IMG/VR virus record: IMGVR_UViG_3300017917_003583 | Coordinates: 1 to 64,000 of that record | DNA from: a virus | Reading direction: 5' to 3' (one strand) | DNA length: 64,000 bases | Shown here: piece by piece, positions 1-64,000 of the stretch | Layout: each line of letters starts with the position of its first letter | How positions within the stretch are numbered: the stretch's first letter is position 1 | Notes under the pieces: model-generated | Told to the model about the DNA's origin: nothing | What the model saw: the letters and a program-made list of their open reading frames with translations, nothing else | Databases searched by the model: none | Made by a program: the position numbers and the translations under genes

Positions 1-1674
1 AATCTCGTCAAACAGCACAATGCTGAACGGATGCTTGCTGATGTCTGAGATCAGTTTGCCGCCGCCCACGTTGCCATCTTCAAAGCCCACATAGCCCGGG
101 GGAGCACCAATCAAGCTGGCCACGCTGTGCCGCTCTTGGAACTCGCTCATGTCGTATTTGAGCAGTTGCATGTCCAGGTTGGTGGCCAACAAGCGAGCCA
201 GTTCGGTCTTGCCTGTGCCAGTTGGGCCCAGGAACAAGAAGCTGGCCATGGGTCGCGACTCATTGCCAATGCCGGCAAAGTTGATGTAAACACGCTCCAA
301 CACTGCATCCACTGCGGCATCCTGCCCATACAGCCGTTGCTTGATGTTGCTTTCCAGTTCCACGATCTTGGCACTGCGCTCGTTTTGCAGTTTGTCTGTG
401 GGCACGCCTGTGACACGACTCAGTTGTTGCTCGATCATGCCCCGAGTGATGGTGACCAGGCCCGCATCTTTCACGCGCTCTCGGGCGCAGGCAGCATCAA
501 TGAGGTCAATGCTCTTGTCGGGGTTTTTGCGATCATGAATGTAGCGATTGGCTAGATCCACTGCAGCACTCACAGCTTCGGGCTCGATCAACACGTTGTG
601 GAACTGTTCCAGTCTTGGGCTCAGGCCCAGCAGGATCTGCTCGGTGGTTGCTGCATCGGGCTCGTCAATGCTGAGACGATAGAAACGGCGCATGAGCGCA
701 CGGTCTTTTTCAAAGCTCTCGTAGTATTCTTCCCAGGTGGTAGACGCCACGATTTTGAGTGTGCCCTTGGTGATCACTGGCTTGAGCATGTTGGCAAAGT
801 CCAGGCTGGAGTTGGATCCCGAACCCGCGCCGCGCATGGTGTGAGCTTCGTCAATGAACAAGATGCAGTTCTTCTTGGCTTCCAGAGCAGCAATCACCTG
901 TTTGAACTTTTCTTCAAACTCGCCGCGATATTTCGATCCAGCCAGCAAGCTGCCGATTTCCAGGCTCCAGACTTCGTGTCCTTTCAAGAACTCGGGCACC
1001 CGTCCGGCTTGGATTTCTTGCACCAGCCCTTCGATGATGGCAGTCTTGCCCACACCCGGGTCGCCCACCAAGAGCACGTTGCTTTTGAAGCGTCGTGCCA
1101 GGTTGGCCACCATTTCTTCCAGTTCAGTAGCACGACCAATCATGGGTTCGAGTTGCGCCTTGGTCGCACGTTCGGTGAGATTGGTGCAGTACTCGCTCAA
1201 TACTTCGCTGGCTTGGTTGGACGTCATTTTGCCGGTGGCCTCGTGATTGTAATGTTCTTGCCAGAAGTCAATGAATTCATGTTTGCTGACTCCGTGTTTG
1301 AGCAAGAAGTAGTGTGCATGACTGTTGCCTTCGGCCATGATCGACAGGAACAGATCAATGGTGGTCAGTGTTCTGCGGCCAGTAAACACCACCTGAACAT
1401 TGGCTCGGTTGAACACTCGTTCCAGGGCATGTGTCTTTTTTGGTGTGGTGTCAATGTCGGTGTTGATGCTGGCGCTGATGCGATTTAGATACTGGTCAAT
1501 ATCAGCTTCCAACGCGGCGTTGTTGACGCCAAAGTCAGCCAGAGTTTTCTTGAATGGAGGGTGGGTTACCAAACTCAACAGCAGGTGTTCGGTAGTCACA
1601 TATTGGTGATTCCGGTCACGTGCCTGGGTTACACTGTTTTCGATGATGGTTTCAATTTCAGGGCTGACGTTCAT
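1..1674 (-). CDS. clpA: ClpA-like AAA+ unfoldase/chaperone, gene open at window edge (C-terminus beyond position 1)
   Basis: Absent from ORF track because it has no stop inside the window. Minus-strand translation from the ATG at 1674 gives an N-domain, then Walker A GDPGVGKTAI and a second AAA module GPTGTGKTELA, typical of ClpA-class double-ring ATPases. Confidence 0.75.
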   Translation of the reverse strand, partial: MNVSPEIETIIENSVTQARDRNHQYVTTEHLLLSLVTHPPFKKTLADFGVNNAALEADIDQYLNRISASINTDIDTTPKKTHALERVFNRANVQVVFTGRRTLTTIDLFLSIMAEGNSHAHYFLLKHGVSKHEFIDFWQEHYNHEATGKMTSNQASEVLSEYCTNLTERATKAQLEPMIGRATELEEMVANLARRFKSNVLLVGDPGVGKTAIIEGLVQEIQAGRVPEFLKGHEVWSLEIGSLLAGSKYRGEFEEKFKQVIAALEAKKNCILFIDEAHTMRGAGSGSNSSLDFANMLKPVITKGTLKIVASTTWEEYYESFEKDRALMRRFYRLSIDEPDAATTEQILLGLSPRLEQFHNVLIEPEAVSAAVDLANRYIHDRKNPDKSIDLIDAACARERVKDAGLVTITRGMIEQQLSRVTGVPTDKLQNERSAKIVELESNIKQRLYGQDAAVDAVLERVYINFAGIGNESRPMASFLFLGPTGTGKTELARLLATNLDMQLLKYDMSEFQERHSVASLIGAPPGYVGFEDGNVGGGKLISDISKHPFSIVLFDEI

Positions 1675-1734
1675 AAGATCTCCTTGCTGTGATTTTAATA
1701 CTTAACAGCATTCAACGCAAGTGATCTGATAACA

Positions 1735-2520
1735 TTACCGGTGATTTTGCACCGCTTGCAGCAGTTCTGGAGAAATTTGGTCAGGTATGAACGCCTGTAT
1801 CCGAACCATGCAGTCGCCGCGCTGGCCTTTGGTGTCCTGCAGACCCTGTCCTCGCAGTCTCAAAACCTGGGATGGTTGGCATCTAGGTGGAATGGTCACC
1901 ACCAGGTGATTGCCAGTAACGCTGGTCAGCGGCTGTTCGGATCCCAGCAGCAGATCCCAAATGCACACCCGAATTGTTGTGGACAAATTCAGTCCGTCAC
2001 GGTGCCAATCTGGGTTGGGCTTGATTTTGAACTGAGCCACCAGGTCCATGCCACCGGGGGCAATGCCTGGATATTGCACAGCATCGCCGTCATCCACGCC
2101 CATGGGTATTTTTATTTCGGCTGTGGTGGACCCAGCATCAGTTGATACCGAAATGGTTTTGGACACGCCGCGAGCTATGTCTTCAAGTGTGACCCACAAC
2201 AACACCCGCACATGGTTTCTTCTAGGCGGTTGTCTGAATTGGAAGCCGCCGCGCTCGAACATGTTGAATATATCATGTATGTTGCCTGGGCCACCTGCAC
2301 CCCCAAAATTGTGGAAATTGAATGTTTCGGGTGGACGGTCGTATTCGGCTCGTCGCGCAGGATCACTCAACACTGAATAAGCAGTCTGAATTTCCTGGAA
2401 CCGTGCGGTATCACCGCCGCGGTCAGGATGATGCTGACTGGCCAAACGGCGATAGGCCTGCTTGATTTCGTCTGGTGTGGCAGTGCGGCTCACACCCAGG
2501 GTTGCATAGTGGTCACTCAT
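1735..2520 (-). CDS. J-domain (DnaJ-like) co-chaperone
   Basis: N-terminal J domain with HPD motif (YRRLASQHHPDRGGD). The C-terminal part is not a canonical DnaJ. Confidence 0.8.
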   Translation of the reverse strand: MSDHYATLGVSRTATPDEIKQAYRRLASQHHPDRGGDTARFQEIQTAYSVLSDPARRAEYDRPPETFNFHNFGGAGGPGNIHDIFNMFERGGFQFRQPPRRNHVRVLLWVTLEDIARGVSKTISVSTDAGSTTAEIKIPMGVDDGDAVQYPGIAPGGMDLVAQFKIKPNPDWHRDGLNLSTTIRVCIWDLLLGSEQPLTSVTGNHLVVTIPPRCQPSQVLRLRGQGLQDTKGQRGDCMVRIQAFIPDQISPELLQAVQNHR

Positions 2521-2589
2521 GTGTGTATGGACAAAAGAAAACGCCCTGTGTAGTTATACAGGGCGCGAGTGAATGCAAATCAAAGTCAG

Positions 2590-2811
2590 TTACTTTTTGG
2601 GCACCGCAGTGGCGTCCTCTAGTTTCTTGTGCTTTTTCACAGTCATGCAGCGTTGTTTGACTTTGCCGTCCTTTTCCAACACAGGTTGCCCTTGTCGGTC
2701 CTTGACGTCAACACAAACTTTCACAGTCTCTTTGGGTTCGGCTTTGGCGTCTTGTGCCAGTGCAGGTGCAGCCGCAAATGCCAAGGCCAGTGCTAGTACG
2801 AGTGATTTCAT
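2590..2811 (-). CDS. small secreted protein
   Basis: Signal peptide MKSLVLALALAFAAAPALA; GGAGAAACT RBS before the ATG. Confidence 0.5.
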   Translation of the reverse strand: MKSLVLALALAFAAAPALAQDAKAEPKETVKVCVDVKDRQGQPVLEKDGKVKQRCMTVKKHKKLEDATAVPKK

Positions 2812-2820
2812 AGTTTCTCC

Positions 2821-3318
2821 TTAAATTTCTGGGAATTCGGTTTGGCGTGGAGGTGCCTTGCGTCCACCGTATCCTACCTCAACTGCAGCAGGTGCAGGCT
2901 CAGGTGTCCAACTGGGTTGTGGTGCCATGCTAGGTGCAGCAGCGACCGACTGTCGTGGTGCAGGGGCAATCACAGTGGCTGGGGCATTGTCGCTCATCTT
3001 GCCCTTGACATATGCAGTACCGCCGATGAACACAGTGACAATGGTGCCCATGGCAGCCACGTAGGTGGTGGCAATGCCCATGATGGCACTGATTTTCTCC
3101 ACATCCACAAACGGCAACAGCATGAACATCATGAGCGCTACTGGCAGACCCAGGGCAAACCATGCCATGAGTCGTTGCTGATCCTGCAGCTTGTCCATGT
3201 TCTCCAGGGCCATCATGCGTTCGCTGCGGTCCAGTTCATTGTCGGTCACGATCCCGTCACCGTCACTGTCGTATTGATTCCAGTATGAATCGTTTTGTAA
3301 TTGTTTTGGTTTTCCCAT
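2821..3318 (-). CDS. membrane protein with EF-hand-like calcium-binding loop
   Basis: DSDGDGIVTDNELD loop followed by two hydrophobic helices; GGAG RBS. Confidence 0.5.
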   Translation of the reverse strand: MGKPKQLQNDSYWNQYDSDGDGIVTDNELDRSERMMALENMDKLQDQQRLMAWFALGLPVALMMFMLLPFVDVEKISAIMGIATTYVAAMGTIVTVFIGGTAYVKGKMSDNAPATVIAPAPRQSVAAAPSMAPQPSWTPEPAPAAVEVGYGGRKAPPRQTEFPEI

Positions 3319-3339
3319 TGGTTGGCTCCGGCTGTTGTT

Positions 3340-3960
3340 TTAGTGTGTCATCACATGCAGTGCGTGATTGTAGTGTTTGATTCGATCCTCAAGACCAATG
3401 AATCCGCCGTTGATGGCGCGAGTCATGCCTCGAATGTCATCGGCGTCGGCAAAGCGATTGATGTTGTTCTGTTCCCAGAAGAAACATGCACTCTGCGCAG
3501 CACCTTCAAAAGTGCTCAAGTAGTCAGCAGCTTCCTCTACAGGAATACCCAAGCTGCCAGCAAAGAAAGTGTAGTTGTCCTTGCCAGTCAATTGAATCAA
3601 CCCACGCCCGCGATAGCGCCAACCATCGCCCGATGCTTCGTCGCCATTGCCCATGCGATTGGCATACACACGGTTGGCAATCATCTGTGGCTTGCGCTCG
3701 TATTGGCGTGCAATTTCGTCAGTGGGGAAATATTTGGCAAATGTCTTGCGCAGGCTGGCAGCACGATAGTTGAGGTTTTCTTCGATAAAGCGAAACTCAG
3801 CAGACTCATGAGCGCACTGCGCCACAAATGCAGCCACACGGCGTGGCGTGTCAATTCCGTAGTCGGGCAACAGTTGATCCAGTGCTTCGTGCCATTCCTT
3901 CACATACGGATTGCGAGGGATCATTTGTTTGAGTTTGTCTAGTGTGAGTATTGAACTCAT
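3340..3960 (-). CDS. glycoside hydrolase family 19 (chitinase-like) endolysin
   Basis: Motifs AAFVAQCAHES and GRGLIQLTGKDNY. Start reassigned to the internal ATG at 3960 (MSSILTL), which is preceded by an AAGGAG RBS; the longer ORF call reads through the RBS. Confidence 0.75.
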   Translation of the reverse strand: MSSILTLDKLKQMIPRNPYVKEWHEALDQLLPDYGIDTPRRVAAFVAQCAHESAEFRFIEENLNYRAASLRKTFAKYFPTDEIARQYERKPQMIANRVYANRMGNGDEASGDGWRYRGRGLIQLTGKDNYTFFAGSLGIPVEEAADYLSTFEGAAQSACFFWEQNNINRFADADDIRGMTRAINGGFIGLEDRIKHYNHALHVMTH

Positions 3961-3973
3961 GCGGGGCTCCTTG

Positions 3974-4252
3974 TTAATTGTTCTTGCCAACAGAATCGTG
4001 AATGCGCTTTTGGCGTGCATACCAGTCGTTCCAGGCATCTGCACGTATGGCACACTCGTAATACAGTTGATAGTTTTCGGTCACTGATCGTGCCACTTCA
4101 CTCAGAGTGGGCTTTTCGGGCAACTTGCGGAGATCAGGACAGGGTTGTTGAGCCAACTCACCAGGTGGCTCGGGGAATGACGTTTTGACCGGAACAGTGG
4201 TGCTGCATCCAGCCAACAAAGCCAGGCACAGCACGGCGATGGTGTGTTTCAT
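3974..4252 (-). CDS. outer-membrane spanin lipoprotein (Rz1-like, non-embedded)
   Basis: Signal peptide plus lipobox LLAGC; proline-rich; overlaps the upstream gene by 4 nt. Confidence 0.6.
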   Translation of the reverse strand: MKHTIAVLCLALLAGCSTTVPVKTSFPEPPGELAQQPCPDLRKLPEKPTLSEVARSVTENYQLYYECAIRADAWNDWYARQKRIHDSVGKNN

Positions 4253-4725
4253 TTGGCAGGCCTTTCTGCAGCCGAGTTCACAGCTGATACAAATTCAGGG
4301 GGGATTTCGCATGCGCCACCGGGCACAAACTGTGTGTCGTATTTGACCACTTCACGATCAATGTACTTGACCACTTCCTTGCCACGCTCGCGAACCACTT
4401 GAGTCTGTGTGATCACACGCTCTTCGATCACGGTGTTGACCTGTTGGGATTGAGTCTGAGCCGCTGCCAGCTGAGTTTCCAGCTCGGCCACGCGATCGCG
4501 CCAGGACTGCTCGTTGGCTCGAGCTCCGTATGCATACACACCCAGCACCAGCAGCACCACCCCGGCAATTTCCAACACACGGTTGTATCGTGCCAGCATG
4601 GGAATCCAGCGCCAGATCTTGCTCATGGCATACAACACTGCACCAGCGCCCAGCACAGCATAAACCAAGGCAGTTATCCAGAAATCTGATAAGAATTGAA
4701 AAATCCACATGCCAATATTTAGCAT
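4249..4725 (-). CDS. inner-membrane spanin-like protein
   Basis: N-terminal TM helices then a coiled-coil segment (ELETQLAAAQTQSQQ), immediately upstream of the o-spanin. Confidence 0.45.
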   Translation of the reverse strand: MLNIGMWIFQFLSDFWITALVYAVLGAGAVLYAMSKIWRWIPMLARYNRVLEIAGVVLLVLGVYAYGARANEQSWRDRVAELETQLAAAQTQSQQVNTVIEERVITQTQVVRERGKEVVKYIDREVVKYDTQFVPGGACEIPPEFVSAVNSAAERPAK

Positions 4726-4768
4726 GTGGATGGTGGTTTTGATCAGTGCAGTAAACTATGCCGTTTAC

Positions 4769-5374
4769 TCAACGAATTCCTGCGGCGCTCTGCAAAAACT
4801 CAACGTCTTGCTTGACTTCGTGAATTCGCTTTTCGGGCAGGCCAGCGGCAGTGCGCCACTCGTTAAGGTCGTTTTCGGTTTGTGCGCGATATTCTGCAGC
4901 CGACAACGGCACTGTCTTGGCAAACTTTTCTTCACTCCAGGGCCAGGTTCGTTCTTGGTAGTGAACCATCCAGTCACTGGGCTCAAACTCAGTCAGTGTA
5001 CCAAGATCGTCTAGCAGTTGCTGAATGCTCTCGGGAGCAGATTTGCGACGGCGTATTTCCACATACACTAGAAATCGATTGGGCTTGATTTCGCCTGGAC
5101 TGCGATCAGCATCCAGTACAAAGTCATATCCCTTTTCAAACCAACCCACCAGATCCTTGGCCGCTTGCTTGTCGCGAACAAAGAAGCTGATCACAATGAT
5201 GTCTTCGTCCTCGCCCATTTTTGAGCTGAACTCGTCCACGTGAATGGTGGGCTTCATCAAGCCATCAAGGTCTTTGTACTGAAGACCTTCAAGCAATCGG
5301 CGGGAGGCCGGGGACTGGTGCTGTTTGCTGTGCATTTGGTGCCTGCTGAGTGTTCTGATATTCTTCTTTGTCAA
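4769..5374 (-). CDS. hypothetical protein
   Basis: Long ORF. It overlaps the upstream gene by 86 nt and no RBS-supported internal start was found, so the start is unresolved. Confidence 0.4.
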   Translation of the reverse strand: MTKKNIRTLSRHQMHSKQHQSPASRRLLEGLQYKDLDGLMKPTIHVDEFSSKMGEDEDIIVISFFVRDKQAAKDLVGWFEKGYDFVLDADRSPGEIKPNRFLVYVEIRRRKSAPESIQQLLDDLGTLTEFEPSDWMVHYQERTWPWSEEKFAKTVPLSAAEYRAQTENDLNEWRTAAGLPEKRIHEVKQDVEFLQSAAGIR

Positions 5375-5930
5375 GATCCTGCTCGTATGCAGAATCTAGA
5401 TCCTGAAGATCAATGTCCTGATCTTCCATTTCAATACTGCCGGTGCGAATCTCACTCATGAGAGTCTTGGGCATGACTATTTCTACCAGCCAAACGTCAC
5501 GTTCGATCATCTTGGCTTTTTTGGTACCTGCGCGGTAATCGCTGGGATCGTCAATCTTGATTGGGATTTTGATTTTCTGTCGTTTGTAAGTCACATCGCA
5601 ATCAAACGGTAACAAACGACGGGCTCCGCGTGGGTCCGGCATCAACTTGAGCGGCCACATAAAGGTGGCACTGACTCGATACTTGCCAATCTCGGGACCA
5701 GCCACCAGCTCGCCAATTTCCCAGTTGCGGAATGCATAGATGTCCATTTCGTCAAGCACTCGTTCAAAATCCAGCAGTGCACTGAGGCTGCCATCGCTCA
5801 TGTAGATGTTGCGAATGTTGTCGGCCACCTGCCAGTAATCTTCGTGATTCTTGAACAGTTCCTTGTCGTGGATTCCGTGTTTGTTACGTGTTTGCATGAT
5901 GCTGTATTTATTGTCGGTCAAACAAAGCAC
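5289..5930 (-). CDS. hypothetical protein with acidic C-terminal tail
   Basis: 213-aa ORF with acidic stretch EDQDIDLQDLDSAYEQDLDKEE. Confidence 0.45.
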   Translation of the reverse strand: MLCLTDNKYSIMQTRNKHGIHDKELFKNHEDYWQVADNIRNIYMSDGSLSALLDFERVLDEMDIYAFRNWEIGELVAGPEIGKYRVSATFMWPLKLMPDPRGARRLLPFDCDVTYKRQKIKIPIKIDDPSDYRAGTKKAKMIERDVWLVEIVMPKTLMSEIRTGSIEMEDQDIDLQDLDSAYEQDLDKEEYQNTQQAPNAQQTAPVPGLPPIA

Positions 5931-6065
5931 ATACTTTGGTGTTTGCTGGTCTACAGCCTAATACTTATACCGATGCCTGCTGTCGAATAGTCTACATAGA
6001 TATCAAAACTTGTTGCCGTAAATATTTTTGTTCACAGCAGTGAACATCCAAAGGAGACATATACT

Positions 6066-6797
6066 TTGAGTAGAAACAGAGCCGACAAGGCACATCGACG
6101 TATGACACAAGTTGAAAATACCATCAGTTTTGAGCAAGCGGCCAAGCCACAAGCTAGGCGCATTGACTTGGTCCCGAGAACTCGGAATCAGGAACAGCTG
6201 GTATTGGCGCTGCAAGACGCTGAACAACACATTGTGGTCACATATGGACCGGCAGGCACAGGCAAAACATATCTAGCCATGCTGGCGGCCATCAAGGCAC
6301 TTAAACAAGGAGATTGCGAACGAATTATCATGACACGACCTGCTGTGGAAGTCGAGGGCGAACAGCACGGGTTTTTGCCTGGCAACCTGGTTGCCAAGAT
6401 GGAACCTTGGACCCGTCCCTTGCTTGACGTCATGCGCGAATACTATCGACCGCAAGACATTTTGGCCATGATAGAAGACCAAGTTGTGGAAATTGCGCCC
6501 CTGGCATACATGCGCGGCCGCACCTTCAAAAATGCATGGATCATTGCTGACGAGATGCAGAATGCCACCCCAGCACAGGCCAAAATGCTCATGACCCGTA
6601 TCGGTACAAATTCGCGTATTGTGATCACCGGAGATGTCGAGCAGGCCGACCGCCAGAGCGGAGAAAACGGCTTGTTGGATCTGTGCGATCGATTGCAAAA
6701 GACGCCAGTGCATGGCATGGCTCTTTGCCCCATGACCAGCCGAGATGTTCAACGTCACCGAATCATTGGCGACGTGTTAAAACTTTACGCAGACTGA
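6066..6797 (+). CDS. phoH: PhoH-like ATPase
   Basis: Walker A GPAGTGKT and PhoH core. TTG start preceded by AAGGAGA; an alternative ATG lies at 6102. Confidence 0.85.
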   Translation: MSRNRADKAHRRMTQVENTISFEQAAKPQARRIDLVPRTRNQEQLVLALQDAEQHIVVTYGPAGTGKTYLAMLAAIKALKQGDCERIIMTRPAVEVEGEQHGFLPGNLVAKMEPWTRPLLDVMREYYRPQDILAMIEDQVVEIAPLAYMRGRTFKNAWIIADEMQNATPAQAKMLMTRIGTNSRIVITGDVEQADRQSGENGLLDLCDRLQKTPVHGMALCPMTSRDVQRHRIIGDVLKLYAD

Positions 6798-7396
6798 TCG
6801 GAGGTAATCAACTGGTAAATTTCTGACCAATTCTTGACTTTGGGATACGGGCACTCGTGATTCATGTTGTGCCCGTGCTCAATCAAGATGCTGCGGAGTC
6901 CAAGGCTGTGCCCCACATCGGCATTTTCTGTCTTGTCCTCGATCCACCACAAGCCTGAATCACGATATCGGATCAATTCGGGAGTCTTGTCGGCATTGAC
7001 ATCCAAACAAATCACACTCTCAATGGCATTGCCATACAGCTGACGCAGGTTCATTTCCCTCAACTGTTTGACCCTGGGATCCAAGCTCACACTGGTGATC
7101 ACACGGAATCGGTAGCTGTGTTCTTCATACAAGCGACGAACATAGTGCACACTGTCTCGCACAGGGCCCAAGAAGCCAATGGCCGCAGTTTCGTTAAAGA
7201 TCCTGCACAGCTTGCCCACATCGTCGGGCGCCAAATCGTAGTAGTGTTGATGCAGTGCGTAGCTGATCTTGCCAGCTTGATTGAACTCGTAGCCGCGTTC
7301 GCTCATCCAGGCACGGAACGCCCACTCCCAGTCCAGAAGAACGCCATCACCGTCCGTCAAAATAAGTTTGTCTTTCATATTACCCCAGTCTGGCAT
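6785..7396 (-). CDS. HAD-superfamily hydrolase, 5'(3')-deoxyribonucleotidase-like
   Basis: Motif I DGDGVLLDW near the N-terminus; start may be 7378. Confidence 0.6.
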   Translation of the reverse strand: MPDWGNMKDKLILTDGDGVLLDWEWAFRAWMSERGYEFNQAGKISYALHQHYYDLAPDDVGKLCRIFNETAAIGFLGPVRDSVHYVRRLYEEHSYRFRVITSVSLDPRVKQLREMNLRQLYGNAIESVICLDVNADKTPELIRYRDSGLWWIEDKTENADVGHSLGLRSILIEHGHNMNHECPYPKVKNWSEIYQLITSDQSA

Positions 7397-7414
7397 TACT
7401 TTAATAAATAAATT

Positions 7415-8092
7415 ATGTTCAAAGAAAACAAGTATTCGCGCACATACTATAACATAATCAACCGAGCGAAGTCAAGAGTGATACCTAAAGAAATTTATAC
7501 GGAAGCACACCATATCATTCCAAAGTCATTAGGAGGGACTGATGACCGCTCAAATATTGCAGTGCTCACCGCTAGGGAGCATTATATTTGTCATTTGCTT
7601 TTGCCAAAAATGACACAAGGGCCAGCATACCACAAAATGATTCGAGCGCATGTCATAATGTCAGGAAGAAAAATATACGGGTCAAGAGTCTATGCATCCT
7701 ACAGGGAAGAATATTCAAAAATAGCTGGAAAGCCGGGTCCTCTTAACCCGATGTGGGGCGTAGATAGATCCGGCGAAAAAAACACGTTCTATGGAAGAAA
7801 ACACTCTATTGAAACCAAGATGAAAATATCCGAGGGACAGAAAAGAAGAAAGAAAGACCGTCCCGAGACATTTAAATCATATAACCGCACCGACGAGCAT
7901 AAACAAGCGGCAAGTAACAGGGCAAAGGCCCAGGCTGCCAAATACACCTTTGAACATCCAGATCATGGAAGATTCTACGGAACGACAGGCGATCTTGCAA
8001 CCGCCTATCAATTTAGTAAAACGTCAGAGGCATACAAATTAGCCAAGGGCATTTACAAAACCTACAAAGGGTGGAAACTTGTTAAGTTGTAG
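7415..8092 (+). CDS. HNH homing endonuclease with NUMOD-like repeats
   Basis: EAHHIIPKSLGGTDDRSNIAVLTAREHYICH motif; repeated NUMOD3-like GRKHSIETKMKISEG. On the opposite strand to both neighbours. Confidence 0.8.
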   Translation: MFKENKYSRTYYNIINRAKSRVIPKEIYTEAHHIIPKSLGGTDDRSNIAVLTAREHYICHLLLPKMTQGPAYHKMIRAHVIMSGRKIYGSRVYASYREEYSKIAGKPGPLNPMWGVDRSGEKNTFYGRKHSIETKMKISEGQKRRKKDRPETFKSYNRTDEHKQAASNRAKAQAAKYTFEHPDHGRFYGTTGDLATAYQFSKTSEAYKLAKGIYKTYKGWKLVKL

Positions 8093-8519
8093 GATCAGTT
8101 TCATTTGTGCTCTCGGCAGGAACTGGTTGGCCTGCATACATGGCCTGGGCCTGCTCCATGGTGAACTGCCCTGATGTGGTCACCGCTGTGAGAAACTCTT
8201 CTTCCTCGGCAGTGACGGCATCAGATGCGGGCTGATCTGGTGCAGCCTCAGAGGTCACTCGTTCAACTGCAAATCCGTTTTCAGCAAACAGGCGTTGAAT
8301 GATGTGTTCGTAATGCTGCATGTAGTATTCCACAATGCGATGAAAGTCCTTGGGCACAGTGGTGTCGCCCATGCTGGCCTTGATCACTTGCAACCGACGG
8401 AAATCCAAGATCACATTGCAGGTTTGCAAGTCACGTGGCTTGAGGTTGCGGGCCACAGCCATGGCCTCGTCGATTTGGCCATTGGCCTTGCGGTAGTAAG
8501 TCAGCAGCAGGTATCTCAT
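8082..8519 (-). CDS. hypothetical; positional candidate for clamp-loader small subunit (gp62 position)
   Basis: ATGA-coupled immediately downstream of the RFC-like clamp loader, as in T4 gene order 44-62. No sequence motif recognised. Confidence 0.35.
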   Translation of the reverse strand: MRYLLLTYYRKANGQIDEAMAVARNLKPRDLQTCNVILDFRRLQVIKASMGDTTVPKDFHRIVEYYMQHYEHIIQRLFAENGFAVERVTSEAAPDQPASDAVTAEEEEFLTAVTTSGQFTMEQAQAMYAGQPVPAESTNETDPTT

Positions 8520-9439
8520 TGAATGTTTCCTAGTTCGATCAAGGTGGCGCTGAGGTTGATTTCAACATCGGCCACGGCGTTGTTGTTGACCAGACCATTG
8601 CGAATGATCACAATGGCTTGGTCTTGCTTTTCTGGGGTATCTCCCCAAAGGTCAAGATTGTCGTACATCCAGCGAAAGATGTCTTCGGCTTCTTCGGGGC
8701 TGGAGCTTTGGCACAGCAGGGTGCGAGCCTGACGTATCTGGCCACGCTTGAACAAGTCCACACACTCCAACTTCCAGTCCCGTGTGCTCTTGTCAGTGGC
8801 GCTGGGCGGAGCTAGTGATCCCGAAGCTGAGTTAAGTTGCACTAAGTTCAGGCATTTGCGAAGATCGGGATAGGTGGCCTTGACATAGCTGTCCAAAGTA
8901 TCCAGTTCAAATTGCACACCCTCTTCCACCAGCACAGTGGCCACTCGGGCAGTGAACTCGGTATGGTCTGTTTTGACAATGTGAAAGCCCTGGCACCGAC
9001 TGTGGATCGGTGCAATGATCTTGTGTGGGTAGTTGCAGGTGAGAATGAACCGCACCGAGTCTGAGTACTCTTCCATGAGATTACGCAGAGCAGGTTGTAC
9101 CGACTGCGGGTTCATGTAGTCTGCTTCGTCAATCAGCACCACCTTGAACTTGCCAAACGGCATGGTCTGACAGAAGCTGATCAAGCGGTCCACCCACTCA
9201 AGTTTGCGAGCTTCTTTGGAGCCGTTTGCGTACATCACATCGTACTCTTCGATGCCCAACTCGTTGATCAGCAGTTTGGCCAGGGTGGTCTTGCCGGTGC
9301 CGGCACTGCCACTCAGCATCAGGTGTGGGATCGACCCATCACGAATCCAGCTCTGCACCTGTTCGCGCTGCGCATCGTCCACAAACACATAGCCGTCTAC
9401 GGTTTTTGGTCTCCATTTCTCAACCCAGAGTTCTTTCAT
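8516..9439 (-). CDS. clamp loader large subunit (RFC / gp44-like AAA+)
   Basis: Walker A GSAGTGKTT, Walker B LIDEADY, sensor TCN; AAGGA RBS. Confidence 0.8.
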   Translation of the reverse strand: MKELWVEKWRPKTVDGYVFVDDAQREQVQSWIRDGSIPHLMLSGSAGTGKTTLAKLLINELGIEEYDVMYANGSKEARKLEWVDRLISFCQTMPFGKFKVVLIDEADYMNPQSVQPALRNLMEEYSDSVRFILTCNYPHKIIAPIHSRCQGFHIVKTDHTEFTARVATVLVEEGVQFELDTLDSYVKATYPDLRKCLNLVQLNSASGSLAPPSATDKSTRDWKLECVDLFKRGQIRQARTLLCQSSSPEEAEDIFRWMYDNLDLWGDTPEKQDQAIVIIRNGLVNNNAVADVEINLSATLIELGNIQ

Positions 9440-9633
9440 GATTGTCCTTGAGATTTGTCAGTTGATTTGACTTGTTGGGTTTCTTGGTTGTAGCGTGTCA
9501 CACGATCCTGCTCAGAGTCTGACTCGGGCTCGGCTGTGCCAGCACGGTTGCGCCCAAAAATGGCATCCCAGTTTGAAGCAAACTGATCCTGGGTGACCGA
9601 GTACGGACGTGGTCTTGAACCTTTTCCACTCAT
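9436..9633 (-). CDS. hypothetical small protein
   Basis: Internal ATG at 9633 has an AAAGGA RBS; KGSRPRPYSVTQDQFASNWDAIFG. Confidence 0.4.
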   Translation of the reverse strand: MSGKGSRPRPYSVTQDQFASNWDAIFGRNRAGTAEPESDSEQDRVTRYNQETQQVKSTDKSQGQS

Positions 9634-9829
9634 ATGTTCCAATCCTTTCGTGCTTGATCCCACACTCGACGTGGGTTACAGATACACCATGCCCCAATTA
9701 TAAACGGTGCTGCACACAATAGCAACAGCTTTCGGGCAGTTGACAGTTCAATCAGGGGCGGGTGATGTGGGCAGCGGCCTTGACGATGGTCGCAGGCAGC
9801 ACTGGGCTGTTGGCCGCAGGTGCTGCATT

Positions 9830-10054
9830 TTACCGTTTGAGAATATTGATCAGTCGCTGTTGTTCCCATTGTGCTTCATCGTAAAATTCAGGGAGGGAGG
9901 GGTACGCATCATCCAACAGACATTTTAACTGATACAGTTGATACTTGCAATTCATTTGAGTGTATCCGTCGTTGCGTGGATCCTCTATTTCACGGATGCA
10001 ACGACGGATTTCTTGTTCGGCCAAACTGAGATTTGGCGAGCGACCGATGGTCAT
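9830..10054 (-). CDS. hypothetical small protein
   Basis: Start reassigned to MTIGRS at 10054, directly after the GroES-like stop. Confidence 0.35.
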   Translation of the reverse strand: MTIGRSPNLSLAEQEIRRCIREIEDPRNDGYTQMNCKYQLYQLKCLLDDAYPSLPEFYDEAQWEQQRLINILKR

Positions 10055-10055
10055 G

Positions 10056-10460
10056 TTAGTTGTGCAGAAGATGATCGGGTTTTTTCTCGATATGGATGGC
10101 TTCGGAGTGTGTTTCGTCCACCACCGGAGTATCACTAGTCAACAAAACGTCATTAGGGTCAACTCTGCGCAAGGTTCGTTTGCCCGACTCATCTTCGATT
10201 TCGATACCACGAGTCCAGCGACCGTGTGCCACGCAGATCCACTGCCCCACACTGAACTCGGTTTGGTCAGGGCCCACTGCGTAGATTTGCCCCCATCGCG
10301 GACGAATACCAATACTTTTGCCGTTGTCGTTCAGCAGCACGATACCACTGTTGAGTTTGCGCTCGTCGAATACCATTTCTGAAGCCAGCACATGATCGTT
10401 GAGTGGCTTGAGATGTTGTCGGTCGATTCGATGCGGTGCATACTGTGCTTTGGTTTCCAT
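10056..10460 (-). CDS. GroES-family co-chaperonin (T4 gp31-like)
   Basis: LKPLNDHVLAS...SGIVLL...GQIYAVGPD...GQWICVA GroES-fold pattern. Start at METKAQY with AAGAGG RBS. Confidence 0.65.
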   Translation of the reverse strand: METKAQYAPHRIDRQHLKPLNDHVLASEMVFDERKLNSGIVLLNDNGKSIGIRPRWGQIYAVGPDQTEFSVGQWICVAHGRWTRGIEIEDESGKRTLRRVDPNDVLLTSDTPVVDETHSEAIHIEKKPDHLLHN

Positions 10461-10461
10461 A

Positions 10462-10668
10462 TTACCTCTTGGTGTTTTGTGTGTCTTTGTTGTACTGACG
10501 TGCAACCTGTTGATTCTTGGTTGCAATCACTTGATTTTGGTCATCAACCACGTCGCCACGTGCGTTGGTCTTCATGTTGCCCACGGCTCTCACATGTTCG
10601 TTTTGCAAACGCAATGCGCCCATGTCAACACTTTTGCCTTGTGCGGTTCTGTAAACTTGATTGGTCAT
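10462..10668 (-). CDS. hypothetical small protein
   Basis: MTNQVYRTAQ start with GAGGA RBS. Confidence 0.4.
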   Translation of the reverse strand: MTNQVYRTAQGKSVDMGALRLQNEHVRAVGNMKTNARGDVVDDQNQVIATKNQQVARQYNKDTQNTKR

Positions 10669-10690
10669 GATATGATCCTCAAAAACATAT

Positions 10691-11206
10691 TTAACGTAAA
10701 AAGTCACTGGGGTCTAAATCATAGAACAGGCTGTCAACCCGATGAACACCCAGCTTGTACAACACATAACTGGCCACACTGGATCCACGTCCCACTCCCC
10801 AAATGAGTCGATGTTGCTGCATCACATCCACCAGGTACTTGAGATACTGCAACAGAGGAAACAGACCGCGCTCTTGATACATCAACAGTTCTTGACCGCA
10901 ACGTTGCAATTCCGCATCACTGTTGCATTGCGACAGCACATGTTCGGCGATGTCAAGATCGCGGTACTCCTGTGGCATGTGCCAGTGTTGTTGATTTTGG
11001 GCATCAAACTGTTGCACGGTGACATTGGCTGTGTGGGCCAGTTCCAGTGCGGGCATGTGCTTCAGTAGTTCAGCAGCTGGCGACAGGTCCACAGTGGAAT
11101 CAACCAATATGTTGCCCAGTGTGTGCAGTTGTTGATCGCGCATGACCAAATCAACGAGATCACTCTCGCTGAATATCATGCGTCCTAGATCATCTTGTGT
11201 CATCTT
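10691..11206 (-). CDS. hypothetical protein with DnaE-like GRGSSVASYVLYKLGV motif
   Basis: C-terminal motif resembles the conserved G-R-G-S-x-x-G-S-L-V segment of Pol III alpha. Start trimmed to avoid a 190-nt overlap. Confidence 0.35.
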   Translation of the reverse strand, partial: KMTQDDLGRMIFSESDLVDLVMRDQQLHTLGNILVDSTVDLSPAAELLKHMPALELAHTANVTVQQFDAQNQQHWHMPQEYRDLDIAEHVLSQCNSDAELQRCGQELLMYQERGLFPLLQYLKYLVDVMQQHRLIWGVGRGSSVASYVLYKLGVHRVDSLFYDLDPSDFLR

Positions 11207-11789
11207 TGCGGAATGTTCCGTACACCACGTGACCGCTGGACTTTGGTTGTTGCGCCGCAGTCCATTCCAAATCCAACTCTTTCCAGCCGTTGCCTTGCAC
11301 TCGCACCACATTGGAGTCGTGTTCCAGTTCGATATCGTTGTGGCGAGTGTTGCTGTGGTGCCACCAGCCGTCAACATCAAACATGCTGTACTGATCTTCT
11401 TGATCCATGCAATACATCAAATGGTTGCCTATTTCGCTCTTGATGTCAATGCCAGTCACTTGCACACGATCTTCCATGATTGAGTTCAACTTGTGGTACA
11501 GCGCCATACCAACAATTTGATCATGGGGGTCTTCGGGCAGTGTAGTGACATTCACACCCAGCGTGGCAAACAAGTCGCCCACACCAGAATCATTTTGGTT
11601 CACAAACACAGTATTTTCCAAAATGCCATACACAAAAGTGCGAACACGCTCTAGAGCAATGGTTATGTCTTCAGCATTGTGGGTTTTGGTTTCCATGTCC
11701 AACCCCACTGTGTAGCGGTTGAGTTCTAGCATGCCGTCAAGGTATGCACCACCTGGGAACTCGACTTCGTAGCGTAGTCTTGCGTTCAT
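11190..11789 (-). CDS. hypothetical protein
   Basis: 199-aa ORF in the operon. Confidence 0.45.
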   Translation of the reverse strand: MNARLRYEVEFPGGAYLDGMLELNRYTVGLDMETKTHNAEDITIALERVRTFVYGILENTVFVNQNDSGVGDLFATLGVNVTTLPEDPHDQIVGMALYHKLNSIMEDRVQVTGIDIKSEIGNHLMYCMDQEDQYSMFDVDGWWHHSNTRHNDIELEHDSNVVRVQGNGWKELDLEWTAAQQPKSSGHVVYGTFRKDDTR

Positions 11790-12019
11790 TGGATTTTGAT
11801 TTTGTCTTCAAAGTCTCCGCCGCGGCTCTTGTTGTATTGAGCCTGCAGGCGACTTCGATATTTGGTTTGGAAAGTTTCAATGGCCATTCTCAGCTGATTG
11901 GCCAGATGCCCGTTGCCCGAGCGCTGCACGATTGACAGTTTGTTGGTCAAATCGTTGATTCGAGCGAGGAGGTCATCATCGCTCAAATCATCAATGTTAC
12001 TGATTAACGGGTGTTCCAT
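11786..12019 (-). CDS. hypothetical coiled-coil protein
   Basis: 77-aa ORF, ATGA-coupled to the downstream gene. Confidence 0.35.
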   Translation of the reverse strand: MEHPLISNIDDLSDDDLLARINDLTNKLSIVQRSGNGHLANQLRMAIETFQTKYRSRLQAQYNKSRGGDFEDKIKIQ

Positions 12020-12063
12020 GCTTCAATTTTATGCAAATTGTCATGGCCTGTCAAGCGTAACGG

Positions 12064-13011
12064 TTAGGCAGTTGCGCCGCGAACCACAGCAAAGCCCAGC
12101 ACAATGGCTTCGCCCAGGTTGCCAGCTGTGACGTTTCTCACTGTGATCACTGCATTACCAGCACCGCATTGTGGGTTCAGTGTGTATGCACCTGCAGTGC
12201 CGCCTGACACATGATTCAGCACCAAGAGGTCGGTTGCAGCAATGGCGCTGTTGGTTAAGGTAAAGCTCACTGCAGTGCCTGCGTTGAGTGTGGCATTGTT
12301 CATGGTGATTTGTCCACTGGCAGTGTTCAGGGTCACGCCTGTGCTCTTGTCAGTCAACTGTGTCACTGTGCCACCGGCACCGGTACCGTAACCAATTTTG
12401 CTGGTTGCACCAATACTGGTCACGCCATTTGTGAACACGTTGAGTGGTCGATTGAGATCAAATACTGTGACAGTGGTTCCGCCATCGCTGGTGGTGAAGG
12501 CAAACTCATAGGTGCCAGTTGCAGCAAAAGTGATTATACCTGCTGAATAGCCCTGAATACCGGTCACGCCCAGAGTCACCGCTGCAGGCAGGGTCATGGT
12601 CTGACCAGCTATGGCAGCCACCTGCACACACACCCATCCATAGCTGCCATTGGCAGGCCAGTTGGTGAAACTGAGGCTGATGTTGCCTGACATCACAATG
12701 GTTTGATAGTGACCAGCAGCATAATTGATGGCAATTGATCCTGTGGTGGCAACTTGTGCCACTCGGGTCGCACTGAAGTCTTGAATTTTGGCAGCATAAA
12801 TGAGAGCGTCATTCATGTTGTTGTCTAGAGCTTGTCCGGTCAACGGCGCCTTCAAGATCACATTGGTTTGCAGATCATTGATTTCATTCTCTGCATACTC
12901 AAAATTGGTCTTGATGTTGGTGAAGTTGTCACGGAAACCTTGACTGTTGTTGTCCTGTCCTGCGACTGGGTACGCACCGTCAATGTTGTTGGGGTTGATG
13001 TTACTGGCCAT
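12064..13011 (-). CDS. tail fibre protein
   Basis: N-terminal NNSQGFRDNFTNIKTNFEY motif typical of phage fibre N-termini. The C-terminal 130 aa is paralogous to 15932..16534. AAGGA RBS. Confidence 0.7.
   Translation of the reverse strand: MASNINPNNIDGAYPVAGQDNNSQGFRDNFTNIKTNFEYAENEINDLQTNVILKAPLTGQALDNNMNDALIYAAKIQDFSATRVAQVATTGSIAINYAAGHYQTIVMSGNISLSFTNWPANGSYGWVCVQVAAIAGQTMTLPAAVTLGVTGIQGYSAGIITFAATGTYEFAFTTSDGGTTVTVFDLNRPLNVFTNGVTSIGATSKIGYGTGAGGTVTQLTDKSTGVTLNTASGQITMNNATLNAGTAVSFTLTNSAIAATDLLVLNHVSGGTAGAYTLNPQCGAGNAVITVRNVTAGNLGEAIVLGFAVVRGATA
12100..12440. repeat. ~340-bp direct repeat (about 85% identity) with 15960..16300
   Basis: Encodes the shared C-terminal domain of the two tail-fibre paralogs. 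Confidence 0.7.
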
Positions 13012-13027
13012 GTTGGTTGATCCTTGT

Positions 13028-15919
13028 TTATTCCAATATATTCACTCGGGGGAACACGAGATATTTATCATATTCATCACTGGCTGTGTACATATCCACT
13101 GGAGCCACAAACTGTATGCTGTTGTGGTCAAACGTGGTTGCATCCAGTCCAACTACCACAAGATCAAACGCGGCGCCCGAGCCTGAACCTGTGATATTTG
13201 TTCCCGAGATGTTGTAAAACTCAGCACCCAACAGCGGTGCTGGTGCTGTGCCTTGGCAGAATGCTAGATCTATTGATCCTGCCAAGTCCACCGAAGCCAC
13301 AGTGATCACTATGTCGTTGAATACATCTTGACCACCCACTTGGCTGCCCAGAATCCGAATCTGGTCTCCAGGTGCATAACCCACGCCGCCTGACAGGATC
13401 AGTGTGCTGTCGTTGCTGATAGGCAACTGATAGTGGGCTTGACGATCAAATGTGGTGATGCTGGCAGCGGGAGTCCAGGTCTGTGTCTGGGTGTCCCAGT
13501 TAATACTGAGCGAACGATCCAGAACATAGCGGTCCACCTTGAAGTCAATGGAGTTCAATTGCTGTTGATACTGTGTGGAAATGTAGTATGCGATTTGATT
13601 GCTGCGACCTGGTTTGGTGTAGCAAATGACCCAGGCCGGAGTAAAGCCCAGCACCTGACCATTGGGCTGTGTGCTGGTCATCCACAGCGGGAGAGTGCGG
13701 CTGTATTGCCCCACCACATCAATAACCTGATCTCGCATGTTGGGCAAACTGTTGGGGTATACCGAAGAAATTGTTTGGAAAGGGTCTGCTGGATCGGGTA
13801 CTGCATACGGCAGCGCCACAATTTTACTCACGCTGGTGCCGCTGGCGTTGACCAAGTCATCAACAATGCGTGAGTAAACAACTTCATACAACACATCTCC
13901 ATTGGCGTCACGTGCCACAGCAGTTTCGATTCGGCCCAGTGTGAGATTTTTCCAGTAGTGATTGAGGTACAGACTGCTCACATACTCATCAATGGTGGCT
14001 GGGTTCAGCCCGTATGCGTGAAAATAGGAGATTCGACTGGCCACACCAAAGTTGGGATCTTGTGGCCTAAAGATGTAGTCGGGCACAAAGATATCGGTAT
14101 CAGACAGCAACTCCTGCAGCTTGGCCCGGTCGTCAAACGGTGGCATGGCAGTGATGTAGAGATTCTGGAACGGTTTGTTGTACACACGATCCACTCGCAC
14201 AGTGAACGTTTTGCTAGATGACACCACGTTGCGTGTGCCCACCTGAGCCATTACCACTTGCAAGGCTGCGCCTGCTCCACCACCCTGATCAGTTATGGTG
14301 ATGGTTGCCGGTGCTGTATAGCCATACCCACCTTGTGTTACCGGAACGGTGATCAGTTGGCCGCCTGAAATTCCAGGTACGCCGGCAACGGCAGTCACAG
14401 CATCCGCACCCACTGGTGAATCAAATGCAAACGTGGGCGGAGTCAACGCACTGTATCCACTACCGCCATTCTCGACCACAATTCGATCAACTTTGTATAT
14501 GGGCTGTGAGAATTCGGGTGCGTATGCCTCCACAGTGAATGTGAACTCGCTGTCAAATGTGGTGCCCACGCTGTTGAGATTTCGAGTCACCAGCACACTG
14601 GTATCAAATGTGGTGGTGCCGTTGTCCAAGGCAAACGTATCAAAACTCACAGATCCAATCAGTTCACCTGTTGGCAGCAATTCTAGACCTTGTGGCAGTT
14701 GGTTGAATGCACCGGGTGCCAGGCGATACTCAAGCTCAACACCAGCAGACGACTCAGCCGCAACTTGCAGAATACTGTCACTGCCGTTGTCGATGGTTCC
14801 AAGGTGACTGCTGGACAGCCAATTTATGTTTCGATCAACTGCCCCAGTCACGGTCAATGTAAACGGGTATGCTTGACTGACAGATGCTGGATTGGTACTC
14901 TCGCTCACTGTAACAGTGAAGCTGTAGGTTATTTCGGTGTCCAACGGTTGACTGGGAATATATCCGTACAGCCAGCCTGTGGCTGGATCAAGGGTCAAGC
15001 CTGGCGGCAATCCATAGCCTTGATCGACTGCAAGGTTGTACTGCAATGTCTGGCTATCGTAGTCTTGACCTATAAACTGATATGCAAAATAGTTGTCGCT
15101 TCTGACAGATCCCAAGTTGCTGGGTTCGGAGTTGATCAAGAACGGTGCCCGGGCAGTGGTCACATCAGCAGTGACAAATGTGTTGTCGGCAGTGATTTGT
15201 GTGTTGTCCGCAGTGAGCGTGGTCTTGCTGTACACAAACATGGTGAACTGGCGTATGTCACTGCTGACTCCATCAAAGACTTCCAGTGTGAACTGGTAGT
15301 TTTTGCTTTGACTGTTGTTGACAAAATCATAAGGGTCACTGCTATAGGCCTGCCGATCGTAGCCAGAATCGCTGCCCACTGGCACCAACGGCTGGATATA
15401 CCCATACAGTCTGCCGCTGGGAGTCAGTGTGAGACCGCCAGGCAGTTCGCCTGAAATCACGCTGATCACAACAGTTTCGTTGGGATCAAGGTTTGAGTAT
15501 TCGAACACAAAATCAACCTCGCCGCCGTCGTAGTACTGCCCGATCTGCCCTGCTGGGGTAATCCATCGTGGTGTATCAGCTCCGGTAACAGTGATACTGA
15601 AGGTGCGATCTGCCAAACGGTCAACCACAGTTTGTCCGTCTACTACCTGAGTGGTATAAGCTCTCACTGTGAATTTGCTCACAACGTCACGGTTGACCAG
15701 CAGCGGAATCCCCTGTACCTCTATCACACTGGTGGTAGGCACACCGGTAATGGTACCGTATGGGCTGATTTGTACGCCAGCAGGCAGTGTGCCTGAGATC
15801 ACTCGGTAAAACACCGGCGAAGCATCATCGGTGGTGGCCAGTAACGGTTGCTCGTAAAAAACTTGCTCGGGCACTTTGCCCAGGCTTCCTGCAGGTGTCT
15901 GCCAAACTGGTTGTCCCAT
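13028..15919 (-). CDS. large virion structural protein with repeated Ig-like / beta-sandwich modules (963 aa)
   Basis: Repetitive T/S/G-rich beta-strand modules throughout; lies in the fibre operon between two fibre paralogs. Confidence 0.65.
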   Translation of the reverse strand: MGQPVWQTPAGSLGKVPEQVFYEQPLLATTDDASPVFYRVISGTLPAGVQISPYGTITGVPTTSVIEVQGIPLLVNRDVVSKFTVRAYTTQVVDGQTVVDRLADRTFSITVTGADTPRWITPAGQIGQYYDGGEVDFVFEYSNLDPNETVVISVISGELPGGLTLTPSGRLYGYIQPLVPVGSDSGYDRQAYSSDPYDFVNNSQSKNYQFTLEVFDGVSSDIRQFTMFVYSKTTLTADNTQITADNTFVTADVTTARAPFLINSEPSNLGSVRSDNYFAYQFIGQDYDSQTLQYNLAVDQGYGLPPGLTLDPATGWLYGYIPSQPLDTEITYSFTVTVSESTNPASVSQAYPFTLTVTGAVDRNINWLSSSHLGTIDNGSDSILQVAAESSAGVELEYRLAPGAFNQLPQGLELLPTGELIGSVSFDTFALDNGTTTFDTSVLVTRNLNSVGTTFDSEFTFTVEAYAPEFSQPIYKVDRIVVENGGSGYSALTPPTFAFDSPVGADAVTAVAGVPGISGGQLITVPVTQGGYGYTAPATITITDQGGGAGAALQVVMAQVGTRNVVSSSKTFTVRVDRVYNKPFQNLYITAMPPFDDRAKLQELLSDTDIFVPDYIFRPQDPNFGVASRISYFHAYGLNPATIDEYVSSLYLNHYWKNLTLGRIETAVARDANGDVLYEVVYSRIVDDLVNASGTSVSKIVALPYAVPDPADPFQTISSVYPNSLPNMRDQVIDVVGQYSRTLPLWMTSTQPNGQVLGFTPAWVICYTKPGRSNQIAYYISTQYQQQLNSIDFKVDRYVLDRSLSINWDTQTQTWTPAASITTFDRQAHYQLPISNDSTLILSGGVGYAPGDQIRILGSQVGGQDVFNDIVITVASVDLAGSIDLAFCQGTAPAPLLGAEFYNISGTNITGSGSGAAFDLVVVGLDATTFDHNSIQFVAPVDMYTASDEYDKYLVFPRVNILE

Positions 15920-15931
15920 GCTATTGTTCCA

Positions 15932-16534
15932 TTAACTGGTGACTGCTTTTACCACAGCAAAGCCCAACACAATGGCTTCGCCTAGATTTCCAGCTGTGAC
16001 GTTTCTCACAGTGATCACAGCGTTGCCAGCGCCACATTGCGGGTTGATGTTGTAGGCAGCACTGGTTCCGCCTGACACATGATTCATGACCAGTATGTCG
16101 CCTGCAGCAATGGTGCTGTTGGTCAGTGTAAAGCTCACCGCAGCGCCTGCATTGAGTGTGGCGTTGTTCATGGTGATTTGCCCACATGCAGAGTTGAGTG
16201 TTACTCCAGTGCTCTTATCAGTCAGCTGTGTCACTGTGCCGCCAGCGCCGGTGCTGTATCCTATTCCGGCTGTGTTGCTGGAGCTCAACACCCCGACAGT
16301 GGCAGTGACCGAGCTAGAGCTGATCGACACCACGTTGGCTGTGTTGGCCACGCTCACCAGCACCGAACTGTTGGCCAGCACTTTTACATTGCTGGTACCG
16401 TTGGATATGCCTGATGCACCAACCCCGGCATAGAGTTCTGTAAAATTTGCGTTTGTTTTGGTAAACGCTGTTCGCAGCGGGTCGCCAAGTCCGTCATTTG
16501 GGGCGGCGCCAACGTTGATTACTTGTTGAGTCAT
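15932..16534 (-). CDS. tail fibre protein (paralog of 12064..13011)
   Basis: N-terminal GLGDPLRTAFTKTNANFTELY fibre motif. Start moved to MTQQVIN at 16534 with AAGAGGGATAATC RBS. The C-terminus is ~85% identical at nucleotide level to 12064..12460. Confidence 0.7.
   Translation of the reverse strand: MTQQVINVGAAPNDGLGDPLRTAFTKTNANFTELYAGVGASGISNGTSNVKVLANSSVLVSVANTANVVSISSSSVTATVGVLSSSNTAGIGYSTGAGGTVTQLTDKSTGVTLNSACGQITMNNATLNAGAAVSFTLTNSTIAAGDILVMNHVSGGTSAAYNINPQCGAGNAVITVRNVTAGNLGEAIVLGFAVVKAVTS
15960..16300. repeat. second copy of the ~340-bp tail-fibre C-terminal repeat
   Basis: See 12100..12440. Confidence 0.7.
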
Positions 16535-16550
16535 GATTATCCCTCTTGGG

Positions 16551-16601
16551 GTATTTAGCTGGGTTTCTTGCGATGGTGCCTGTAGATTTCGAGCTAAATA
16601 C
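16551..16601. promoter_or_regulatory. perfect 10-bp inverted repeat GTATTTAGCT...AGCTAAATAC in the divergent tail-fibre intergenic region; candidate divergent late promoters (TAAATA core)
   Basis: Each arm places CTAAATAC 17-20 nt upstream of the ATG of the fibre gene it faces (16534 minus, 16621 plus). Confidence 0.4.
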
Positions 16602-16620
16602 ATCAAACTTTGGAGAGTTG

Positions 16621-18418
16621 GATGTCTTACATAATCAATAACAGTCGCGGCGAGCTCTTGGTAGTGGTCGGGGATGGTACCATCAACACCACGGCCACTA
16701 GTCTGAGCCTGATTGGGCAAGGGGTCACAAATTTTGGCACTTCTCAGAACGAAAACTTTGTGTACTTGTTGGAGAATTTCGCAGATTCTGCCCCGCCTTC
16801 TAATGCGTTGACTGGGCAATTGTGGTACGATATCACCAGCGATGTTGTCAAAGCATATGACACAGCCAATGTCTGGGTGGGTCTAGCCACTCAGCCGTAT
16901 GTGCAGGCACAGAAAATCAGTCCAGCTTTTTCGGGTACACCCACAGCACCCACCGCAGCCAACGCCACTAGTGATACACAGATTGCAACCACTGCATTTG
17001 TTCAGAATGTGGTCACAAATCAAGCTGTGTTTGATGCGGCCACTTATGCACCATTGAACAGCGCAAATCTTGTGGGTGTGCCCACAGCGCCCACAGCAGC
17101 ACCAGGCACAGCAACGACCCAGCTGGCCACCACTGCATTTGTGACCAACAGCCCGGCACTGGCCGGCACGCCCACAGCACCCACAGCAGATGTTTCCAGC
17201 AGCAACACTCAAATTGCCACCACTGCGTTTGTGCAGGCACAGAAATTTAGTCCGGTGTTTACAGGAATTCCCACAGCGCCCACAGCAGCCAACACCACCA
17301 ATGACACGCAAATTGCCACCACTGCATTTGTACAGGCACAAAAGAACAACATTGTGCTGACCGGGGTACCCACAGCACCCACAGCAGCCAATGGAACCAG
17401 CAACACACAAATTGCCACCACTGCATTTGTATCCAGCACAGTGGTAGCGGCCACTGCGTCATTGGGCACCATGAGCACACAAAACGCCAACGCAGTCAAC
17501 ATCACTGGTGGATCTATTGCTGTGGCAGCTGGTGGTACCGGTGCAACCACAGCAGCGGGCGCTCGAACCAATCTGGGGCTGGGCACACTGGCAACTCAAA
17601 ACGCCAATGCAGTCACCATCACAGGCGGAGCTATTGTGGGCATCAGTCCCATTGCTGTGAGTGACGGCGGCACAGCAGCCACCACAGCAGCTGGTGCAAG
17701 AACCAACCTGGGGCTGGGATCTATGGCCACGCAAAACGCCAATGCGGTCACCATCACCGGGGGTTCTATCATGAGTACCCCGATCACAGGCAGCTTGTTC
17801 ATCGGCACAGTTACAAATTCTGGCATCATCAACCCCACTATTTCGGGAGGCAGCATCACAGGCATCACTGACTTGGCAATTGCCGATGGTGGCACTGGTG
17901 CTAGTGACCCAGCTGGTGCAAGAAACAATCTAGGCCTGGGCTCCATGTCCACTCAAAATGCCAGCTCGGTCAGTATCACAGGCGGCAGCATCACTGGAAT
18001 CAGTCCCATTGCTGTGGCAGCTGGTGGTACTGGTGCCACCACAGCAGCTGGTGCAAGAAATGCACTAGCGGTGCCAGCAATAGACGGCACCGGTGCATCG
18101 GGAACCTGGCCCATCACCATAACTGGATATGCTGCGGTGTCTTTTGGCTACGGCCAATCATGGCAGGCAGTGGCTAGATCAAGCGGTACCTGGTATCAAA
18201 ATACCACAGACCGACCCATCATGGTGTTTGCTCGCTGGGGCACATTCTTTGGTGATGTAAACTTTTATGTCAACGCATTTGTGCCCAGCTACACTGGTTC
18301 GGTTAACATTCCGTTTGGCGACGGCGACAGCGATGCTGGTTCGTTTGGCATTATTGTTGTGCCGCCAGCACAGTATTACACATGCGACAATTGGGGCGTT
18401 GCCCGGGAGCTTAGATAA
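16621..18418 (+). CDS. tail fibre protein with tandem phage-fibre repeats
   Basis: About 10 repeats of TAPTAA...NDTQIATTAFV / ARTNLGLG type. Start at MSYIINN, 16621. Confidence 0.8.
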
Positions 18419-18795
18419 TGGAAGTTAGTTTTTACCACCCAGAAATTGGTCATTGGCAAGCAATTGAAGAGCCAAGTCAAGAGATCTTAAACAAGTATCC
18501 TCCGGGTACAAAACGCATACCGTTGTGCCCTGGTCCTGGTTACACATTCAATGGTACCAAATGGGTTGCACCAACACAGGCATGGTTAGACGACAATGCC
18601 GCAAAAATTGCAAGGGCCGAGCGCGCCGCTTTGTTGTATCATCATGTGGATCCAGTGGTGTCAAATCCTCTGCGCTGGAACAGCATGACACAGGCCCAGC
18701 GAGATGCATGGGCAGCTTATAGGCAAGCCTTGCTGGACATCAGCCAACAGACAGGATTCCCGCATGAGATTGAATGGCCCACTAAACCAGCTTAA
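18418..18795 (+). CDS. tail fibre assembly chaperone (putative)
   Basis: Small Trp-rich ORF immediately 3' of the fibre gene with a TAATG stop-start overlap. Confidence 0.5.
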   Translation: MEVSFYHPEIGHWQAIEEPSQEILNKYPPGTKRIPLCPGPGYTFNGTKWVAPTQAWLDDNAAKIARAERAALLYHHVDPVVSNPLRWNSMTQAQRDAWAAYRQALLDISQQTGFPHEIEWPTKPA

Positions 18796-18799
18796 CTGA

Positions 18800-19348
18800 T
18801 CAAAGACGTTGTTCGCAAACGTCCCAGTCAATAATACGCCACATGTTGTTGAGGTATTGCTTTTTGTCAGCCTGGTAATCTAGAGCCCAAGCATGCTCCC
18901 ACCAATCAATCAGCATGCAGATGTCGGTGCGTACAGCATGGTTGGCAATGGTTTTGATTTCGCCGCCGGTGCTGAGGTACACCCAGCCTGAGCCTTGAAT
19001 CTTCATGGCAGTTTGTTCAAACTGCTCTTTGAAATCTTCCCAGGTCTTGAAGTTTTTCTCAATCAGCGCGAGTACAGCACCGCGGGGGCGGTTGGAGGCT
19101 TTAGGAGCCCTAAGCTGAGGGAAAAATTTATTGTGCAAAAAACTACCAGCACGATTAAAATCGGCATTGCCTTCTCCAGAGTTGTAGCGTTGGGCATAGC
19201 CCTTGGCCAGATGCTCGTAATGGTAGTCGATGGTGGCTCGACTCATCACAGGTTCTAGATCTCGCTCGCCATAGGGCAAGGGAGTTGTTTCCAGCTTGGC
19301 GGGTCTAGTGCTGGCTTCCACAAGGTTGATAGTATCTCTAATGTCCAT
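18800..19348 (-). CDS. Fe/Mn superoxide dismutase
   Basis: LPYGERDLEP, HHxxH, and C-terminal DWWEHAWALDYQ metal-ligand motif. Confidence 0.85.
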   Translation of the reverse strand: MDIRDTINLVEASTRPAKLETTPLPYGERDLEPVMSRATIDYHYEHLAKGYAQRYNSGEGNADFNRAGSFLHNKFFPQLRAPKASNRPRGAVLALIEKNFKTWEDFKEQFEQTAMKIQGSGWVYLSTGGEIKTIANHAVRTDICMLIDWWEHAWALDYQADKKQYLNNMWRIIDWDVCEQRL

Positions 19349-19356
19349 AGAGATAT

Positions 19357-19575
19357 TTATCGACGTCGAGTGATACGTCCCTTGGTTAGGTCATAGGGGC
19401 TGAATTCCACTTCCACTGTGTCACCCAGCAGGATTTTGATGTTGTGCTGTCGCATGCGCCCGGAAATGATTCCGGTGATCACTGTTTCAGTGTTGTTGAT
19501 TTTGACTTTGAACATGGCGTTGGGCAGCACGTCTACCACAACCCCGTCCATTTTGATTCCATCTTCTTTGGCCAT
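19357..19575 (-). CDS. infA: translation initiation factor IF-1
   Basis: [71 protein letters not shown] matches bacterial IF1 nearly end to end. The upstream extension in the ORF call is discarded. Confidence 0.85.
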
Positions 19576-19585
19576 AGACTGATAC

Positions 19586-19999
19586 TTATGCAAGGTCAAT
19601 TTCAAGGGTGATCTTTTGCAAGCGATCCATTCGGAAACTGCGCCAGCCCCGAGCGTCAAGATCGTATACCACCACGGTATGCAGTTCTTCTCCTGACTTG
19701 GACTTGGCGGACTTTGTGCCCGTATCCGTGGTATCAAACATTTTCTTGGCCACGTCCTCGGGGATCAAGCCCCAGCAGCGAGTGCATCGCATCACACGCT
19801 GGGTGCCGTCGGCCTTGACAAAGGTCACTTGTGCCACAGCGTCGGTGCCCAGGATCTTGGCCACCCAGCCGCGCCAGTTGGCTTGTTCCTCTGGGGTGCA
19901 TTCTTGATAACGTGTGCCTGGTTTGCGGCTCAACAGGCGCAAGAGTTCGGCCTGTTCCCAGGTCACGTGGTCGGGAGTGGGGATGGAGGTATCGTTCAT
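19586..19999 (-). CDS. hypothetical protein
   Basis: ORF with [11 protein letters not shown]; start at MNDTSIP. Confidence 0.4.
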
Positions 20000-20000
20000 G

Positions 20001-20504
20001 TCAGTTGACTCGTTGTAAAGTGGTCCACATGTCAAGTTTTTCCGCTATTGATTGGTAGCGGGCAGTCAGTTGGCGGTTTTCTTCTTGCAAGCGTTCCATG
20101 TTCCGAGTGTGTTCTCGCTGAGCGCTATAGGCCTTGGCTTCGGCTTCGATCAAGCGCTCGCGGGCTTGTGACAGGAACTCGGTGATGGTGAGATTTCGAT
20201 AACCATCCAGCTCGCTTTCCATGGTTTCCATCTCGCGTTCCAGATCTCGATGATTGATCAGGGCTTGATCCAGCTCAAATTCGAGTTCGCGTAGATACTC
20301 GTCAATTGCAATATAGAAGCCATTCTGGTTTCGAATGCCTAGGGTATCGGGATCCATGCCCTGATGGGTCATCAAGTCCATCAATCGGTTCTTGGGACGC
20401 TCAGGGTCAGTCAGCATGGTCAGAAGTCGGGCCACCACTGGGTCAGTGTTGGTCAAGCTCACATAGCGAATGAACTCGTCGTCGCTCAATTGGTCAAGAT
20501 ACAT
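20001..20504 (-). CDS. hypothetical coiled-coil protein
   Basis: Start at MYLDQLSDDE with GGAG RBS. Confidence 0.45.
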   Translation of the reverse strand: MYLDQLSDDEFIRYVSLTNTDPVVARLLTMLTDPERPKNRLMDLMTHQGMDPDTLGIRNQNGFYIAIDEYLRELEFELDQALINHRDLEREMETMESELDGYRNLTITEFLSQARERLIEAEAKAYSAQREHTRNMERLQEENRQLTARYQSIAEKLDMWTTLQRVN

Positions 20505-21018
20505 AAGGTTACTCCAGTACAGCATCAGTTTCTTGCCAGCGCAGTATGGTCAGCGTGGCCAAGTGTTGCGTCACATCAAAACACTGCGATTCCAGTGCAC
20601 ACCAGTCCTCAGCGGGATGTTGTTGTATCCACTCCGACACCGGCCAGCTCACTCGCATGCGAACTCGGTTGGGCTCGGGACTGCCCAGCACAACCACATT
20701 GGGAGTGGTCAACTGGTGTATCATGAGGCTCCATCGATCAAGGACCGGACTGAAAGGCATTGAGTTTGATGGTTGCATTAGAATTTCAGTAGAAAAGCAG
20801 TTCGAGCCGCTTCGTTGTTGAGACGCCATTGGTCGTAGGCCCAGCGTCGGCCCAGGCTGTGTTGTTGCACATATTCATTGACCACGTCAATAAAATGCTG
20901 GTGGGCGCTGGGCAGCGGGCGCCAGCCAATGTCCTGAGCGTCATATTCTTGTGCCCAGGGGCTGTCCTGGAATCTCACCCGCACAGTGAGCTCCTTCCAG
21001 ATCAAGCGATAATGTGAC

Positions 21019-21417
21019 TTATCCACGGCGCATGGTAGAAATGTCGCGAGCTTCTTCATCGCTGAAGATGGGCACCGCATTGCTCTTGTGCATAGTGCCA
21101 ATGCCCTTGACTCTGGTGCCTGTGTATTGCATGGGCTGTTTTGCTGCGACAGCACCAGCATGACCGGTGTCACGACTGGGAATGGCATGCCCAGTGTCAC
21201 GGCCGGTGGGTGTGCTGAGACTGTATTGCAAGGGCTCGGCTGCCATTGCCCTGCGCTGGCGTTTGGCTTCGGCCTCCACGCCCCACTTGGTCTGCAGTTC
21301 CTTCCACGAAGCTTCCAGCTCACGGGCTCGGCGTGCTTCCTCAGCATTGCGGAACTTGACTCGGCCACGCTTGCGGCCCGACAGGCTGAGGCTGGGATGA
21401 GCAAGATGCATGGTCAT
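21019..21417 (-). CDS. hypothetical basic protein
   Basis: AGGAG RBS 7 nt upstream and early promoter P1. Internal direct repeat TGRDTGHA / SRDTGHA. Confidence 0.5.
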   Translation of the reverse strand: MTMHLAHPSLSLSGRKRGRVKFRNAEEARRARELEASWKELQTKWGVEAEAKRQRRAMAAEPLQYSLSTPTGRDTGHAIPSRDTGHAGAVAAKQPMQYTGTRVKGIGTMHKSNAVPIFSDEEARDISTMRRG

Positions 21418-21423
21418 GGTGTG

Positions 21424-21458
21424 CTCCTGAATGTTACGCTATGTTGCTATTATAGCAC
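21424..21458. repeat. degenerate fourth copy of the promoter-leader cassette
   Basis: ctcctgaatgttacgctatgttgctattatagcac. Confidence 0.6.
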
Positions 21459-21477
21459 AAACGGGATTTTTGAACAA
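21449..21477 (-). promoter_or_regulatory. sigma70-type promoter P1 (TTGTTC-17-TATAAT) with degenerate copy of the conserved leader
   Basis: Minus strand TTGTTCaaaaatcccgtttgtgcTATAATagcaacatagcgtaacattcAGGAGcacaccATG. Confidence 0.55.
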
Positions 21478-21478
21478 A

Positions 21479-21877
21479 TCACTTGAAGAATGTCAAGGCC
21501 ATCAGCACCGCTTGCACCACAAAGCCCAGGCCAATGGTGATCAAGTTCAGCATGTCGCGCTGGATGGCAGCTCGCACAAACATCAGCGTGAGTGCAGTCC
21601 ACATCAGCAGCACCATGTCAATGGGCAGCATGATGTCGGTCAAGCCCTTGCTGATGGCCAGGAGACTGGGAATGGTTGCACAGTGCAGGATCATGACCGC
21701 GCACCAGCCCAGGGTTTCAGCAGTGATCACACCAGTGGCAGTGACCCAGCGAGCAAACCGTTCACGCATGCTGTTCACAAATTGAGACACCTGGGCAAGT
21801 TTGGTGGGTTCAGCAGAAGTCACAGCGTCAGTCATGGTGGTCGTTTCGGTTGTGGGTTGAGTTTGTTCGGCGTTCAT
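21479..21877 (-). CDS. holin-like membrane protein (3 TM)
   Basis: Three hydrophobic helices; ATGA-coupled downstream of the SleB-like hydrolase. Confidence 0.45.
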   Translation of the reverse strand: MNAEQTQPTTETTTMTDAVTSAEPTKLAQVSQFVNSMRERFARWVTATGVITAETLGWCAVMILHCATIPSLLAISKGLTDIMLPIDMVLLMWTALTLMFVRAAIQRDMLNLITIGLGFVVQAVLMALTFFK

Positions 21878-22440
21878 GCGTTGTCCTTTTTAGCGGCGTT
21901 GAGGGGTTCGTAAAAGATGTGCACACCCAGCTTGGCCACACGCCGGTAATTCCAGCCCGGATTCACGTAGTCGGCATGGTAGAACAATGCATGCTCCAAG
22001 CTGGGCAAACGAAAGCCTTCCAGCAGCACACGCTTGGCCACTTCGTAGCTTTCGGCATAGGCAGCTTTGTCAATGGGGCGATTGCGGTGTGTGCTGTCGC
22101 AATACCACGAGAACTGGCACACAATGCGTCCGCTCCAGCGGTTCTTTTCGTATACCACGCCGCACACATCTTTGGGGAACTCAGGGTGTCCCACACGGTT
22201 CAAGGTGACCTGGGCAATGCCAGCCTTGCCTTCAAACGGTTCGTGGCCGCCTTCGCGGTAGATGTTGAGCGCCAGGCAATCCAGCTGGCGCTCACGTTCG
22301 CGGGCCGAGACCACTTCGGGCCGATCCAGGCCCAGGGCCGCACTCAGGCGATCAAATTTGATGTCAGTTGTGGCATCGATAGCCACAAACACGCCAAACG
22401 CAGCGGCCACCATGATCAGGGTTCGTATGATTCTTTGCAT
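21874..22440 (-). CDS. SleB-family cell wall hydrolase with N-terminal membrane anchor
   Basis: CLALNIYREGGHEP...GIAQVTLNRV...VCGVVYEKN...QFSWYCD is the Hydrolase_2 / SleB signature. Start at MQRIIRT with GGAGA RBS. Confidence 0.7.
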   Translation of the reverse strand: MQRIIRTLIMVAAAFGVFVAIDATTDIKFDRLSAALGLDRPEVVSARERERQLDCLALNIYREGGHEPFEGKAGIAQVTLNRVGHPEFPKDVCGVVYEKNRWSGRIVCQFSWYCDSTHRNRPIDKAAYAESYEVAKRVLLEGFRLPSLEHALFYHADYVNPGWNYRRVAKLGVHIFYEPLNAAKKDNA

Positions 22441-22568
22441 AATTTCTCCGGTTGTGCTGTTGCACCGGGCAACAGACCTGTTCAAAATTTTGAGCAGAAC
22501 TTTTACTTAGCCTGCAGGGCAAGTGGTTATCTTGCAAGTTTTTAGTGTAGCAGATCTGCCATTATTGG

Positions 22569-22919
22569 TCAAGTGCTGGTGCGTTTGAGGGCAGCCCAGG
22601 CACGACTCTTTTCTCGGCACTCCGCCAGCTTGGCTTCATACTGCTCACGCAGCGCTCGCAGATCCTCCCACTCCTGTTCCATTTGGGCATCGGGCACCAG
22701 GATGGCCAACTGCTCTTGCATGCGAGTCAGGGTTTGGTTGAGGCTCACGCCGTTGACCACGATGTCGGCGTTGGCACCTTCCAGCTGGAATAGACCTGTC
22801 GGCTGTCGCCAGGTGTAGTCACCGACACTGCCATTGGTCACTGTGGTCCAGGCATTGCTGGGGCTGAATGTGCTGGTTATGGGTTGATTTAGAATGTTAT
22901 TGGGATCGTAGATGGACAT
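22569..22919 (-). CDS. hypothetical protein
   Basis: ORF; start reassigned to MSIYDP. Confidence 0.35.
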   Translation of the reverse strand: MSIYDPNNILNQPITSTFSPSNAWTTVTNGSVGDYTWRQPTGLFQLEGANADIVVNGVSLNQTLTRMQEQLAILVPDAQMEQEWEDLRALREQYEAKLAECREKSRAWAALKRTST

Positions 22920-23094
22920 GACGGGTTGCACCAAAACGGTGCTCGATATGCTTCCAGTCCAGGGCCCTGCGATCCAAGGCAGACCGGGATTGGATCACTG
23001 CCTGCGCTCGTTGAAACTTTTGGTCCAACAGGCGTTGACGCAGTTCTGGGGTGAGCACATCTGGCCAGGTATCTGGGTCAGGTGTGAGAGTCAT
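22897..23094 (-). CDS. hypothetical small protein
   Basis: AAGGAG RBS and promoter P2 directly upstream. Confidence 0.5.
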   Translation of the reverse strand: MTLTPDPDTWPDVLTPELRQRLLDQKFQRAQAVIQSRSALDRRALDWKHIEHRFGATRHVHLRSQ

Positions 23095-23112
23095 TGAGTT
23101 CTCCTTGCAAAC

Positions 23113-23142
23113 AGTATAGCATCACCGCCACACAGCTTGCAA
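23113..23142 (-). promoter_or_regulatory. promoter P2 (TTGCAA-18-TATACT)
   Basis: Upstream of 22897..23094 with AAGGAG RBS. Confidence 0.5.
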
Positions 23143-23158
23143 CCAAGGTGGGCAATGA

Positions 23159-23407
23159 TCAGTCGAGGTATATGTGCCTACGCAACCAGGTATCCCACAC
23201 AGTGACCATGCCAAAGCCATGGTTCCATGTGATGCGAAATCGCTCAAAGCTGGGTTGGTCGTGCAACATCATGCGATGGCCCGACACTTGTGCATGATCC
23301 ACACGGTGGTCACGAACCCAGTTTTTCAGCAGCGTTTCTGCCTGACGGTTGTTGTGTAGTGCGACAATGTACAGCGGTTCGGCTGCACGACAGTTGGTTA
23401 TAGTCAT
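23159..23407 (-). CDS. hypothetical small protein
   Basis: 82-aa ORF with a weak RBS. Confidence 0.3.
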   Translation of the reverse strand: MTITNCRAAEPLYIVALHNNRQAETLLKNWVRDHRVDHAQVSGHRMMLHDQPSFERFRITWNHGFGMVTVWDTWLRRHIYLD

Positions 23408-23529
23408 TTTTTCTCAGTGCGGGCTGAGTGCATTGGCATGCAGGTTATTTATACCAGCCCAGGCTCACTGTAGTTATGACAAACGCACGAAAGCGGCACT
23501 CCAGGTGCCGCTTGTGGAGTGGTCAGTGA

Positions 23530-23901
23530 TTAGACCGGGGCAGGACCAGCTTCGGCCAACAGTTGTTCGGCAGTCACGTCCTTGACCTTCTTGGCAGCAG
23601 GCTTGGCCTTGGCGGCGCGCACCTTGACTTCGCCCTTCTTGGCCACCTTGCTCTTTTCAGCCACCTTGTTGGCCACAACGAAGCCGGCGTCACCTTCGGT
23701 GATACCCAGAGTCTGCAGATGCTGCAGTGCGGCCAGTTTGGTCATGGGCTGTGGCAGCTCAACGAGGTTGATCTCGGTGCAGCCGGCCTTGTTCAAGATC
23801 TTGATGCGAGCCACCAAGTCATTGGCGAAGCGGGCCTTGACGGTGCCGTCAGCGTTGCGAGCGGTACCAGCGACAGTGAAGAGTTTTTCAGTTGCGGACA
23901 T
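23530..23901 (-). CDS. Lys/Ala-rich histone H1-like DNA-binding protein
   Basis: C-terminal KVAKKGEVKVRAAKAKPAAKKVK tail; AAAGG RBS; promoter P3 upstream. Confidence 0.5.
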   Translation of the reverse strand: MSATEKLFTVAGTARNADGTVKARFANDLVARIKILNKAGCTEINLVELPQPMTKLAALQHLQTLGITEGDAGFVVANKVAEKSKVAKKGEVKVRAAKAKPAAKKVKDVTAEQLLAEAGPAPV

Positions 23902-23964
23902 GTGTTGCCTTTCAAAAGTTGCCTAACAAAGTTGGAAAAATATGCTGTGTTTTCAGCATGTCTT

Positions 23965-23993
23965 TATTGTAGCACAGATGCCAATATTGGTCA
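23965..23993 (-). promoter_or_regulatory. promoter P3 (TTGACC-17-TACAAT)
   Basis: Drives 23530..23901; transcript would start at an ATGCTG/CAGCAT hairpin. Confidence 0.6.
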
Positions 23994-24037
23994 ACCTGTT
24001 TTTTGCCACAATTTGGGACGAGGTTTGCCATTTTGAC

Positions 24038-24472
24038 TCAGTCAGCATGGCCAATCAGGGCCACTGGTTCGGGTGTGATCACCGTGTGACCCAGGAACTC
24101 AGTGGTGTAAGTGTTGCCGTCTTCGCCCAGCCAGTGGATACGGCCCAGGGCCAGGTTTTGGATGGCTTCGAGGAACAGATCTTCTTGGCCAGTTTTGCTG
24201 TCGTAGTTGACCAGCAAGAGATCGCCATTGGCCGCGTATTGGGTTTCAAAGCCCAGCTGTTCCAGAATGGCCTGTGCATCCCGGCAGGTGTCGGGGTAGT
24301 TCTCGTCCATCCAGGAAAACCAACGACCAGTTTCTGTGCCGCCGCTCCACGATCCACCACACTTCTGGTTGTGGTGTGTGGTGTTCAGCGCACACATGAC
24401 CTGGTATGCAGTTTCGAGATTGGCTGCAGGAATGCGAGCAGTGCTCTTGATTGTGCGAACATTGTAACCCAT
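24038..24472 (-). CDS. hypothetical protein
   Basis: 144-aa ORF. Confidence 0.4.
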   Translation of the reverse strand: MGYNVRTIKSTARIPAANLETAYQVMCALNTTHHNQKCGGSWSGGTETGRWFSWMDENYPDTCRDAQAILEQLGFETQYAANGDLLLVNYDSKTGQEDLFLEAIQNLALGRIHWLGEDGNTYTTEFLGHTVITPEPVALIGHAD

Positions 24473-24481
24473 GATGTTTCC

Positions 24482-24718
24482 TTAATTGGAGTTTTTCAGA
24501 AGCCAAAAACTGGCACGAGCGTCATCAATCACCAGGCAGTCGGTAGAGTATTTGAGTGTGCCATTTCCACGACTGCCGACACGCTGCACACGTATCATTT
24601 TGGGGTTGATTTTGGTCACCATGCCCACTGCCAGGCTGTTGTTGTAGGCATATACTACAACCGATCCCTGCAGCACCGGCTCGCCCAGTCGGTCCAGATG
24701 TTCAGTCGCCTGGGTCAT
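24482..24718 (-). CDS. hypothetical small protein
   Basis: ATGA-coupled to the upstream gene. Confidence 0.4.
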   Translation of the reverse strand: MTQATEHLDRLGEPVLQGSVVVYAYNNSLAVGMVTKINPKMIRVQRVGSRGNGTLKYSTDCLVIDDARASFWLLKNSN

Positions 24719-25281
24719 AGTGCCACACTCAGACCCACAACCACAGTGATCGCCAGGCCAATTGCTGCCATGAGCACACGACCCGTAGTGTAGTCATCAT
24801 CATTTTTTATGACCTTGATTCGGCGACTGGTCCACAGTCCCCACAGTCGAGGCACAGCTTCGTATTCCACGTGTGTGGCAAAAAACGTTTTGTCAAACAT
24901 GATGCGCAAGAACACAGGAACACCCACCAGCAAGATCAAGCTGCCAAAAAACAAGCCCAAGACCTCTTGACCGATCACCTTGTAGACCACGATTGCCACC
25001 ACAACCCGGCCCAGGCCAGTTTGTGCAAACTCGTTGGCTGCCATGCCCACTTCCTTGGCAGCGCCCACCATGGCTTGACCGATCTTGCCACCCAAGTCAG
25101 CCCAGGCTTCGGCTTCTTCACGCACCAACACCGCAGTGTTTGCAGGGTTCTGACTCATTTCAGCCGCTTGTTTTTGCAGTTGGGCCACCTGCTCAGAAGT
25201 GAGACCTTTGGTGTCGATAGTGTTAGCAGTAGCACCAAATGCTGCCGCTGCCAGAGCCAATGCAATCAAAAAACGTTTCAT
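24715..25281 (-). CDS. exported/membrane protein
   Basis: Signal peptide MKRFLIALALAAAAFGATA and a C-terminal TM segment. Confidence 0.5.
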   Translation of the reverse strand: MKRFLIALALAAAAFGATANTIDTKGLTSEQVAQLQKQAAEMSQNPANTAVLVREEAEAWADLGGKIGQAMVGAAKEVGMAANEFAQTGLGRVVVAIVVYKVIGQEVLGLFFGSLILLVGVPVFLRIMFDKTFFATHVEYEAVPRLWGLWTSRRIKVIKNDDDYTTGRVLMAAIGLAITVVVGLSVAL

Positions 25282-25299
25282 GTGATTCTCCAGGTAAAG

Positions 25300-25662
25300 T
25301 TAGACAGGACGGCACTGCAACATCATTGAGATATTTTGCTGGCTCATGCGCACCGTCAGCATGGCTCGGCCATTGCGGGTAAACAACATCATGGCCATGT
25401 TGCCTGTGGCAGCTTCACGGTAGGTCCAGTAGGTGCCATGTTCGCTGAACTGTTCCTGTCCATTGCCAGTGAACGTTTCGGTGGCAGTGATCAAGTTGAA
25501 TGCCGACACTGAGATGGGCAATCGCTTGCTACCCGCCGGCACACGCTCGGGATTGCCGTTGCCGCGCACGATCATTTCCGGTTCACAGACCATCATGTGT
25601 TGCTGGGCTTGTGCAGCGAATGCAATCGCAGCAGTTGCAAGAGCTAACAGGATTCGTTTCAT
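25300..25662 (-). CDS. secreted protein
   Basis: Signal peptide MKRILLALATAAIAFAAQA. Confidence 0.5.
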   Translation of the reverse strand: MKRILLALATAAIAFAAQAQQHMMVCEPEMIVRGNGNPERVPAGSKRLPISVSAFNLITATETFTGNGQEQFSEHGTYWTYREAATGNMAMMLFTRNGRAMLTVRMSQQNISMMLQCRPV

Positions 25663-25675
25663 TTCAATACCTCTT

Positions 25676-25903
25676 TCATTTCCATTCTACACGCTTGTGT
25701 AGTTCTACATTGCCATTGCACATGAAAATCAGAACATCCTGTTCGCCGGGCAATTCAGCTAGATATTCACAGCCTAAGATCATAGCATGAAGATTGTCAC
25801 TTGCTCGTTGTTGGCTCATGTCTTCGATCATGCCTATGATCATCCACCACCAGCCCACAAAGAAAGCGACTGGGATCAAGATCATAGCCGCTTTCTTCAT
25901 CAT
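25676..25903 (-). CDS. small membrane protein
   Basis: Two TM helices. Confidence 0.4.
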   Translation of the reverse strand: MMKKAAMILIPVAFFVGWWWMIIGMIEDMSQQRASDNLHAMILGCEYLAELPGEQDVLIFMCNGNVELHKRVEWK

Positions 25904-25907
25904 GACC

Positions 25908-26783
25908 TCACTTGGGGTTGACGTTCAAGAACGGTACAGTACCATTGGGGGTCATAGTGCTTGGGAGTTCGCCGTTCCAGCGTTCAGCAGTTACCAAGTT
26001 CACCAAGTTGGGGTTCTGTGCCAGAGCCCGACCACGTTGCTGAATAGCTTGTGCTTCGGCTTCACCTTTCAACTTGATAGATTCAGCTTCGGCTTTGGCC
26101 TGTGCCACTTGCGAATCAGCTGCCGCTTGTGCTTGAATCACCTTGATTTCAGCCTGCACCTTTTCACGTTCGGCGTTTTGCTGCACCTTCTGCACTTCAA
26201 CCTCGGCCAACATGCGTTGTTCGATGCTGTTTTCGTATGCTTCCGAGAAGTCAATATTCTCCAGCTGCACACTTTCCACGATCAAGGGCAAGCCAGTCAC
26301 AGCTTTCTGAATCGCCATCTGCACCTCAGCGCTGAGTCGTTCGCGCTCTTGAATTGCAGTTGCAGCGTTGAATCGACCAAACACGTTTTTCACTTCCTCG
26401 GGCACTTGACGATCCAGCAAGCGACTCACAATGCCTGCTTCACCGCCCCAGTCACTGTACACCGCTGTGACCTGATCAGCAGGGATGCGATAGTTCACGC
26501 TCAGTGCCATGGTCGCAGTTTGCTGGTCCTTGCTGTAGGCCATGACTTCGCCCCACACACGAGCCTGAGTCTGCACACTCATTTCCACCACAGTGTCCAC
26601 CAAGGGCAGTTTGAAGCCCAAGCCTGGCTCAGCAGTGCCCACCACCTGACCAGTGCGCAAGATCACGCCTCGCTGACCCTGATCCACAGTGTAGAAACTG
26701 CCACCTGCCACCACAACCACGATCAGTGCAATCAACACACCCACCACGATACTGACCGCTTTGCGAACATCATTCATCATCAT
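25908..26783 (-). CDS. SPFH / band-7 protein (HflC / prohibitin-like)
   Basis: N-terminal TM then an SPFH core (FYTVDQGQRGVILRTGQV...) and a long coiled coil. Start at MMMNDV 26783 with AAGGAGA RBS. Confidence 0.75.
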   Translation of the reverse strand: MMMNDVRKAVSIVVGVLIALIVVVVAGGSFYTVDQGQRGVILRTGQVVGTAEPGLGFKLPLVDTVVEMSVQTQARVWGEVMAYSKDQQTATMALSVNYRIPADQVTAVYSDWGGEAGIVSRLLDRQVPEEVKNVFGRFNAATAIQERERLSAEVQMAIQKAVTGLPLIVESVQLENIDFSEAYENSIEQRMLAEVEVQKVQQNAEREKVQAEIKVIQAQAAADSQVAQAKAEAESIKLKGEAEAQAIQQRGRALAQNPNLVNLVTAERWNGELPSTMTPNGTVPFLNVNPK

Positions 26784-26891
26784 TCTCCTTGGCGTCTGCG
26801 CCATTGAATCGAACCGTTTTAACCACCCACACACCACCGGCAACACACACAGCCGCCAACAGTGCAAGACCAATCAGAGACAAAACAAACA
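26769..26891 (-). CDS. 40-aa transmembrane peptide (possible NfeD-like partner of SPFH)
   Basis: MFVLSLIGLALLAAVCVAGGVWVV; GAGGTGA RBS; stop overlaps the SPFH start. Confidence 0.3.
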
Positions 26892-26905
26892 TTTTGTCAC
26901 CTCAC

Positions 26906-27238
26906 TCAAAACGTCTGCCGGGGTTGGATGCTTGCGACGAACGCACGAACATCCGAGGGCAGTGCATCTTCGGGAACACCAGCTGCCTTGTGCAAGATCA
27001 CGCGAGCCAGCGCAGGCTTCAACGAGTCCTCGGCTTTGATGTATTCCACCTGCAGGGCGCGCAGTTCCTGCGCCATGCCGTCGCGATAGGCTTTGCTGGT
27101 TTCAAACGTTTCACGACGGGTTTGCTCAAAGATGGGACCAAAGATGCGACCCATTGCAGCAGTGTTGGCCATCATGAACCAGCCCACCAACACAATGCCA
27201 AACAACACAGCGATACCAGCAGCAATCGATTTGAACAT
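26906..27238 (-). CDS. small membrane protein
   Basis: N-terminal TM helix; GTGAGG RBS. Confidence 0.45.
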   Translation of the reverse strand: MFKSIAAGIAVLFGIVLVGWFMMANTAAMGRIFGPIFEQTRRETFETSKAYRDGMAQELRALQVEYIKAEDSLKPALARVILHKAAGVPEDALPSDVRAFVASIQPRQTF

Positions 27239-27245
27239 GTTGACC

Positions 27246-27752
27246 TCACTGATCCAGTTTCACAGGGCTGACGATCACGTCAGTTTGCACGAACACGGGC
27301 ACGGGTTTGCCTTTGGCAGCGTCCAAGCACATGACCCAGTTGGCGGTGCTGTTGTCGGGAGTGAACAAGCCGTTGGGTTCAGCCTGGGGCATGATGGCGT
27401 AACCGTAATTGGCGCTCTTTTCATGAATGCGCTGGGGGTTGGTGTAGCCCGTTGCATCGGAAATCGCATAGCCCATGCTGTTGCACAAGAACACCGGGCG
27501 ACCAGTGGTGCGATTCACCGTGTAGGTGTAAGTGACCAAACCGTCCTGATCACGCAGTTCCAGGATCATCTTGAGCAGTTTGCGTTCACGGAAGTTGGTG
27601 ATTGCGGGCATGCCAGTTTGGGCAGTGCCCTCTTGCAGGATGCGTTCCTGTGCTTCGGCCTGCACACGGTCAGCACTCTTGGTCTGTTCAACACAGCCTG
27701 CGGCCAGAGCCAGTGCAGCGATACCCACTGCTAGAGAAAGAACACGTTTCAT
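27246..27752 (-). CDS. lipoprotein
   Basis: Start at MKRVLSL with TAGGAG RBS; lipobox LAAGC; promoter P4 upstream. Confidence 0.6.
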   Translation of the reverse strand: MKRVLSLAVGIAALALAAGCVEQTKSADRVQAEAQERILQEGTAQTGMPAITNFRERKLLKMILELRDQDGLVTYTYTVNRTTGRPVFLCNSMGYAISDATGYTNPQRIHEKSANYGYAIMPQAEPNGLFTPDNSTANWVMCLDAAKGKPVPVFVQTDVIVSPVKLDQ

Positions 27753-27785
27753 CAGAACTCCTAAAGTTGTTGCGCTATAACTGTT

Positions 27786-27814
27786 ATTATAGCACCAAAA
27801 TCTTTTTGTGTCAA
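27786..27814 (-). promoter_or_regulatory. promoter P4 (TTGACA-17-TATAAT)
   Basis: Drives lipoprotein 27246..27752; the -35 abuts a hairpin terminator. Confidence 0.65.
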
Positions 27815-27815
27815 A

Positions 27816-27831
27816 CGGGGCCCAAGCCCCG
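27816..27831 (-). terminator. hairpin terminator (CGGGGC-TTGG-GCCCCG then TTTG)
   Basis: Directly after the 29-aa peptide ORF and directly before the P4 -35. Confidence 0.4.
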
Positions 27832-27835
27832 TTGA

Positions 27836-27925
27836 TCACACCAAGCCGGTCACGAATGCAGCGAAAGTCACTGCCACGCCCAGAGCGAAATACACCACAC
27901 GACCTGCGATTGCCATTTTGTTCAT
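27836..27925 (-). CDS. 29-aa hydrophobic peptide
   Basis: MNKMAIAGRVVYFALGVAVTFAAFVTGLV, TGGAG RBS, promoter P5 upstream and a hairpin terminator downstream. Confidence 0.35.
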   Translation of the reverse strand: MNKMAIAGRVVYFALGVAVTFAAFVTGLV

Positions 27926-27987
27926 GCTGAACTCCAAAGAAAGAAAGTTAAAAAAACGTAGCGACACCGTTCACTACAATTTGTATT

Positions 27988-28016
27988 CTAGCACAACCGG
28001 TATTTTTGTGCAACCG
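27988..28016 (-). promoter_or_regulatory. promoter P5 (TTGCAC-17-TAGAAT)
   Basis: Upstream of the 29-aa peptide. Confidence 0.5.
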
Positions 28017-28035
28017 GCTGTGGCTAGTTTACAAC

Positions 28036-29106
28036 TCAGAACGCATCGTAGAAACGATACTGTTGTTTTGCTTGCACACGAGTCAACGTGACCACAGTGC
28101 CTTGATCCTCGAACACGAACCGGCCAGCCAGTGCATCCACTTTCAGCAGGTTGTGCATGGTCAAGGTCTTGAACACATACTTGGAGTCGTCGTTCTCGGG
28201 TTCGGGATCAAACGACACTTCGATGGGATTGTTGCCCAGGGGGTTGCCCTCAAAGGTGTCCCGGTATTCAATGGTCTTGCCCTGGTGCACCACTTCCATC
28301 TTGTATTCCGTACCACCGTCGAACTCGGCCTTGACGTTGAGCATGCGCAGGGCCTGCTGAGGAGTCTCGTCGTAGCGGTTCATTTCTTCAACCAGTGCTT
28401 TCAGCATGTCGAAGTTGAACTGTGAGAACATGCTGGAGATGGCGCAGATGCGATCAATATGGGTTTTGTTGACCAGATTGTCCTCGCAGTATTCACGGAT
28501 GAACTCAGGAGTCAAGCCAGTGAAGTCCAGCATGTAAAAGATGCGACCTGGGCGGTTGCGCATATGATAGTCCACACGATACTTGTCATTGCAAGTGAGA
28601 ATGAACAGTTTCTTGGTGGGATACACACCGTCCAGCAAAGTTAGGATGGCTTCCTGTTCGTCGCGGTCGTAGACCTTTTCGAATTCATCGAACAGGATCA
28701 CACAGGGCTGATCGATGCTTTGAATGAAGGTATTGAACTTCTCACCATGCCACGGCGCGTTGATCACGATGGTGGGCACATTGTGGTCACGTGCCAACAC
28801 CAAGCTGATGTTCTTGCTCAACAAGGTCTTGCCCGAGCCTTTTTCGCCAGTGAGCATGACACCAGTGCTGGCACTGCGACTCAAGAAGGTGTTGATCACA
28901 CGGTCGGTGTTGCGGAGGCAGTCACCGTACATCTTGGTGGGCAATGCAAACGAATCGATCATTTCCAGATACAACTCGCCGGTCATGTCGTTTTGTTTGA
29001 CCGTGTAGTTGCCTCCAGGCAGTGCATTGTGCAAGTCAATGGCTTCACGACGGGTCACGCGGAAAGTGTTGCCCGATTTCATGAAAAAGCTGTTGCCGTC
29101 AGTCAT
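28036..29106 (-). CDS. AAA+ ATPase (classic-clade)
   Basis: Walker A GEKGSGKTLL, Walker B VILFDEFEK, sensor-1 ILTCN, and Arg-finger region MRNRPGRI. Has its own promoter P6 and AAGGA RBS. Confidence 0.7.
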   Translation of the reverse strand: MTDGNSFFMKSGNTFRVTRREAIDLHNALPGGNYTVKQNDMTGELYLEMIDSFALPTKMYGDCLRNTDRVINTFLSRSASTGVMLTGEKGSGKTLLSKNISLVLARDHNVPTIVINAPWHGEKFNTFIQSIDQPCVILFDEFEKVYDRDEQEAILTLLDGVYPTKKLFILTCNDKYRVDYHMRNRPGRIFYMLDFTGLTPEFIREYCEDNLVNKTHIDRICAISSMFSQFNFDMLKALVEEMNRYDETPQQALRMLNVKAEFDGGTEYKMEVVHQGKTIEYRDTFEGNPLGNNPIEVSFDPEPENDDSKYVFKTLTMHNLLKVDALAGRFVFEDQGTVVTLTRVQAKQQYRFYDAF

Positions 29107-29143
29107 GTGCTGAATCCTTGTGATGTGTTGAAAACAGTGTGTA

Positions 29144-29172
29144 TTGTATAGCGCTTGGGAATATTTGTCAAG
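29144..29172 (-). promoter_or_regulatory. promoter P6 (TTGACA-17-TACAAT)
   Basis: Drives AAA+ ATPase 28036..29106. Confidence 0.65.
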
Positions 29173-29295
29173 TCATGTGCAGTTCAATCAGGTGCACTGC
29201 CAGACTCAACACCACGCCCAGCAAGGCCAGCACGGTCATGGTGTTGATGATGGTCCAGTTTTCAGGCAGTTTAGGTGGTTGCTGTTGTGACATAT

Positions 29296-29318
29296 GAAAA
29301 AGCCCGGTTGCCCGGGCT
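29296..29318 (-). terminator. rho-independent terminator after nadV
   Basis: On the minus strand: AGCCCGG-GCAA-CCGGGCT followed by TTTTT. Confidence 0.6.
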
Positions 29319-29325
29319 GTTGAGT

Positions 29326-30723
29326 TTAACCGCGAGCGTTGGCTCGGACTTGTTCAAACGAGATCTCGTTGTAAAGTTTTCCGTTCTCAAACACCTTCTG
29401 GAGAACATCGACGAATGGGCCAATGCCGCGATCAGTCCAACCGGTAGGTTGATTGACGGCACTAACATATTCGCCCCCACTACTCCAAAGGGTCACTCGG
29501 CCTGCTTTAGATTTCTTACCTGCGTCGGTAATAGGGTCCTTCTGGACATCCACCCAAGTTCCGTTGATACAGGCCGACGACGCCTTCATTGCGAACTTTT
29601 GGGTGTCTCGGTCCACTTGCTGTAGAAGGGCGCCGCCCATACCGAAAGCAATGTTGTCTGCACTCCAGCCCATAGCCATAAAGGCGCCCAGAATGCTGCG
29701 GATAGTGAGTTCATTAACTCCGTCTCCTTGGATGAGTCGAACATTGTTGAGGACACGGAATCCTTTTGAGTTGACGGTGTAGCCAAATTTTTCTCCTAAG
29801 ATTTCAACCAATCGACGGTTAACTTCAACAGGATCACCGGAATCAGGGCGAATAACAACGGTAGCACCACTATCAATAACAAGCTGGCGGAGATCTTCCC
29901 CCCAAAGTTTTGATGCGGCATTGAAAATATCGTAGCTGTCGCTAACCACGGCAACGATGCTACCAGATCGACCAAATTGACGAACCATGTTTTCATAGGC
30001 TTTTACTTCGTTGTCACGACCCCAGCTGGTGATGGTGCTGTGTTCTGCGGCAGGTATTGAGAATCCAGCAATACCAGCATTGTAGTATTCACGAGCAAAG
30101 AGAATACCAGAGATAGTATCAGTGCCCATGAAGTTAACCAAGTGGGCGGCTCCGCCGATACCAGCACTTTCAAGGCTAGAAACACCCCGAGCACCAAAGT
30201 CGTGCAGCTTGAAGTCAATAAGACCAGGATCACCAGTTTTCTCCAGGTATTCAGCAATCACTTGCCGGATTTTCCAACTCTGTGTTGCCACCGTGGTGGG
30301 ATACCAGATGGCACGAAGCAGGGCTGTTTCAAGCCAAGTGGTCAGCCAGAAGCATTCTGGGTCAGTGTTTTCGATTGTGGCCAGCACGTTCTTAACGGGC
30401 ACCACTGTTCCTTCGGGTACTGCTCGGATAACAACTGGAAGAAATCCATTGTGCCGGTCAAGAATGTATTGCCATCCTGCTCGGTTGAAAGGCTCACCGT
30501 GTGCGGTAAGTATTTCATCAGCGACGTCAATGTCAGCCTGGGTGATTGGTTCGAGTAGGTATTCTTTGATAAAGGCCTGGAGTCCAAAGAACACAGTCTT
30601 ATCGTAACGTCCTCCCCGGCTCTCAATATATGAATGGACACCTGTGGTACCTTGTGGCATCTGCTTCCACATACTAACTTTATAACTGTCAGTATTAAGA
30701 ATGATTGATTTTGAAAAAGACAT
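29326..30723 (-). CDS. nadV: nicotinamide phosphoribosyltransferase (Nampt / NadV)
   Basis: SIILNTDSYKVSMW N-terminus and full-length Nampt architecture. ATG at 30723 with AAGGAA RBS; the ORF-track start is an upstream GTG. Confidence 0.85.
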   Translation of the reverse strand: MSFSKSIILNTDSYKVSMWKQMPQGTTGVHSYIESRGGRYDKTVFFGLQAFIKEYLLEPITQADIDVADEILTAHGEPFNRAGWQYILDRHNGFLPVVIRAVPEGTVVPVKNVLATIENTDPECFWLTTWLETALLRAIWYPTTVATQSWKIRQVIAEYLEKTGDPGLIDFKLHDFGARGVSSLESAGIGGAAHLVNFMGTDTISGILFAREYYNAGIAGFSIPAAEHSTITSWGRDNEVKAYENMVRQFGRSGSIVAVVSDSYDIFNAASKLWGEDLRQLVIDSGATVVIRPDSGDPVEVNRRLVEILGEKFGYTVNSKGFRVLNNVRLIQGDGVNELTIRSILGAFMAMGWSADNIAFGMGGALLQQVDRDTQKFAMKASSACINGTWVDVQKDPITDAGKKSKAGRVTLWSSGGEYVSAVNQPTGWTDRGIGPFVDVLQKVFENGKLYNEISFEQVRANARG

Positions 30724-30775
30724 AAAAGTTCCTTTTATATAAAATGCCACCTGTCTATCCAGTGGACTTGTTGTT

Positions 30776-30804
30776 AGTATAGCACAGACTTATTTCTGTG
30801 TCAA
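30776..30804 (-). promoter_or_regulatory. promoter P7 (TTGACA-17-TATACT)
   Basis: Drives nadV; overlaps the 3' end of the HNH gene. Confidence 0.65.
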
Positions 30805-31569
30805 TACCTTACAATTGCCAAAATGCCACCTTGGCATCACAAGCATTGTTCCTTCCTTGCCACAATGTGGGCAAGTTACTTTTTTAGACTTTTCCTCTCG
30901 TAGTTGTTGTCTTTGCTCATCAGTCACTGGAGGTTTTTTACTTGGTTTGCCCAACAACCTTTGCCGCTGAGCTTCTTTTCTCTCATCAGTCCAAGCCCAG
31001 CCGTCGCGCTCTTTCATAGTTTTTTTACGCTGTTCTACAAGTTCTTGCGGTATTGGTTTGCCCTTCCAATATCCTTCTTTCCCTGTGTTTGCTAAACTCA
31101 TTTTAAATTTAGTTTCTTCGCTATGCCACGGTCCGTTTTTCTTTCTGCTTTCGGTTCTGGCTTTCACATGCTCTGGGTCTTGTTTCTTACCTTTAGCTGC
31201 TAACGATTTCTTCTGTTTAGCAACTTCGTCTGTGGAGACTCTGTGAGCGTGTGCTATCCGAAGTTGTTCATAAACTCGATTGGTTACCCGATAACGGGAG
31301 AACGCCTTGTTAGCACATGCCATTTTATATACAGCATGCACCATGCCAGACTCTGGATAAATCTTTGCCAAAAATCTATGAGCCATGAAATGTTCTCGGG
31401 CAGTTAGTGCTATTAGATTTTCGGGGTCGTCGGTCCCCCCAAAGCTCCTTGGAAGAATATGATGGGATTCTGTATAACCGGTAGGATCCCCTAATGCTCG
31501 CCTGTTAGCGATGAGATTCTCATACAATTTTTCGTAGTTCATATCAAGGTCCTTGTATTGATTGGACAT
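30790..31569 (-). CDS. HNH homing endonuclease
   Basis: ESHHILPRSFGGTDDPENLIALTAREHFMAH. ATG at 31569; TTGTATAAATAT lies immediately upstream. Confidence 0.8.
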   Translation of the reverse strand: MSNQYKDLDMNYEKLYENLIANRRALGDPTGYTESHHILPRSFGGTDDPENLIALTAREHFMAHRFLAKIYPESGMVHAVYKMACANKAFSRYRVTNRVYEQLRIAHAHRVSTDEVAKQKKSLAAKGKKQDPEHVKARTESRKKNGPWHSEETKFKMSLANTGKEGYWKGKPIPQELVEQRKKTMKERDGWAWTDERKEAQRQRLLGKPSKKPPVTDEQRQQLREEKSKKVTCPHCGKEGTMLVMPRWHFGNCKVLTQK

Positions 31570-31605
31570 ACTATATTTATACAATGCATGAGAATGCTGC
31601 TGTCT

Positions 31606-32049
31606 TTAACCCATTTCTGCGTCAACTGGTTTGGGCAAATTGCCGGTCTCTATTTTCCCATTTGGATAAAAAATGATATAAGGCGATTTCCGTTTCTTGG
31701 CGTAGGAGCAGGTGTACCAGGTGCCTCCCCGACTCTGCCACTCATCCTGCAGGGGAACCACAATCAACAGTTCAGTGTCCAGCACAATCTGCCGATCCCG
31801 GGCCAGGTAGTTGCGCACCTCTCGGATCTCGTCGCCACCAAAGAATCCCTGTTGTTCAGTCAGCCGTGGTGGGTGACACACAATACGCCAGCCCAGATGC
31901 CGAGCAATGGCAGCCACTTCAACATCCACACCGCGGCAATCGCCATGATGCAGTTCGTGCCCTGAACCCAGGCTCATGAGATACTCAGTGACCTGTTTCA
32001 ATTGCCTATCGTTTGCACCTTCTCGGGTGCCTGTTACTCCCACTCTCAT
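31606..32049 (-). CDS. SLOG-family (DUF2493/YspA-like) Rossmann nucleotide-processing protein
   Basis: VGVTGTREG...HHGDCRGVD pattern. Start at MRVGV, ATGA-coupled to the upstream small gene. Confidence 0.5.
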   Translation of the reverse strand: MRVGVTGTREGANDRQLKQVTEYLMSLGSGHELHHGDCRGVDVEVAAIARHLGWRIVCHPPRLTEQQGFFGGDEIREVRNYLARDRQIVLDTELLIVVPLQDEWQSRGGTWYTCSYAKKRKSPYIIFYPNGKIETGNLPKPVDAEMG

Positions 32050-32267
32050 GCGTTGCCCTTTGCTGGCCGAGCCACGTGGAACCAAGTCAGGTCTTGGGCC
32101 TGGGCAAACCTAAACTCAATGCCGTCCATGACATGATTGGCGCGAAACCGACCAGGCATGTTTTTGTGCAACCAACGGTGTGCATCAAGCGCCCCCTGCC
32201 CGCCCCAATAGAGAAAGGCTCTGTAAGGATAAGCTCGTTCCAGTTGGCGACGTTGACGGCTGTTCAT
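32046..32267 (-). CDS. hypothetical small protein
   Basis: ATGA-coupled upstream of the SLOG gene. C-terminal AQDLTWFHVAR faintly resembles the LRW family. Confidence 0.4.
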   Translation of the reverse strand: MNSRQRRQLERAYPYRAFLYWGGQGALDAHRWLHKNMPGRFRANHVMDGIEFRFAQAQDLTWFHVARPAKGNA

Positions 32268-32477
32268 GCTGCTGACTCCTCTAGGACAGTGACACTGATT
32301 TTCATTTGGCCGGTCTCAATCCGCAGGGATTCTCTTTGCACACTGAGCTGACACCACAGTATATGACCCTTCCACAACGGCTGCACTTGGGCTCTGGGTG
32401 ACCCTGGGCTGCATCAAACAGTTGCTTCGTCCTGTCCGCCGCAGCGCGGGCCCTTGTCATGGCTTGATCCTGGGGTG

Positions 32478-32951
32478 TCATTGCCCAAACTCCACCAGTG
32501 TCACTGTGCCCAGAGTCTCTGCATGCCGCACAGCAAATGCCTCCAACATGGCAATGATGCGTTCGCGATTGCCACCTGCCAAGCCCATGCCAATGTACGG
32601 GAAACCAATTCGAGTGCCCGGGAACTGTTGGGCCAGGGTGTCAAGAATGCGTTGGAAGCCTTCGTATTCAAACAGGTCGTCGGTCTTGCCTGGCCCGTTG
32701 AATCCGATCTGTGTGTATGCATTCACAATGGAAAACAGTTTACCTGGCAACAAGGTGAAAGTTCCAATTTTGCTGCGATCACCCCATTTTGTTTGCTTCA
32801 CGTCCACTTCGTAAGCACCTGGGTAGCGTAGACGAATCTCGCGGGCAATGCCTGACCCCATGGTGTGGAAGCAGTTGCATCCATGCACAATCAGGTTGAA
32901 GTCACCTGCCTGGGCCATGTCAATGAGATTGCCTCGTGCGTGTTTCAACAT
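32478..32951 (-). CDS. macro-domain protein (ADP-ribose binding / hydrolase)
   Basis: NLIVHGCNCFHTMGSGIAREI and GFPYIGMGLAGG glycine-rich macro motifs. Start at MLKHARG. Confidence 0.7.
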   Translation of the reverse strand: MLKHARGNLIDMAQAGDFNLIVHGCNCFHTMGSGIAREIRLRYPGAYEVDVKQTKWGDRSKIGTFTLLPGKLFSIVNAYTQIGFNGPGKTDDLFEYEGFQRILDTLAQQFPGTRIGFPYIGMGLAGGNRERIIAMLEAFAVRHAETLGTVTLVEFGQ

Positions 32952-32952
32952 G

Positions 32953-33213
32953 TTAGTGGTCTCCCCATTGGCTGGTGTTGTGGTCTGCGTTGCTGGGCGC
33001 ACGGTTGTTGGCGGCAAAGGCCAGTGGTTCTTCAACAAAGTTCACAGTGCAGCCAGTTAGATTAACTGTACGGACACTGGAGTGAACCCAGTCCTCGGTG
33101 CTCTCGACCAGTGAGAACGCAATGTTAGCCACTTTGCGACCAGTGTGTGCTTCCATGGCCTCGCGAATGAGATTTTTGAGGTCTTCCTGGTTGAGCTTTG
33201 CGCTCATGTTCAT
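32953..33213 (-). CDS. hypothetical small protein
   Basis: TAACATG-coupled to the macro gene. Start is ATG at 33213 or GTG at 33225. Confidence 0.4.
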   Translation of the reverse strand: MNMSAKLNQEDLKNLIREAMEAHTGRKVANIAFSLVESTEDWVHSSVRTVNLTGCTVNFVEEPLAFAANNRAPSNADHNTSQWGDH

Positions 33214-33237
33214 TTTGATATCCACGGTGTTCTCCTG

Positions 33238-33594
33238 TTAGGAAGTTTTGATGCCCAAGACCTGGCGTTCTTCTGGGGTAAGTTTGGCCAGTGCTGCCTC
33301 TCGCACTTGCTTGAGGCGCTCCTCTTCGCGATGTTTGGCATCCAGAATCTTGTGATCTTTGTGCCACTCGACCACTTGTGCTTTGGTAACACCAGCTTCC
33401 TTGAAGTTGATCCAATCGTAGAAGTCACCCGTCTTGGGGCTCACAGTTTCCACAAGGCTGTCCACATGTTCAAGTGCGGTCAAGGCCTGACACAGCACAC
33501 TCTCAGCAAATGCAATTTGCCGTTTGAGTGCAGGCTGGGTAACATCCCGGTAGTATTGTTCGGGGTGGTCGTCGTAGTAGTCTCTGCAGGGCAT
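33238..33594 (-). CDS. hypothetical protein (paralog of 39041..39412)
   Basis: AAAGGA RBS. C-terminal EAALAKLTPEERQVLGI matches ADALAKLSQEEREELGL of 39041..39412. Confidence 0.5.
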   Translation of the reverse strand: MPCRDYYDDHPEQYYRDVTQPALKRQIAFAESVLCQALTALEHVDSLVETVSPKTGDFYDWINFKEAGVTKAQVVEWHKDHKILDAKHREEERLKQVREAALAKLTPEERQVLGIKTS

Positions 33595-33595
33595 G

Positions 33596-33793
33596 TCAAT
33601 ATCCTTTCACAGTCACCTGATGATTGCATTCAGGACACTCGATGTATTTGATTACATCACGGTCACCAGTGTAGTCGCTGACGGTACGTTCTTTTATGTC
33701 TCTTGGTACATATTGTAACGTACATCCGCAATTTCTGCAAATGGTTTCTTTCACGACACTTTGGTGAGGGGTTCTAGATACAACAGTTACCAC
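33596..33793 (-). CDS. zinc-ribbon protein
   Basis: CRNCGC...CPECNH four-Cys ribbon; GTG start with TAAGGAC RBS. Confidence 0.45.
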   Translation of the reverse strand: MVTVVSRTPHQSVVKETICRNCGCTLQYVPRDIKERTVSDYTGDRDVIKYIECPECNHQVTVKGY

Positions 33794-33802
33794 GGCATGT
33801 CC

Positions 33803-33961
33803 TTAGAAAATGTATCGCATGAGAGCAGCACCGTTTAGGGCACTGGCAAACATGTTGAAATAGTAACCAAACGAGTTTTTGTTGTTTTGGCAGCGGCTGG
33901 CCACTCGCCAGCTGAACACCGCCAATGCCAAGTGCATCAAAATCAACAGTATCGAACTCAT
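33803..33961 (-). CDS. 52-aa membrane protein
   Basis: MSSILLILMHLALAVFSWRV. ATGA-coupled to the upstream gene, and preferred over the overlapping 33774..33980 frame. Confidence 0.35.
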   Translation of the reverse strand: MSSILLILMHLALAVFSWRVASRCQNNKNSFGYYFNMFASALNGAALMRYIF

Positions 33962-34317
33962 TTGAATATACCTGTTTCAAATTGGTTACTGATGTCTACA
34001 ATTTCATCAATGAGATTTTGATGGTTGGTCGGATCGTTCTCATTTTTTAATTTTTCGTGCAATTCAGAATACCTTTTGCTTAACGCACTGAATACGTTTT
34101 TATCTTTTGGTACATGAATCCATATGTATTCCTTCGCATCAATTTCCCAAACTCCGTCTTTTAGATATGGGGCAGACTCAGCACGCCACTCACGTCCCAC
34201 TTGAGTGCCATCATCATCAAACATGATGAAGAAATCGCCAACCGCAATGTCCGCTAATTGAACAGTGATGTGTTCACCACCTTGCCTTTTCTTTATAGTT
34301 CGTGAATTTACGTTCAT
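33958..34317 (-). CDS. hypothetical protein
   Basis: 119-aa ORF. Confidence 0.45.
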   Translation of the reverse strand: MNVNSRTIKKRQGGEHITVQLADIAVGDFFIMFDDDGTQVGREWRAESAPYLKDGVWEIDAKEYIWIHVPKDKNVFSALSKRYSELHEKLKNENDPTNHQNLIDEIVDISNQFETGIFK

Positions 34318-34511
34318 GATTCAACTCCAGAGTGAGTGTGATGATAGTCCATGCGCAGGTCTGACAAGGTCCAGTCTCGATACTGCCACCACGCACTGGT
34401 GCCAACGATCAAACCTTGACAAGCCGCTTCGTTGGTTCGGTGAGTGGCTTCTTCCCGCAAGGTGAGATTGACTTCTCGACCATACAAATGTTCAAACACC
34501 AGTTCTTTCAT
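34314..34511 (-). CDS. hypothetical small protein
   Basis: ATGA-coupled. Confidence 0.4.
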   Translation of the reverse strand: MKELVFEHLYGREVNLTLREEATHRTNEAACQGLIVGTSAWWQYRDWTLSDLRMDYHHTHSGVES

Positions 34512-34744
34512 GATTCAACTCCGAAATGTTGTTTAATCTTTTTATTCACAAAAACATAGTGTTTTGAATCAATCAATCCATCCGCCCATTGCGATCCAAC
34601 ATCAGCGCATTCCTGAACAATCAACTCGGCGAACTTTCTTGCCTTGGCCACACTGGCGTGGTCAGGTGTTATTGCTCCAGATGGCAGAGCATCCCATTGA
34701 ATCAGATCAGCCTGTTTGGCAAGTTCAAAAATTCGGTTGTTCAT
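34508..34744 (-). CDS. small protein, family 2 (MNxRIxEL...FAELIVQEC...KQHFGV)
   Basis: Family signature; TGACATG coupling to natV. Confidence 0.5.
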   Translation of the reverse strand: MNNRIFELAKQADLIQWDALPSGAITPDHASVAKARKFAELIVQECADVGSQWADGLIDSKHYVFVNKKIKQHFGVES

Positions 34745-34745
34745 G

Positions 34746-35765
34746 TCATGCACCAAGAAAGGTCATTAAGATTTCGAAGTGATCGTCAAAGCATTCTTCA
34801 CTCTTGACCTCTGCGATGGGAACCCAACGTGCCTTCTCTGCATCATCCTGACCCCGCACTCGGGGCAGTTCCCCGTCGGGCAGTTGAATGTAGAATGCAT
34901 GGGTTATTGTGCGCCCACGAGCGCTGCGATCCACAGCATCGAACACCCGACTGCGAACAATACTGCCGCGCAGTACAGGAGCAGGGACTTTGATTCCGGT
35001 TTCTTCACGCAGTTCACGAATCGCTGCGGCTTCCACACTTTTGTCAGTGTTGGCATTAACAAATCCTCCAGGTAGTGCCCACAGTCCTCGGCCAGGTTCG
35101 CTGCGGCGTTTGATCATCAATACATGCCCGCTTTGAATAACCACAGCATCCGCAGTGACAAAGATGGGTGGATAGGGCAGGCTTGCGTATTGCTTTTTGT
35201 AGTTGTCAATGAACTCACGTTCACGGATGATCTGCTCGAATTCTTCGCTCTTACGGAACTCCATGAGAAAATCGTAGGTAGTAGGTGGCACCACGTTCTT
35301 GATGAAGTTGCTGTTGAAACTACGCTTGAAGTAAAGACCCCGAATGTCCACAGCACTCAAGGGCTCGATTTCTTCCACGTTGACGGATTCCCACTGGGGG
35401 AACATGTCCAAGTAGAAGCTGGACTCGTCTTTTTTGTAGCCAATGATGGCGTCTTTGCGACCCAGGCAACGATACTTGCTCTGGATGCTCTGCACTCGCA
35501 CAGCCCAAGCCTGGTCGTTGTAGATGGTGTCGGTGTTGGATTCGATATGCACCTGCATGTTCAAGCCAGCAGTGGCACTACGAATCATTTGGCGACGTTC
35601 TTCAAATGTGAACGGGTTCTTGTAAGTGCGGGGCTGATTGGCACTGCCCACGATCACCACAAGATTGTCAGTCAGTGCAGTGCAGCGCTTGATGATTTCC
35701 AAGTGTGCATTGTGCAGGGGTTGGAAGCGTCCGATTAGAACAACGGAGTTATAGGGCTTAGACAT
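34746..35765 (-). CDS. natV: bifunctional NMN adenylyltransferase / Nudix hydrolase (NadM / NatV-type)
   Basis: N-terminal cytidylyltransferase motif VLIGRFQPLHNAH; C-terminal Nudix box GGFVNANTDKSVEAAAIRELREETGI. Start at MSKPYN with AAGGAGA RBS. Confidence 0.8.
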   Translation of the reverse strand: MSKPYNSVVLIGRFQPLHNAHLEIIKRCTALTDNLVVIVGSANQPRTYKNPFTFEERRQMIRSATAGLNMQVHIESNTDTIYNDQAWAVRVQSIQSKYRCLGRKDAIIGYKKDESSFYLDMFPQWESVNVEEIEPLSAVDIRGLYFKRSFNSNFIKNVVPPTTYDFLMEFRKSEEFEQIIREREFIDNYKKQYASLPYPPIFVTADAVVIQSGHVLMIKRRSEPGRGLWALPGGFVNANTDKSVEAAAIRELREETGIKVPAPVLRGSIVRSRVFDAVDRSARGRTITHAFYIQLPDGELPRVRGQDDAEKARWVPIAEVKSEECFDDHFEILMTFLGA

Positions 35766-35943
35766 TTTCAGTCTCCTTAACTGTGTATTCCAAAATTTCA
35801 TCGGCGCTGATGCTTTTATATTTCAAGGCCATCATAGCATACTCGCCGGCAACTTTGCCGGCCCATTGATCTGCGCTCATGCCCAAACTATTGTCATCGG
35901 GCACACTGACCAGAATCTTAACAGAGATTTCAAACTGTTTCAT
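35758..35943 (-). CDS. hypothetical small protein
   Basis: 61-aa ORF. Confidence 0.35.
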   Translation of the reverse strand: MKQFEISVKILVSVPDDNSLGMSADQWAGKVAGEYAMMALKYKSISADEILEYTVKETENV

Positions 35944-36296
35944 TTCATTCCTTCCAGTGCAGCAACTTTTTTGGCCAGGTCTTGTTGAATACGTGCAATC
36001 TCTGCCATGGCCCGTGCCTTGGCTTTTGAAACCAGTTCAGTAGTTTGAACCACTTGGGCTCGAACCTCAACCTCCAGGACTTCGATTCTCACAACATCCC
36101 GCCGCATATAGTCATCGCTGCCAAATGTGGGAATCTTGTCCAACGACTCAAAAGTTTTGAAGCGGTCGAAGAAAGGGCTCCAGTAGGGATAGCCCCCGCT
36201 GTGCGAGTCAGTGTCATAGTAGACACGTTTGCCCCCTTTGTCAACGGCCGACAAAGCATAAGTTTTCTTGATGGTGAATTCGGTAGACTCGCTCAT
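35940..36296 (-). CDS. hypothetical protein
   Basis: ATGA-coupled on both sides. Confidence 0.45.
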   Translation of the reverse strand: MSESTEFTIKKTYALSAVDKGGKRVYYDTDSHSGGYPYWSPFFDRFKTFESLDKIPTFGSDDYMRRDVVRIEVLEVEVRAQVVQTTELVSKAKARAMAEIARIQQDLAKKVAALEGMK

Positions 36297-36670
36297 TGCA
36301 GTTCTCCCAGTTCTTTGCGGGCCTTTTCCAGAGCCGCTTCAAGCTCCCGGACCCGTTGCTCTGCTGCCACACGACGGGCAGTGCTGTCTTTGTCGATTTT
36401 GACAGGAGCGCTCATGAGTCGGATATCGCCGCCTGCGCCCCAAGTCCAAAAGTTGGGCAAGGTCACAGCATAGGTCATAACGTCTTCCAACGTGCCCTCG
36501 AACATGCCTAGTTCGGGTTGATAGTGATGGCCACCAAAGTCACAGTTGGGGTCTTCGCCCAAGACCTTCCAGACACCAGTCTGGCTCATGCTGTACTTTT
36601 TGACCAGTTCGCGGCCACTGTAGGTTTTGAGGTATTGATCCAGGCGTTGCTGGGGTGTAAATTTTGACAT
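36293..36670 (-). CDS. hypothetical protein
   Basis: AAGGAG RBS; C-terminal coiled coil. Confidence 0.5.
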   Translation of the reverse strand: MSKFTPQQRLDQYLKTYSGRELVKKYSMSQTGVWKVLGEDPNCDFGGHHYQPELGMFEGTLEDVMTYAVTLPNFWTWGAGGDIRLMSAPVKIDKDSTARRVAAEQRVRELEAALEKARKELGELQ

Positions 36671-36693
36671 ACAAAACTCCTTTGTATAGTGAA

Positions 36694-36717
36694 AGCTAAG
36701 AGTCTATCTCTTAGCTA
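36694..36717. repeat. 9-bp inverted repeat AGCTAAGAG-tctatc-CTCTTAGCT in an intergenic leader
   Basis: Between 36740 and 36670, just upstream of an AAGGAG RBS. Confidence 0.5.
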
Positions 36718-36739
36718 TATGTCTATTTATCTTAGTGTA

Positions 36740-36937
36740 TCACACACCATTGTTTTTGTCAACAGGGTCCTGGCCACGCATGTCACGTTCTTGGTCGCGC
36801 CGCGCTGAAAATCTGCCCAAAAAGTAGCACAGTGCACCAACTGCTGCCATCCACAGTGCCACCCGGTAATCACCAGTGCGGCCCAGCATGGCAATGGAGC
36901 AGAACGCAATGTAGAATCCAGCAATCCAGTGAATCAT
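36740..36937 (-). CDS. small membrane protein
   Basis: Two TM helices; ATGA-coupled. Confidence 0.4.
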   Translation of the reverse strand: MIHWIAGFYIAFCSIAMLGRTGDYRVALWMAAVGALCYFLGRFSARRDQERDMRGQDPVDKNNGV

Positions 36938-37308
36938 TGCATCACCTGCTCGATCATTTCCAAGATTTGGGTCAGTGCCGCCAACTCGTAGCGCTTCATG
37001 AGATTGGCACAGGCCGAAGTGCTGGCTTCGGGATATCGTGCAGCGTTGCGGATGTTGCTGCTGAGATAGCTGGTCACTTGTTCCAGCGTGACCGCTTGCT
37101 TGGGGTCTTGCTGAGCAACCGCATCACGAATCCGCCGGCATTGCTGCACCAGGGCCGCTGCGGCCATTGCGCTGTCGCCCCACTGAAATGCGTAGACTGG
37201 ATCAATTTCCAGTCCCTTGGCAAACTTGTCCACAGCGCGTTGGTTGGATTCGATTTCAAAATCCAGACGCTTGATCAGTTGTTGCTTGGGGCATGCAGCT
37301 TGGCTCAT
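36934..37308 (-). CDS. hypothetical protein
   Basis: Promoter P8 and AGGAG leader directly upstream. Confidence 0.5.
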   Translation of the reverse strand: MSQAACPKQQLIKRLDFEIESNQRAVDKFAKGLEIDPVYAFQWGDSAMAAAALVQQCRRIRDAVAQQDPKQAVTLEQVTSYLSSNIRNAARYPEASTSACANLMKRYELAALTQILEMIEQVMQ

Positions 37309-37314
37309 ATCCGG

Positions 37315-37350
37315 CTCCTGTTTGTTTACGCTATGTTGATATTATAGCAC
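37315..37350. repeat. 35-bp promoter-leader cassette, copy A
   Basis: ctcctgtttgtttacgctatgttgatattatagcac. Confidence 0.8.
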
Positions 37351-37369
37351 AAGGTGCCATTTTGGTCAA
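37341..37369 (-). promoter_or_regulatory. promoter P8 (TTGACC-17-TATAAT) plus conserved leader
   Basis: Perfect consensus; the leader ATCAACATAGCGTAAACAAACAGGAG is shared with P9 and P10. Confidence 0.7.
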
Positions 37370-37375
37370 ATCTTG

Positions 37376-37780
37376 TCACGAGTCCCGGCCAGTCAAAGTG
37401 TCCAGCATGTGTTGACGTTCACGACGGAATTGACGGACTTTGTATGTCACCAACACGGCCAGACTGTACACTGCCACCACAGTACCGAACACCCAAGACA
37501 CCGTGCCAATTGCGCTGATAAACTGCTCTCGTGGTGCTTCAATTATGACAAAAGTGATTGCGGTGGCCAGCAGCGCCACTAGATATGACAGCACCGAAAT
37601 CACCACCAACTTGGCCCAGCCATCGGCTTGATCATGTTCAAATGCTTCCACGTGATCCTGTGCAAACTCAATGGGCAGTCGAAACACTATGTAAAACACA
37701 GCCACTAGAAAGTTGCTGGCCATGCGCACCGTGTCACGAGCAAACCATTTGACAAAATCTCTCAGTTCAATCAGGGTCAT
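37376..37780 (-). CDS. membrane protein, third of three tandem paralogs
   Basis: Three TM helices; C-terminal VRQFRRERQHMLDTL resembles the endings of the two neighbours. Confidence 0.5.
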   Translation of the reverse strand: MTLIELRDFVKWFARDTVRMASNFLVAVFYIVFRLPIEFAQDHVEAFEHDQADGWAKLVVISVLSYLVALLATAITFVIIEAPREQFISAIGTVSWVFGTVVAVYSLAVLVTYKVRQFRRERQHMLDTLTGRDS

Positions 37781-37795
37781 ATTGTTCTTTCAAAA

Positions 37796-38128
37796 TTATC
37801 GAAGGCGATCCAATGTACGTTGTTTTTCTTTGCGATAGCGTTCTAGTTCAATGTTGAGGCTGACGCCCGCACAACTCACCAACCAGTGAATCAAGCTGAT
37901 CCACAACACCAACACAAAAGACTTGGTGAACCACATGAACACGAAAAATGTGAATATGGTGATCATCCAAAATCCCACAAACCAGCCAGCCAAATGTCCG
38001 TGACGTTTTGTAAACTCACGCAGCTGGCGCCAGGGCCAACTGAAAAAGAGCATCACCGCGTTGACGGGTGCATGTCCGCCCAGCATGCGCCGAGCCAACC
38101 ACTGTAGAAAGTGCCAGTATTCAGTCAT
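37796..38128 (-). CDS. membrane protein, paralog
   Basis: MTEYWHFLQWLARR... ELERYRKEKQRTLDRL. Confidence 0.5.
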   Translation of the reverse strand: MTEYWHFLQWLARRMLGGHAPVNAVMLFFSWPWRQLREFTKRHGHLAGWFVGFWMITIFTFFVFMWFTKSFVLVLWISLIHWLVSCAGVSLNIELERYRKEKQRTLDRLR

Positions 38129-38484
38129 TCGTCACCCCGAATCGTTTGGATCAATTTTTGTTTTTCTTCTCGATAGTGTTCAAGTTCAACACGGATGCTG
38201 ATCACAATGCAACTCACCAGCCATGTTGCTGCCCAGAAAATCAGTTGAGCCGTGGTTTCTTTACTTTGAGTGATGCCAGCAAGGCGCCAAAAAACTGTGA
38301 TGGTCAAAATAGGAAGGGCACAAAACACCGCAAGCCCAACGGTCCAGCCCATCAAGTGGCCTTCTTTTTTGGTTATGTCATATGTCATTGGCCACGTACT
38401 GAACAGTAGGCGCACACCCTTGACAATGACCCCGGAGTAAATTCGTCGTGCCAGCCAGGGCACAAAGTGTAGAATTTCATTCAT
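38125..38484 (-). CDS. membrane protein, paralog
   Basis: MNEILHFVPWLARR... ELEHYREEKQKLIQTI; AAGGAG RBS. Confidence 0.5.
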   Translation of the reverse strand: MNEILHFVPWLARRIYSGVIVKGVRLLFSTWPMTYDITKKEGHLMGWTVGLAVFCALPILTITVFWRLAGITQSKETTAQLIFWAATWLVSCIVISIRVELEHYREEKQKLIQTIRGDE

Positions 38485-38656
38485 CACGGCTCGACTCCTT
38501 GCGCTGGTCCAAATAGTCCAGTATGTAGTCTGATATGCCCACAAACACGGCCTGCAACATCAAGCCTGCGCCCAGCACAGCCCATCCTGCAGTCTGAGTG
38601 AACTCGTGGCCCACTGCCATGGCCACCATGATCAATCCCACAATGTAAAGTGTCAT
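38477..38656 (-). CDS. 59-aa membrane protein
   Basis: Start at MTLYIVGL. Confidence 0.35.
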   Translation of the reverse strand: MTLYIVGLIMVAMAVGHEFTQTAGWAVLGAGLMLQAVFVGISDYILDYLDQRKESSRDE

Positions 38657-38660
38657 GACG

Positions 38661-38942
38661 TCACATCCGCATGATTCGTTGCAGTTCTGTACGAGCCAGG
38701 ACGCAGTTCTCGTCCTCGGCCACAGCTTGGTCAATCAGGTCCAGAGCCAACAGTTCCAGCAAGTTGGCACCATACTGACGATCATCTGGACCCACCGCAT
38801 TGCTCCACTCACGCACCTGTTCGGGAGTTTCCAAGCTCAGCAAAATGCGAATGTCGTTGATCTGGTAGCTGTTGAATCCCAGGCGAGCAAAGTCCAAGTT
38901 CAGCAGTCGGGATTGGTAGGGGTATTTTTTGCCGTCATTCAT
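38661..38942 (-). CDS. hypothetical protein
   Basis: Start at MNDGKKYPYQ with TGGAG RBS. A 23-aa hydrophobic micro-ORF (38963..39032) sits between this gene and 39041. Confidence 0.4.
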   Translation of the reverse strand: MNDGKKYPYQSRLLNLDFARLGFNSYQINDIRILLSLETPEQVREWSNAVGPDDRQYGANLLELLALDLIDQAVAEDENCVLARTELQRIMRM

Positions 38943-39040
38943 GAGTGTGCTCCAGGGTTGATCAATAAGGGTCGCGAACTTGCGACAATGCCGCCACCGC
39001 AATTGCAAACAAAACAATGCCAAATGTCATCATGTGCTCC

Positions 39041-39412
39041 TCACAGTCCCAGTTCTTCGCGCTCTTCCTGGCTCAGTTTGGCCAGTGCATCAGCACGGAG
39101 TTGACGCTTGCGTTCAGCTTCTGCCTCGGCCTCTTCCTTGAGCCACACGCGCCAGTCCAGGCATTCCAAGACTTCATCATTTTCCGTGCTCCACTCGGGG
39201 GTGAGTGTATACGTTTTATAACCGCGCTCGTCACGGTCTTCCAACACAAACCTGCTGTGCTTGACTTCCAGTTCAAAGTTGACCCGGTTGGCACGTTCAA
39301 ACACCGCCATCATGCGATCCGTGTAAGTGGATCGAGCCACAGCTTGTTGAGCCGCTTCGTATGCTTCGCGCTCGGCTGCCAGTTCTGCCTTTGTCTTACG
39401 TGCCATCATCAA
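39041..39412 (-). CDS. hypothetical protein (paralog of 33238..33594)
   Basis: Promoter P9 with identical leader; C-terminal LAKLSQEEREELGL. Confidence 0.5.
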   Translation of the reverse strand: MMMARKTKAELAAEREAYEAAQQAVARSTYTDRMMAVFERANRVNFELEVKHSRFVLEDRDERGYKTYTLTPEWSTENDEVLECLDWRVWLKEEAEAEAERKRQLRADALAKLSQEEREELGL

Positions 39413-39413
39413 C

Positions 39414-39448
39414 TCCTGTTCGTTTACGCTATGTTGATATTATAGCAA
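39414..39448. repeat. 35-bp promoter-leader cassette, copy B
   Basis: Identical except for one nt. Confidence 0.8.
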
Positions 39449-39467
39449 AACGGGCAATTTTGGTCAA
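39439..39467 (-). promoter_or_regulatory. promoter P9 (TTGACC-17-TATAAT) plus conserved leader
   Basis: Copy B of the cassette. Confidence 0.7.
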
Positions 39468-39487
39468 CCGATTGCAGACTCAGCGCC

Positions 39488-39727
39488 TTAAGATTCGCAG
39501 GCTGTAGCAATGCCGTCGCTATAACCCGAGTTATAACCCGCTGCCTCGCCGGCACTCCACCCTTCGTCGTATCCTTGCTGTCGTGCAGCAGCCCAGACCA
39601 ATTCGGCGAACTTGGCTGTCATAATATCGGCCCTCAACGTTCCATTCGCATCACGGGACTGACCTTGACATTTTTCTTGCGCAAACAACATGGCCTGCGT
39701 TTTAAGTTCTTGAATTTTGTCGTTCAT
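39488..39727 (-). CDS. hypothetical small protein (family-2-like N-terminus MNDKIQELKTQA...FAELV)
   Basis: Promoter P10 with identical leader. Confidence 0.5.
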   Translation of the reverse strand: MNDKIQELKTQAMLFAQEKCQGQSRDANGTLRADIMTAKFAELVWAAARQQGYDEGWSAGEAAGYNSGYSDGIATACES

Positions 39728-39733
39728 GATCGG

Positions 39734-39768
39734 CTCCTGTTCGTTTACGCTATGTTGATATTATAGCA
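39734..39768. repeat. 35-bp promoter-leader cassette, copy C
   Basis: Identical except for one nt. Confidence 0.8.
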
Positions 39769-39789
39769 CAGGGAGTGAATTTCGGGCAA
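39760..39789 (-). promoter_or_regulatory. promoter P10 (TTGCCC-18-TATAAT) plus conserved leader
   Basis: Copy C of the cassette. Confidence 0.6.
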
Positions 39790-39792
39790 CCG

Positions 39793-40167
39793 TTAATCGT
39801 CGGATTCCCGCTGAGCCATGGCTTGCTCAAACGAGATGAACAGGTCGTCGCCACCGAACCGCACAAACCACACCGCTTGGCCATCCACCTGTCGCAGGAT
39901 GTAGTCATATTCTTCACGCTGTCCATTCTTCACATAGTCGTCAAAGTTGGCGTAATAGCGGATGTTCAACTCTTCGCCGCGACGGGTGTAGGGGTCACCG
40001 ATGGTGCTGGTGTCGCCCTGAGCAATCAGTTCATCCAGTTTGAATGGGTCGCTGTAGTCGTCCACTAGTTCTTGGCCCACTCCCGCCAAGTAAGAATCCC
40101 AGTGCACATATATTTGTTGAACTGTGCCATCGGCGTATTCCAGTGCAATAGTGCCTCTCGTTGCCAT
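39793..40167 (-). CDS. hypothetical protein
   Basis: Promoter P11 upstream. Confidence 0.5.
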   Translation of the reverse strand: MATRGTIALEYADGTVQQIYVHWDSYLAGVGQELVDDYSDPFKLDELIAQGDTSTIGDPYTRRGEELNIRYYANFDDYVKNGQREEYDYILRQVDGQAVWFVRFGGDDLFISFEQAMAQRESDD

Positions 40168-40199
40168 CGTTTGAACCTCGTAAGTGTTAAGATAACGCT

Positions 40200-40228
40200 A
40201 TTCTACAGCAAGAAGGTATTTTTGTCAA
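40200..40228 (-). promoter_or_regulatory. promoter P11 (TTGACA-17-TAGAAT)
   Basis: Drives 39793..40167. Confidence 0.6.
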
Positions 40229-40276
40229 CTGGGCATTATCATGTAAATATGACAAGCAACTTTTACTGGAACGGCT

Positions 40277-40855
40277 ATGGATAAAACTATACCAGTAGGA
40301 TACTACACCTACGCATACATAAACAAGAAAACAGGATTCCCATACTACATAGGAAAAGGATCAGGAAGGCGGCTATATGTTTCCCACAAAAAACACGGAG
40401 TGACTACTCCGCGGGACATAAACCAAATAGTTGTGTTGGAACAAGGCCTAACCGAAATAGGTGCGCTGGCGTTAGAGCGCAGATATATTCGATGGTATGG
40501 CCGCAAAGATAACGGCACAGGTATACTGCATAACAAAACAGACGGTGGTGACTCAACCATTGGGCATATTAAATCGGCTGGGCAAATCGAAAAACATCGT
40601 GCACAGCTTAAAGGTCGACCATGTTGGACGGACGGAAATAAGACTATTCGACGGTGGGAATGTCCAGGACCTGGATGGGTGCGCGGTAGTTTGCAAGCCG
40701 GAAAGCGTTGGTTTAACAACGGAACCGTAGAGGTATGTTGCCGAGATTGCCCCAAAGGGTGGTCAAAAGGACGGCTATCGACCATGCAAACGCATTTAAA
40801 ATCGATAGCCCTGTCAGGTGGGCAACGGGCCGCCCAAGTTAGATGGGGTAACTGA
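40277..40855 (+). CDS. GIY-YIG homing endonuclease
   Basis: [25 protein letters not shown]...RWYG GIY-YIG core; antisense to the flanking genes. Confidence 0.8.
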
Positions 40856-40863
40856 TTCGTCGG

Positions 40864-41310
40864 TCAATCGCGGCTTTGGGGCGCGGCATCTCGAGTTGGT
40901 CGTCGTCCACGTTCGATCACTTCATCCAACTGTTGGTTGATGATGGTGAACACTTTGTTGCCAATCTCACCTGCGCGTGGGTCTTGGACAATTTGTTGTG
41001 CAGCATAAGCACCTGCCATGGTCCACGCTGTTTTGGTAGATGGAGTCATGATCTGAATCGGACCAATCACCGCTATAGTGACGAGCGCCCATTTGAGCCC
41101 TCGGCGCACAGTGGCCCGCTGACGTAGATAAGCCGAGGTGTTGGTCCCATCGTGTTTTAGATGCCAGCTGCAATTTTCTTCGCCAACCAACACGCTGTAC
41201 CAAATTCCTAAAATTATCAAGGCTATGGCCGCTGCTGCCAGCAGAATGCCCAGGGCCACAGTGAGCTTGCCCAATACACCGATCAAATATACAAAAATTG
41301 CCAGTTCCAT
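40864..41310 (-). CDS. membrane protein
   Basis: Two N-terminal TM helices. Confidence 0.45.
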   Translation of the reverse strand: MELAIFVYLIGVLGKLTVALGILLAAAAIALIILGIWYSVLVGEENCSWHLKHDGTNTSAYLRQRATVRRGLKWALVTIAVIGPIQIMTPSTKTAWTMAGAYAAQQIVQDPRAGEIGNKVFTIINQQLDEVIERGRRPTRDAAPQSRD

Positions 41311-41313
41311 GAT

Positions 41314-41628
41314 TTACTCCTTGGTTTGAGATTGAGATTGAGATTGTTGACGGCGTTTGCGAACGTTGTCTAATACTTGGGTCACCATGCTCGAGGTGTC
41401 AAGATATTTTTTACGGTCGTCCAATCGTTCCTGGACTTGTAGACGTTCTAGCTCATGTTTGTATATGCTCCAGACCACCATACACAAAATCCCAATGACC
41501 AATATTGTCAAAACAATTAATGGATAGAACATGCCCAGCGCAAATAAAGCGATAAAGCCCAAGACATAGGCCAGTATGACTCCGAGACTTTTCGCGGTGT
41601 TGATCAAGGCTTGCTGATGTAGTTTCAT
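41314..41628 (-). CDS. membrane protein with QSQSQSQ tail
   Basis: Three TM helices; the (GAGATT)n repeat encodes QSQSQS. Confidence 0.45.
   Translation of the reverse strand: MKLHQQALINTAKSLGVILAYVLGFIALFALGMFYPLIVLTILVIGILCMVVWSIYKHELERLQVQERLDDRKKYLDTSSMVTQVLDNVRKRRQQSQSQSQTKE
41323..41346. repeat. (GAGATT)4 hexanucleotide microsatellite
   Basis: gagattgagattgagattgagatt, encoding QSQSQS on the minus strand. Confidence 0.8.
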
Positions 41629-41885
41629 GGTTTGACTCCAAAATGTCTCTTGATATCTGTGGCCGCCATATCTGTTGCCGCTTTGAAGTACCCATCGTCA
41701 TCCGATGGCGCACGCCAACCCCTATCCTCAACTACGGCAACACATTCCTGCACAATCAGCTGGGCGAGTTTTTCGTTAATCTCTGCTACACGATAGACCA
41801 TTCGGTCATCAAAAAAGCCAGGACTAAACAAATCCGCAACTTCATTGGCAGCTTGAAGGGCAAGTTCTCTAATTCGTTCGGTCAT
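41625..41885 (-). CDS. small protein, family 2
   Basis: MTERIRELALQA...LAQLIVQEC...IKRHFGVKP. Confidence 0.5.
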   Translation of the reverse strand: MTERIRELALQAANEVADLFSPGFFDDRMVYRVAEINEKLAQLIVQECVAVVEDRGWRAPSDDDGYFKAATDMAATDIKRHFGVKP

Positions 41886-41888
41886 GCG

Positions 41889-42137
41889 TCAACTCCCGGA
41901 TGTTTTTGAATCGTGCAATGGGCCATACCCAAACTCCAACTGCACCCATTGTCGGTCCAGTTCATCGCTCCAGTTCCTGTCGCCGGTGTAGTAGGCACGT
42001 TCTTCAACTTGATCCAGCACTGCCTCCACGACCAACTGGGCGAATTGCTCGATGGCCGCACGTTGAGCGGGCCCAGTAACAAAGAAATTTTCAATGCGTT
42101 CGTTGCATTTCGCCAGTTCTCGGATTCGTTGGTTCAT
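41889..42137 (-). CDS. small protein, family 2
   Basis: MNQRIRELAK...FAQLVVEAV. Confidence 0.5.
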   Translation of the reverse strand: MNQRIRELAKCNERIENFFVTGPAQRAAIEQFAQLVVEAVLDQVEERAYYTGDRNWSDELDRQWVQLEFGYGPLHDSKTSGS

Positions 42138-42140
42138 GTG

Positions 42141-42344
42141 TTACCTTGAATAAATTATCACCACGTGGGTGGCCCAGCTAGGAGCAGGTTGTGATGAATC
42201 CTGAATCAGGATAGAGATATCCATGTCAGTGCCATTGGACCAAAACGCAGTGTCGTAGGCTGGATCAAACAGTTTGGGCCTTTCCCTGAACTGTGTGATT
42301 GAGAACAGGTGTCCCCAAGGATTGTTAGGTTGCATGTTGCTCAT
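42141..42344 (-). CDS. hypothetical small protein
   Basis: 67-aa ORF. Confidence 0.35.
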   Translation of the reverse strand: MSNMQPNNPWGHLFSITQFRERPKLFDPAYDTAFWSNGTDMDISILIQDSSQPAPSWATHVVIIYSR

Positions 42345-42625
42345 GCGTCAACTCCAAAGTGTCTTTTGATTTTGTGCCGAACCACGTCACATGCAGCTTC
42401 ACCTTCGGCGTAGATGGCTTTCTCGTCAAAGTCTGAGGTTGCCCGACGATGTTTCAAATACTCAGCTTGAGTTTCTGCACACAAGCCCATGCACTCTTGT
42501 GCAATCAACTGGGCGAATTTTTCATCAACCAATTCTTGCGGCAACAGTGCATCAGGCGAATACTCAATGTCTTGGCGCACTTGACTTCTCGCCTGTGCCA
42601 AAATCAGTTGAATTCGAGTGTTCAT
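42341..42625 (-). CDS. small protein, family 2
   Basis: MNTRIQLILAQA...FAQLIAQEC...IKRHFGVDA. Confidence 0.5.
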   Translation of the reverse strand: MNTRIQLILAQARSQVRQDIEYSPDALLPQELVDEKFAQLIAQECMGLCAETQAEYLKHRRATSDFDEKAIYAEGEAACDVVRHKIKRHFGVDA

Positions 42626-42771
42626 TCTTTCTTCCCCAAGATACCCTTCAACGTGAGCCCGTCAACAAATCCACGTTTGAACGGCGTGCCGGGTGCCCAA
42701 ATAACGTAGCCAACGGCTAGTCCTTGGACCCACATGAACAACATTAGCCCAGCAACAAAAAGGTCACTCAT
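42622..42771 (-). CDS. 49-aa membrane protein
   Basis: MSDLFVAGLMLFMWVQGLAVGYVIW; ATGA-coupled. Confidence 0.35.
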   Translation of the reverse strand: MSDLFVAGLMLFMWVQGLAVGYVIWAPGTPFKRGFVDGLTLKGILGKKE

Positions 42772-42976
42772 GATTTGACTCCAAAGTGTCGTTTGATTTC
42801 GTCTCGGTAGTCCATCCAGCCGGCGTAGTAGTTGAGGTCCCGGTAGTCCAGTGTGAGTTCGGCGCACTCCTGCACAACCAGCTGGGCAAACTTTTTGGGA
42901 TCAAAGTTGTCATAAACAACACCGTCGCCGCCAAAGACGGCACCAGCCTTGACCAACAGTTGATCAATTCGTTCGT
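42768..42976 (-). CDS. small protein, family 2
   Basis: MNERIDQLLVKA...FAQLVVQEC...IKRHFGVKS. Confidence 0.5.
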
Positions 42977-42981
42977 TCATG

Positions 42982-43620
42982 TTATTCACCAATCATGTCA
43001 CCGAGATAAAGGTTACCGTCTTTGCCCTCGATCACGAGATATCGAACCGCAGTGTCAAACCACGCTGGATCCAGCACAAAGCAACGGACAGACTCGATTT
43101 CGCCAAAGGTCTTTTCGCCCTGCGTGGTTGTAAATCCAGTTTGGGTAGAATACCAATTCATGTCTTTGCCCTGGGGCTTGGCCTTCCATTCACGGATCCA
43201 TTCACCGGGCTTGGACCCTATTTTTTGCAGGTGCTCAATGTATTCAGGATCGTCGTCATCGCCGAACCGTTCTTTCAGAGCATCAAGGTTGTTCTGGAAA
43301 TAGTCAGCCAAGAATTTTTTGCAGTCTGCGGTGGTGATTTTGTTCACGATGTTCACTGTGCGATCCGTTGGTTGAAACACGTCTCGGACCACAGCCCGGG
43401 CCACTGTCATGCCCGCCATTTGGTTGGAGTTGTAGAGCCCAGTGTCTTTTTCTTTCTGGATCACGTCAGCACAGGCATCAACAATGCGCTGGGCAAACCG
43501 TTCCAAGTCCACACCACCTTCAACTACCATGCCAAAGTCACCACGGCTGCGATGCACACACTGGTCCGCCAGTTCACGCAGGCGGGGATTTTGAATCTGA
43601 TCGATAACGGGATTGCTCAT
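42982..43620 (-). CDS. hypothetical protein: family-2-like N-terminal module fused to a ~140-aa C-terminal domain
   Basis: NPRLRELADQ...FAQRIVDACADV followed by an unrelated C-terminal region. Confidence 0.5.
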   Translation of the reverse strand: MSNPVIDQIQNPRLRELADQCVHRSRGDFGMVVEGGVDLERFAQRIVDACADVIQKEKDTGLYNSNQMAGMTVARAVVRDVFQPTDRTVNIVNKITTADCKKFLADYFQNNLDALKERFGDDDDPEYIEHLQKIGSKPGEWIREWKAKPQGKDMNWYSTQTGFTTTQGEKTFGEIESVRCFVLDPAWFDTAVRYLVIEGKDGNLYLGDMIGE

Positions 43621-43823
43621 GATTTGCCCCCAGATGTGATTTCAGGTACGTACACCAAGCCACGAGCAGCGAACTCATTAATATAGCTCTGTGTCATGGC
43701 ATTGGCGTTGTGATACCGACGCCAGGCAGTTTCGCAGTCAAGGGTCAGCGTTGCAATTTGTCGATCCCGAGCCTGCAGTTCTGCAATCAGCTGGTCTCGC
43801 GACAGGTTATCGTACATGCTCAT
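43617..43823 (-). CDS. hypothetical small protein
   Basis: ATGA-coupled. Confidence 0.4.
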   Translation of the reverse strand: MSMYDNLSRDQLIAELQARDRQIATLTLDCETAWRRYHNANAMTQSYINEFAARGLVYVPEITSGGKS

Positions 43824-44179
43824 GGGTTGAGTCCTTGTGGTTGTTCGGCCTGCGCCAGGGCACGTGCCAGTTCGCGGTTACGAAAATCCTGTTCTCGACG
43901 CTCACGGCGCCGGGCATCGCTCACGCGCAACATTCGGTCATAGTCTCGTGCCCATTCAATACCAGCCAGGAACGAGTCCAGTTGCTGCAGGGTGCCCGTG
44001 AAAAACTGAGCATCGCGGGTGTAAATGGGCAGGGCCTCGGTATCCCGTGGCTGGATCGACACCAGGTCATCACCGTCGCCACGACTGTACTTTGGATAAG
44101 CCAGCATAAAGCCCAGTGCAGCCGCACGATTTCGAATGCGGTCTACCATGAGAACAGTGTTGTAACCTGACATGATCAC
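43820..44179 (-). CDS. hypothetical protein
   Basis: 119-aa ORF. Confidence 0.4.
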   Translation of the reverse strand: MIMSGYNTVLMVDRIRNRAAALGFMLAYPKYSRGDGDDLVSIQPRDTEALPIYTRDAQFFTGTLQQLDSFLAGIEWARDYDRMLRVSDARRRERREQDFRNRELARALAQAEQPQGLNP

Positions 44180-44182
44180 TCC

Positions 44183-44566
44183 TTAACGATATCGCTTGGT
44201 CACGCGGTCGTAGCCAATCTTTTCATAAAAGTCCCAGACGCCCCGGCACACAGGCACAGTGTTGGGATCTTCGTCCAGTCGGGTGAGGAAACTTGCAATG
44301 GATTCACCAGATCTGGGTTCGTGAACACTGCAATACTTGACGGTCCGGGCATAAGCCACCCAGTCTCGGTTGAGAGGGTCCTCAGGAAATGCTCGGTTCA
44401 GTTCTCGTGTGCAGAACGCCTGGAACGATACGGCCTGGCGGTAGAAGTCAGGCTCCCCACGTGAGGGCATTTCCACAATGTAGAAGGTGCCGAACGTGTT
44501 GCCCGGCTCGTGAAATTCAATCAGTCGCTGTTTCATTGCCCACCCGAATAGTTGCAAAACAGTCAT
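44183..44566 (-). CDS. hypothetical protein
   Basis: 127-aa ORF. Confidence 0.4.
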   Translation of the reverse strand: MTVLQLFGWAMKQRLIEFHEPGNTFGTFYIVEMPSRGEPDFYRQAVSFQAFCTRELNRAFPEDPLNRDWVAYARTVKYCSVHEPRSGESIASFLTRLDEDPNTVPVCRGVWDFYEKIGYDRVTKRYR

Positions 44567-45053
44567 TGATGGTCAGGGTCTGTTGTTCCAGTTCATCGCG
44601 CACAGTGATCTTGCGTTGCATGATGCCATAACTGGCCATGAAAGGCTTGGCAGCGAACCGCTCCACAACCACACGACGGGCTTCGTTCTTGCTGGCCACA
44701 ATCAGATTGTCGCCCACACGAATCTCGTTGCCATATCGATCATGCGGCACACACAGGTCCATGTAAACATCATCGTAGTTCACACCCTCGGGGGTGATTT
44801 CCACTTTGGGCCGATGCCCACCGTGAACTGGGAGTGGGCGACGGATCACTTGTTGAAGGTCAAACAACCAAATGCCACCGCACAAACCTTGTGCTTGCAC
44901 CCGTTGTTGCCGCTCCATGATCTGCTCGTGGGTGAGCCCTTCAAGACGCCATTGATCAGGATAGTCCTGAACGCCGATTTCGACGCCGTCGGCAACGACG
45001 CCAGCTAGTGGGCCAGACAGGATGCGGTAACGATGGATGTATTTGCGATTCAT
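44517..45053 (-). CDS. hypothetical protein expressed from a leaderless transcript
   Basis: ATG at 45053 lies 6 nt downstream of the P12 -10 element; the ORF-track start at 45071 reads through the promoter. Confidence 0.5.
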   Translation of the reverse strand: MNRKYIHRYRILSGPLAGVVADGVEIGVQDYPDQWRLEGLTHEQIMERQQRVQAQGLCGGIWLFDLQQVIRRPLPVHGGHRPKVEITPEGVNYDDVYMDLCVPHDRYGNEIRVGDNLIVASKNEARRVVVERFAAKPFMASYGIMQRKITVRDELEQQTLTINDCFATIRVGNETATD

Positions 45054-45059
45054 GTGTGT

Positions 45060-45088
45060 ATTGTAGCACAACAGGGATTTTGAGTCAA
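45060..45088 (-). promoter_or_regulatory. promoter P12 (TTGACT-17-TACAAT), leaderless
   Basis: ATG of 44517..45053 is 6 nt after the -10. Confidence 0.6.
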
Positions 45089-45252
45089 CCGCGCGGGCCG
45101 CGTGGGCCGTTGTATCGGTTTTGGTTCTGTTGCTTGTAATACTCGTCCATGGTCCGTTTCCATTGTTCCGGGGTTGGGTCGCTGATCAAACCCTGCGGGC
45201 CTCGGGCACGACGACCACTTTTAAAGTCCCGGTATGCTGTTCTGAAACTCAT
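45085..45252 (-). CDS. 55-aa basic protein (not in ORF track)
   Basis: MSFRTAYRDFKSGRRARGPQGL..., AGGAG RBS 7 nt upstream; stop overlaps the P12 -35. Confidence 0.4.
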   Translation of the reverse strand: MSFRTAYRDFKSGRRARGPQGLISDPTPEQWKRTMDEYYKQQNQNRYNGPRGPRG

Positions 45253-45255
45253 GCG

Positions 45256-45504
45256 TTACTCCTGGATGTCAAACACCTGACGAATTCGACTCTGAACCTG
45301 TTCCGCACCTGCATAGGTGAGGTCAGAAGCCTCGTCCCTGAGCACGTCACGTACACATTCCATGCACTCGTGTGCAATCAACTCAGCAAGTTTTTCCGGG
45401 TCAAGTGTGCCCGGATAGACGTGAGTAGGTTCTCCGTTGAACCCTTGGTCTCGGTGTGGACGTGTTGTAGCCTGTGCAATCAGTTCTTGGATTCGCGGGT
45501 TCAT
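45256..45504 (-). CDS. small protein, family 2
   Basis: MNPRIQELIAQA...LAELIAHEC. Confidence 0.45.
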   Translation of the reverse strand: MNPRIQELIAQATTRPHRDQGFNGEPTHVYPGTLDPEKLAELIAHECMECVRDVLRDEASDLTYAGAEQVQSRIRQVFDIQE

Positions 45505-45505
45505 G

Positions 45506-45706
45506 TCAGTTACCTGCATAGATCGAAACATACCGTTCGCCATCTTCCAAGTCAAATGGGCCGGTGTCCTCAACCTCATCTGTCACATGTGCTGAACTCA
45601 GCTCACCGCAGTCACCTGATGCACCATGCCGATAGAACACTTCCAAGTCACCGTGACCTTGTGCTTCCAGTTCTTGCAATTGTTTGATAAATTTTGACAG
45701 TTTCAT
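45506..45706 (-). CDS. hypothetical small acidic protein
   Basis: Start at MKLSKF. Confidence 0.35.
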   Translation of the reverse strand: MKLSKFIKQLQELEAQGHGDLEVFYRHGASGDCGELSSAHVTDEVEDTGPFDLEDGERYVSIYAGN

Positions 45707-45957
45707 TATTCCACTCCAAACCGTTCTTTGAACGTCTCCACAGCCAGCAATCGACCATTGACCCATCCACGGTTGTATTCACTCAACTCGTCCGGGTGAG
45801 TCATGGCATACTCGGGCGTCATCAGGCTGTTGACACAATCTTGCACCAGCAGCTGGGCAAATTTTTCAAACACCTCGTCGGTGACGTGCAGGTTGCCCTC
45901 GTGTAGTGTGCAAAGATCAAAGGCTTGGATTTGCAGTTCTCGAATTCGTTTGTTCAT
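45706..45957 (-). CDS. small protein, family 2
   Basis: MNKRIRELQIQA...FAQLLVQDC...FKERFGVE. Confidence 0.5.
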   Translation of the reverse strand: MNKRIRELQIQAFDLCTLHEGNLHVTDEVFEKFAQLLVQDCVNSLMTPEYAMTHPDELSEYNRGWVNGRLLAVETFKERFGVE

Positions 45958-46196
45958 GATATACCTCTCAGGAGTTTTAGTTCAGCAACTGAGTCAACAG
46001 GTGCCCGGCCGTGATGCCACTGGGCTTGTAACTGGGCCCATTCTTGTTCAGTGGGTGGACTGATCTGTTGTCTATCGCACACCACACCCACCCATTCCCG
46101 CCACAGTCCACGCTCGATGTGGGGATTTTGCTGTAGATACTGTGCATTCTCCTCTTCGGGAGTGAGGTCCAGGTCGTCGCGTGGGTCATAGTACCG
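45954..46196 (-). CDS. hypothetical small protein
   Basis: Start at MRYYDPRDD. Confidence 0.35.
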   Translation of the reverse strand, partial: RYYDPRDDLDLTPEEENAQYLQQNPHIERGLWREWVGVVCDRQQISPPTEQEWAQLQAQWHHGRAPVDSVAELKLLRGIS

Positions 46197-46560
46197 CATC
46201 ACTGACTCCAAACTTTTCACGCACCGCATGCACAAACATTTGGCACACATCAACTTCTTCAAGTTCGACACTGCTAAACTTGGCATCCGCCAATGCTTCG
46301 TCAATTTTTAGTTGGACCGATTTAACCAATTTAGTTGTCCAGTTTTTGACTGTGCATCCTTTGAGCATTAGCCAGGCTTGTGTTTGTTCGCTGCACCTGG
46401 CATAGAAAAAGTGAGTAGAGCCCGAGCCGTGAGTCCATTTCAGCACAGTGACTCCCTCACTACGTAGGAAGTCAATGGCAGCATCTTGGGTCGCCCAGTG
46501 ATCGGTGTCCCCGTTGAATGACGGCACACCGATCAACAACAAATCCCCAGATGGTTTCAT
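46186..46560 (-). CDS. hypothetical protein with family-2-type C-terminus (VREKFGVSD)
   Basis: 124-aa ORF. Confidence 0.4.
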   Translation of the reverse strand: MKPSGDLLLIGVPSFNGDTDHWATQDAAIDFLRSEGVTVLKWTHGSGSTHFFYARCSEQTQAWLMLKGCTVKNWTTKLVKSVQLKIDEALADAKFSSVELEEVDVCQMFVHAVREKFGVSDAVL

Positions 46561-46808
46561 GGTTCAACTCCGAAATGTTTCATGATGCCATCACGAACAT
46601 AAAACTGCAAGTCGCTGGGCGGAGCGTCAGGTTCTTGATCAAAAATATCAAAACCTTTCTTGGCACACTCCCGAACAAGCAACTCAGCGAAACGGTCCAA
46701 GGTTTCTTGATTGATGATCCAGCCGTTGCATTCTGGACGAACCGGATCGTGGTGACTGACTTGATTGCAGCCAGCTTGCCAGGCAAGTTCATCAACACGT
46801 TGGTTCAT
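46557..46808 (-). CDS. small protein, family 2
   Basis: MNQRVDELAWQA...FAELLVREC...IMKHFGVEP. Confidence 0.5.
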   Translation of the reverse strand: MNQRVDELAWQAGCNQVSHHDPVRPECNGWIINQETLDRFAELLVRECAKKGFDIFDQEPDAPPSDLQFYVRDGIMKHFGVEP

Positions 46809-47083
46809 TATTCCATCCCGTCAATTTCAAAACGCTCAGCCAGTCGGTTGCGCAAGGTCACTTGATACAGGTTCATACTGGTCTTGAACCCTGGAGTCTG
46901 TATGCTGGCATCGGCTTTGAGTTCGTTGCAAGTTTCCTTGCTGGCCCGCGCACATTCACGAACAATTCGCTCAACAAACCCATCCAACTCCGATGCAGTG
47001 AAACAGAACACCGTAGTAGCCTGTGACCCATGTTCGTCAGTGGCACCACTCTGTCTTGCCAAGTCTTGGAATCGCGTGTTCAT
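46808..47083 (-). CDS. small protein, family-2-like
   Basis: MNTRFQDLARQS...FVERIVRECA. Confidence 0.4.
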   Translation of the reverse strand: MNTRFQDLARQSGATDEHGSQATTVFCFTASELDGFVERIVRECARASKETCNELKADASIQTPGFKTSMNLYQVTLRNRLAERFEIDGME

Positions 47084-47295
47084 TGTGAACCCTCCTCTGT
47101 CCAACGGTGGCCACAATCGGCACAAGTGAATTCAGTCCAGTAGCGGTCACTGGAGCGATCATAGTTGCCGGTATCGGCACGGTGTTGCTTTTCAACATTG
47201 GCATGCGGGCACTGTTGTTGTAGAGCGGCGATGCCCTCACGAGCCCGATCAATACGAGCTTGGAGTTGTTGATAACGTTTGCGTATGGTGGCCAT
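47080..47295 (-). CDS. zinc-ribbon protein
   Basis: CPH...CADCGH; ATGA-coupled. Confidence 0.4.
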   Translation of the reverse strand: MATIRKRYQQLQARIDRAREGIAALQQQCPHANVEKQHRADTGNYDRSSDRYWTEFTCADCGHRWTEEGSQ

Positions 47296-47296
47296 G

Positions 47297-47530
47297 TTAT
47301 TCCAGTTCAGGTACTTGGGTCAATTCCACTTCGCGGCGAATGTAGGTGGCGCTTTCCATTTGCAGCACGATACCAGCACTGTGGCGCCATTGTTCTTGAC
47401 TCATGCCCAAATAGCTCAGACCCAAGCAGTGCCAAGCATTGTGCAATTCCGCCAGATTCATGGTGGGTGCAGCCAGCCTGAACTCACGGGCGCGTTGCTT
47501 GAATTCTTCCCAGGTGCATTCCAGCGTCAT
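47297..47530 (-). CDS. hypothetical small protein
   Basis: Promoter P13 upstream. Confidence 0.45.
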   Translation of the reverse strand: MTLECTWEEFKQRAREFRLAAPTMNLAELHNAWHCLGLSYLGMSQEQWRHSAGIVLQMESATYIRREVELTQVPELE

Positions 47531-47559
47531 GATTGACTCCGATATCTAGATGATACCTT

Positions 47560-47589
47560 AGTATAGCACATTGTGGAGATTCTAGTCAA
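47560..47589 (-). promoter_or_regulatory. promoter P13 (TTGACT-18-TATACT)
   Basis: Drives 47297..47530. Confidence 0.55.
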
Positions 47590-47822
47590 CTGCGATTTCG
47601 AAGGGGCCGTTTGGGTGCAAACTCCTGGGCAGCATACCAGCGGCTGAGTTCACGCTGCACCAGCGATGTGAGATCACCGCCGTGATCGTCGGGCACCACA
47701 AATTGATACGGGCAGTGCGCCCAGGTACCAGTCACAGCAAATTCATAAAACCAAGCCCGATGCTGGGCGTCGGCAACATCAAAAACCATCCAGGGACGAC
47801 TGCGAACTTGCAAAATGCTCAT
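47586..47822 (-). CDS. hypothetical small protein
   Basis: 78-aa ORF. Confidence 0.35.
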   Translation of the reverse strand: MSILQVRSRPWMVFDVADAQHRAWFYEFAVTGTWAHCPYQFVVPDDHGGDLTSLVQRELSRWYAAQEFAPKRPLRNRS

Positions 47823-48385
47823 GATCCAATTCCAAAGTATTGATAGTGAGTGTCAAGATTCCAGGTGTCAAAATCAACCGGAGTTCCATCGTGTGTGTGC
47901 ACAGTGATGCCCAGCGAAGCATATCGCTTCCAGAACCAGTAGATGTCTGGTGTGGTACTGCCAAGTTTGGTACTGTTGAGTGTCATGTGTTTGCTCTTGC
48001 TGAGTTGGCAGGTGGGAATGTTCAGTGCCTCGTCCACAGTGATTCGCCCGTACAGCAACAGGTCTCGCGCCACACTGGCTGGGATCACATGCTCGAACTC
48101 CGCTGGGTCAGTGGCGTTGAGGCCTGCTTCACGATAGTGAGCACCAATGTTTTCTTTGATGCTGTAGCCCTGGTATCGACGCAGCAAAAAATCCATGCCG
48201 TCACGAACCAGTCGTGCAGTTTGTCCTTCCACTTGCAGGCGCGCGTACATGGCCATCAGCAGCCGGAGACCACGCGAGCAGAAGCGATAGGTCTCGTCGT
48301 AGCTGGCGCCGCCGCGGCGCACTGGGGTGGGTTTCTTTTGTGCAAACCCACTGACCCTTTCCATCAATGGTTTTGTGTTAGACAT
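47819..48385 (-). CDS. hypothetical protein
   Basis: 188-aa ORF, ATGA-coupled. Confidence 0.45.
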   Translation of the reverse strand: MSNTKPLMERVSGFAQKKPTPVRRGGASYDETYRFCSRGLRLLMAMYARLQVEGQTARLVRDGMDFLLRRYQGYSIKENIGAHYREAGLNATDPAEFEHVIPASVARDLLLYGRITVDEALNIPTCQLSKSKHMTLNSTKLGSTTPDIYWFWKRYASLGITVHTHDGTPVDFDTWNLDTHYQYFGIGS

Positions 48386-49569
48386 CAGAACAAGTCCTTG
48401 ACATCAGGTTGGTACACCGAGAACGGTTGCTTGGGGAATCGGAACCCAGCAGCCTGACGTGGTACCCAAGTCTTGACCAACTGGTGCCAGAAAAACGCCA
48501 GGCCTTGAGGGGTGTTTTTGCTGTTGCGCGGAGCCTCGGGCCACAGATGCTTGGGAATGCCTTTGTTGGCCTTGTTGTAGGCGTTGAGGTTGGCTTGATG
48601 AGCCACTTCCCAGAACACACCTTTGGCATCAAAGTTGGCGTCAAACATGTCGATACAGTGTTGCGCAAGGTCTTGAATTTCAGCGTCGGTGTAGTGAATA
48701 TCTTGCTGTTCACACAGGTTCAGGAATTCCATGATGATGGGAATTTCCTTGGAATTGATGGCTCGTTGCTGCATGCCAACCACATATTGGCCATACACCG
48801 CAAACTGACGCACCACTTCCACACTGGAATCTTCGATCTCGTTGAGACGACTAATGGCGCCCACTTGGTCGGTGTCGTTGAATTTTTCTGCAGTGAGGAA
48901 CAAGCCAGCTGCCGCCAGGTGCTTCCATTTGGCGTGCGCTGCCACCCACTCGGGCTCGGTCACACCGTCAACCTCGACACCGTAGATCATTTGTTGAAAA
49001 ATGTCAATGATGTCCAGGGCCTTTTTGCCAGCATTCTTGCCCACTGTGGTGTTGTTGTTGATGAAGTTGCTGCGAATCTGGGCGCGGCTGAGAATGTTGT
49101 ACACATTGACCGGGACTTCCACGTCCTCAAACTTCATGCCCAGGCCTTGCACCGCAATGAGGTACAATGCCAGGCTGGTGTGTTGCCCGTCCCAGGCGCC
49201 GTAGCCGGTGGGGGTGGCATACACCTGAATCGGCTGTGCCTGATATGCGCGGAAGTTTTCGATAATGGTAATCAACCACTGCAGATTGGGCTCGCGCTGC
49301 ATGGTGGTGTCGATCTGAATGTCCTTGAGCCGGCCCATGATGCTCTTGCACAAGCGAAAGTTGGGATCGGCAATGCTGGTGATGCCGGGGTTGTTTTGTT
49401 TGAACGTTTGCAACGCCTTGGTCAAGCGACTGTGCCAGTTGCGCTGTGCCTGCACAGGCAGCGCTGCCACAGTTTGGTTGAGACGCTGTACCAGGTCCAC
49501 CAGGTTGGAAGAAGTGTTTTGAAAACGAGCGTTGCGCTGATCAGCGTAGGTGGGAATAGCAGTAGCCAT
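48385..49569 (-). CDS. hypothetical protein with DGQHR-like (ParB/DndB-superfamily) motif
   Basis: YATPTGYGAWDGQHTSLALYL; start at MATAIPT; promoter P14 upstream. Confidence 0.4.
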   Translation of the reverse strand: MATAIPTYADQRNARFQNTSSNLVDLVQRLNQTVAALPVQAQRNWHSRLTKALQTFKQNNPGITSIADPNFRLCKSIMGRLKDIQIDTTMQREPNLQWLITIIENFRAYQAQPIQVYATPTGYGAWDGQHTSLALYLIAVQGLGMKFEDVEVPVNVYNILSRAQIRSNFINNNTTVGKNAGKKALDIIDIFQQMIYGVEVDGVTEPEWVAAHAKWKHLAAAGLFLTAEKFNDTDQVGAISRLNEIEDSSVEVVRQFAVYGQYVVGMQQRAINSKEIPIIMEFLNLCEQQDIHYTDAEIQDLAQHCIDMFDANFDAKGVFWEVAHQANLNAYNKANKGIPKHLWPEAPRNSKNTPQGLAFFWHQLVKTWVPRQAAGFRFPKQPFSVYQPDVKDLF

Positions 49570-49660
49570 GTGAGTCTTTCGTTCGTGGCCATCGATCAGT
49601 GTCAACCCCATGTCAACACTGACCTATTGAGGCCAGCCGGTAAACGTTTACCGTATGTGT

Positions 49661-49690
49661 ATTATACGACCAAGCCCGGATTGTGTGCAA
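49661..49690 (-). promoter_or_regulatory. promoter P14 (TTGCAC-18-TATAAT)
   Basis: Drives 48385..49569; the -35 is embedded in a GCCCGG/CCGGGC hairpin. Confidence 0.55.
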
Positions 49691-49716
49691 CCCGGGCCTG
49701 ATCTAGTGTTGTGATT

Positions 49717-50484
49717 TTACAACACACGCACAGCAACTTCTTGGTGGTCGCTGGCATATCCAATGTACTCGTATCGCACCTGGTGTGCTGCACAGTGTTC
49801 CTGCCAAGCACGATACTCATGCTTGCGCCAGGTGGCATGGTTCCAGTACTCGTTGAACAAGATCACAGTGCCCGGAACAATGTGCTGAGCAAACGCATTC
49901 AACACGGTCTGGGTACTGGAGTACAGGTCAGCATCAAGATGCAGCAAGGCAATGGGACGCTTGAGTTCTTGGGCGAACTTTGCTGCGGTGAACTCATCAA
50001 CAGTGGACTGATCCTGTGGCGGACGCGCACCAAACCAACCCTGCACCAAACGACAGTTGGGCTTGACATCGGGCAAGGGCTGCGCAAAGTGACCAGCTGG
50101 CAAGTCGTTGAATGCTTCGGGCAAGCCCTGCCAACTGTCAAAGCCCACAATTTCATGATCAGGCAACCAGTGTGCAAACTGGTTCAGAGTTCGTCCAGTT
50201 GCGGTGCCAAACTCCAGTATCACACCTTGACTCAGCAATTTGGGATCCAGCTGTGTTGTGGTGACCCAGTGATACAAGTCATAGTCGGTCACGCAGTCTC
50301 GCAGATCCTCAAGGTTGTTGTCCACCATGTACTGCCAAGTGGTTTCGGTGCCACGTAGTCGTCCCATGTGCCGAATGTTCATGACATCGGTGTGGTAGCC
50401 AAGGTCTTTGAGTGTTTGGCTATTTTCGCCATACCGCTGGCGCTGCAACTCTCGATCAAGTGCTCGGTGCTCGTTTGGATTCAT
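49717..50484 (-). CDS. class I SAM-dependent methyltransferase (TylF/MycF-like O-methyltransferase fold)
   Basis: ILEFGTATGRT SAM-binding loop, LHLDADLYSST, and ILFNEY. ATG at 50484; the ORF-track start is TTG. Confidence 0.65.
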   Translation of the reverse strand: MNPNEHRALDRELQRQRYGENSQTLKDLGYHTDVMNIRHMGRLRGTETTWQYMVDNNLEDLRDCVTDYDLYHWVTTTQLDPKLLSQGVILEFGTATGRTLNQFAHWLPDHEIVGFDSWQGLPEAFNDLPAGHFAQPLPDVKPNCRLVQGWFGARPPQDQSTVDEFTAAKFAQELKRPIALLHLDADLYSSTQTVLNAFAQHIVPGTVILFNEYWNHATWRKHEYRAWQEHCAAHQVRYEYIGYASDHQEVAVRVL

Positions 50485-50503
50485 AAAAACTTTCAAAATA
50501 ATG

Positions 50504-50737
50504 TCAGGCCCAGGTCAACAAAAAGGCCAATTGGTCGCGTTCATCCTTGAAGTGGAAAGTGTACACCCAAGCGCCTGTAACGGCAGTGCTGGCTTCAGTG
50601 TCCACCTCCCAGCGCCACTCGCCGGTGCATTGCGATTGACACCACGCCAACAAGCGGGACAGTGTGCCATAAGGTTTGCATACCTGTGTTTGATATGCAA
50701 ACACCTCGGTGTCAATTGATTCAGCATGCCAGTGCAT
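50504..50737 (-). CDS. small protein, LRW-family-like outlier
   Basis: LAWCQSQCTGEWRW...DERDQLAFLLTWA resembles the array family; no RBS found. Confidence 0.3.
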   Translation of the reverse strand: MHWHAESIDTEVFAYQTQVCKPYGTLSRLLAWCQSQCTGEWRWEVDTEASTAVTGAWVYTFHFKDERDQLAFLLTWA

Positions 50738-50785
50738 GCATATAATTATGGCTGCGGGGCACAACCATAAAAATATGCCAAGTCA

Positions 50786-51886
50786 TTATAGCAGATCCAC
50801 CCGCTCCCATGGCAAGTGATCTTTGCCAAAGTGACCATAATTGGTGGTCGAGCTGTAGATGGGCCGGAACAGGTTAAAACGCTCGATGATACCCGCTGGT
50901 GTCAGGTCCACAAGGCCAGAAATCTTGTTGGTCAACTGTCTGCTAAGGGCAGCATCGTGAGTTTCTATATAGAAACTCATGGGTTGCTTGACGCCGATTG
51001 CATAGCTGACCTGGCATGTGGCCCAGGGTGCAGCACCACTGGCCACAATGTTCTTGGCAATGTATCGCATCATGTATGCTGCCGAGCGATCCACCTTGGT
51101 GGGATCCTTGCCCGAGAAGGCGCCACCACCATGCGGAGCGTAGCCACCGTAGGTGTCCACAATGATCTTGCGTCCGGTCACACCTGCATCGCCGTCGGGT
51201 CCGCCAATCACAAATCGTCCAGTGGGGTTGATGTAGAACTCGGTGTTGTTATCCACGTATTTCCCGGGCAGGAGAGCACGAATCATGGATTCCACTGCAC
51301 CACGCACCAGTTCAATATCCACGGCGTCACTGTGCTGAGTGCTGCATACCACCTTGGCAATACGCACCGGAACATTGTTGTCATCGTACTCAAACGTGAC
51401 CTGACTCTTGGCGTCTGGGCCCAGCCATTCAACTGTGCCATTGCGTCGCTGGCGAGCCAGCATGTCCACGATTCTGTGGCTCCAGTAGATGGCCGACGGC
51501 ATGTAGTTTTCGGTTTCATTGCAGGCATAGCCAAACATGAGACCTTGATCCCCGGCACCAAAGCTGTCAGTGCCCAGGGCGATGTCAGCAGATTGTCCGT
51601 GCAAGAGATTGGTCAGTTCCAGATTCTGCCAGTGGAATCCCGACTGCTCATATCCAATGCGCCGGACTGTTTCTCGCACGGCAGTTTCGACTTGGTCAAA
51701 ATCCAATGCACCTTTGTACTCTCCAGCCAGGACCACACGGTTGGTGGTCACCAGGGTTTCGCAGGCACACCGGTACGCAGGATTTTGATGCTGCATGACC
51801 AGATCCAACACTGCATCACTGATGGCATCGGCCACTTTGTCTGGGTGTCCTTCGGACACTGATTCTGATGTAAACAAATAACTCAT
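50786..51886 (-). CDS. metK: S-adenosylmethionine synthetase
   Basis: MSYLFTSESVSEGHPDKVADAISDAVLD N-terminus plus GGGAFSGKDPTKVDRS. Start at 51886 with AAAGGAA RBS. Confidence 0.85.
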   Translation of the reverse strand: MSYLFTSESVSEGHPDKVADAISDAVLDLVMQHQNPAYRCACETLVTTNRVVLAGEYKGALDFDQVETAVRETVRRIGYEQSGFHWQNLELTNLLHGQSADIALGTDSFGAGDQGLMFGYACNETENYMPSAIYWSHRIVDMLARQRRNGTVEWLGPDAKSQVTFEYDDNNVPVRIAKVVCSTQHSDAVDIELVRGAVESMIRALLPGKYVDNNTEFYINPTGRFVIGGPDGDAGVTGRKIIVDTYGGYAPHGGGAFSGKDPTKVDRSAAYMMRYIAKNIVASGAAPWATCQVSYAIGVKQPMSFYIETHDAALSRQLTNKISGLVDLTPAGIIERFNLFRPIYSSTTNYGHFGKDHLPWERVDLL

Positions 51887-51932
51887 GGGTTCCTTTTGGT
51901 TGAATTGAATGTTGCTGGCAACATGTGATTTA

Positions 51933-52638
51933 TTATTCCATGCCCAACAGCTGAAGTTTGTGGGCTTCGTAATAGCTGACGCCAGGCTGGCCGGGCATGC
52001 TTGAATGTCTGATCCACTCGGCTTTGACTCGGATGCGATTTGCCCGGTAGATGCTGCTGAGCAATTGAGTATGCTCTGGGCTGGTGCTCTTGACCATGAA
52101 CGGCGCGCCAGTTTCGGTATCACGGTACCAAAACACCGCGGTTTTGCTTTTGGAGGGATGGGTGCGAGTGTTTTTGCGATAGGGGCTGTACCAGGTCACT
52201 GGGGTTAGATCCACAGTGCTGTTGACCAGCAGGGCCGTGAGTGGAGTGCACACTGACATCACATGGTCGATACAGCGGTCTTCGTGATAAAAGTAAGGCA
52301 GCAAAACTGCCATGCCATGATCCACAGGATCCAGGGTCAATTCTTCGTTAAACCAGGCCAGGGCCTTGGTTCTAAACTCACTCAGTGTGTGCCCGCGCAG
52401 AGCTTGAATGGTCCACTTGTCCTGAAAGTAGCGGCGAACCATGTGTGCCACTTCTTCGAGAGTTTTGTCCTTTAGATCTGGCAGTGGTGTGCCCGGGCAG
52501 TTGCCAAGGTATGCTGACACACCGTCGATCATCATGGATTCCATGGTGGTGGAGTTTTTTCTAAACACACTGACGTCGTCATCCAAGTCCGCCGAAGGAT
52601 TCTGGAGCGTGATGGTCAGCTTGGAAAACACAGTGTTC
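51933..52638 (-). CDS. hypothetical protein
   Basis: Start at MNTVFSK. Confidence 0.45.
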
Positions 52639-52644
52639 ATGGCA

Positions 52645-53382
52645 TCAATGGTATAGACTTTGGAAGTAGACTCCAAACAAGCGGAATCCGTTTTGCATTC
52701 TTTTGTTCATGTGGTCCAATCCCGCTTGGTCGCACTGCAGGGTATGGCCAGGCCCATGGTCCATGCGATAGTATCGATGCTGACCTCGTGGCACTTCGTT
52801 GCCCTGGGCATCAACTGGAGTCCACTTGATGTCCGATTCACCTGAATAGAATTTGTCTTCGCGATTGGGATCCAACAAGGTTTCAAACGCCCAGATCATT
52901 TCGCCCAGCACCCAGTCCCAGCGAGCATGGTGGTTGTCGTCAATGTCCCAGTCTTTGGCCTTGGGCGGTGCCGCGGTGCTGCGCAGGTGTTCGGGCACAT
53001 CCGAATCCTCCACAAATGGCGATCCTTGCTTGAGCTGTTGAACCTGCCGCAGCATGGGCAATGTGACCAGAGCCAAGGTGTGATCCATGCTCCAGGTGTC
53101 GCTTCTGCTGATGTGCACATACTGAACTTCGGGATGCACACGATCCCATACCCAGCGGATGGCCTCACACACGGGCGTGAGTCGATCAGCCCAGCGATCC
53201 ACCCACTCGGGGCGTTCCACAAAATGCGATGGCTCGTTGGTCATGGTTCGCAGCGAGTCCATCGCAACCTCCCGGGGGCTCCAGCGGCTGCAACGGCTCC
53301 AGGGTGTCCAGAAAAATATCCGGTCAAGAATGGTGTAGGGCGAGATCCAGTGATCTCTGGGTCCAGAAAGATATACTCGCAT
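52645..53382 (-). CDS. hypothetical protein
   Basis: Start at MRVYLSG; TAATG-coupled. Confidence 0.45.
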   Translation of the reverse strand: MRVYLSGPRDHWISPYTILDRIFFWTPWSRCSRWSPREVAMDSLRTMTNEPSHFVERPEWVDRWADRLTPVCEAIRWVWDRVHPEVQYVHISRSDTWSMDHTLALVTLPMLRQVQQLKQGSPFVEDSDVPEHLRSTAAPPKAKDWDIDDNHHARWDWVLGEMIWAFETLLDPNREDKFYSGESDIKWTPVDAQGNEVPRGQHRYYRMDHGPGHTLQCDQAGLDHMNKRMQNGFRLFGVYFQSLYH

Positions 53383-53591
53383 TACCAGGTGCTCACATCT
53401 GTTATGTCGTAGGTCAAGGTTTGGCTGCCTTGGGTCCATTCCAGCACATGGCCCACGCCAATTCCACTGGAGTGATATTCAGTTATTGTAACTTCTTGTG
53501 CTGGCTGATACAAGTTGTACCACACCACAATCTGTTCGATTTGAGCACGGGTCAGAGTCACCGACGAATTCACTGTTTTTTTAGTTGCCAT
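53382..53591 (-). CDS. hypothetical small protein
   Basis: TGGAGA RBS. Confidence 0.45.
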   Translation of the reverse strand: MATKKTVNSSVTLTRAQIEQIVVWYNLYQPAQEVTITEYHSSGIGVGHVLEWTQGSQTLTYDITDVSTW

Positions 53592-53749
53592 GTGCCGTCT
53601 CCAAGGTCCACCCAGGTCAGCACATCACCCTCCTGCCATCCCTGACTGGCTATCACCTCAGCCGGCAGAGTGATCATGGCATGACCCGATTCGTCATACT
53701 CCACGGTCAGAGTCCAGGAGTTCACACTGTCACTGTCTTGAGTTTCCAT
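53570..53749 (-). CDS. small AbrB/MazE-like (swapped-hairpin) DNA-binding protein, putative
   Basis: GHAMITLPAEVIASQGWQEGDVLTW; AAGGA RBS. Confidence 0.35.
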   Translation of the reverse strand: METQDSDSVNSWTLTVEYDESGHAMITLPAEVIASQGWQEGDVLTWVDLGDGTWQLKKQ

Positions 53750-53876
53750 TCTTGGGTCCTTGTTTCGTGCCCTGCATACCCACGTGGATTGCACACCACA
53801 CGGGTCTGACCAATCATGTAGTCAAAATCCTCATGAGTATGTCCGTGTATAAATAGTATACTGTTGAAGTTGATAT

Positions 53877-54578
53877 ATGTCAAAGAGTATTCGCCCTATC
53901 CATCTCTATATAAAAACCCATAATAAAACAGGGTTAAAATATTTTGGCAAGACTACCAAAGAAAACGCCCACAAGTATCCAGGGTCCGGCAAGCATTGGC
54001 GAGCACATTTAGAAAAACACGGTTACGATTACTCGACAGAAATTGTCGGAACCTATACAGACAAAATCGAGTGCCAGTCCGCTGCTATAGAGTTTAGTGA
54101 GAAAAATAATATTGTGGAATCTGCAGAATGGGCCAACTTAATAGTTGAGAGCTTAGACGGCGGAGACACTAGCAACACTCAGGGCTACAAAGATTCATTT
54201 CATAAAATTATCGAAAATGGAAAAAAATCTAAATGGTGGAATAATGGATCGCATCAAACTTTTTCAGAATTTCCGCCTGACGAAACTTATATTCGAGGAA
54301 GATTGCCATTTAACAATACAGGGGCAAAAATAGGAACAGACGTGCAAAGAGGCAAGATTTGGATCAACAACAGGATAGAAGAACTAATGATAGCACCTGC
54401 AGAAGAAATTCCTCCGGGGTTCTCCCCTGGCAGACTACCGGCGACTGCATTTGCCGGCGGTAGCGGCAGGCATTCGCCCCTGGGGTCAAGATGGTGGAAC
54501 AACGGTGTTGTTAGCAAAATGTCAGTTGCTTGCCCGGGTTCGAATTATGTCCCGGGCAGATTGCGCCGAGCATCTTAA
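53877..54578 (+). CDS. GIY-YIG homing endonuclease
   Basis: IHLYIKTHNKTGLKYFGKTTK...HWRAHLEKHG; exact TATAAATA at 53847..53854 upstream. Confidence 0.8.
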   Translation: MSKSIRPIHLYIKTHNKTGLKYFGKTTKENAHKYPGSGKHWRAHLEKHGYDYSTEIVGTYTDKIECQSAAIEFSEKNNIVESAEWANLIVESLDGGDTSNTQGYKDSFHKIIENGKKSKWWNNGSHQTFSEFPPDETYIRGRLPFNNTGAKIGTDVQRGKIWINNRIEELMIAPAEEIPPGFSPGRLPATAFAGGSGRHSPLGSRWWNNGVVSKMSVACPGSNYVPGRLRRAS

Positions 54579-55537
54579 TCCCACCGGACCCCATCAAACT
54601 TGGCAGGTAGATTATCCAAATCTACTGTTTTGAGTTTGAACGTGCTGGCCGCTTCTTCGTGCCCAATATACCCGCGGGGGTTGCATACCACAAGGGTGTC
54701 ACCAACATAGTAACTGTGTCTGTTGTGCACATGCCCGCATGTCCACAGTCGGATCTGCGGGTGATCCTCAATGAACTGGTCCAAGTTGCTGCTGTAGCCG
54801 CCGTTCATGATGGTGTCATGTGCATAGCGCGGGTGAGTGCTCTGCCGGCTGGGCGCATGATGCCCCACAACCACAAACTTGCGGTCCCAGTGCCCTTCGG
54901 TCATGAGTCGAATGTATTCCAACATGTGTTGATGTTCCAGCATGGCATCGTCGGGCGTGAACTTGGCCGGCCGGGTGCGAAACACTGTGCGGTACCGGTC
55001 AGTCTCGGGCCGTTCCAGCCACTCAGAATCAGTCATGCCCACTGGCTTGTCAATGTTGTCGTAGGTGCGGTAGGACACCATGCGGTTGCTGTTCTTCACG
55101 CACACAAAGTCGTTCATCATTTTGCTCATGTGCTGCAGAGTCAGCGCATCACCGCCGTTCATGTCGGTCCACAGTGTGCCGCCAATGAAGGTCACATCAT
55201 CCAGCACACGGCACTCGCGTTCCAGGATGGACACGTTGTCCAGATAACTCAGCACCGATTTCAAGTGCTGGTGGGTGTGAGCGAAGTCGCCGTTGTAGTG
55301 CTCGTGATTGCCCATGACATAGATCACATGGCCAAACTGTGCCGCGCAGCGCTGCATGAAATCATGATAGCGGTTGCTGCGGTATTCGGGGCCCATGATG
55401 CCGTGTGGGTCCCGCTGTGTGATGTCGACACCAACCAAGATGTCGCCACTCAGCACCAGCACGTCGGCTTGGTCTGTGTTGGTGATTTCCAAATCACCAA
55501 ACTCCAGATGCACGTCACTTGCGATGGAGATTTTCAT
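54575..55537 (-). CDS. calcineurin-like metallophosphoesterase
   Basis: ISIASDVHLEFG, VLVLSGD, GNHEHY, VVGHHAP, and CGHVHNRH metal-ligand motifs. Confidence 0.75.
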   Translation of the reverse strand: MKISIASDVHLEFGDLEITNTDQADVLVLSGDILVGVDITQRDPHGIMGPEYRSNRYHDFMQRCAAQFGHVIYVMGNHEHYNGDFAHTHQHLKSVLSYLDNVSILERECRVLDDVTFIGGTLWTDMNGGDALTLQHMSKMMNDFVCVKNSNRMVSYRTYDNIDKPVGMTDSEWLERPETDRYRTVFRTRPAKFTPDDAMLEHQHMLEYIRLMTEGHWDRKFVVVGHHAPSRQSTHPRYAHDTIMNGGYSSNLDQFIEDHPQIRLWTCGHVHNRHSYYVGDTLVVCNPRGYIGHEEAASTFKLKTVDLDNLPAKFDGVRWD

Positions 55538-55902
55538 TGTGTTTGAGCCTTGGTTTGAGTTTTGAGCCACTCCAGCACATCGGCATCGCCTTCGGTGACC
55601 ACAGCTGCCTGGCCTGGATAGCGTTGTTCAAGATGCTGTTGCAGTTGCGCCAAATCGGCACCCTGGGCCACGAATGTGCCATCGTCCACACGGAAGGTGT
55701 AAAGCACATCATTGTGGCGTTCCAGACGCAGGCGCAGGCGCGTGTCGGCTGCGGGAGCCTTCTCCTCGTCTGCTTCGCCCTTCATGATCGCTGCCAGTTC
55801 GGGTATTTCTCGCAACAGCCGCCGAATTCGCAGCGCCAGCAGGGTGGCATGACCCACGACGCCCGCAATCACACCCAGAGCAAAAACCAAAAACAGTTCC
55901 AT
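55534..55902 (-). CDS. membrane protein
   Basis: N-terminal TM helix; GCGAGG RBS. Confidence 0.4.
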   Translation of the reverse strand: MELFLVFALGVIAGVVGHATLLALRIRRLLREIPELAAIMKGEADEEKAPAADTRLRLRLERHNDVLYTFRVDDGTFVAQGADLAQLQQHLEQRYPGQAAVVTEGDADVLEWLKTQTKAQTQ

Positions 55903-55903
55903 A

Positions 55904-56176
55904 TCAGCCTCGCAGTCGTTCCAAAGAAATAATCCGGCACAGTTCCTGATCAAAATCGTAATCGTCGGGGATCACATACACACGCTCGTCATGCCGATCA
56001 CGAGCACGGTCAAACTGGGTCACTGTGACAATGGTGCCGCCCACAGCTGGTGTCACACGCAGATTCATGCCTGGAGAGTCCCAGCGCAGGACGTCCGTGA
56101 TCTTGGCCCCTCCCGATTTGACATCGGCCTCATTCTGGTGCAGCCGTCGTCGAACATAGTTCCAAAACCACTTCAT
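55904..56176 (-). CDS. hypothetical small protein
   Basis: Start at MKWFWNY; ATGA-coupled. Confidence 0.4.
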   Translation of the reverse strand: MKWFWNYVRRRLHQNEADVKSGGAKITDVLRWDSPGMNLRVTPAVGGTIVTVTQFDRARDRHDERVYVIPDDYDFDQELCRIISLERLRG

Positions 56177-56637
56177 GCTTGTGCCTTTCGTTGTGCCAGA
56201 TACTGTTCCCACTGCACCCACTGGTTTCGCACCCAGAAGCCCCAGTCGCGTGACTTGATGCCGGGCATGAACAGGGTCCAGCATTCCACTCCAGGTTCCA
56301 GCTCAATGCGGTGGAAACTGCGGGCCGAACTGATGCGGAAGCTGCCAGGGCCGCGCCACACCACAGTTTCGGTCATCATTTGACCCTGAGCGTTGAACAC
56401 CGGAATCCACTCCCAGTATCCGCCTCGGAGAATCAAGGTGGCATAGCCCCAGGGATGGTCATGCGGATCGTCGCCGTCGCTCTTGAGAAACTTGTGCAGG
56501 AACACGTTGAACGGGAATGAGTCGCGATTTTTGAGAAACAGGTAGTAGCGCTCCAGATACGGGCGGTCCTCCACCCGATCCATCACAATGCGCTTGCGAC
56601 CATGCCGCTCCAAAAACTTGAGAAACCGTTCAAACAT
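56173..56637 (-). CDS. hypothetical protein, possible cupin-like metal-binding fold
   Basis: DDPHDHPWGY motif; promoter P16 and AAAGGAG RBS. Confidence 0.45.
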   Translation of the reverse strand: MFERFLKFLERHGRKRIVMDRVEDRPYLERYYLFLKNRDSFPFNVFLHKFLKSDGDDPHDHPWGYATLILRGGYWEWIPVFNAQGQMMTETVVWRGPGSFRISSARSFHRIELEPGVECWTLFMPGIKSRDWGFWVRNQWVQWEQYLAQRKAQA

Positions 56638-56657
56638 GCTTTGCTCCTTTGCTGTGT

Positions 56658-56686
56658 ATTGTAGCAGATGGCGCATTTAAAGTCAA
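56658..56686 (-). promoter_or_regulatory. promoter P16 (TTGACT-17-TACAAT)
   Basis: Drives 56173..56637 with AAAGGAG RBS. Confidence 0.65.
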
Positions 56687-56712
56687 CAAAAGACCCGCCA
56701 CTGGGGCGGGTC
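56687..56712 (-). terminator. rho-independent terminator
   Basis: Minus strand GACCCGCC-CCAG-TGGCGGGTC followed by TTTTG; abuts the P16 -35. Confidence 0.5.
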
Positions 56713-56783
56713 TTTGGTAAATAAGGGTGTAGTTCGCGGGCCTCGGAAACCCCAACTACTCTATGATCGAGGAGGATCACAGC

Positions 56784-57434
56784 ATGACTATTTACTACGT
56801 TTACGCCTATCTTCGCAAAGATGGCACACCTTACTACATTGGTAAAGGGCACGGCAACCGTGCCCGGGATTGGCATAAAGGTATTACAGTCCCTGTAGAT
56901 AACGAACGAATAGTTGTATTAGAAACCCATCTTACTGAGCTTGGTGCATTAGCGCTCGAACGTAGATATATTCGTTGGTATGGCCGTAAAGATCAAGGCA
57001 CTGGGATCTTGCGCAACAGAACTGATGGCGGCGAAGGTGCAACAGGCTATAGGCACACCGAAGAAACCAAGAAAAAACTTAGCAATCTTTGGCGCGGAAA
57101 ATCGCATACAGACGAATCAAAAGAAAAAATGAGGGCAGCAGCCAAGAGCAGGCCTGCGCCCTCAATAGAAACACGCCAGAAAATTAGTGCGGCTAACCGA
57201 AAACGCACTCATTCAGTGGAAACTCGTCAAAAGATGAGTGCAATAAAAAAAGGGCAGCCGGGTAAAAACCATTCTCCCGAGACCCGGGCCAAGATGAGTG
57301 CTATTGCAAAACAAAGAACGATGACAGATGCCTGCAAACTGAAAAGAAGCGAAGCAATGAAAGCACATTGGGCCCAAAAGAAAGCCGCCATGATGGCGGC
57401 TTTGACTACACGATCCACAGGACTGGATCAGTGA
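56784..57434 (+). CDS. GIY-YIG homing endonuclease with NUMOD3-like repeats
   Basis: IYYVYAYLRKDGTPYYIGKGHGNR...RWYG. Start at 56784 with GAGGAGGA RBS. Confidence 0.8.
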   Translation: MTIYYVYAYLRKDGTPYYIGKGHGNRARDWHKGITVPVDNERIVVLETHLTELGALALERRYIRWYGRKDQGTGILRNRTDGGEGATGYRHTEETKKKLSNLWRGKSHTDESKEKMRAAAKSRPAPSIETRQKISAANRKRTHSVETRQKMSAIKKGQPGKNHSPETRAKMSAIAKQRTMTDACKLKRSEAMKAHWAQKKAAMMAALTTRSTGLDQ

Positions 57435-57438
57435 TGGT

Positions 57439-57705
57439 TCATGCAAGTCCTAATGCGATGGCCTTGTATCCAGCAGCAATTATGCGACGACTTGGTGTGC
57501 CCAAGCGATACTCGGTCACTTGCACATGGTTGCCGGCCACGCGGGTGTCGGCATACACGGCATATCCGGCATTTCGGATTCTTGACACTTCGGCGCTGAT
57601 GTTCTTGATGCCAAAGCGCTTTTCGGCAGCAGAGGCAGTGATTCGGTCACCGTTGCGCAGAGCGTTGAACAGTCGGAAGGTTTTGGTGTTTTCATTGAAA
57701 CGCAT
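57439..57705 (-). CDS. helix-turn-helix DNA-binding protein
   Basis: RITASAAEKRFGIKNISAEVSRIRNAG HTH; promoter P17 and TAGGAG RBS. Confidence 0.5.
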   Translation of the reverse strand: MRFNENTKTFRLFNALRNGDRITASAAEKRFGIKNISAEVSRIRNAGYAVYADTRVAGNHVQVTEYRLGTPSRRIIAAGYKAIALGLA

Positions 57706-57746
57706 GAGATTCTCCTAAATAGATGCTGTTGCGTCAGCATGAGTGT

Positions 57747-57775
57747 ATTGTAGCAACACTGCGGCACATGTGCAA
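57747..57775 (-). promoter_or_regulatory. promoter P17 (TTGCAC-17-TACAAT)
   Basis: Drives the HTH gene; transcript would start at an ATGCTG/CAGCAT hairpin. Confidence 0.6.
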
Positions 57776-57825
57776 CACTTCTGGCAAAGCAGGTGTGCGA
57801 CATTTGCCGTTTCAGCACACCAAAA

Positions 57826-58053
57826 TCACAACCAGCGCAGAGCAAACATAGTGGCCATTTCGGGCGTGGCGAACTCCAAGGCATATTGGCGGCTGGGCCA
57901 ACTGGGCCAGCGGCGGCAGTGCCAGTCTCGGCGCCAGCGCCATCCCTGCTGATCTGCCCAGTCGACCACTTCGTATCTGGGCTCCAATTGTTCAAACCCT
58001 GTCTCATAGAACAGCAAGGTGTCGCGTTGTTCAGGTGTAAGTTGTATGATCAT
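57826..58053 (-). CDS. LRW-family small protein (array member)
   Basis: Ends ...EMATMFALRWL. Confidence 0.5.
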   Translation of the reverse strand: MIIQLTPEQRDTLLFYETGFEQLEPRYEVVDWADQQGWRWRRDWHCRRWPSWPSRQYALEFATPEMATMFALRWL

Positions 58054-58059
58054 GATAAA

Positions 58060-58839
58060 TCAGCTGCGAGTGAGTCGGTGAATTTCTTGGTCAATGGCAG
58101 ATAGCTGCTGCTGAATCAAGCGGCGAGCAGTGGCCAAGCGCTGTTGTTTGGTCTTTGATCCCATGACCACAACCACAAACTCCTGGCCGCGATAGTTCAG
58201 CAACAAGGCCACACATCGCCCGGCTGCTTGAGTAAATCCTGTTTTGCTGAACAGCACATGGTCTTCATGGTCCAGGAGGTCTCGGTTGGTGTTGAGCAAG
58301 GTCACGCGCTGTCGCGGTGTCTCGATCACTGCAGGCGACAGCACACTGAGTCGAGCCAGTTCAGGATACTGTGCAATGGTCATGACCAAGACCACAACTT
58401 CCGAGGCTGTGCTCACGTTGTTGCGATCCAGACCGCTGGCATCGGCGAATCTAGTGTGAGTCAGGCCCAGTTCCTGCGCTCGGCGGTTCATGGCCTGAAC
58501 AAATGCAGTTCGCCCACCAGGATAATCACGCGCCAGCTGTTCGGCTGCAGCGTTGTCACTCTTGACCAACACACTTGCAAACAGGTCACCGCGTGTGACT
58601 GGGCCGGGGGGCAGTCGTGTGCCACGCGCAGCGGTCATGGGCTGGGCTAGATTGGGATTGTGCTCGTAAGCCACAATGGCAGTCATGATCTTGGTCAGGC
58701 TGGCCATGGGTCGCGGCGGCTGGCTATCACTGCTGTTGACCACAACACCTCGGTTGACACTGTAAACCTGCGTGACTTCGGCAGTGGCGGTTGAACGCCA
58801 CAACATCAACATCGCCAAGATCCATTTGAAAAAATTCAT
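58060..58839 (-). CDS. S11-family D-alanyl-D-alanine carboxypeptidase (PBP5/DacA-like) with signal peptide
   Basis: SLTKIMT (SxxK), SDN, and KTG triad; embedded in the LRW array. Confidence 0.75.
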   Translation of the reverse strand: MNFFKWILAMLMLWRSTATAEVTQVYSVNRGVVVNSSDSQPPRPMASLTKIMTAIVAYEHNPNLAQPMTAARGTRLPPGPVTRGDLFASVLVKSDNAAAEQLARDYPGGRTAFVQAMNRRAQELGLTHTRFADASGLDRNNVSTASEVVVLVMTIAQYPELARLSVLSPAVIETPRQRVTLLNTNRDLLDHEDHVLFSKTGFTQAAGRCVALLLNYRGQEFVVVVMGSKTKQQRLATARRLIQQQLSAIDQEIHRLTRS

Positions 58840-58842
58840 ACA

Positions 58843-59028
58843 TTACCCCCAAGTCAAATGGAACCACACCGCGTCGGATTCCGATAATTCGAAGTATATA
58901 TCGTCGTGACCCAGTGCCCACATGTGCCAGTTGGTATGATCCTGCCATCCCGTGCAATGTTGCTCTATCCAACAGCATTGTTGATGCCAATCGTCACGAG
59001 AAGTGACCGCAACACGAGTCACGTCCAC
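58843..59028 (-). CDS. LRW-family small protein
   Basis: Ends SESDAVWFHLTWG; GTG start inside the upstream GGTGG. Confidence 0.45.
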   Translation of the reverse strand: MDVTRVAVTSRDDWHQQCCWIEQHCTGWQDHTNWHMWALGHDDIYFELSESDAVWFHLTWG

Positions 59029-59249
59029 CTCAGTGAGAACAGCACAGCATCAGACTCGTTGGCAAAGTGGTATTCGTAGCCGCTCTCGCCGTTTTTTCTG
59101 AATCCAGACCAAAAGCAGCACCAGGTGCCCGACCTGTTGCCTGTGATTTGCCACTCAACGCCGAAATTTTCTCTGCACCATGTCATGACTTGAGCTTGAT
59201 ATTGGGCGTGACAATAGCCCATCGTCACTAGGTACGGAAATTTTTTCAT
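59019..59249 (-). CDS. LRW-family small protein
   Basis: MKKFPY...WCRENFG...ESDAVLFSLRWT. Confidence 0.5.
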   Translation of the reverse strand: MKKFPYLVTMGYCHAQYQAQVMTWCRENFGVEWQITGNRSGTWCCFWSGFRKNGESGYEYHFANESDAVLFSLRWT

Positions 59250-59467
59250 TGTGACCACCTCAACATGAACCAGGTGTGCTGTGCTTCTGTTTCGAACCGC
59301 ACTGCATAAACCAATCCGTCTTGATCCATGCACAGATGCAGCCCAAACTCTTGCTCAAGTTCTTGACTCACAGTGGCGCTCCAGCTCAAGTTGTGTTTTT
59401 GGCGCAGCCACCCAATGGCTTGACGAAGTGCACGATGCATGCTGTTGACTGGAATCTCAGGTGTCAT
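59246..59467 (-). CDS. LRW-family small protein
   Basis: Ends EAQHTWFMLRWSQ; ATGA overlaps on both sides. Confidence 0.5.
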   Translation of the reverse strand: MTPEIPVNSMHRALRQAIGWLRQKHNLSWSATVSQELEQEFGLHLCMDQDGLVYAVRFETEAQHTWFMLRWSQ

Positions 59468-59730
59468 GATGCCATTATCTCAAAAAGTGTGGCCCACTGA
59501 GTATCAGGTTCCATGTGAAAACTTGTGCCCCATGCTAGCCATACTCGACGTTTGTAGGCTTTTTTCAACCAAACAGTTTTGCCTGTTATGGTTTTGTGTG
59601 GCAGCAAAGCAAATGCCTCACGCCAGGGATAACAGTCATGACCGTCTTCAATCACCGTGAGCTTGAGCTGACCTGGGCTATAAACATTGTACCGTTGTTG
59701 CATGCGTCGGGCAAAACCATTGTAACTCAT
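59464..59730 (-). CDS. LRW-family-related small protein
   Basis: MSYNGFARR...; divergent ending LFEIMAS; ATGA-coupled. Confidence 0.45.
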   Translation of the reverse strand: MSYNGFARRMQQRYNVYSPGQLKLTVIEDGHDCYPWREAFALLPHKTITGKTVWLKKAYKRRVWLAWGTSFHMEPDTQWATLFEIMAS

Positions 59731-59900
59731 GACCACCTCAACAAGTAAAGAGTATAAACATCTTCGTTCATCCAAAAATTATCGCCGAGGCCTTCACCCC
59801 ATCGGTCCCCATTGACACCAAAATTTTTTACTAGCCAAAGTTTAATTTCTAACTTACGATTCCAGTTCCAAAATTCTGTTGCAATTTTATGTCGTTTCAT
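59727..59900 (-). CDS. LRW-family small protein (57 aa, not in ORF track)
   Basis: MKRHKIATEFWNW...NEDVYTLYLLRWS. Confidence 0.45.
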   Translation of the reverse strand: MKRHKIATEFWNWNRKLEIKLWLVKNFGVNGDRWGEGLGDNFWMNEDVYTLYLLRWS

Positions 59901-60121
59901 GACCACCTCAATGAGAACGCCACAGCATCTTTTTCATCACCAAACAAGTAGTCAATGTGTGTGGTAAGGACCCAACCTCCCTGGACTTTGGTAAGGCCTC
60001 CCTCGTTGAAGTTTCGTTCATTGGTAATGTAGCTGGGACAGTTTTTTACAGCCCATGACAGATGGCTCTGGTCTTCGGGATTGTATGGCCACTTGTATGG
60101 CAAGGTCACTCTAAAGCTCAT
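59897..60121 (-). CDS. LRW-family small protein
   Basis: Ends EKDAVAFSLRWS. Confidence 0.5.
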   Translation of the reverse strand: MSFRVTLPYKWPYNPEDQSHLSWAVKNCPSYITNERNFNEGGLTKVQGGWVLTTHIDYLFGDEKDAVAFSLRWS

Positions 60122-60300
60122 AGCCACCTCAACGCAAACAGTGTGTAGATTTCTTCTTGCATGTACAGTTCCACAAAATCATAACCAAGTGCCACCCGCC
60201 ATTGGGCACCTTCAGGGCCAAAGTTGCCGGTCAGCCAGTTGACTGCCTCGCCCGCACGATCGGGCGCCCATCGTTCTAGATCAACTCTTTGCCATGCCAT
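60118..60300 (-). CDS. LRW-family small protein
   Basis: MAWQRVD...EEIYTLFALRWL. Confidence 0.5.
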   Translation of the reverse strand: MAWQRVDLERWAPDRAGEAVNWLTGNFGPEGAQWRVALGYDFVELYMQEEIYTLFALRWL

Positions 60301-60716
60301 CACAGCCACCTCAATGCAAACAGTGTGTAATCGCGGGGGTTTTCAAATGCCGCAAAAATGTAGTCCCAGCCGCCCAGTTCATTCATTACCCACTCGTTGT
60401 TGGTAGATGGTTCGTTGATGGCTCGAAGAATATCAAATCTCACACGGCCTTGGCAGTTGGCATCTGCCCACTCCTGCAGCCGGTCAAAGCCAGATTGATG
60501 CACGTCCCAATCATAAGCCACGTGCTGGTAATCTTCAAAGCAATGAAATACTGGGTAGCCGTGATAGAAATCACGGACTTGTGTGGCACTGTAATTTACT
60601 CTGGGATCGTAGTGACGATGGTATTGCTTCCAACTGACACACCCGTGCCGGCGCAAGAAGCGACGATCTTGCATGAATCGAATTCGCCGGCGCAGCGTCT
60701 GAACCCAGGTAACCAC
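60300..60716 (-). CDS. LRW-family protein (138 aa)
   Basis: Ends NPRDYTLFALRWL; GTG start. Confidence 0.45.
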   Translation of the reverse strand: MVTWVQTLRRRIRFMQDRRFLRRHGCVSWKQYHRHYDPRVNYSATQVRDFYHGYPVFHCFEDYQHVAYDWDVHQSGFDRLQEWADANCQGRVRFDILRAINEPSTNNEWVMNELGGWDYIFAAFENPRDYTLFALRWL

Positions 60717-60719
60717 AGG

Positions 60720-61046
60720 TCATGCTCCCCAACGCAGTCGATACCATTCATAGTCCTGTGCATCGCGAAACTTGATCTGGCAGCGAGTGGTGAAGCTATA
60801 TGTCCAGCGACTCCATGCATCAGGTCGTAGGGGTTCAGGTCCAAATGTTTCTTTACACCACTCCAGCCGGGCAATGTCATCGCTATAGGGGCCGGGGGCA
60901 AGATCAACAGTGAACCACTGCCGACTGAACTTGTATTTGTTTTTGGGTTGATGTTTGCGCGCCGGTCTCATGATCAATTGGTCAGGCATGTTGCTTTCAT
61001 TGCAAAGGTTGGTGTAAAACAGTTGATGCTGTTTGAGTGAGTTCAT
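60720..61046 (-). CDS. LRW-family protein on a leaderless transcript
   Basis: LEWCKETFGPEP...DAQDYEWYRLRWGA; ATG lies 6 nt from the P18 -10. Confidence 0.5.
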   Translation of the reverse strand: MNSLKQHQLFYTNLCNESNMPDQLIMRPARKHQPKNKYKFSRQWFTVDLAPGPYSDDIARLEWCKETFGPEPLRPDAWSRWTYSFTTRCQIKFRDAQDYEWYRLRWGA

Positions 61047-61052
61047 GTTTGT

Positions 61053-61081
61053 ATTGTAAGCGATACGGGATTATACGTCAA
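61053..61081 (-). promoter_or_regulatory. promoter P18 (TTGACG-17-TACAAT), leaderless
   Basis: ATG of 60720..61046 is 6 nt after the -10. Confidence 0.6.
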
Positions 61082-61325
61082 CGCCCTGACTCCAGCGCAA
61101 GGCACACATCAGGGCATCGTGTTCTTCCAGAAACCAAACGTGAATCACGCTGCGGTGGCCGTTCACAGTAACTAGATATGAGTACCTGCCCGGCAGATAG
61201 TTGGTCTGCTGGTCCAACCAATCAATCACGGCGCGCAGGGCTTGTGTACTGTCGTCCCAATTTAGAAAGCCCAGCTGCCGATGGACGGGTATGTGCACCA
61301 CATGATTGTGATTTTCGGGAATCAT
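61071..61325 (-). CDS. LRW-family small protein
   Basis: MIPENHN...EEHDALMCALRWSQGVDV; the ORF-track start is trimmed. Confidence 0.45.
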   Translation of the reverse strand: MIPENHNHVVHIPVHRQLGFLNWDDSTQALRAVIDWLDQQTNYLPGRYSYLVTVNGHRSVIHVWFLEEHDALMCALRWSQGVDV

Positions 61326-61516
61326 GTCCACCTCAAACTGAACATCAAGGCATGCTGTGAGTCTTTGAAGTAGTAGGTTACCCGCGCCCAGGTCTTGACC
61401 ACATACCAGTCTCGGCTCAAAACACCCACGTTGTCGTTCAGCCAAGATTTGATTTCGGCATCTGCACCAGTGGGATGTACTTGGTAAGGCCAAATTTGTT
61501 GATTCAATACTCTCAT
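61322..61516 (-). CDS. LRW-family small protein
   Basis: MRVLNQQ...DSQHALMFSLRWT. Confidence 0.5.
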   Translation of the reverse strand: MRVLNQQIWPYQVHPTGADAEIKSWLNDNVGVLSRDWYVVKTWARVTYYFKDSQHALMFSLRWT

Positions 61517-61680
61517 GACCACCTCAGCGAATACATCACAAACGCCTGTTCATCTTTGAAATACATGTAGCCACGACGATGCCACCAGTTACCACCCACA
61601 ACATCCTTGCAAATATGGGTGCGACACCACGCGACTCTGTCCGAGGTATTGCCAACATGAATCTTTTTGAAGAATCTCAT
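61513..61680 (-). CDS. LRW-family small protein (55 aa, not in ORF track)
   Basis: MRFFKKIH...DEQAFVMYSLRWS. Confidence 0.45.
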   Translation of the reverse strand: MRFFKKIHVGNTSDRVAWCRTHICKDVVGGNWWHRRGYMYFKDEQAFVMYSLRWS

Positions 61681-61892
61681 GACCACCTCAGCACAAACAA
61701 TGTCACATCCTCTTCACGATACAGCACAAAATTGGTCCATGCGTGAAGGTCTTCCCAGTTCCAACGGCCGTCAAAGTTAGCTCGGCACCATTCACGGATC
61801 TCCCGAACACGGTCGGGATTGTCGCGGCGACTGTAGGGCACCTTGCAGAGCCAAAACTCCTCGGTCCAACCAAGTTTGACTTCTACGGTCAT
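61677..61892 (-). CDS. LRW-family small protein
   Basis: MTVEVKLGW...REWCRANFDGRW...EEDVTLFVLRWS. Confidence 0.5.
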   Translation of the reverse strand: MTVEVKLGWTEEFWLCKVPYSRRDNPDRVREIREWCRANFDGRWNWEDLHAWTNFVLYREEDVTLFVLRWS

Positions 61893-62137
61893 GTCCACCT
61901 CAACAAAAATGCAGTCAGGTCAGCATCATTGCGAAACCAAAAGCAACAGTCATTCAAGTACCACCGTTCGGCCACGGTAGAAAACATATCACCTGGCTCA
62001 CCAAACGCGACGATGCACCAAGATTCCATTGCAGCCCAGGTGTTTTGATTTTCAGTAATACTCCAACTGGTGAGGTAGGGTTGTACCGTCTGGTACCTAC
62101 AACCATGCCACTGTCTTTCAACTATGTTGGCTTTCAT
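61889..62137 (-). CDS. LRW-family small protein
   Basis: MKANIVERQW...ESWCIVAFGEPG...NDADLTAFLLRWT. Confidence 0.5.
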   Translation of the reverse strand: MKANIVERQWHGCRYQTVQPYLTSWSITENQNTWAAMESWCIVAFGEPGDMFSTVAERWYLNDCCFWFRNDADLTAFLLRWT

Positions 62138-62367
62138 GTCCACCTCAACTGAAACAACACAACATCTGCTTCATCATGAAACCAAATCTCGCCCCAGCGA
62201 ATCTGGTCACGCCATCTGGTGTCACTTGGTTCACCATATGTGGCTCGACACCAGTCTTTTAGTTCTCGCAGAAGATCAAACTTGGGGTAGTCAAACGCCA
62301 CAATCCAACCCGATGCCGGCCCCCAATGCGCAGATCGTGTGTTGGTGTGATACACATGTAGGTACAT
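62134..62367 (-). CDS. LRW-family small protein
   Basis: KDWCRATYGEPSDTRW...DEADVVLFQLRWT. Confidence 0.5.
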   Translation of the reverse strand: MYLHVYHTNTRSAHWGPASGWIVAFDYPKFDLLRELKDWCRATYGEPSDTRWRDQIRWGEIWFHDEADVVLFQLRWT

Positions 62368-62371
62368 GCCT

Positions 62372-62650
62372 TCACCATCGCAGCAAAAACAACGAGGCTT
62401 TCTCGGGTTCAGTGAACCACAGATAGTCGCCCAAAAGCATGACGTTATCGTCTCCTACGTTTTCAAGTAGCCAATTCCAAACCTGTGGATTGACGTCCAC
62501 GGGGATGGTGACTCGGGTATAGCCAGCCAGTTTCAACTCACGATTGATATTGAATCGATTGCACGGTAGCAACACCTCGGAGGCAGACAGGCCACGCATG
62601 CGGGCTCGATATGTTTCATGCGCTTGATCTACAAACAGGCGCACTGGCAT
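62372..62650 (-). CDS. LRW-family small protein
   Basis: MPVRLF...EPEKASLFLLRW. Confidence 0.45.
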   Translation of the reverse strand: MPVRLFVDQAHETYRARMRGLSASEVLLPCNRFNINRELKLAGYTRVTIPVDVNPQVWNWLLENVGDDNVMLLGDYLWFTEPEKASLFLLRW

Positions 62651-62652
62651 TT

Positions 62653-62883
62653 TCAGTACGTCAACGCAAACCATACAGCATCCTTTTCATGTTCAAACCA
62701 AACAGTGCGACTGCCGTAGTAGAGATAGAATCGGCCAGTGCTGGGATTGTTTTGCAATCGACGTTTGAGTTCGGAATAACTGATGTCCCAGGTTGGGTGC
62801 CTGGCGTAGTCGGGTGCCTGTCTCCTGGTGACTGGAAACCAACGCTCTTGCCGAATTCGTTTGTCCTTGTTCCAGTATTTCAT
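62653..62883 (-). CDS. LRW-family small protein, first of array
   Basis: MKYWNKDK...EKDAVWFALTY; ATGA-coupled to the SWIM gene. Confidence 0.45.
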   Translation of the reverse strand: MKYWNKDKRIRQERWFPVTRRQAPDYARHPTWDISYSELKRRLQNNPSTGRFYLYYGSRTVWFEHEKDAVWFALTY

Positions 62884-63239
62884 GATTGTTTGATTTCTTC
62901 CACATGACGGCACTGCCCACGGAACCGCCATCCTGAACATGTGCAGTTCCACTCACCACGATCTTCAGTGACTTTGTATTGATCGCCACGCGATCCTTTC
63001 ACATACCAAACCCGGCCCTGGGGCTCGGATTCTGCTGCTGCGGTGGGCCACTGCACAGGGTTGATCACAAACTTACGGCCGCGCAAGTCGATGCGAATGG
63101 GATTGCGAAACACTTGAGTTTGGCCGCGTCCGCCATGTGAGCGGAATGCATACATCTTGGTCTTGGCATCGTCCAGGAGATACACTCCGTTGGCAGACTT
63201 GGCATCTGCATACTCAGTGGTTTCGGCAAACCATTTCAT
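62880..63239 (-). CDS. hypothetical protein with SWIM-type zinc finger
   Basis: CTCSGWRFRGQCRH. Confidence 0.45.
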   Translation of the reverse strand: MKWFAETTEYADAKSANGVYLLDDAKTKMYAFRSHGGRGQTQVFRNPIRIDLRGRKFVINPVQWPTAAAESEPQGRVWYVKGSRGDQYKVTEDRGEWNCTCSGWRFRGQCRHVEEIKQS

Positions 63240-63592
63240 GCTGGCACACCTCGTTGTTCAATCAGCTGGCGCATGCGGGCCAGTTCGGCGTCTGCTTCGG
63301 CCAGCACAGTGATCAACTGATCTTCCACTGTGCCGTCGGTGAGAACAGTGCGGGCATCCTCGTACAAACATCCGCCCAGGTGTTTGCAACCAACTTCGTG
63401 ACCACCAAACATGGCACGAACACGCAACATGAACCAGTCGTATTTGCCCGAGTCGATGTCTGCGTAGAGGTCAGCACGGTCATCAAAACACTCTCTGAGC
63501 GAATCCCAAGGGTCAATGTCCTCGTGGGTTTTGTCTACAATGATCACAAAGCCATTGCGCTCAAATCGGGCCAGTTCTTCGTAGTGTCGCAT
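63236..63592 (-). CDS. hypothetical protein
   Basis: 118-aa ORF, ATGA-coupled. Confidence 0.45.
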   Translation of the reverse strand: MRHYEELARFERNGFVIIVDKTHEDIDPWDSLRECFDDRADLYADIDSGKYDWFMLRVRAMFGGHEVGCKHLGGCLYEDARTVLTDGTVEDQLITVLAEADAELARMRQLIEQRGVPA

Positions 63593-63619
63593 GGTGGATC
63601 CTTGACGTGTGCGGATGGA

Positions 63620-64000
63620 TTACTTGACCAAGGCGTAGGGACGGTTGAATCGACCAATGTTGATGTCGATGTAGTGCGATTTGTGGAAGTAGTCGGTCTG
63701 GATGTCGCTGTGATCAAAGTAAGCAGGGCCTTTCAGCGCCTGCACTGCCTGGTCCAGGAACTCCTTGGCCTTGCCGCTGAAGTGCTCGTGACACCAGTAG
63801 GTGTTGACATCAATGTGGTCCCGGGCCGGGTTGATATGGCGCGCACCCGACGGGTCACGCTCTTTGATCATTTGGTTGAAGTTGCCAATGAAGTCGATCT
63901 TGCCTTGGCTGATGGTCAGGACCAGGGTGCTGTGATTGCGCACACTCAAGGTGCCTTTCAAGCCATACTTGGTCAGCAAGGCCTTGATCACCGGTGCTGC
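63620..64000 (-). CDS. hypothetical protein, reading frame stays open to the window end (N-terminus may lie outside)
   Basis: ORF 63620..63991 continues upstream in frame through 64000. Confidence 0.4.
   Translation of the reverse strand, partial: AAPVIKALLTKYGLKGTLSVRNHSTLVLTISQGKIDFIGNFNQMIKERDPSGARHINPARDHIDVNTYWCHEHFSGKAKEFLDQAVQALKGPAYFDHSDIQTDYFHKSHYIDINIGRFNRPYALVK

Follow-up and report, generated by a model that had tools for sequence, protein, structure and literature searches.

A putative NARP2-type NAD+ reconstitution cassette with a conserved Adpp-like macro-domain gene and a common two-hairpin RNA leader in a viral genome

The closest described relatives of the locus presented here are the phage NAD+ reconstitution pathways NARP1 and NARP2. 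NARP2, represented by NadV and NatV of Vibrio phage KVP40, relies on the same two enzyme families and the same predicted route from nicotinamide and PRPP via NMN to NAD+; however, natV of KVP40 is not located within 6 kb of nadV, whereas the genes studied here form a compact cassette characterised by a conserved macro gene and a common structured leader, and the paper on NARP2 makes no mention of a macro gene or an ATPase (bioRxiv 10.1101/2024.02.11.579819). For NARP1, a preprint of January 2026 described Adpp, an ADP-ribose-1''-phosphate (ADPR-1''-phosphate) phosphatase that is embedded in the operons of 15% of NARP1 phages and is required there; conversion of ADPR-1''-phosphate into ADPR was shown for Adpp of Vibrio phage Gary, and its function is abolished by the H24A substitution (bioRxiv 10.64898/2026.01.28.702374). 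Co-occurrence of Macro, SLOG and Nudix in phages was reported by Iyer et al. in 2022, together with NADAR domains adjoining NadM and NadV, and action on soluble ADPR derivatives was predicted; in the accessible part of that text, NADAR rather than Macro is named as the NadM/NadV neighbour, and the NatV-Macro-NadV cassette and its leader are not described (PMC9503650).

The window analysed here is a stretch of 64,000 nucleotides (positions 1 to 64,000 of the IMG/VR record IMGVR_UViG_3300017917_003583). The six genes named in a previous sequence-only reading are all present on its minus strand, with boundaries identical or shifted by a few codons. That reading tentatively united NadV, NatV, the macro and SLOG proteins and an AAA+ ATPase into an extended, undescribed module, which is split up by the comparison of about 200 related viral contigs: the NadV/NatV core and the macro gene are borne out, while the ATPase falls outside and SLOG is sporadic, occurring in 3/77 NadV loci. 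The word “undescribed” holds for the combination of NARP2 with a macro gene, of which we found no report in the literature, but not for the macro family in NARP1 operons, known since 2026, or for the Macro/SLOG/Nudix co-occurrence, known since 2022. We therefore favour, with moderate confidence, the interpretation of the island as a NAD+ reconstitution cassette of the NARP2 type that includes a single conserved accessory enzyme and has been enlarged in this genome by mobile and variable genes (Table 1); the NARP2 counterpart of the NARP1-embedded Adpp macro is undescribed. The island was aptly called “expanded”, since gaps as large as its NatV-Macro and Macro-NadV ones (1.8 and 1.76 kb) are found in few of 61 related cassettes, in which the medians are 406 and 104 bp, respectively.

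Table 1. Genes and regulatory elements of the putative NAD+ reconstitution cassette and its neighbour (window coordinates)
Feature	Position	Strand	Basis or remark
Classic-clade AAA+ ATPase, conserved phage backbone gene, adjacent	28036..29106	-	PF00004 4.4e-09, phrog_2376 1.6e-91
AAA+ promoter-like site	29143..29171	-	TTGACA, 17 nt, TACAAT; 11/12 consensus positions
Intrinsic terminator directly after nadV	29301..29318	-	AGCCCGG-GCAA-CCGGGCT, then TTTTT
NadV, nicotinamide phosphoribosyltransferase (Nampt)	29326..30723	-	Pfam, NCBIfam
Bipartite nadV leader	30718..30779	-	two hairpins
nadV leader hairpin 2	30739..30721	-	TATAAAAG-GAA-CTTTTATG; covers Shine-Dalgarno and ATG
nadV leader hairpin 1	30765..30747	-	CCACTG-GATAGA-CAGGTGG
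nadV promoter-like site	30776..30804	-	TTGACA, 17 nt, TATACT, with TG; hairpin in spacer; 11/12 consensus positions
HNH-NUMOD3 homing endonuclease, freestanding	30790..31584	-	HNH + NUMOD3 domains, phrog_655 6e-53
SLOG-fold protein (YAcAr/DprA/LOG-like Rossmannoid), sporadic accessory gene	31606..32049	-	predicted structure
Two small ORFs, poorly conserved	32046..32481	-	32302..32481 (59 aa), 32046..32267 (73 aa)
Macro-domain protein, Adpp/Poa1p family, predicted ADP-ribose-1''-phosphate phosphatase	32478..32951	-	phrog_335, fold, homology
Variable small ORFs between NatV and Macro	32953..34756	-	no Pfam family at its cutoff
Individual NatV-Macro ORFs	34508..34756, 34314..34511, 33958..34317, 33596..33793, 33238..33594, 32953..33225	-	
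NatV, bifunctional NMN adenylyltransferase + Nudix hydrolase (NadM type)	34746..35765	-	Pfam, NCBIfam
Three small overlapping genes heading the natV operon	35758..36670	-	function-unknown PHROG matches only
61 aa small gene	35758..35943	-	natV operon
118 aa small gene	35940..36296	-	upstream of NatV in 14 loci, conserved
125 aa small gene	36293..36670	-	first gene of natV operon
Bipartite natV operon leader	36665..36728	-	covariance model E 1.7e-4
natV leader hairpin 2	36688..36668	-	TATACAAAG-GAG-TTTTGTATG; covers Shine-Dalgarno and ATG of first gene
natV leader hairpin 1	36716..36694	-	AGCTAAGAG-ATAGA-CTCTTAGCT
natV operon promoter-like site	36734..36762	-	TTGACA, 17 nt spacer, TACACT; 10/12 consensus positions, read from sequence

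Both enzymes of NARP2 are recognised by family profiles. NadV matches Pfam NAPRTase (1.5e-64) and NAMPT_N (3.2e-27) and scores 649 bits with the Nampt model NF006629 of NCBIfam, the cutoff of which is 405, while NatV matches CTP_transf_like (4.7e-15) and NUDIX (2.9e-21) and scores 397.4 bits with the NMNAT-Nudix model NF003786 against a cutoff of 397. NatV is 70-88% identical across about 100 viral contigs, and it is linked to NadV in 82/85 unique loci of related contigs. The pair, located 4 kb apart on one strand and provided with a common leader motif, thus represents a NARP2-type core, as was proposed earlier. By homology to the families in which these reactions are established, NadV would convert nicotinamide and PRPP into NMN, the NMNAT domain of NatV would form NAD+ from NMN and ATP, and its Nudix domain would split ADP-ribose into AMP and ribose-5-phosphate. 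We predict from this homology that the two proteins rebuild NAD+ against an NAD+-depleting defence.

The macro assignment of the gene lying between them also stands, although a Pfam search with this sequence gave no match: the protein matches phrog_335 (5.5e-40), its homologues carry PF01661, and it has the conserved motifs CNC...GSGIA and IGMGLAGG and the ADPR-binding GxG-loop macro fold. The top PDB matches found by Foldseek for its AlphaFold model (pLDDT 93) are Poa1p, DarG and TARG1, with yeast Poa1p (PDB 6lfq, 6lfr) being the best by both sequence and fold. Identity to Poa1p is about 22%, and that enzyme acts in clearance of a tRNA-splicing by-product rather than in a viral NAD pathway; nevertheless, the window protein has H23 and the nearly invariant T30 at the positions of its H23 and S30. 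Closer relationships were revealed with Adpp of phage Gary (32% identity, E 1e-17) and with the NARP1-associated macro of phage PN09 (34%, E 1e-20), and the H24 residue mutated in Adpp corresponds to the same H23. In 71 related NARP2-linked macros, however, this position is occupied by Gln in 55 and by His in 15, which counts against the Adpp reading. Judging from the 32-34% identity to experimentally validated Adpp proteins, handling of ADPR-derived products is plausible, and we infer that the protein is a phosphatase of the Adpp/Poa1p type, predicted to convert ADP-ribose-1''-phosphate into ADP-ribose.

The presence of DarG and TARG1 (E about 2e-8) among the top structural matches, together with a weak PADLOC match to DarG (2.7e-4), could indicate a glycohydrolase that strips ADP-ribose from DNA or protein, thereby opposing DarT or other ADP-ribosyltransferase defences. 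Such a function is highly improbable. The ALC1-like macro fold is common to these proteins, but the TKK motif of DarG, which contains the catalytic lysine (K80 in DarG and K84 in TARG1), aligns with T80-Q81-I82 of the window protein, and Q81 is retained in all 34 family members compared. Glutamine at this position is common to the validated Adpp proteins, and Poa1p is a better match than DarG or TARG1 in sequence and structure. The earlier suggestion that DarT-type DNA ADP-ribosylation may be reversed is therefore disfavoured.

As to the genomic position, the macro gene was found in 62/85 unique loci (about 73%), in 61 of which it is embedded between NatV and NadV, that is, within a NAD+ reconstitution operon of NARP2 rather than of NARP1; within this clade it belongs to the conserved content of the cassette. 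One can suggest instead that it is a general ADPR-processing gene of phages (T4 Tk.4 type), which settled in an accessory hotspot between NatV and NadV, is functionally uncoupled from NAD+ synthesis, and might clear tRNA-repair by-products or host ADPR signals. We consider this explanation rather unlikely. In its favour, the family is represented in 2437 isolate phage records, mostly unlinked to NAD genes and often distant from them (pf16, RSP15, the Tk.4 position of KP15), at least 12 changes in macro presence were counted on the NadV tree, and in RSP15 and Pumpernickel the macro homologues have RNA ligase or RtcB genes nearby. Moreover, the NatV-NadV interval gathers variable ORFs, SLOG and HNH genes. 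The favoured interpretation is also weakened by four distant NARP2 isolates, in which no macro was detected within 8 kb. However, the macro is the sole gene retained in this interval in about 73% of the loci, and only 5-9 bp separate it from NatV in relatives where the two are directly adjacent. The distant lineages L022, L024 and L039 also possess a macro no more than 1.5 kb away from NadV or NatV, and neither Tpt1/KptA nor RNA ligase is among the Pfam matches in the remainder of the window. Occurrence of the Adpp family, as a required component, in the non-homologous NARP1 operon independently points to a connection with NAD+ rebuilding.

The arrangement proposed here resembles NARP1-AP (Adps-Adpp-Namat), in which an Adpp/Poa1p-like macro with the same conserved histidine is likewise placed between the two synthesis genes of a NAD+ reconstitution operon, although its partners are Adps and Namat rather than Nampt and Nmnat-Nudix. 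NARP1 depends on the phosphatase for its ADPR substrate, whereas NARP2 uses no ADPR and overcomes aRES without a phosphatase. For this reason, the selective benefit of the phosphatase in NARP2 can only be inferred, and it must be different, via Nudix recycling or detoxification. ADP-ribose-1''-phosphate is formed by RES-type NADases (e.g., aRES) and in 2'-phosphotransferase reactions; the macro protein would remove this dead-end or toxic metabolite, and the resulting ADP-ribose could be recycled towards PRPP through the Nudix domain of NatV, easing the PRPP drain caused by NARP2.

The cassette would be expressed as two units: one comprising the small genes, NatV, the interval ORFs, Macro and (SLOG-HNH), and the other NadV. 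The private promoter and clean terminator ascribed to nadV were both recovered, as a promoter-like site and a hairpin followed by a T-run; the promoter arrangement with a hairpin in the spacer recurs in 27/34 related Macro-NadV intergenic regions, and 42 of the NadV-AAA intergenic regions of relatives contain equivalent terminator hairpins. A common two-hairpin leader was, unexpectedly, found at the head of both nadV and the natV operon. In hairpin 1, the G-AUAGA-C loop is invariant and the stem covaries freely; hairpin 2 masks the start codon and the Shine-Dalgarno sequence, the AAAG of the Shine-Dalgarno region being paired with a CUUU run. Both hairpins show strong covariation, and the leader is almost exclusive to nadV and the natV operon. 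A covariance model built exclusively from nadV leaders gave just two matches in the window, that at the natV operon having E 1.7e-4, and a motif scan of the window returned the same two sites only. The search against Rfam 15, which covered positions 27800..36400 (E up to 1) and thus the nadV but not the natV-operon leader, gave no match.

Leaders that sequester the Shine-Dalgarno sequence are represented by fourU-type RNA thermometers and T4 translational operators. Hairpin 2 is similar to them in pairing AAAG with CUUU and in reaching the start codon; the difference is that here it is coupled to the upstream G-AUAGA-C hairpin and is nearly confined to NAD salvage genes. The common structured leader probably sets the translation of both units jointly. 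We propose, tentatively and as a possibility falling just short of an even chance, that the two NARP2 units constitute a small post-transcriptional regulon in which this undescribed leader jointly gates the translation of NadV and NatV-Macro. As the trans-acting factor, one may consider a protein encoded by the cassette, an RNase or RNA-binding protein of the host, a ligand related to NAD, or temperature. If the proposal is true, the leader would permit the phage to delay a pathway known as toxic and PRPP-consuming until it is required, and its combination with the Adpp-like macro would amount to a regulated module, “NARP2-AP”.

The AAA+ ATPase, whose best PDB sequence matches are the D2 domains of p97, NVL and Cdc48 and which has the Walker motifs of the classic clade, is a separate transcription unit and an unrelated neighbour, outside the NAD module. 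Its own promoter, noticed previously, was located behind the nadV terminator, as in relatives, and the NARP2 leader motif is absent from its leader. The previous model, in which the macro, SLOG and AAA+ proteins act with NadV and NatV as a single five-part module, could draw on location of the ATPase gene no more than 1 kb after NadV in 46/74 unique loci, on Adpp-like macros found 1-17 kb from its homologues in Pumpernickel, PD06, nieznany and Atu_ph07, and on the recurrent Macro-SLOG pairing, seen in related loci and described in PMC9503650. It is nevertheless very unlikely, since the gene has its own transcription signals, NadV is lacking upstream in 39/85 AAA+ loci (about 46% of close homologues), where the gene follows rIIA-rIIB instead, and SLOG is rare. 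It is common in unrelated phages: homologues occur in 396 isolate phages, 216 kb separates the gene from natV in phage CBB, and in Herelleviridae and crAss-like phages it is located among replication or nucleotide-metabolism genes.

The remaining genes represent the mobile and variable part of the island. For the SLOG protein, no Pfam SLOG family exceeded its cutoff (YAcAr, 19.9 bits versus 28.2), with the same family being matched below cutoff by 13/34 homologues independently; the fold predicted earlier was confirmed by a model with pLDDT 88.7 and its matches to Moco carrier protein, DprA, TM1055, LOG and ShosA (E 5e-5 to 2e-3). Where present in relatives, the gene lies directly downstream of Macro, and it is an occasional add-on that probably binds or processes a nucleotide. 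The HNH gene, found between nadV and the SLOG gene as reported earlier, is a selfish insertion: it has the HNH and NUMOD3 domains of homing endonucleases, occupies a site between SLOG and the nadV promoter, and is unique to this genome, being absent at this position from all related cassettes examined; in locus L137, SLOG is followed directly by NadV. The three genes heading the natV operon overlap by 4 bp with one another and with natV. Each of the ORFs in the NatV-Macro interval, one of which (33596..33793) is zinc-ribbon-like, shows patchy conservation among relatives, being found in 5-14 loci.

The island carries a known NAD+ reconstitution system, NARP2 (the Nampt NadV plus the bifunctional NMNAT-Nudix NatV), in a new variant: an Adpp-type macro protein is its conserved third gene, and a structured leader is shared. 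Between 28.0 and 36.7 kb of the window every credible gene lies on the minus strand (see table). Family searches and a signal scan confirmed the genes named in the sequence-only reading, the promoters of nadV and the AAA gene, and the nadV terminator; the promoter-like sites 5' of both genes match 11 of 12 consensus positions each, and the terminator is found immediately 3' of nadV. The same reading had suggested that NadV, NatV, macro, SLOG and AAA+ may form one extended NAD module, which is supported only in part: the macro protein is a conserved third gene, but SLOG is occasional and AAA+ had to be dropped.

Features of the NARP2 island and other genes assigned in the window
Feature	Position	Strand	Basis or remark
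AAA+ ATPase	28036..29106	-	PF00004, phrog_2376
Spacer-hairpin site	29143..29318		hairpin between -35 and -10
NadV	29326..30723	-	NAPRTase and NAMPT_N; NCBIfam NF006629, 649 bits vs cutoff 405
nadV leader	30718..30779	-	
Spacer-hairpin site	30776..30804		hairpin between -35 and -10
HNH-NUMOD3 homing endonuclease	30790..31584	-	family searches
SLOG protein	31606..32049	-	fold; sub-cutoff YAcAr match
Macro protein	32478..32951	-	phrog_335, 5.5e-40; fold
82 aa protein	34508..34756		
NatV	34746..35765	-	cytidylyltransferase-like and NUDIX; NF003786 just above its cutoff
natV operon leader	36665..36728	-	
DnaJ chaperone	1735..2520		
SPFH/band-7 protein	25908..26873		
SAM-dependent methyltransferase-like gene	49717..50496	-	directly after SAM synthetase
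S-adenosylmethionine synthetase	50786..52123	-	all three MetK domains
D-Ala-D-Ala carboxypeptidase	58060..58839		

Megablast with the island as query matched none of 50,697 phage records, and distant blastn of the same records returned gene-level matches only, with no close relative. Hundreds of related contigs are present in IMG/VR, the longest being 364 kb; 208 loci were retrieved, searched with all window proteins and deduplicated by gene sequence. NatV is linked to NadV in 82 of 85 unique loci, the macro gene lies upstream of NadV in 62 of 85, and the order NatV-Macro-NadV recurs in 61 cassettes. The gap between NatV and Macro is 5-9 bp in relatives where both are directly adjacent, and the median gap from Macro to NadV is 104 bp; the window cassette, with both internal gaps of about 1.8 kb, is among the most expanded. 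We rejected the macro as a general NARP2 cassette gene, because no macro occurs within 8 kb of NatV in four distant NARP2 isolates (RsoM2USA, DSS3_MAL1, Marzo and phiRSL1). Two of these isolates have a different small gene between NatV and NadV (152 aa in phiRSL1, locus L223, 9105..9563; 102 aa in DSS3_MAL1, locus L221, 9050..9358), and neither product has detectable similarity to the macro protein. The 82 aa protein of the window is a member of a small multi-copy family, of which some related contigs (loci L144, L130 and L139) have as many as five or six copies, in tandem or scattered; PADLOC and NCBIfam searches gave nothing further for the small ORFs of the island.

The macro assignment is borne out by the phrog_335 match, by PF01661 in some of the 2498 homologues and by the model (pLDDT 93), which in structure matches Poa1p, DarG and TARG1 best; the window protein has no Pfam match of its own, and several homologues are named O-acetyl-ADP-ribose deacetylase by one source. 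A January 2026 preprint (10.64898/2026.01.28.702374) reports that the RES-domain defence aRES converts NAD+ to nicotinamide and ADPR-1''-phosphate, which NARP1 cannot use, and that the Poa1p-like macro protein Adpp, found in 15% of NARP1 operons, removes the phosphate and restores counter-defence, while NARP2 cancels aRES by itself. On alignment, the window macro and the Adpp sequences of the preprint's Table S1 plainly belong to one family: the window macro is 32% identical to the Adpp of Gary (E 1e-17) and 34% identical to the protein of PN09 (E 1e-20), and the motifs H-x-CNC, GxGIA, GD(K/R)SK(L/I)G, Y(T/G)Q and IGxGLAGG are common to the window macro and Adpp. The position of the inactivating Adpp mutation H24A (10.64898/2026.01.28.702374) corresponds to H23 of the window macro, and S30 of Poa1p to its nearly invariant T30. 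A macro protein in NARP2 is mentioned neither in that preprint nor in the NARP2 paper (bioRxiv 10.1101/2024.02.11.579819), and further literature searches for the combination returned nothing. We also considered a DarG-like glycohydrolase and rejected it, since in the alignment an invariant glutamine stands opposite the catalytic DarG lysine, which makes such a role unlikely. The T4-type gene Tk.4 belongs to the same Adpp-like family (8496..8969 in KP15, isolate locus L219); in KP15-like phages it lies 3.5 kb from natV, with tk and the lysis-inhibition gene rI in between.

NAD+ depletion is among the commonest strategies of bacterial anti-phage defence, which phages counter by NAD+ reconstitution. 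The Nudix domain of NatV-type enzymes splits ADP-ribose into AMP and ribose-5-phosphate, the latter re-entering PRPP synthesis. PMC9503650 supports this chemistry, as do the family names. We suggest that the predicted macro phosphatase would feed ADPR-1''-phosphate into the Nudix route of NatV, which may recover ribose-phosphate and AMP and clear a dead-end or toxic metabolite, while NAD+ would be rebuilt by NadV and NatV. NARP1 and NARP2 have both recruited the Adpp phosphatase family. Since NARP2 alone beats aRES, the question arises of what is gained by removing ADPR-1''-phosphate; candidate benefits are recycling of ribose-phosphate and AMP via the NatV Nudix domain, relief of the PRPP drain, or detoxification. 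Several observations argue against a tight coupling of the macro to NAD+ rebuilding. The family has 2437 isolate records, often unlinked to NAD genes; the four distant NARP2 isolates lack a macro nearby; and at least 12 changes of macro presence are seen on the NadV tree. Moreover, the position of the essential His24 of Adpp is occupied by Gln in 55 of 71 NARP2-linked macros (His in 15); among unlinked macros it is His in 19 of 23 and Gln in 4. The window macro retains His (H23) at this position.

The expectation of a SLOG protein held for the fold (pLDDT 88.7; matches to Moco carrier protein, DprA, LOG and ShosA), but the window protein itself stays below the Pfam cutoff of YAcAr (19.9 bits against 28.2); 13 of 34 homologues match YAcAr independently, also below the cutoff. 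The conserved motifs GxTGTREG, HHGDCxGVD, RDRxIV and GGTWYT point to a nucleotide-binding SLOG. In four related loci (L044, L054, L012 and L113) SLOG directly follows Macro, which fits the macro-SLOG pairing in phages noted by Iyer et al. in 2022 (PMC9503650); L205 has SLOG and no Macro. Despite this pairing SLOG is rare in related cassettes, being near NadV in 3 of 77 unique loci, and it is an occasional accessory. The HNH gene is a selfish insertion immediately upstream of the nadV promoter and leader, both of which are intact; it is absent at this position from every relative examined, none of the related unique loci carrying it, as expected for a freestanding homing endonuclease.

Membership of the AAA+ ATPase in the NAD module was not upheld. 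The AAA gene lies within 1 kb downstream of NadV in 46 of 74 unique loci, and NadV is upstream of AAA in 46 of 85 unique AAA loci. Neighbour clustering revealed a recurrent trio in which AAA is joined by genes of 722 aa, identified as RIIA (phrog_612, 1e-131), and 334 aa, identified as RIIB (phrog_609, 2e-79). In some contigs the NAD cassette lies between rIIB and AAA; in others rIIA-rIIB-AAA is contiguous, without NAD genes. In the window the nadV terminator is followed by a separate promoter for the ATPase, and each of the 42 related NadV-AAA intergenic regions inspected contains a strong hairpin, in many cases located between the -35 and -10 elements. The family is widespread (more than 5300 homologues; 396 isolate phages, including rV5/phi92-like, CBB-like jumbo, Herelleviridae and crAss-like phages); in CBB a distance of 216 kb separates the AAA gene from natV, and in Deep Blue, Sw5 and cr113_1 it lies amid unrelated or replication genes. 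Neighbourhood clustering, promoter and terminator analysis and the sampling of eight distant isolate lineages led us to reject it: the ATPase is a neighbour, not a member, and should be dropped from the NAD model, which avoids a misleading "five-gene system" annotation and flags it as a separate subject.

Judging from its sequence, the ATPase belongs to the classic AAA clade. It is unusually conserved: over 540 nt its nucleotide identity to a gene inside an actinobacteriophage tRNA array is 72%. In Atu_ph07 ClpP directly follows it (observations from the window gene 28036..29106 and loci L122, L123, L128, L131, L212 and L215). Adpp-like macros lie 1-5 kb from AAA in Pumpernickel (a weak match), PD06 and Atu_ph07. 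AAA-macro co-localisation was found in 4 of 6 Gram-negative phage and actinophage samples, two of the four positives coming from one phage subfamily, and not in the CBB, LAh_8, Herelleviridae or crAss-like phages sampled; it is a weak lead, because the sample is too small. In the window, and in about 75 related loci between NadV and AAA and between Macro and NadV, promoter-like sites have GC-rich hairpins, e.g. TTGACAGGACCTCCGGGTCCTGTTATAAT, between their -35 and -10 hexamers; by this placement a single element could terminate the upstream gene and promote the next.

Inspection of intergenic regions revealed two hairpins preceding nadV in the window and its relatives. The stem of hairpin 1 varies, but its G-AUAGA-C top is invariant. 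In 57 unique leaders 86.7% of its cells are paired versus 63.9% in shuffles, and 87 cells have compensatory double changes versus 26 ± 3.7; all 500 shuffles fell short of the observed values, pairing was at most 42% when the partner columns were slid, and RNAalifold predicted the helix independently. Hairpin 2, present in all 57 leaders with 23 stem variants carrying compensatory changes, contains the Shine-Dalgarno sequence, its end lying at the AUG or over it; this hairpin was scored by script rather than by the pair counter because MAFFT put it in the wrong register. An Rfam scan of 27800..36400, which covers the nadV leader (the natV-operon leader lies beyond), was empty.

The leader motif is specific to nadV and the natV operon and precedes almost nothing else. 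Scanning 3.36 Mb of loci under strict criteria gave 85 unique hairpins, with 54 no more than 90 nt upstream of NadV, 16 no more than 90 nt upstream of NatV, nine preceding the small gene that opens the NatV operon and six elsewhere (three of which also precede a NadV-type start). The window has exactly two copies by motif scan, one 5' of nadV and one 5' of the 125 aa gene at 36670, which starts the overlapping gene run into natV. A covariance model trained exclusively on nadV leaders recovered both sites and no others in the window; the natV-operon leader, on which it had not been trained, scored E 1.7e-4 in a search of 617 kb. Hairpins sequestering the Shine-Dalgarno sequence and start codon occur at 2 of 22 local gene starts, namely both leader sites, and the AAA leader has none. 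In the distant isolate DSS3_MAL1, GGATAGACC hairpins and Shine-Dalgarno hairpins lie 5' of both natV and nadV; these GC-rich leaders were recognised by eye and not detected by the nadV-leader model. Marzo and RsoM2USA have the Shine-Dalgarno hairpin only.

We propose the leader as a candidate translational operator co-regulating both NARP2 units, which would fit the toxicity and metabolic cost that have been reported for NARP2 (bioRxiv 10.1101/2024.02.11.579819). It suggests RNA-level control of a costly NAD pathway by phages and offers a compact, gene-specific RNA motif for study. In two distant NARP2 loci a different motif, TTAGATGCnnTGATGC, stands immediately 5' of the Shine-Dalgarno sequence, preceding NatV in L022 and NadV in L022 and L024; this lineage may have a common leader of its own.

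The 64 kb window as a whole yielded no tRNA genes. Detected elsewhere in it, with no ORF assigned, are a second NUMOD3 endonuclease, PhoH and an Fe/Mn superoxide dismutase, and the SPFH/band-7 gene lies just downstream of the AAA region. The SAM synthetase and the methyltransferase-like gene possibly form another metabolite-supply module.

Follow-up and report, generated by a model that had tools for sequence, protein, structure and literature searches.

Sigma-70-type promoters set at start codons point to probable leaderless transcripts in an uncultured jumbo phage and its relatives

Can a phage that reads most of its genes from Shine-Dalgarno (SD) sites also make messenger RNAs that begin at the start codon itself? 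The question is raised by two promoters, P12 (45051..45088) and P18 (61044..61081), in a stretch of 64,000 nucleotides of uncultured phage DNA, hereafter the window, whose genes lie on the minus strand almost throughout. An earlier note on this DNA had placed the ATG of the gene at 44517..45053 six nucleotides after the -10 element of P12, and the ATG of the gene at 60720..61046 in the same position behind P18, and both placements are borne out when the sequence is read. From this layout the note had concluded that the two transcripts are leaderless. We consider it probable that they are, and that they are translated as such, together with the transcript of a third gene that the earlier note had missed.

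The promoters themselves are of a familiar kind. The phage clearly seems to use host-type sigma-70 promoters, a prediction made because the hexamer pair TTGAC-N18-TACAAT, allowing at most one mismatch, occurs 15 times in the window against an expectation of 1.18, with 14 of the 15 matches on the coding (minus) strand. When a start codon is added to the pattern (TTGAC-N18-TAMAAT-N6-ATG), four matches are found where 0.06 would be expected, and none of 100 shuffles reached four or more. All four are on the minus strand: P12, P18, a site at 12017..12054, and a site at 23957..23994 that has to be set apart from the others for reasons given below. P12 and P18 each agree with the sigma-70 consensus at 10 of 12 positions around a 17-bp spacer, and both belong to the six best promoters that the promoter scan returned between 44 and 64 kb; the site at 12054 agrees at 11 of 12. 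At all three, hexamers of the -35 (TTGACA) and -10 (TATAAT) type stand within the 16-18 bp separation of sigma-70 promoters. Other promoters of the window end 20-37 nt before their ATG and are followed by an SD. A relaxed scan of all called gene starts in the window gave no further credible case of a promoter followed by six nucleotides and an ATG; it did flag ATG 45519, which on reading the sequence turned out to be internal to another gene's frame. No Rfam family was found anywhere in the window, and searches of INPHARED found no relatives of the P12 and P18 regions (megablast), nor any of the protein encoded at the third site (tblastn).

Where would transcription begin? In E. coli, starts fall at positions 6, 7, 8 and 9 after the -10 element in 8, 55, 29 and 7% of cases, with a strong preference for a purine at +1 and a preference for a pyrimidine at -1 (PMC5730371). 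At 45053, 61046 and 12019 the A of the ATG is the seventh base after the -10 element, position 6 is a C and position 8 a T, which is disfavoured as a start. Because the A occupies the modal position in this CA context, the main transcript is predicted to begin with pppAUG, by a rule that is that of E. coli and may not be that of the host. Should a minor share of transcripts start at position 9, the G of the ATG, their 5' end could not be translated. The source of the window is a JGI/Logan metagenome contig of 65.5 kb; contigs that carry proteins identical to those studied here are DNA assemblies, and they reach upstream of the ATG.

None of the three genes has a recognizable ribosome-binding site. 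We called 110 genes with a codon-bias model and computed the anti-SD duplex energy for each of them: it is -4 kcal/mol or lower in 81 genes, -3 or lower in 94, and weaker than -3 in 16. The ATGs at P12, P18 and 12019 have energies of +0.4 to +0.9 kcal/mol (+0.9 at ATG 61046), the weakest in the window, and no match to the SD core occurs within 22 nt upstream of ATG 45053. The earlier claim that the P12 and P18 genes lack an SD is confirmed by these values. Its companion, that every other gene has a clear AGGAG-type site, was overstated, given the 16 weaker genes and the many SD motifs that read GAGGTG rather than AGGAG, GAGGTG being the commonest form in the gene array at 59-62 kb. No other 5'-UTR element is found at the three sites either, where -10 and ATG are separated by acacac (P12), acaaac (P18) and tgaagc (12054). 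The in-frame starts further downstream are not preceded by an SD, as illustrated by ATG 60989 (-0.1 kcal/mol), and nothing better is found in the first 25 codons.

P12 reads ggTTGACTcaaaatccctgttgtgcTACAATacacacATGaatcgc on the minus strand. Its -35 element (TTGACT, 45083..45088) encloses the TGA stop codon (45087..45085) of an upstream 55-aa gene, and its -10 element (TACAAT, 45060..45065), which follows after a 17-nt spacer, is immediately preceded by the TGc of an extended -10, so that the intergenic gap of 31 nt consists essentially of the promoter alone. The ATG at 45051..45053, whose A (45053) is the predicted transcription start, opens a 178-aa gene (44517..45053, minus strand) to which no function is assigned and which would come first among the cistrons transcribed from P12. 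The gene after it overlaps it, starting at 44536 with a GGTGG SD. That this ATG is the true start is seen from 17 homologues of the 178-aa protein, in which an N-terminus of the form M-x-R-x-Y-x-H-R-Y-[KR]-[IV]-L is conserved from Met1 onward. The alternative start that the mechanical ORF list had proposed, TTG 45071, lies in the promoter spacer, and the homologues align from the ATG instead. In the predicted fold, the first 60 nt of the P12 transcript are less structured than all 200 shuffles (z = +2.28) and the AUG is unpaired. Pfam and PHROGs gave no match for this protein or for the 108-aa and 77-aa proteins of the other two sites. A structural model of the 178-aa protein (pLDDT 83) has weak matches to tandem Tudor, Agenet and KOW-like beta-barrels, with no PDB match at E <=0.001, and the protein is predicted from this model to be made of tandem small beta-barrels.

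We compared the DNA upstream of homologues of the 178-aa protein, whose identity ranges from 99% down to about 44-48%. The closest, two strain variants at 99% (L332/L333), have the layout of the window, and at 85% (L008/L009) the geometry is the same while the bases differ (TTGACT-17-TATAAT-ctacac-ATG). At 88% identity (L006/L007), the promoter TTGACA-17-TATAAT is followed by 29 nt, including a GGAG, before the ATG. These last loci align base for base with the window apart from an extra 23 nt that include the GGAG, and in a three-way alignment the window and L008 are without exactly this 23-nt leader of L006, the hexamers and the ATG staying in register. A relative at 82% (L010) has no promoter and is ATGA-coupled to its upstream gene. 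The group around 60% (L001, L002 and L094-L107, 44-62%) has a promoter followed by 29-31 nt with a weak or moderate SD, and this distance from -10 to ATG, which corresponds to a leader of 22-24 nt, is that of most P12 relatives. The leaderless layout at P12 would accordingly be derived and not ancestral, judging from the aligned loci, and common to at least two diverged phages. Leaderlessness itself appears to be dispensable for the 178-aa gene, since most of its homologues have a leader and L010 is coupled.

P18, which reads gcgTTGACGtataatcccgtatcgctTACAATacaaacATGaac on the minus strand, is more compact still, with an intergenic gap of 24 nt that is again essentially the promoter alone. Its -35 element (TTGACG, 61076..61081) and -10 element (TACAAT, 61053..61058) are separated by a 17-nt spacer that holds the TAA stop codon (61073..61071) of the upstream ORF, and the ATG at 61044..61046, with A 61046 as the predicted start of transcription, opens a gene of 108 codons (60720..61046, minus strand) that belongs to a tandem paralogue family of proteins ending in ...RLRWGA. 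The AUG and the 12 nt that follow it are unpaired in the predicted fold, and the first 40 nt of the transcript are C- and A-rich, their 7.5% G placing them among the lowest 3% of all genes. Close relatives of the 108-aa protein have an equivalent ATG. In one (L108, 58% identity) it stands in TTGACT-17-TAAAAT-acacac-ATG; in another (L110), TAAAAT-acacac-ATG is read at the contig edge and the long ORF opens exactly six nucleotides after TAAAAT, the gene caller having picked an internal ATG that cuts the homologue 49 codons short. Three loci at 75% (L011-L013) have TTGCTA-17-TAAAAT-agagc-ATG, that is, a spacing of 5 nt. The window's own gene has lost some 30-38 N-terminal codons that relatives have (IPAGEM..GRxVGKS): it keeps MN and resumes at LKQ, the deletion being in frame and retaining the promoter-proximal ATG. 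Most of the distant paralogues (L112-L171, 35-48%) are translationally coupled to the paralogue before them through ttGAGGTGGnnATGA, which contains a GAGGTGG SD, and L109 and L111 are ATGA-coupled. The leaderless layout at P18 thus looks confined to near relatives.

The third site offers the best opportunity to see what evolution keeps. It lies at 12017..12054 on the minus strand and reads TTGACA-17-TAAAAT-tgaagc-ATG, in a gap of 44 nt after a tail-fibre-like gene, and its ATG opens a 77-aa gene (11786..12019, minus strand; MEHPL...) to which the next gene is coupled by an ATGA overlap. The only matches of the 315-aa neighbour are to C-terminal domains, those of hypothetical proteins from cyanophages and of tail-fibre proteins from Acinetobacter phages, and the 77-aa protein is modelled as an uninformative helical hairpin. 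The start codon is well founded, with a MEHPL N-terminus that is invariant in 24 sequences of the family. In the predicted fold of the transcript, a weak 4-bp stem is all that touches the AUG.

We collected 80 IMG/VR loci of this family, on contigs mostly of tens to about 350 kb and many above 100 kb, from which 63 distinct upstream sequences were obtained. The distance from the end of a sigma-70-type promoter to the ATG is 6 nt in 37 of the 63, 5 nt in 11 and 7 nt in one. In nine more the promoter lies further upstream, at 21-22 nt, and its -10 element is covered by a hairpin that resembles a terminator. The other five have no promoter at our threshold; three of them (L023, L024, L065) have a leader with an SD, and one (L088) has TACAAT six nucleotides before the ATG behind a weaker -35 element. 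Among the 36 sequences that share the 17+6 geometry, mean information content is 1.74 bits in the -35 element, 0.31 in the spacer, 1.56 in the -10 element, 0.36 in the discriminator and 2.0 in the ATG. Hexamers and spacing are thus kept in this family while the flanking bases drift, and the relatives of P12 and P18 also retain their hexamers. A pyrimidine directly precedes the ATG in 44 of the 49 promoter-proximal members; the 5-nt spacing of 11 members puts the A at position 6, which is less favoured. Since the geometry and the pyrimidine/purine context persist while the bases in between are randomised, selection in the 77-aa family appears to favour transcription that begins at the A of the AUG, which makes this family the strongest of the cases. 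Further long ORFs in related loci begin with the same layout (at 7193 in L011, at 1569 and 2290 in L002, and at 1980 in L003).

The leaderless reading of the earlier note therefore gains from the geometry of position 7 and its CA context, from the genuine ATGs, from the unstructured 5' ends and from the recurrence in relatives, and it loses in that the layout is not ancestral at P12 and is limited to near relatives at P18. The mechanism that we propose on this basis starts with the host RNA polymerase and its primary, sigma-70-type factor, which would read the promoters at P12, P18 and 12054. Transcription would start on the A of the ATG or at most 1 nt away, yielding an mRNA with neither 5' UTR nor SD, of a kind that is usually weakly translated in E. 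coli-like systems and whose translation is relatively resistant to kasugamycin. The first cistron would be translated by a 70S ribosome that, together with fMet-tRNA, binds the 5'-terminal AUG directly, and the later cistrons would depend on ordinary SDs or on translational coupling. Binding of this kind by 70S ribosomes is described for leaderless translation, which an unstructured 5' end and a CA-rich sequence downstream of the AUG are known to favour (PMC9031893). The same AUGs should also be present internally in longer transcripts, because P12 and P18 lie inside long same-strand arrays in which the promoter and terminator scan found no convincing terminator just upstream of either. On such read-through mRNAs from upstream promoters they would have no SD and be poorly translated, so that the output of these proteins would follow the firing of their own promoters, in the way lambda cI does under PRM as opposed to PRE. 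What we infer in this scheme is where exactly transcription starts, that 70S ribosomes are used and that translation depends on the promoter.

The main rival to this mechanism turns the argument around. Tight gene packing would place the promoters at the ATG, the promoters would serve the SD-bearing genes downstream, and the first ORF would be read from read-through mRNA by termination-reinitiation or by 70S scanning. The gaps of 31 nt at P12 and 24 nt at P18, with the upstream stop codon inside the -35 element or the spacer, are what such packing would look like; stop codons only 24-31 nt before the ATGs could allow reinitiation to translate these genes, and the missing terminators and the ATGA coupling of L010, L109 and L111 lean the same way. 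What packing does not explain is the exact spacing. In the 77-aa family the distances peak at 6 nt and the pyrimidine at -1 is held while neighbouring bases are randomised, and in the same window the other promoters stand 20-37 nt from an ATG that has its SD. Moreover, 70S scanning is described as stopping where it meets a canonical ribosome-binding site (PMC9031893), which these genes lack. We therefore think it unlikely that packing and read-through account for the layout, but reinitiation on read-through mRNA could act alongside the leaderless route.

A second possibility is that transcription starts elsewhere, at the G of the ATG, two or more nucleotides upstream, or from another promoter, so that the mRNA has a short leader or misses the AUG and the ORFs begin further downstream. 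In E. coli libraries, about 36% of transcripts do start at position 8 or 9 (PMC5730371), E. coli rules are here applied to a host polymerase that may differ, and the gene caller itself preferred an internal ATG in the L110 homologue. However, position 8 is the disfavoured T at our sites, residues are conserved from Met1 onward in the families, the downstream in-frame starts have no SD, and the long ORF of L110 begins precisely where the leaderless geometry puts it. Taken together, these observations make a start elsewhere distinctly improbable.

The fourth match to the layout shows how an ATG at +1 can arise for another reason. At 23957..23994 (minus strand), TTGACC-17-TACAAT-aaagac-ATG has all the elements of the other sites, yet the frame that starts at ATG 23959 is no more than 15 codons long. 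This ATG forms the 5' arm of a hairpin, AUGCUG-aaaaca-CAGCAU (23959..23942, minus strand), with a U-run behind it. The structure belongs to the leader of a 123-aa gene (23530..23901, minus strand) that is highly conserved and has its own weak SD of the GAAAGG type. Many relatives keep the hairpin while its stem sequences vary, and we rejected this site as a leaderless upstream ORF. That the ATGs of P12 and P18 might likewise be by-products of a 5'-terminal RNA structure or a non-coding signal, as this conserved arm and U-run would suggest, is very improbable, for their AUGs are unpaired, P12 is less structured than every shuffle, conserved ORFs of 178 and 108 codons begin at the two ATGs, and no covariation for a conserved stem that includes the AUG was seen at either site.

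With leaderless transcripts as the preferred reading, it is tempting to bring in the translation machinery. The earlier note had pointed out that the phage encodes its own IF-1, and an infA homologue is indeed present at about 19357..19575 on the minus strand, with 56% identity to E. coli IF1 (E = 5e-23). The protein gives no host signal, being about 60% identical to the IF-1 of many phyla. In vitro, IF3 inhibits leaderless translation, which IF1 and IF2 stimulate, but the effect of IF1 extends to leadered translation, and canonical initiation needs this factor as well (PMC9031893). Genes for IF1 were moreover already known in huge phages (PMC7162821). A link between the phage IF-1 and leaderless translation is speculation. 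In its boldest form, leaderless mRNAs would be a deliberate expression class across a clade of uncultured phages of 200-350 kb, with one 77-aa gene kept leaderless through dozens of lineages, and the phage IF-1 would shift initiation toward transcripts with a 5'-terminal AUG, in a programmed switch between SD-led and leaderless translation; we regard this as a long shot, whose IF-1 part, if true, would be of interest.

Leaderless mRNAs are well known, and two sites alone would add little. What seems new is the recurrence and conservation of the layout in a clade of uncultured jumbo phages, as far as their sequences tell. Such recurrence is unusual for phages whose genes otherwise have strong SDs and complete sigma-70 promoters, and selection apparently maintains the layout in at least one gene. 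The relative that is 88% identical at P12, having the same promoter and a 23-nt SD leader, forms with the window a natural before-and-after pair in which it can be tested what is gained when a leader is lost. There is also a practical side: gene callers can miss or truncate leaderless genes, and a promoter followed by 6 nt and an ATG makes a cheap annotation rule for this clade.

How does this compare with other systems? Among very large phages, phiKZ has no leaderless transcript and typical 5' UTRs of 31-40 nt (PMC8244752), and the 5' UTRs of AR9 span 26-491 nt (PMC5312081). Our phage resembles these two in being very large and in having many promoters, but phiKZ and AR9 encode their own RNA polymerases, whereas the promoters here look like those of the host sigma-70 type. 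Huge phages with IF1 or IF3 genes have been described by Al-Shayeb et al. (2020), who proposed that they redirect host translation initiation; the word "leaderless" occurs 0 times in that paper (PMC7162821). Nothing relevant on leaderless transcripts turned up when the literature on phage Cappable-seq was searched. Like the phages of Al-Shayeb et al., ours is large, uncultured and equipped with an initiation-factor gene.

The closest parallel in a single gene is cI of phage lambda, whose PRM transcript starts at the A of the AUG, to which 70S ribosomes bind at the 5' terminus, and whose PRE transcript carries cI internally, with a different translation efficiency. As at PRM, the promoters described here are of the sigma-70 type and set at the ATG, with a predicted start on the A and no SD. 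Unlike cI, the genes that follow them have no assigned function, and no test marks them as repressors. The phage they belong to is uncultured, very large and lytic-looking, and within 64 kb at least three of its genes share the layout, with starts that are predicted from sequence. Lambda cI is cited as a model leaderless mRNA (PMC9031893).

At the level of whole genomes, leaderless initiation is the common mode in Actinobacteria and their phages, in Deinococcus and in archaea, where the promoters usually have no strong -35 element. For Actinobacteria and other groups, Shell et al. (2015), as relayed in PMC8244752, report many genes that lack an SD and whose start codon follows the -10 element at a distance of 6-7 nt. 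Our three genes are like the leaderless genes of Actinobacteria, Deinococcus and archaea in both respects. They differ in their surroundings, for in this phage SD-led genes dominate (81 of 110 at -4 kcal/mol or below), the promoters are complete ones of the TTGACA-17-TATAAT type, and leaderless genes would be the exception.

Additional long ORFs of 77-175 codons in related phage loci (L011 7193, L002 1569 and 2290, and L003 1980) have their ATG exactly 6 nt past a promoter of near-consensus form, TTGACx-17-TATAAT. The leaderless layout thus serves other genes in the clade as well. An alternative arrangement, likewise SD-less, is found at the 77-aa gene: in nine relatives (L044, L047, L048, L056, L058, L060, L075, L089 and L091) a hairpin that is GC-rich and resembles a terminator, gggccctt...aagggc followed by a T-run, holds the promoter's -10 in its loop, and the ATG comes after the T-run without an SD. 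The DnaJ-like gene of the window (1735..2520, minus strand; J domain and DnaJ_C) also lacks an SD; its ATG is preceded by 'ccatacacac' and stands 11 nt past a terminator-like hairpin (about 2565..2532, within the region 2520..2583, minus strand).

A hairpin also lies at the predicted transcript start ahead of the conserved 123-aa gene (23530..23901, minus strand), whose clade-wide relatives (loci L172-L249) are 64-84% identical. Here the promoter's predicted +1 is the first base of a 5'-terminal hairpin, AUGCUG-N6-CAGCAU, with a U-run 3' of it and the conserved leader 'aggcaacttNgaaaggcaac' downstream of both; promoter and hairpin together span 23942..23994 on the minus strand. The hairpin keeps its position in many relatives, in which the stem sequences differ. 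One possible role is 5' stabilisation; attenuation is another. Elsewhere, three minus-strand promoters of the form TTGACC/TTGCCC-17/18-TATAAT (37338..37369, 39436..39467 and 39757..39789) are followed by a near-identical 26-nt leader, atcaacatagcgtaaac(g/a)aacaggag, so that promoter and leader together look like a cassette repeated ahead of three different small genes.

The phage encodes its own homologue of translation initiation factor IF-1 (19357..19575, minus strand), 56% identical to E. coli IF1. Because its identity to IF-1 is about 60% for many bacterial phyla, it provides no clue to the host. Auxiliary metabolic genes, also on the minus strand, encode NAMPT (nicotinamide phosphoribosyltransferase; 29326..30750), a cytidylyltransferase-like and NUDIX fusion (34746..35801), possibly with a role in NAD salvage, and S-adenosylmethionine synthetase (50786..52123).

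The 108-aa gene under promoter P18 (60720..61046) belongs to a family of small paralogous genes that form a tandem array at about 59200..62400 on the minus strand, with protein C-termini ending in ...F/Y-x-L-R-W-x*. In this array the L-R-W codons of one gene encode the SD of the next (GAGGTG), whose start overlaps the preceding stop (ATGA). Upstream of P18, the ORF 61071..61493 (minus strand) is in frame with the 108-aa gene and separated from it only by a TAA and 8 sense codons, and these codons are the spacer and -10 element of the promoter itself. The first 50 residues of P0037, a family member homologous to the 108-aa protein, hit the Pfam family PF07068 (T4 Gp23 major capsid protein; E = 2e-7) at its N-terminal end, and the motif NLCxExxMP of the window's own protein aligns with the gp23-like 'NLIAQSIIGVQPM'. 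The family may have originated from the N-terminal segment of a capsid protein, or may mimic one.

Follow-up and report, generated by a model that had tools for sequence, protein, structure and literature searches.

GmrS/GmrD (GmrSD) is a Type IV restriction enzyme that combines DUF262 with DUF1524 and acts on sugar-modified DNA. In the window, the whole 64,000-nucleotide stretch of viral DNA analyzed here, we found a gene pair of similar layout, encoding a ParB/Srx-fold protein with QR, DGQ(Q/H)x, and FxxxN motifs and, directly downstream, a separate small protein, p188, which is a candidate subunit of the His-Me/HNH type. A further likeness concerns sugars: GmrSD targets sugar-modified DNA, and the phage pair is flanked by sugar enzymes in both of the clades in which we found it. 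Unlike GmrSD, the phage pair is carried by large phages of the lytic type and does not occur in cellular genomes, its pentapeptide ends in Thr instead of Arg, and its partner protein is either a classical HNH nuclease (PF01844) or p188, not DUF1524. Moreover, the phage family scored at most 18.7 bits on GmrSD_N, a value reached by 1 of 45 members and lying below the cut-off of 33.2, and none of the 45 matched the PADLOC models for GmrSD, DndB, SspE, or BrxU.

The QR pair, the DGQHR pentapeptide, and FxxxN form the motif set of DGQHR and DUF262 DNA-associated proteins, and the DGQ(Q/H)R motif, in which the Arg is highly conserved, has been proposed to bind nucleotide (PMC4619093). DndB and other DGQHR proteins (PF14072, TIGR03187), as well as DpdB, share with the phage protein the DGQH core, QR, FxxxN, the ParB/Srx fold, and a context associated with DNA modification; however, the phage locus has no Dnd or Dpd partner genes, and its pentapeptide lacks the Arg of DGQHR. 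DUF6551 (PF20188) is likewise a phage ParB-fold family, and DUF6551 fusions were reported to bind nucleotide, CTP or ATP (bioRxiv 10.1101/2025.10.10.680097). It was the top Pfam match of distant members of the phage family (3.8e-5), but this match was partial, covering profile positions 3-55 of 242 over the QR...DGQH region, and stayed below the gathering score (23.8 versus 26.8 bits), and the window protein itself had no DUF6551 match in Pfam. The features of the locus are listed in Table 1.

Table 1. Features of the ParB-like/p188 locus and its surroundings, in window coordinates
Feature	Position	Strand	Basis
metK, 366 aa	50786..51886	minus	TIGR01034, Pfam; facultative cassette neighbor
s77, small conserved ORF, 77 aa	50504..50737	minus	homologs in related loci
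TylF/CalS11-type SAM-dependent O-methyltransferase, 255 aa	49717..50484	minus	Pfam, PDB profile search
GC-rich hairpin GCCCGG...CCGGGC, terminator-like	49674..49697	minus	sequence and ortholog alignment
Sigma-70-like promoter TGCACA-17-TATAAT ("P14")	49661..49689	minus	consensus scan and conservation
Structured 5' leader of ParB-like gene	49570..49660	minus	covariation, covariance model R1
ParB/Srx-fold DGQHR-like protein, 394 aa	48385..49569	minus	motifs, AlphaFold model
p188, candidate divergent His-Me/HNH-type nuclease, 188 aa	47819..48385	minus	position, residue pattern
78-aa ORF, frequent but mobile neighbor	47586..47822	minus	ORF list, homologs in related loci

An earlier note on this DNA had described a cluster of metK, a small ORF, a TylF-type methyltransferase gene, and a gene for a DGQHR-like protein. 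The coordinates and minus-strand orientation given there for these four ORFs are correct, and the MetK, methyltransferase, and DGQHR-like ParB assignments agree with our results, yet the description was incomplete because it left out the 188-aa gene, the most constant partner of the 394-aa gene. In the 394-aa protein, Q91-R92 lies upstream and F169xxxN173 downstream of D127-G-Q-H-T131 (WDGQHT); QR and FxxxN are invariant in the family, and so is the Thr of the pentapeptide, found in 45 of 45 diverse members. Since this Thr stands in place of Arg, the family may have lost nucleotide binding or changed it. The core of the AlphaFold model (pLDDT 90.9) has the ParB/Srx fold expected of a GmrSD sensing subunit. 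ParB folds match no more than about 100 of its 394 residues, and the remainder, which includes helical regions at both termini, has no fold assignment. A structural neighbor in BFVD is annotated "sulfur modification protein." No family HMM was matched above threshold: distant members gave below-threshold Pfam matches to ParB-clan families only, namely, DUF6551, GmrSD_N, and DndB (PF14072; E 0.026 in 1 of 45 members), and neither TIGR03187 nor any other NCBIfam model matched the 394-aa protein. Canonical ParB, the CTPase clamp of TIGR00180, was considered and rejected, as its box II GERRxR is replaced by DGQHT and only its N-terminal fold matches; no ParBc or HTH match was found in Pfam for the 394-aa protein or its family members. 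All members of the family come from large contigs of uncultured phages, reaching 453 kb in length, and searches of 50,697 phage records and 185,579 cellular genomes yielded no relative. It was fair to call this protein uncharacterized, because it has no Pfam, PHROG, NCBIfam, or PADLOC assignment and no relatives in cultured phages or cells.

Comparison of 84 related metagenomic phage loci revealed that the constant unit is the ParB-like gene together with a small gene abutting it downstream. In the window, the p188 start codon overlaps the stop codon of the ParB-like gene by one base (TGATG). In the window's clade, 34 of 42 loci have a p188 homolog, which in 26 of them follows the ParB-like gene directly, and in the sister clade the small abutting gene encodes a classical HNH nuclease in all 42 loci (above the Pfam HNH cut-off in L082, and with a precomputed HNH match in L004). 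The pair is kept without the methyltransferase gene in L022, L024, L039, L041, and L042, and also without metK. As p188 had no match in Pfam or the PDB and hhalign detected no similarity to the sister-clade HNH proteins, and there was none to DUF1524 either, we regard it as a candidate nuclease on the grounds of its position and residue pattern. Invariant in p188 are E98-H99-V-x-P102, P124, and C126, whereas residue 122 is Asn in 17 of 19 sequences and His in 2, and position 133 is His, Asp, or Asn. The p188 sequence reads E98-H99...N122...H133, a resemblance to the (E/D)-H-N-N motif of His-Me/HNH nucleases that is confined to the motif level.

The promoter P14, which the earlier note had placed before the 394-aa gene, is present, with 10 of 12 consensus matches, and aligns with a better conserved GTTGACA...TATAAT/TATACT pair in at least 20 orthologous intergenic regions. 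Its support comes from this conservation, because the scan by itself was not above chance (7 sites found versus 5.4 expected). The -35 hexamer lies in the loop of the GC-rich hairpin that follows the methyltransferase stop codon. In orthologs the stems of this hairpin carry compensating changes (CCCGG/CGGG, ACCCAG/CTGGGT, and CCCCG/CGGGG) and are followed by TTTT, and because of this T-run the hairpin looks like a terminator. The transcript leader comprises a 5' hairpin (49653..49638) and, at 49635..49586, a nested three-helix element whose apical loop, AUGGGG, is conserved; a Shine-Dalgarno sequence and the ATG come next. Of the 12 pairs that RNAalifold predicted, 10 show compensatory changes; 96.1% of the cells in the pair count were paired, compared with 19-41% in slid controls, and none of 500 shuffles reached the observed values. 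In the window and 28 further loci, 12 of which had not been used in building the model (including L085, identical in sequence to the window), covariance model R1 detected the element once each, and invariably right in front of the start of the ParB-like gene. The leader RNA is thus tied to the ParB-like gene and not to the methyltransferase gene, from which the 394-aa gene is divided by hairpin, promoter, and leader. A search of the whole window against Rfam 15 gave no match at gathering thresholds, and the leader belongs to no Rfam family; the sole match below threshold, Thr_leader (21.7 versus 55 bits), lies upstream of it.

The methyltransferase matched Methyltransf_24 (PF13578; 7e-9, 36.9 bits versus a gathering score of 26.3), TylF (PF05711; 1.2e-5, 25.1 versus 23 bits), phrog_6608 (1e-34), and the glycosyltransferase family phrog_8858 (5e-24). 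The closest solved structure in a PDB profile search was that of the TDP-rhamnose 3'-O-methyltransferase CalS11 (6.9e-15), followed by NovP and MycF. LEFGxATGRT, GFDSFxGLPE, LHxDxDLY, and F(D/N)EY are conserved in 18 homologs and align to CalS11, so that, like these TylF-family enzymes, the phage protein has the SAM-binding motif, GFDSFxGLP, and the DxDxY and (D/N)E acidic residues aligned to the metal site (D184, D186, (D/N)211, and E212, with Asn at 211 in the window). Unlike them, it is extended at the N terminus by about 80 aa, a feature specific to its subfamily, and its gene lies beside the ParB-like operon, not in a natural-product or glycan cluster. Of 43 loci with this extended subfamily, 35 have it next to the ParB-like gene, compared with none of 34 for the shorter homologs. 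Conversely, the methyltransferase gene is a frequent neighbor of the ParB-like pair (35 of 42 loci), yet some loci whose gene order is otherwise the same, L039 and L042 among them, lack it.

MetK exceeded the cut-off of TIGR01034 (4.9e-139, 463.5 versus 309.4 bits) and matched the N, M, and C S-AdoMet_synt domains of Pfam above threshold; by these profiles it is a true methionine adenosyltransferase. Like other phage MetK proteins (PHROG 1569), known from unrelated cultured phages such as those of Streptococcus and Faecalibacterium and annotated in Helicobacter phages as well, it is a full-length canonical SAM synthetase, but it shares only 46-54% identity with those proteins and belongs to an uncultured jumbo-phage lineage. 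Of 19 related loci that were informative, 8 have metK upstream; in the others it does not intervene between the flanking genes p264 and s77, which are next to each other or almost so. MetK is therefore facultative to the cassette.

As the most likely reading, with a probability of roughly 0.4, we propose that the functional core of the locus is the two-gene ParB-like/p188 operon, encoding a phage-made DNA endonuclease, and not a pathway driven by MetK. Stop/start coupling would link translation of the DGQHR/DUF262-like ParB/Srx-fold protein to that of its small partner. By analogy with the two subunits of GmrS/GmrD, the proteins might form a complex in which DNA, and perhaps also a nucleotide required for activity, is bound by the ParB-fold subunit, which would gate a His-Me/HNH-type nuclease subunit. 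Together they could serve as an endonuclease in lytic infection by a large phage, with the DNA of the host or of foreign competitors as the target. The operon's own sigma-70-like promoter and conserved structured leader suggest tight post-transcriptional control, as might be expected for a toxic nuclease. The TylF-type enzyme encoded upstream would be a lineage-specific accessory from a separate transcription unit, perhaps with a role in self-protection, and MetK an optional supplier of SAM to it or to other phage methyltransferases. We infer a phage-only split nuclease resembling GmrS/GmrD and possibly linked to sugar chemistry, bearing in mind that synteny among related phages may stem from common descent and not from shared function.

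The earlier note had combined MetK, the methyltransferase, and the DGQHR-like protein in one modification module. Its family and fold assignments hold, but a single MetK-fed pathway seems doubtful, because MetK is present in only 8 of 19 loci and the methyltransferase gene is sometimes absent and is separated from the 394-aa gene. In this idea, spelled out as a rival, the ParB-like protein would be a DNA-bound loader or regulator similar to DndB or DpdB, the TylF-type enzyme would O-methylate a hydroxyl, either that of a modified base or that of a DNA-attached sugar, with SAM from MetK, and the partner would nick or process DNA. The preference of the extended methyltransferase subfamily for the ParB-like gene speaks in favor of this, as do the sugar-nucleotide enzymes flanking the sister-clade pair (an epimerase cluster in 14 of 42 loci, and genes for an HldE-like kinase and an adenylyltransferase in L004), a second methyltransferase (Methyltransf_23) inserted beside the ParB-like gene in L006, and PTPS and radical SAM genes nearby in L002. 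Fusions of ParB-fold domains to methyltransferases are, moreover, common in phages (bioRxiv 10.1101/2025.10.10.680097). Against it, the 25 of 35 Pfam families listed for the 97 window ORFs include no glycosyltransferase, hydroxymethylase, deazaguanine, DpdA, or Que gene, for which reason a DNA sugar as the methyltransferase substrate remains speculation. The search of the methyltransferase gene proposed in the earlier note returned the expected TylF-type family, but the solved relatives all act on small-molecule sugars or nucleotide sugars, none on DNA. Considering also that the methyltransferase and ParB-like genes form separate transcription units, each found without the other, we regard this idea as improbable. 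As to the Dnd-type role suggested for the DGQHR-like protein, a nuclease function would fit better, given that the sister-clade partner is always an HNH endonuclease, in an arrangement resembling GmrS/GmrD.

Somewhat less unlikely, though still behind the endonuclease operon, is that the genes are functionally unrelated neighbors, their adjacency reflecting inherited order in one phage lineage. The methyltransferase would then O-methylate a glycan or nucleotide sugar, for example on a virion glycoprotein, in the host envelope, or as an NDP-sugar, as proposed for homologs in other phages, and metK would be one more auxiliary metabolic gene of the usual kind. This is consistent with the sugar O-methyltransferases as nearest characterized enzymes, with the phrog_8858 match, with tblastn matches to mycobacteriophage genes annotated as O-methyltransferase or glycosyltransferase, and with the setting of short homologs in other phages, which either sit between the genes for portal and major capsid protein or have a sugar epimerase/dehydratase gene as neighbor. 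The terminator-like hairpin and separate promoter between the two genes, the variable presence of genes on both sides, and a syntenic block that takes in the further small genes c9, c11, c16, and s77 point the same way. It accounts poorly, however, for the strong enrichment of the extended subfamily beside the ParB-like gene, which persists even at about 40-45% ParB-like identity with differing flanks (L002 versus L001), and the Pfam families listed for the window include no nearby glycosyltransferase. Very improbable is a role of the ParB/Srx-fold protein as a phosphotransferase similar to SerK, SbnI, or sulfiredoxin, acting on a small molecule or protein and not on DNA, considering that its QR/DGQH/FxxxN set belongs to DNA-associated proteins, that its obligatory sister-clade partner is an HNH nuclease, and that conserved metabolic partner genes are absent.

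Two small ORFs accompany the locus. The one between metK and the methyltransferase gene, s77, is a real conserved gene: homologs occur in more than 20 related loci (E 1e-9 to 1e-16), where their distance upstream from the ParB-like gene varies from 3 to 6 genes, and its only family match, to Imm53 (0.041), is below threshold. The 78-aa ORF, which gave no family match, overlaps the p188 stop with its start by 4 bases. In several loci (e.g., L001, L007, L013, L020, L030, L033, and L036) a homolog comes right after p188, and in others (e.g., L006, L010, and L039) it is found upstream of the methyltransferase gene.

The protein encoded by the ParB-like gene of the window, 394 aa long, matched nothing in Pfam, PHROGs, NCBIfam, PADLOC or the PDB sequences, and it lies outside every curated family. 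PADLOC models likewise found no match among the window proteins or 45 members of its family, and a few distant members gave sub-threshold Pfam matches to DUF6551, GmrSD_N and DndB. DGQHR/DUF262 domains are defined by a QR pair, a pentapeptide and an FxxxN motif (PMC4619093). The ParB-like protein contains WDGQHT, and its invariant residues, namely R92 (in IDxTxQR), Q129-H130-T131 (in WDGQHT) and R166 in 45 diverse members as well as F169 and N173 in a 53-sequence set, match these elements, with the final Arg of the pentapeptide replaced by Thr. This exchange may have altered nucleotide use. An alignment of close homologues gave a poor structure model (pLDDT 68.7), and a more diverse alignment was used instead (pLDDT 90.9, pTM 0.85). 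Foldseek matched the resulting model best to CTP-bound ParB, Noc and sulfiredoxin; the top matches in the viral structure library BFVD were uncharacterised phage proteins, a 'sulfur modification protein', ParB/Srx proteins and T4-like cyanophage proteins. The known fold covers only about 100 residues. All four minus-strand ORFs listed in the earlier note are present, and since both the motifs and a ParB/Srx fold core were found, its label 'DGQHR-like' is right at the level of fold and motif.

We found 489 homologues of this protein at E<=1e-3; the family is widespread and comprises about 500 clusters at the 90% identity level and 161 at the 50% level. Its members measure approximately 380-410 aa, and all are without name or annotation. 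They occurred only on metagenomic contigs, up to 362 kb in length (453 kb in IMG/VR), from large uncultured phages. No relative of the 394-aa protein or of a sister-clade member was detected in 50,697 phage records, and none in a cellular scan of 185,579 bacterial and archaeal species with one genome per species. The 4.9-kb region of the window had no near DNA match in cultured phages. A very distant family member used as query against cultured phages gave weak ParB-like matches only, and the Phosso pair had only a sub-threshold DUF6551 match. Most of the length of the model is matched structurally by three uncharacterised proteins of 350-390 aa from the cultured T4-like cyanophages S-IOM18, S-RIM2 and S-PRM1 (BFVD R9TPE2, M4PQ01 and A0A346FKK5), and their gene neighbourhoods could yield an experimentally tractable homologue.

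Gene neighbourhoods were compared in 84 loci (L001-L004 from contig look-ups, L005-L084 from IMG/VR), 42 in the clade of the window, in whose group the ParB-like proteins share 75-84% identity, and 42 in a sister clade whose members are 33-39% identical to the window protein. Nearly invariable is a small gene that abuts the ParB-like gene on its downstream side. In all 42 sister-clade loci, it encodes a partner of about 155 aa with a classical HNH signature, which exceeded the HNH threshold of Pfam in L082 and in L004 carries a precomputed HNH match. In the clade of the window, the partner is the 188-aa protein p188, present in 34 of 42 loci and directly downstream in 26; its start codon and the ParB-like stop codon overlap as TGATG in the window. 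Of the loci lacking a directly adjoining p188 gene, at least three (L005, L014, L040) are cut off by a contig edge, and seven have the p188 gene in the next position but one, past an insert; five of these inserts are GIY-YIG-like. In L008, L010, L016, L020 and L025, the ParB-like and p188 genes are separated by a GIY-YIG- or T5orf172-like ORF of about 190 aa.

Searches of Pfam, PDB and profile homologues provided no annotation for p188, and hhalign against the sister-clade HNH protein returned a probability of 0.1. In the p188 alignment, E98-H99-V-x-P102, P124 and C126 are invariant, position 122 holds N in 17 of 19 sequences (H in the other two), and position 133 is H, D or N, a pattern that reads like a His-Me/HNH motif. 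From this motif and the positional equivalence with a real HNH protein, we infer that p188 is a candidate nuclease. The pair as a homing endonuclease was considered and rejected because of its fixed syntenic position and strong conservation; true homing-type inserts (GIY-YIG-like, HNH_3-like) are sporadic between the cassette genes. Two inserts in L006 separate the TylF-type methyltransferase gene from the ParB-like gene. In another locus (L106 5001..6405), the methyltransferase gene is directly followed by the p188 gene with no ParB-like gene between them, which looks like a deletion variant. A 78-aa ORF next to p188 has homologues whose place varies among relatives: some follow p188, others precede the methyltransferase gene.

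Coordinates of the cassette genes, regulatory elements and neighbouring features
Feature	Location	Strand	Details
ParB-like gene	window 48385..49569	-	394 aa
p188 gene	window 47819..48385	-	188 aa
Methyltransferase gene	window 49717..50484	-	TylF-type, 255 aa
s77	window 50504..50737	-	77 aa
metK	window 50786..51886	-	methionine adenosyltransferase
Promoter of ParB-like gene	window 49689..49661	-	TGCACA-17-TATAAT
Leader	window 49570..49660	-	three nested helices, 5' hairpin, apical loop AUGGGG
Leader in relatives	L001 9951..10051; L013 7873..7973; 26 further loci		covariance model
78-aa ORF	window 47586..47822	-	overlaps p188 stop codon by 4 bases
Inserts in L006	6800..7417; 7594..7989	-; +	Methyltransf_23 gene and weak HNH_3-like ORF
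Sugar-nucleotide genes	L004 11635..14676 and 13 other sister-clade loci		directly after ParB-like/HNH pair
NAD-salvage set	window 29326..30750 and other ORFs	- (29326..30750)	NAMPT, NUDIX and cytidylyltransferase-like matches (Pfam)
Genes after the cassette in a 362-kb relative	L001 12542..15242		B12-binding radical SAM protein (655 aa), GGACT-family protein, DUF6552 protein

Alignment of 27 regions orthologous to the intergenic region 49570..49716 revealed a GC-rich hairpin with compensating stems, whose loop contains the -35 hexamer and behind which most orthologues have a T-run, then a conserved -10 hexamer, a structured leader, and a Shine-Dalgarno sequence with ATG. With this hairpin, promoter and leader lying between the genes, the ParB-like/p188 operon is therefore its own regulated unit, apart from the methyltransferase gene. 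RNAalifold applied to 17 leaders predicted three nested helices with compensatory changes in 10 of 12 pairs. A separate pair count put 96.1% of cells as paired; none of 500 shuffles attained any of five measures, and structures slid by 1-3 columns were 19-41% paired. In the window and in 28 other loci, the covariance model detected a single copy each; 12 of the latter were outside model building, including one (L085) with the window sequence. Some of the leader-bearing loci are without the methyltransferase gene. The copy ends at the ParB-like start codon; in L006 and L014 some 400 nt separate it from the ParB-like gene downstream. No Rfam family matched the leader, and a SAM riboswitch was rejected on this ground; it is a candidate new cis-regulatory RNA. 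In L002, L032, L033, L036 and L038, a covarying hairpin of another, shorter type occupies this place, about 100 nt ahead of the ParB-like start, with compensating stems (GCAGTAA/TTACTGC, GCAACAA/TTGTTGC, GCCACAA/TTGTGGC, GTAGTGA/TCGCTAC), followed by CTTACAATTT and a Shine-Dalgarno sequence. L085 is a 4.8-kb Logan contig (SRR5831666) with the same leader (61.8 bits), a MetK identical to that of the window and a methyltransferase called with a length of 243 aa; the contig probably represents this phage in a different sequencing run.

The best-supported reading, with a probability of roughly 0.4, is a phage-encoded two-subunit enzyme built like GmrS/GmrD, in which the DGQHR/DUF262-type ParB-fold subunit would work with the His-Me/HNH nuclease subunit and the leader would exert tight control of their expression. 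The architecture is like that of a bacterial anti-phage restriction enzyme, but here it is encoded by the phage. A kinase-type role of the ParB/Srx fold is a minor and very improbable alternative. The methyltransferase scores above threshold with both Methyltransf_24 and TylF of Pfam, and among solved structures the sugar O-methyltransferases CalS11, NovP and MycF are closest to it; an alignment of 18 homologues retains the SAM motif, GFDSFxGLPE, LHxDxDLY and F(D/N)EY. The earlier note had proposed that MetK, methyltransferase and DGQHR-like protein form a SAM-dependent modification or anti-defence module; on this idea, which appears doubtful, the methyltransferase would protect the phage's own substrate. 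In the clade of the window, the methyltransferase gene precedes the ParB-like gene in 35 of 42 loci (28 times at position -1); for its N-terminally extended subfamily, 35 of 43 loci have a ParB-like gene downstream and one more has p188 alone. The methyltransferase gene is missing from otherwise syntenic loci such as L039 and L042, in which the same c18-c11-c9 genes are directly followed by the ParB-like gene. Somewhat less doubtful, if still unlikely, is an independent glycan or NDP-sugar enzyme that merely shares the syntenic block. Shorter homologues in other phages had the ParB-like gene nearby in none of 34 loci; they are placed between portal and capsid genes of SU10 type, or next to a sugar epimerase/dehydratase gene. 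Their relatives in mycobacteriophages carry the annotation O-methyltransferase or glycosyltransferase.

In the sister clade, sugar-nucleotide enzymes follow the ParB-like/HNH pair, with an epimerase cluster in 14 of 42 loci. The genes encode epimerases, a cupin, cytidylyl/adenylyltransferase-like proteins and a PfkB kinase and are ADP-heptose-like; in L004, kinase, adenylyltransferase and epimerase genes follow the pair. These recurring neighbours are a concrete, testable lead to sugar-based nucleic-acid chemistry. It is tempting to speculate, very improbable as it is, that the phage glycosylates its DNA, that the TylF-type enzyme O-methylates the attached sugar using SAM supplied in some lineages by the phage's own MetK, and that the ParB-like/His-Me pair, as a phage-encoded GmrSD-like nuclease, would spare the methyl-sugar mark and destroy unmarked or differently marked DNA of the host or of rival phages. 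If true, the virus would carry a system of self/non-self discrimination built on a DNA modification not described before, with a new cis-regulatory RNA in control.

Combinations of the ParB fold with HNH and fusions of it with methyltransferases are known (PMC4619093; bioRxiv 10.1101/2025.10.10.680097), as are phage MetK genes. New are a large family, restricted to phages and marked by DGQHT, that is obligately paired with HNH or the unassigned p188 and associated with a TylF-type enzyme, and a leader RNA not described before. Should the GmrS/GmrD-like pair be a nuclease, it would be a phage-side addition to ParB/Srx-plus-HNH enzymes and might account for the disposal of host or competitor DNA by these phages; if the genes are mere neighbours, a cleaner annotation of a common jumbo-phage early region is still gained.

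MetK is a canonical methionine adenosyltransferase (TIGR01034, 4.9e-139) with all three Pfam domains. It is in view in eight of 19 informative loci; in the other 11, p264, the gene preceding metK in the window, is followed by s77 or the methyltransferase gene with no MetK between. A literature search on phage MetK yielded no functional precedent for this lineage. The 77-aa product of s77 is without family assignment, yet it is kept in more than 20 related loci. The remaining gene content of the window is typical of a jumbo-phage accessory region: besides NAMPT, NUDIX and cytidylyltransferase genes, it includes PhoH, DnaJ, Fe/Mn SOD, IF-1, Band_7, AAA ATPases, a 963-aa protein part of which is subtilase-like, and two ORFs resembling NUMOD3 homing endonucleases. 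The window is without a radical SAM gene at the position where L001 has one, and a GGACT-like gene (cluster 24) recurs near the cassette in 13 loci.
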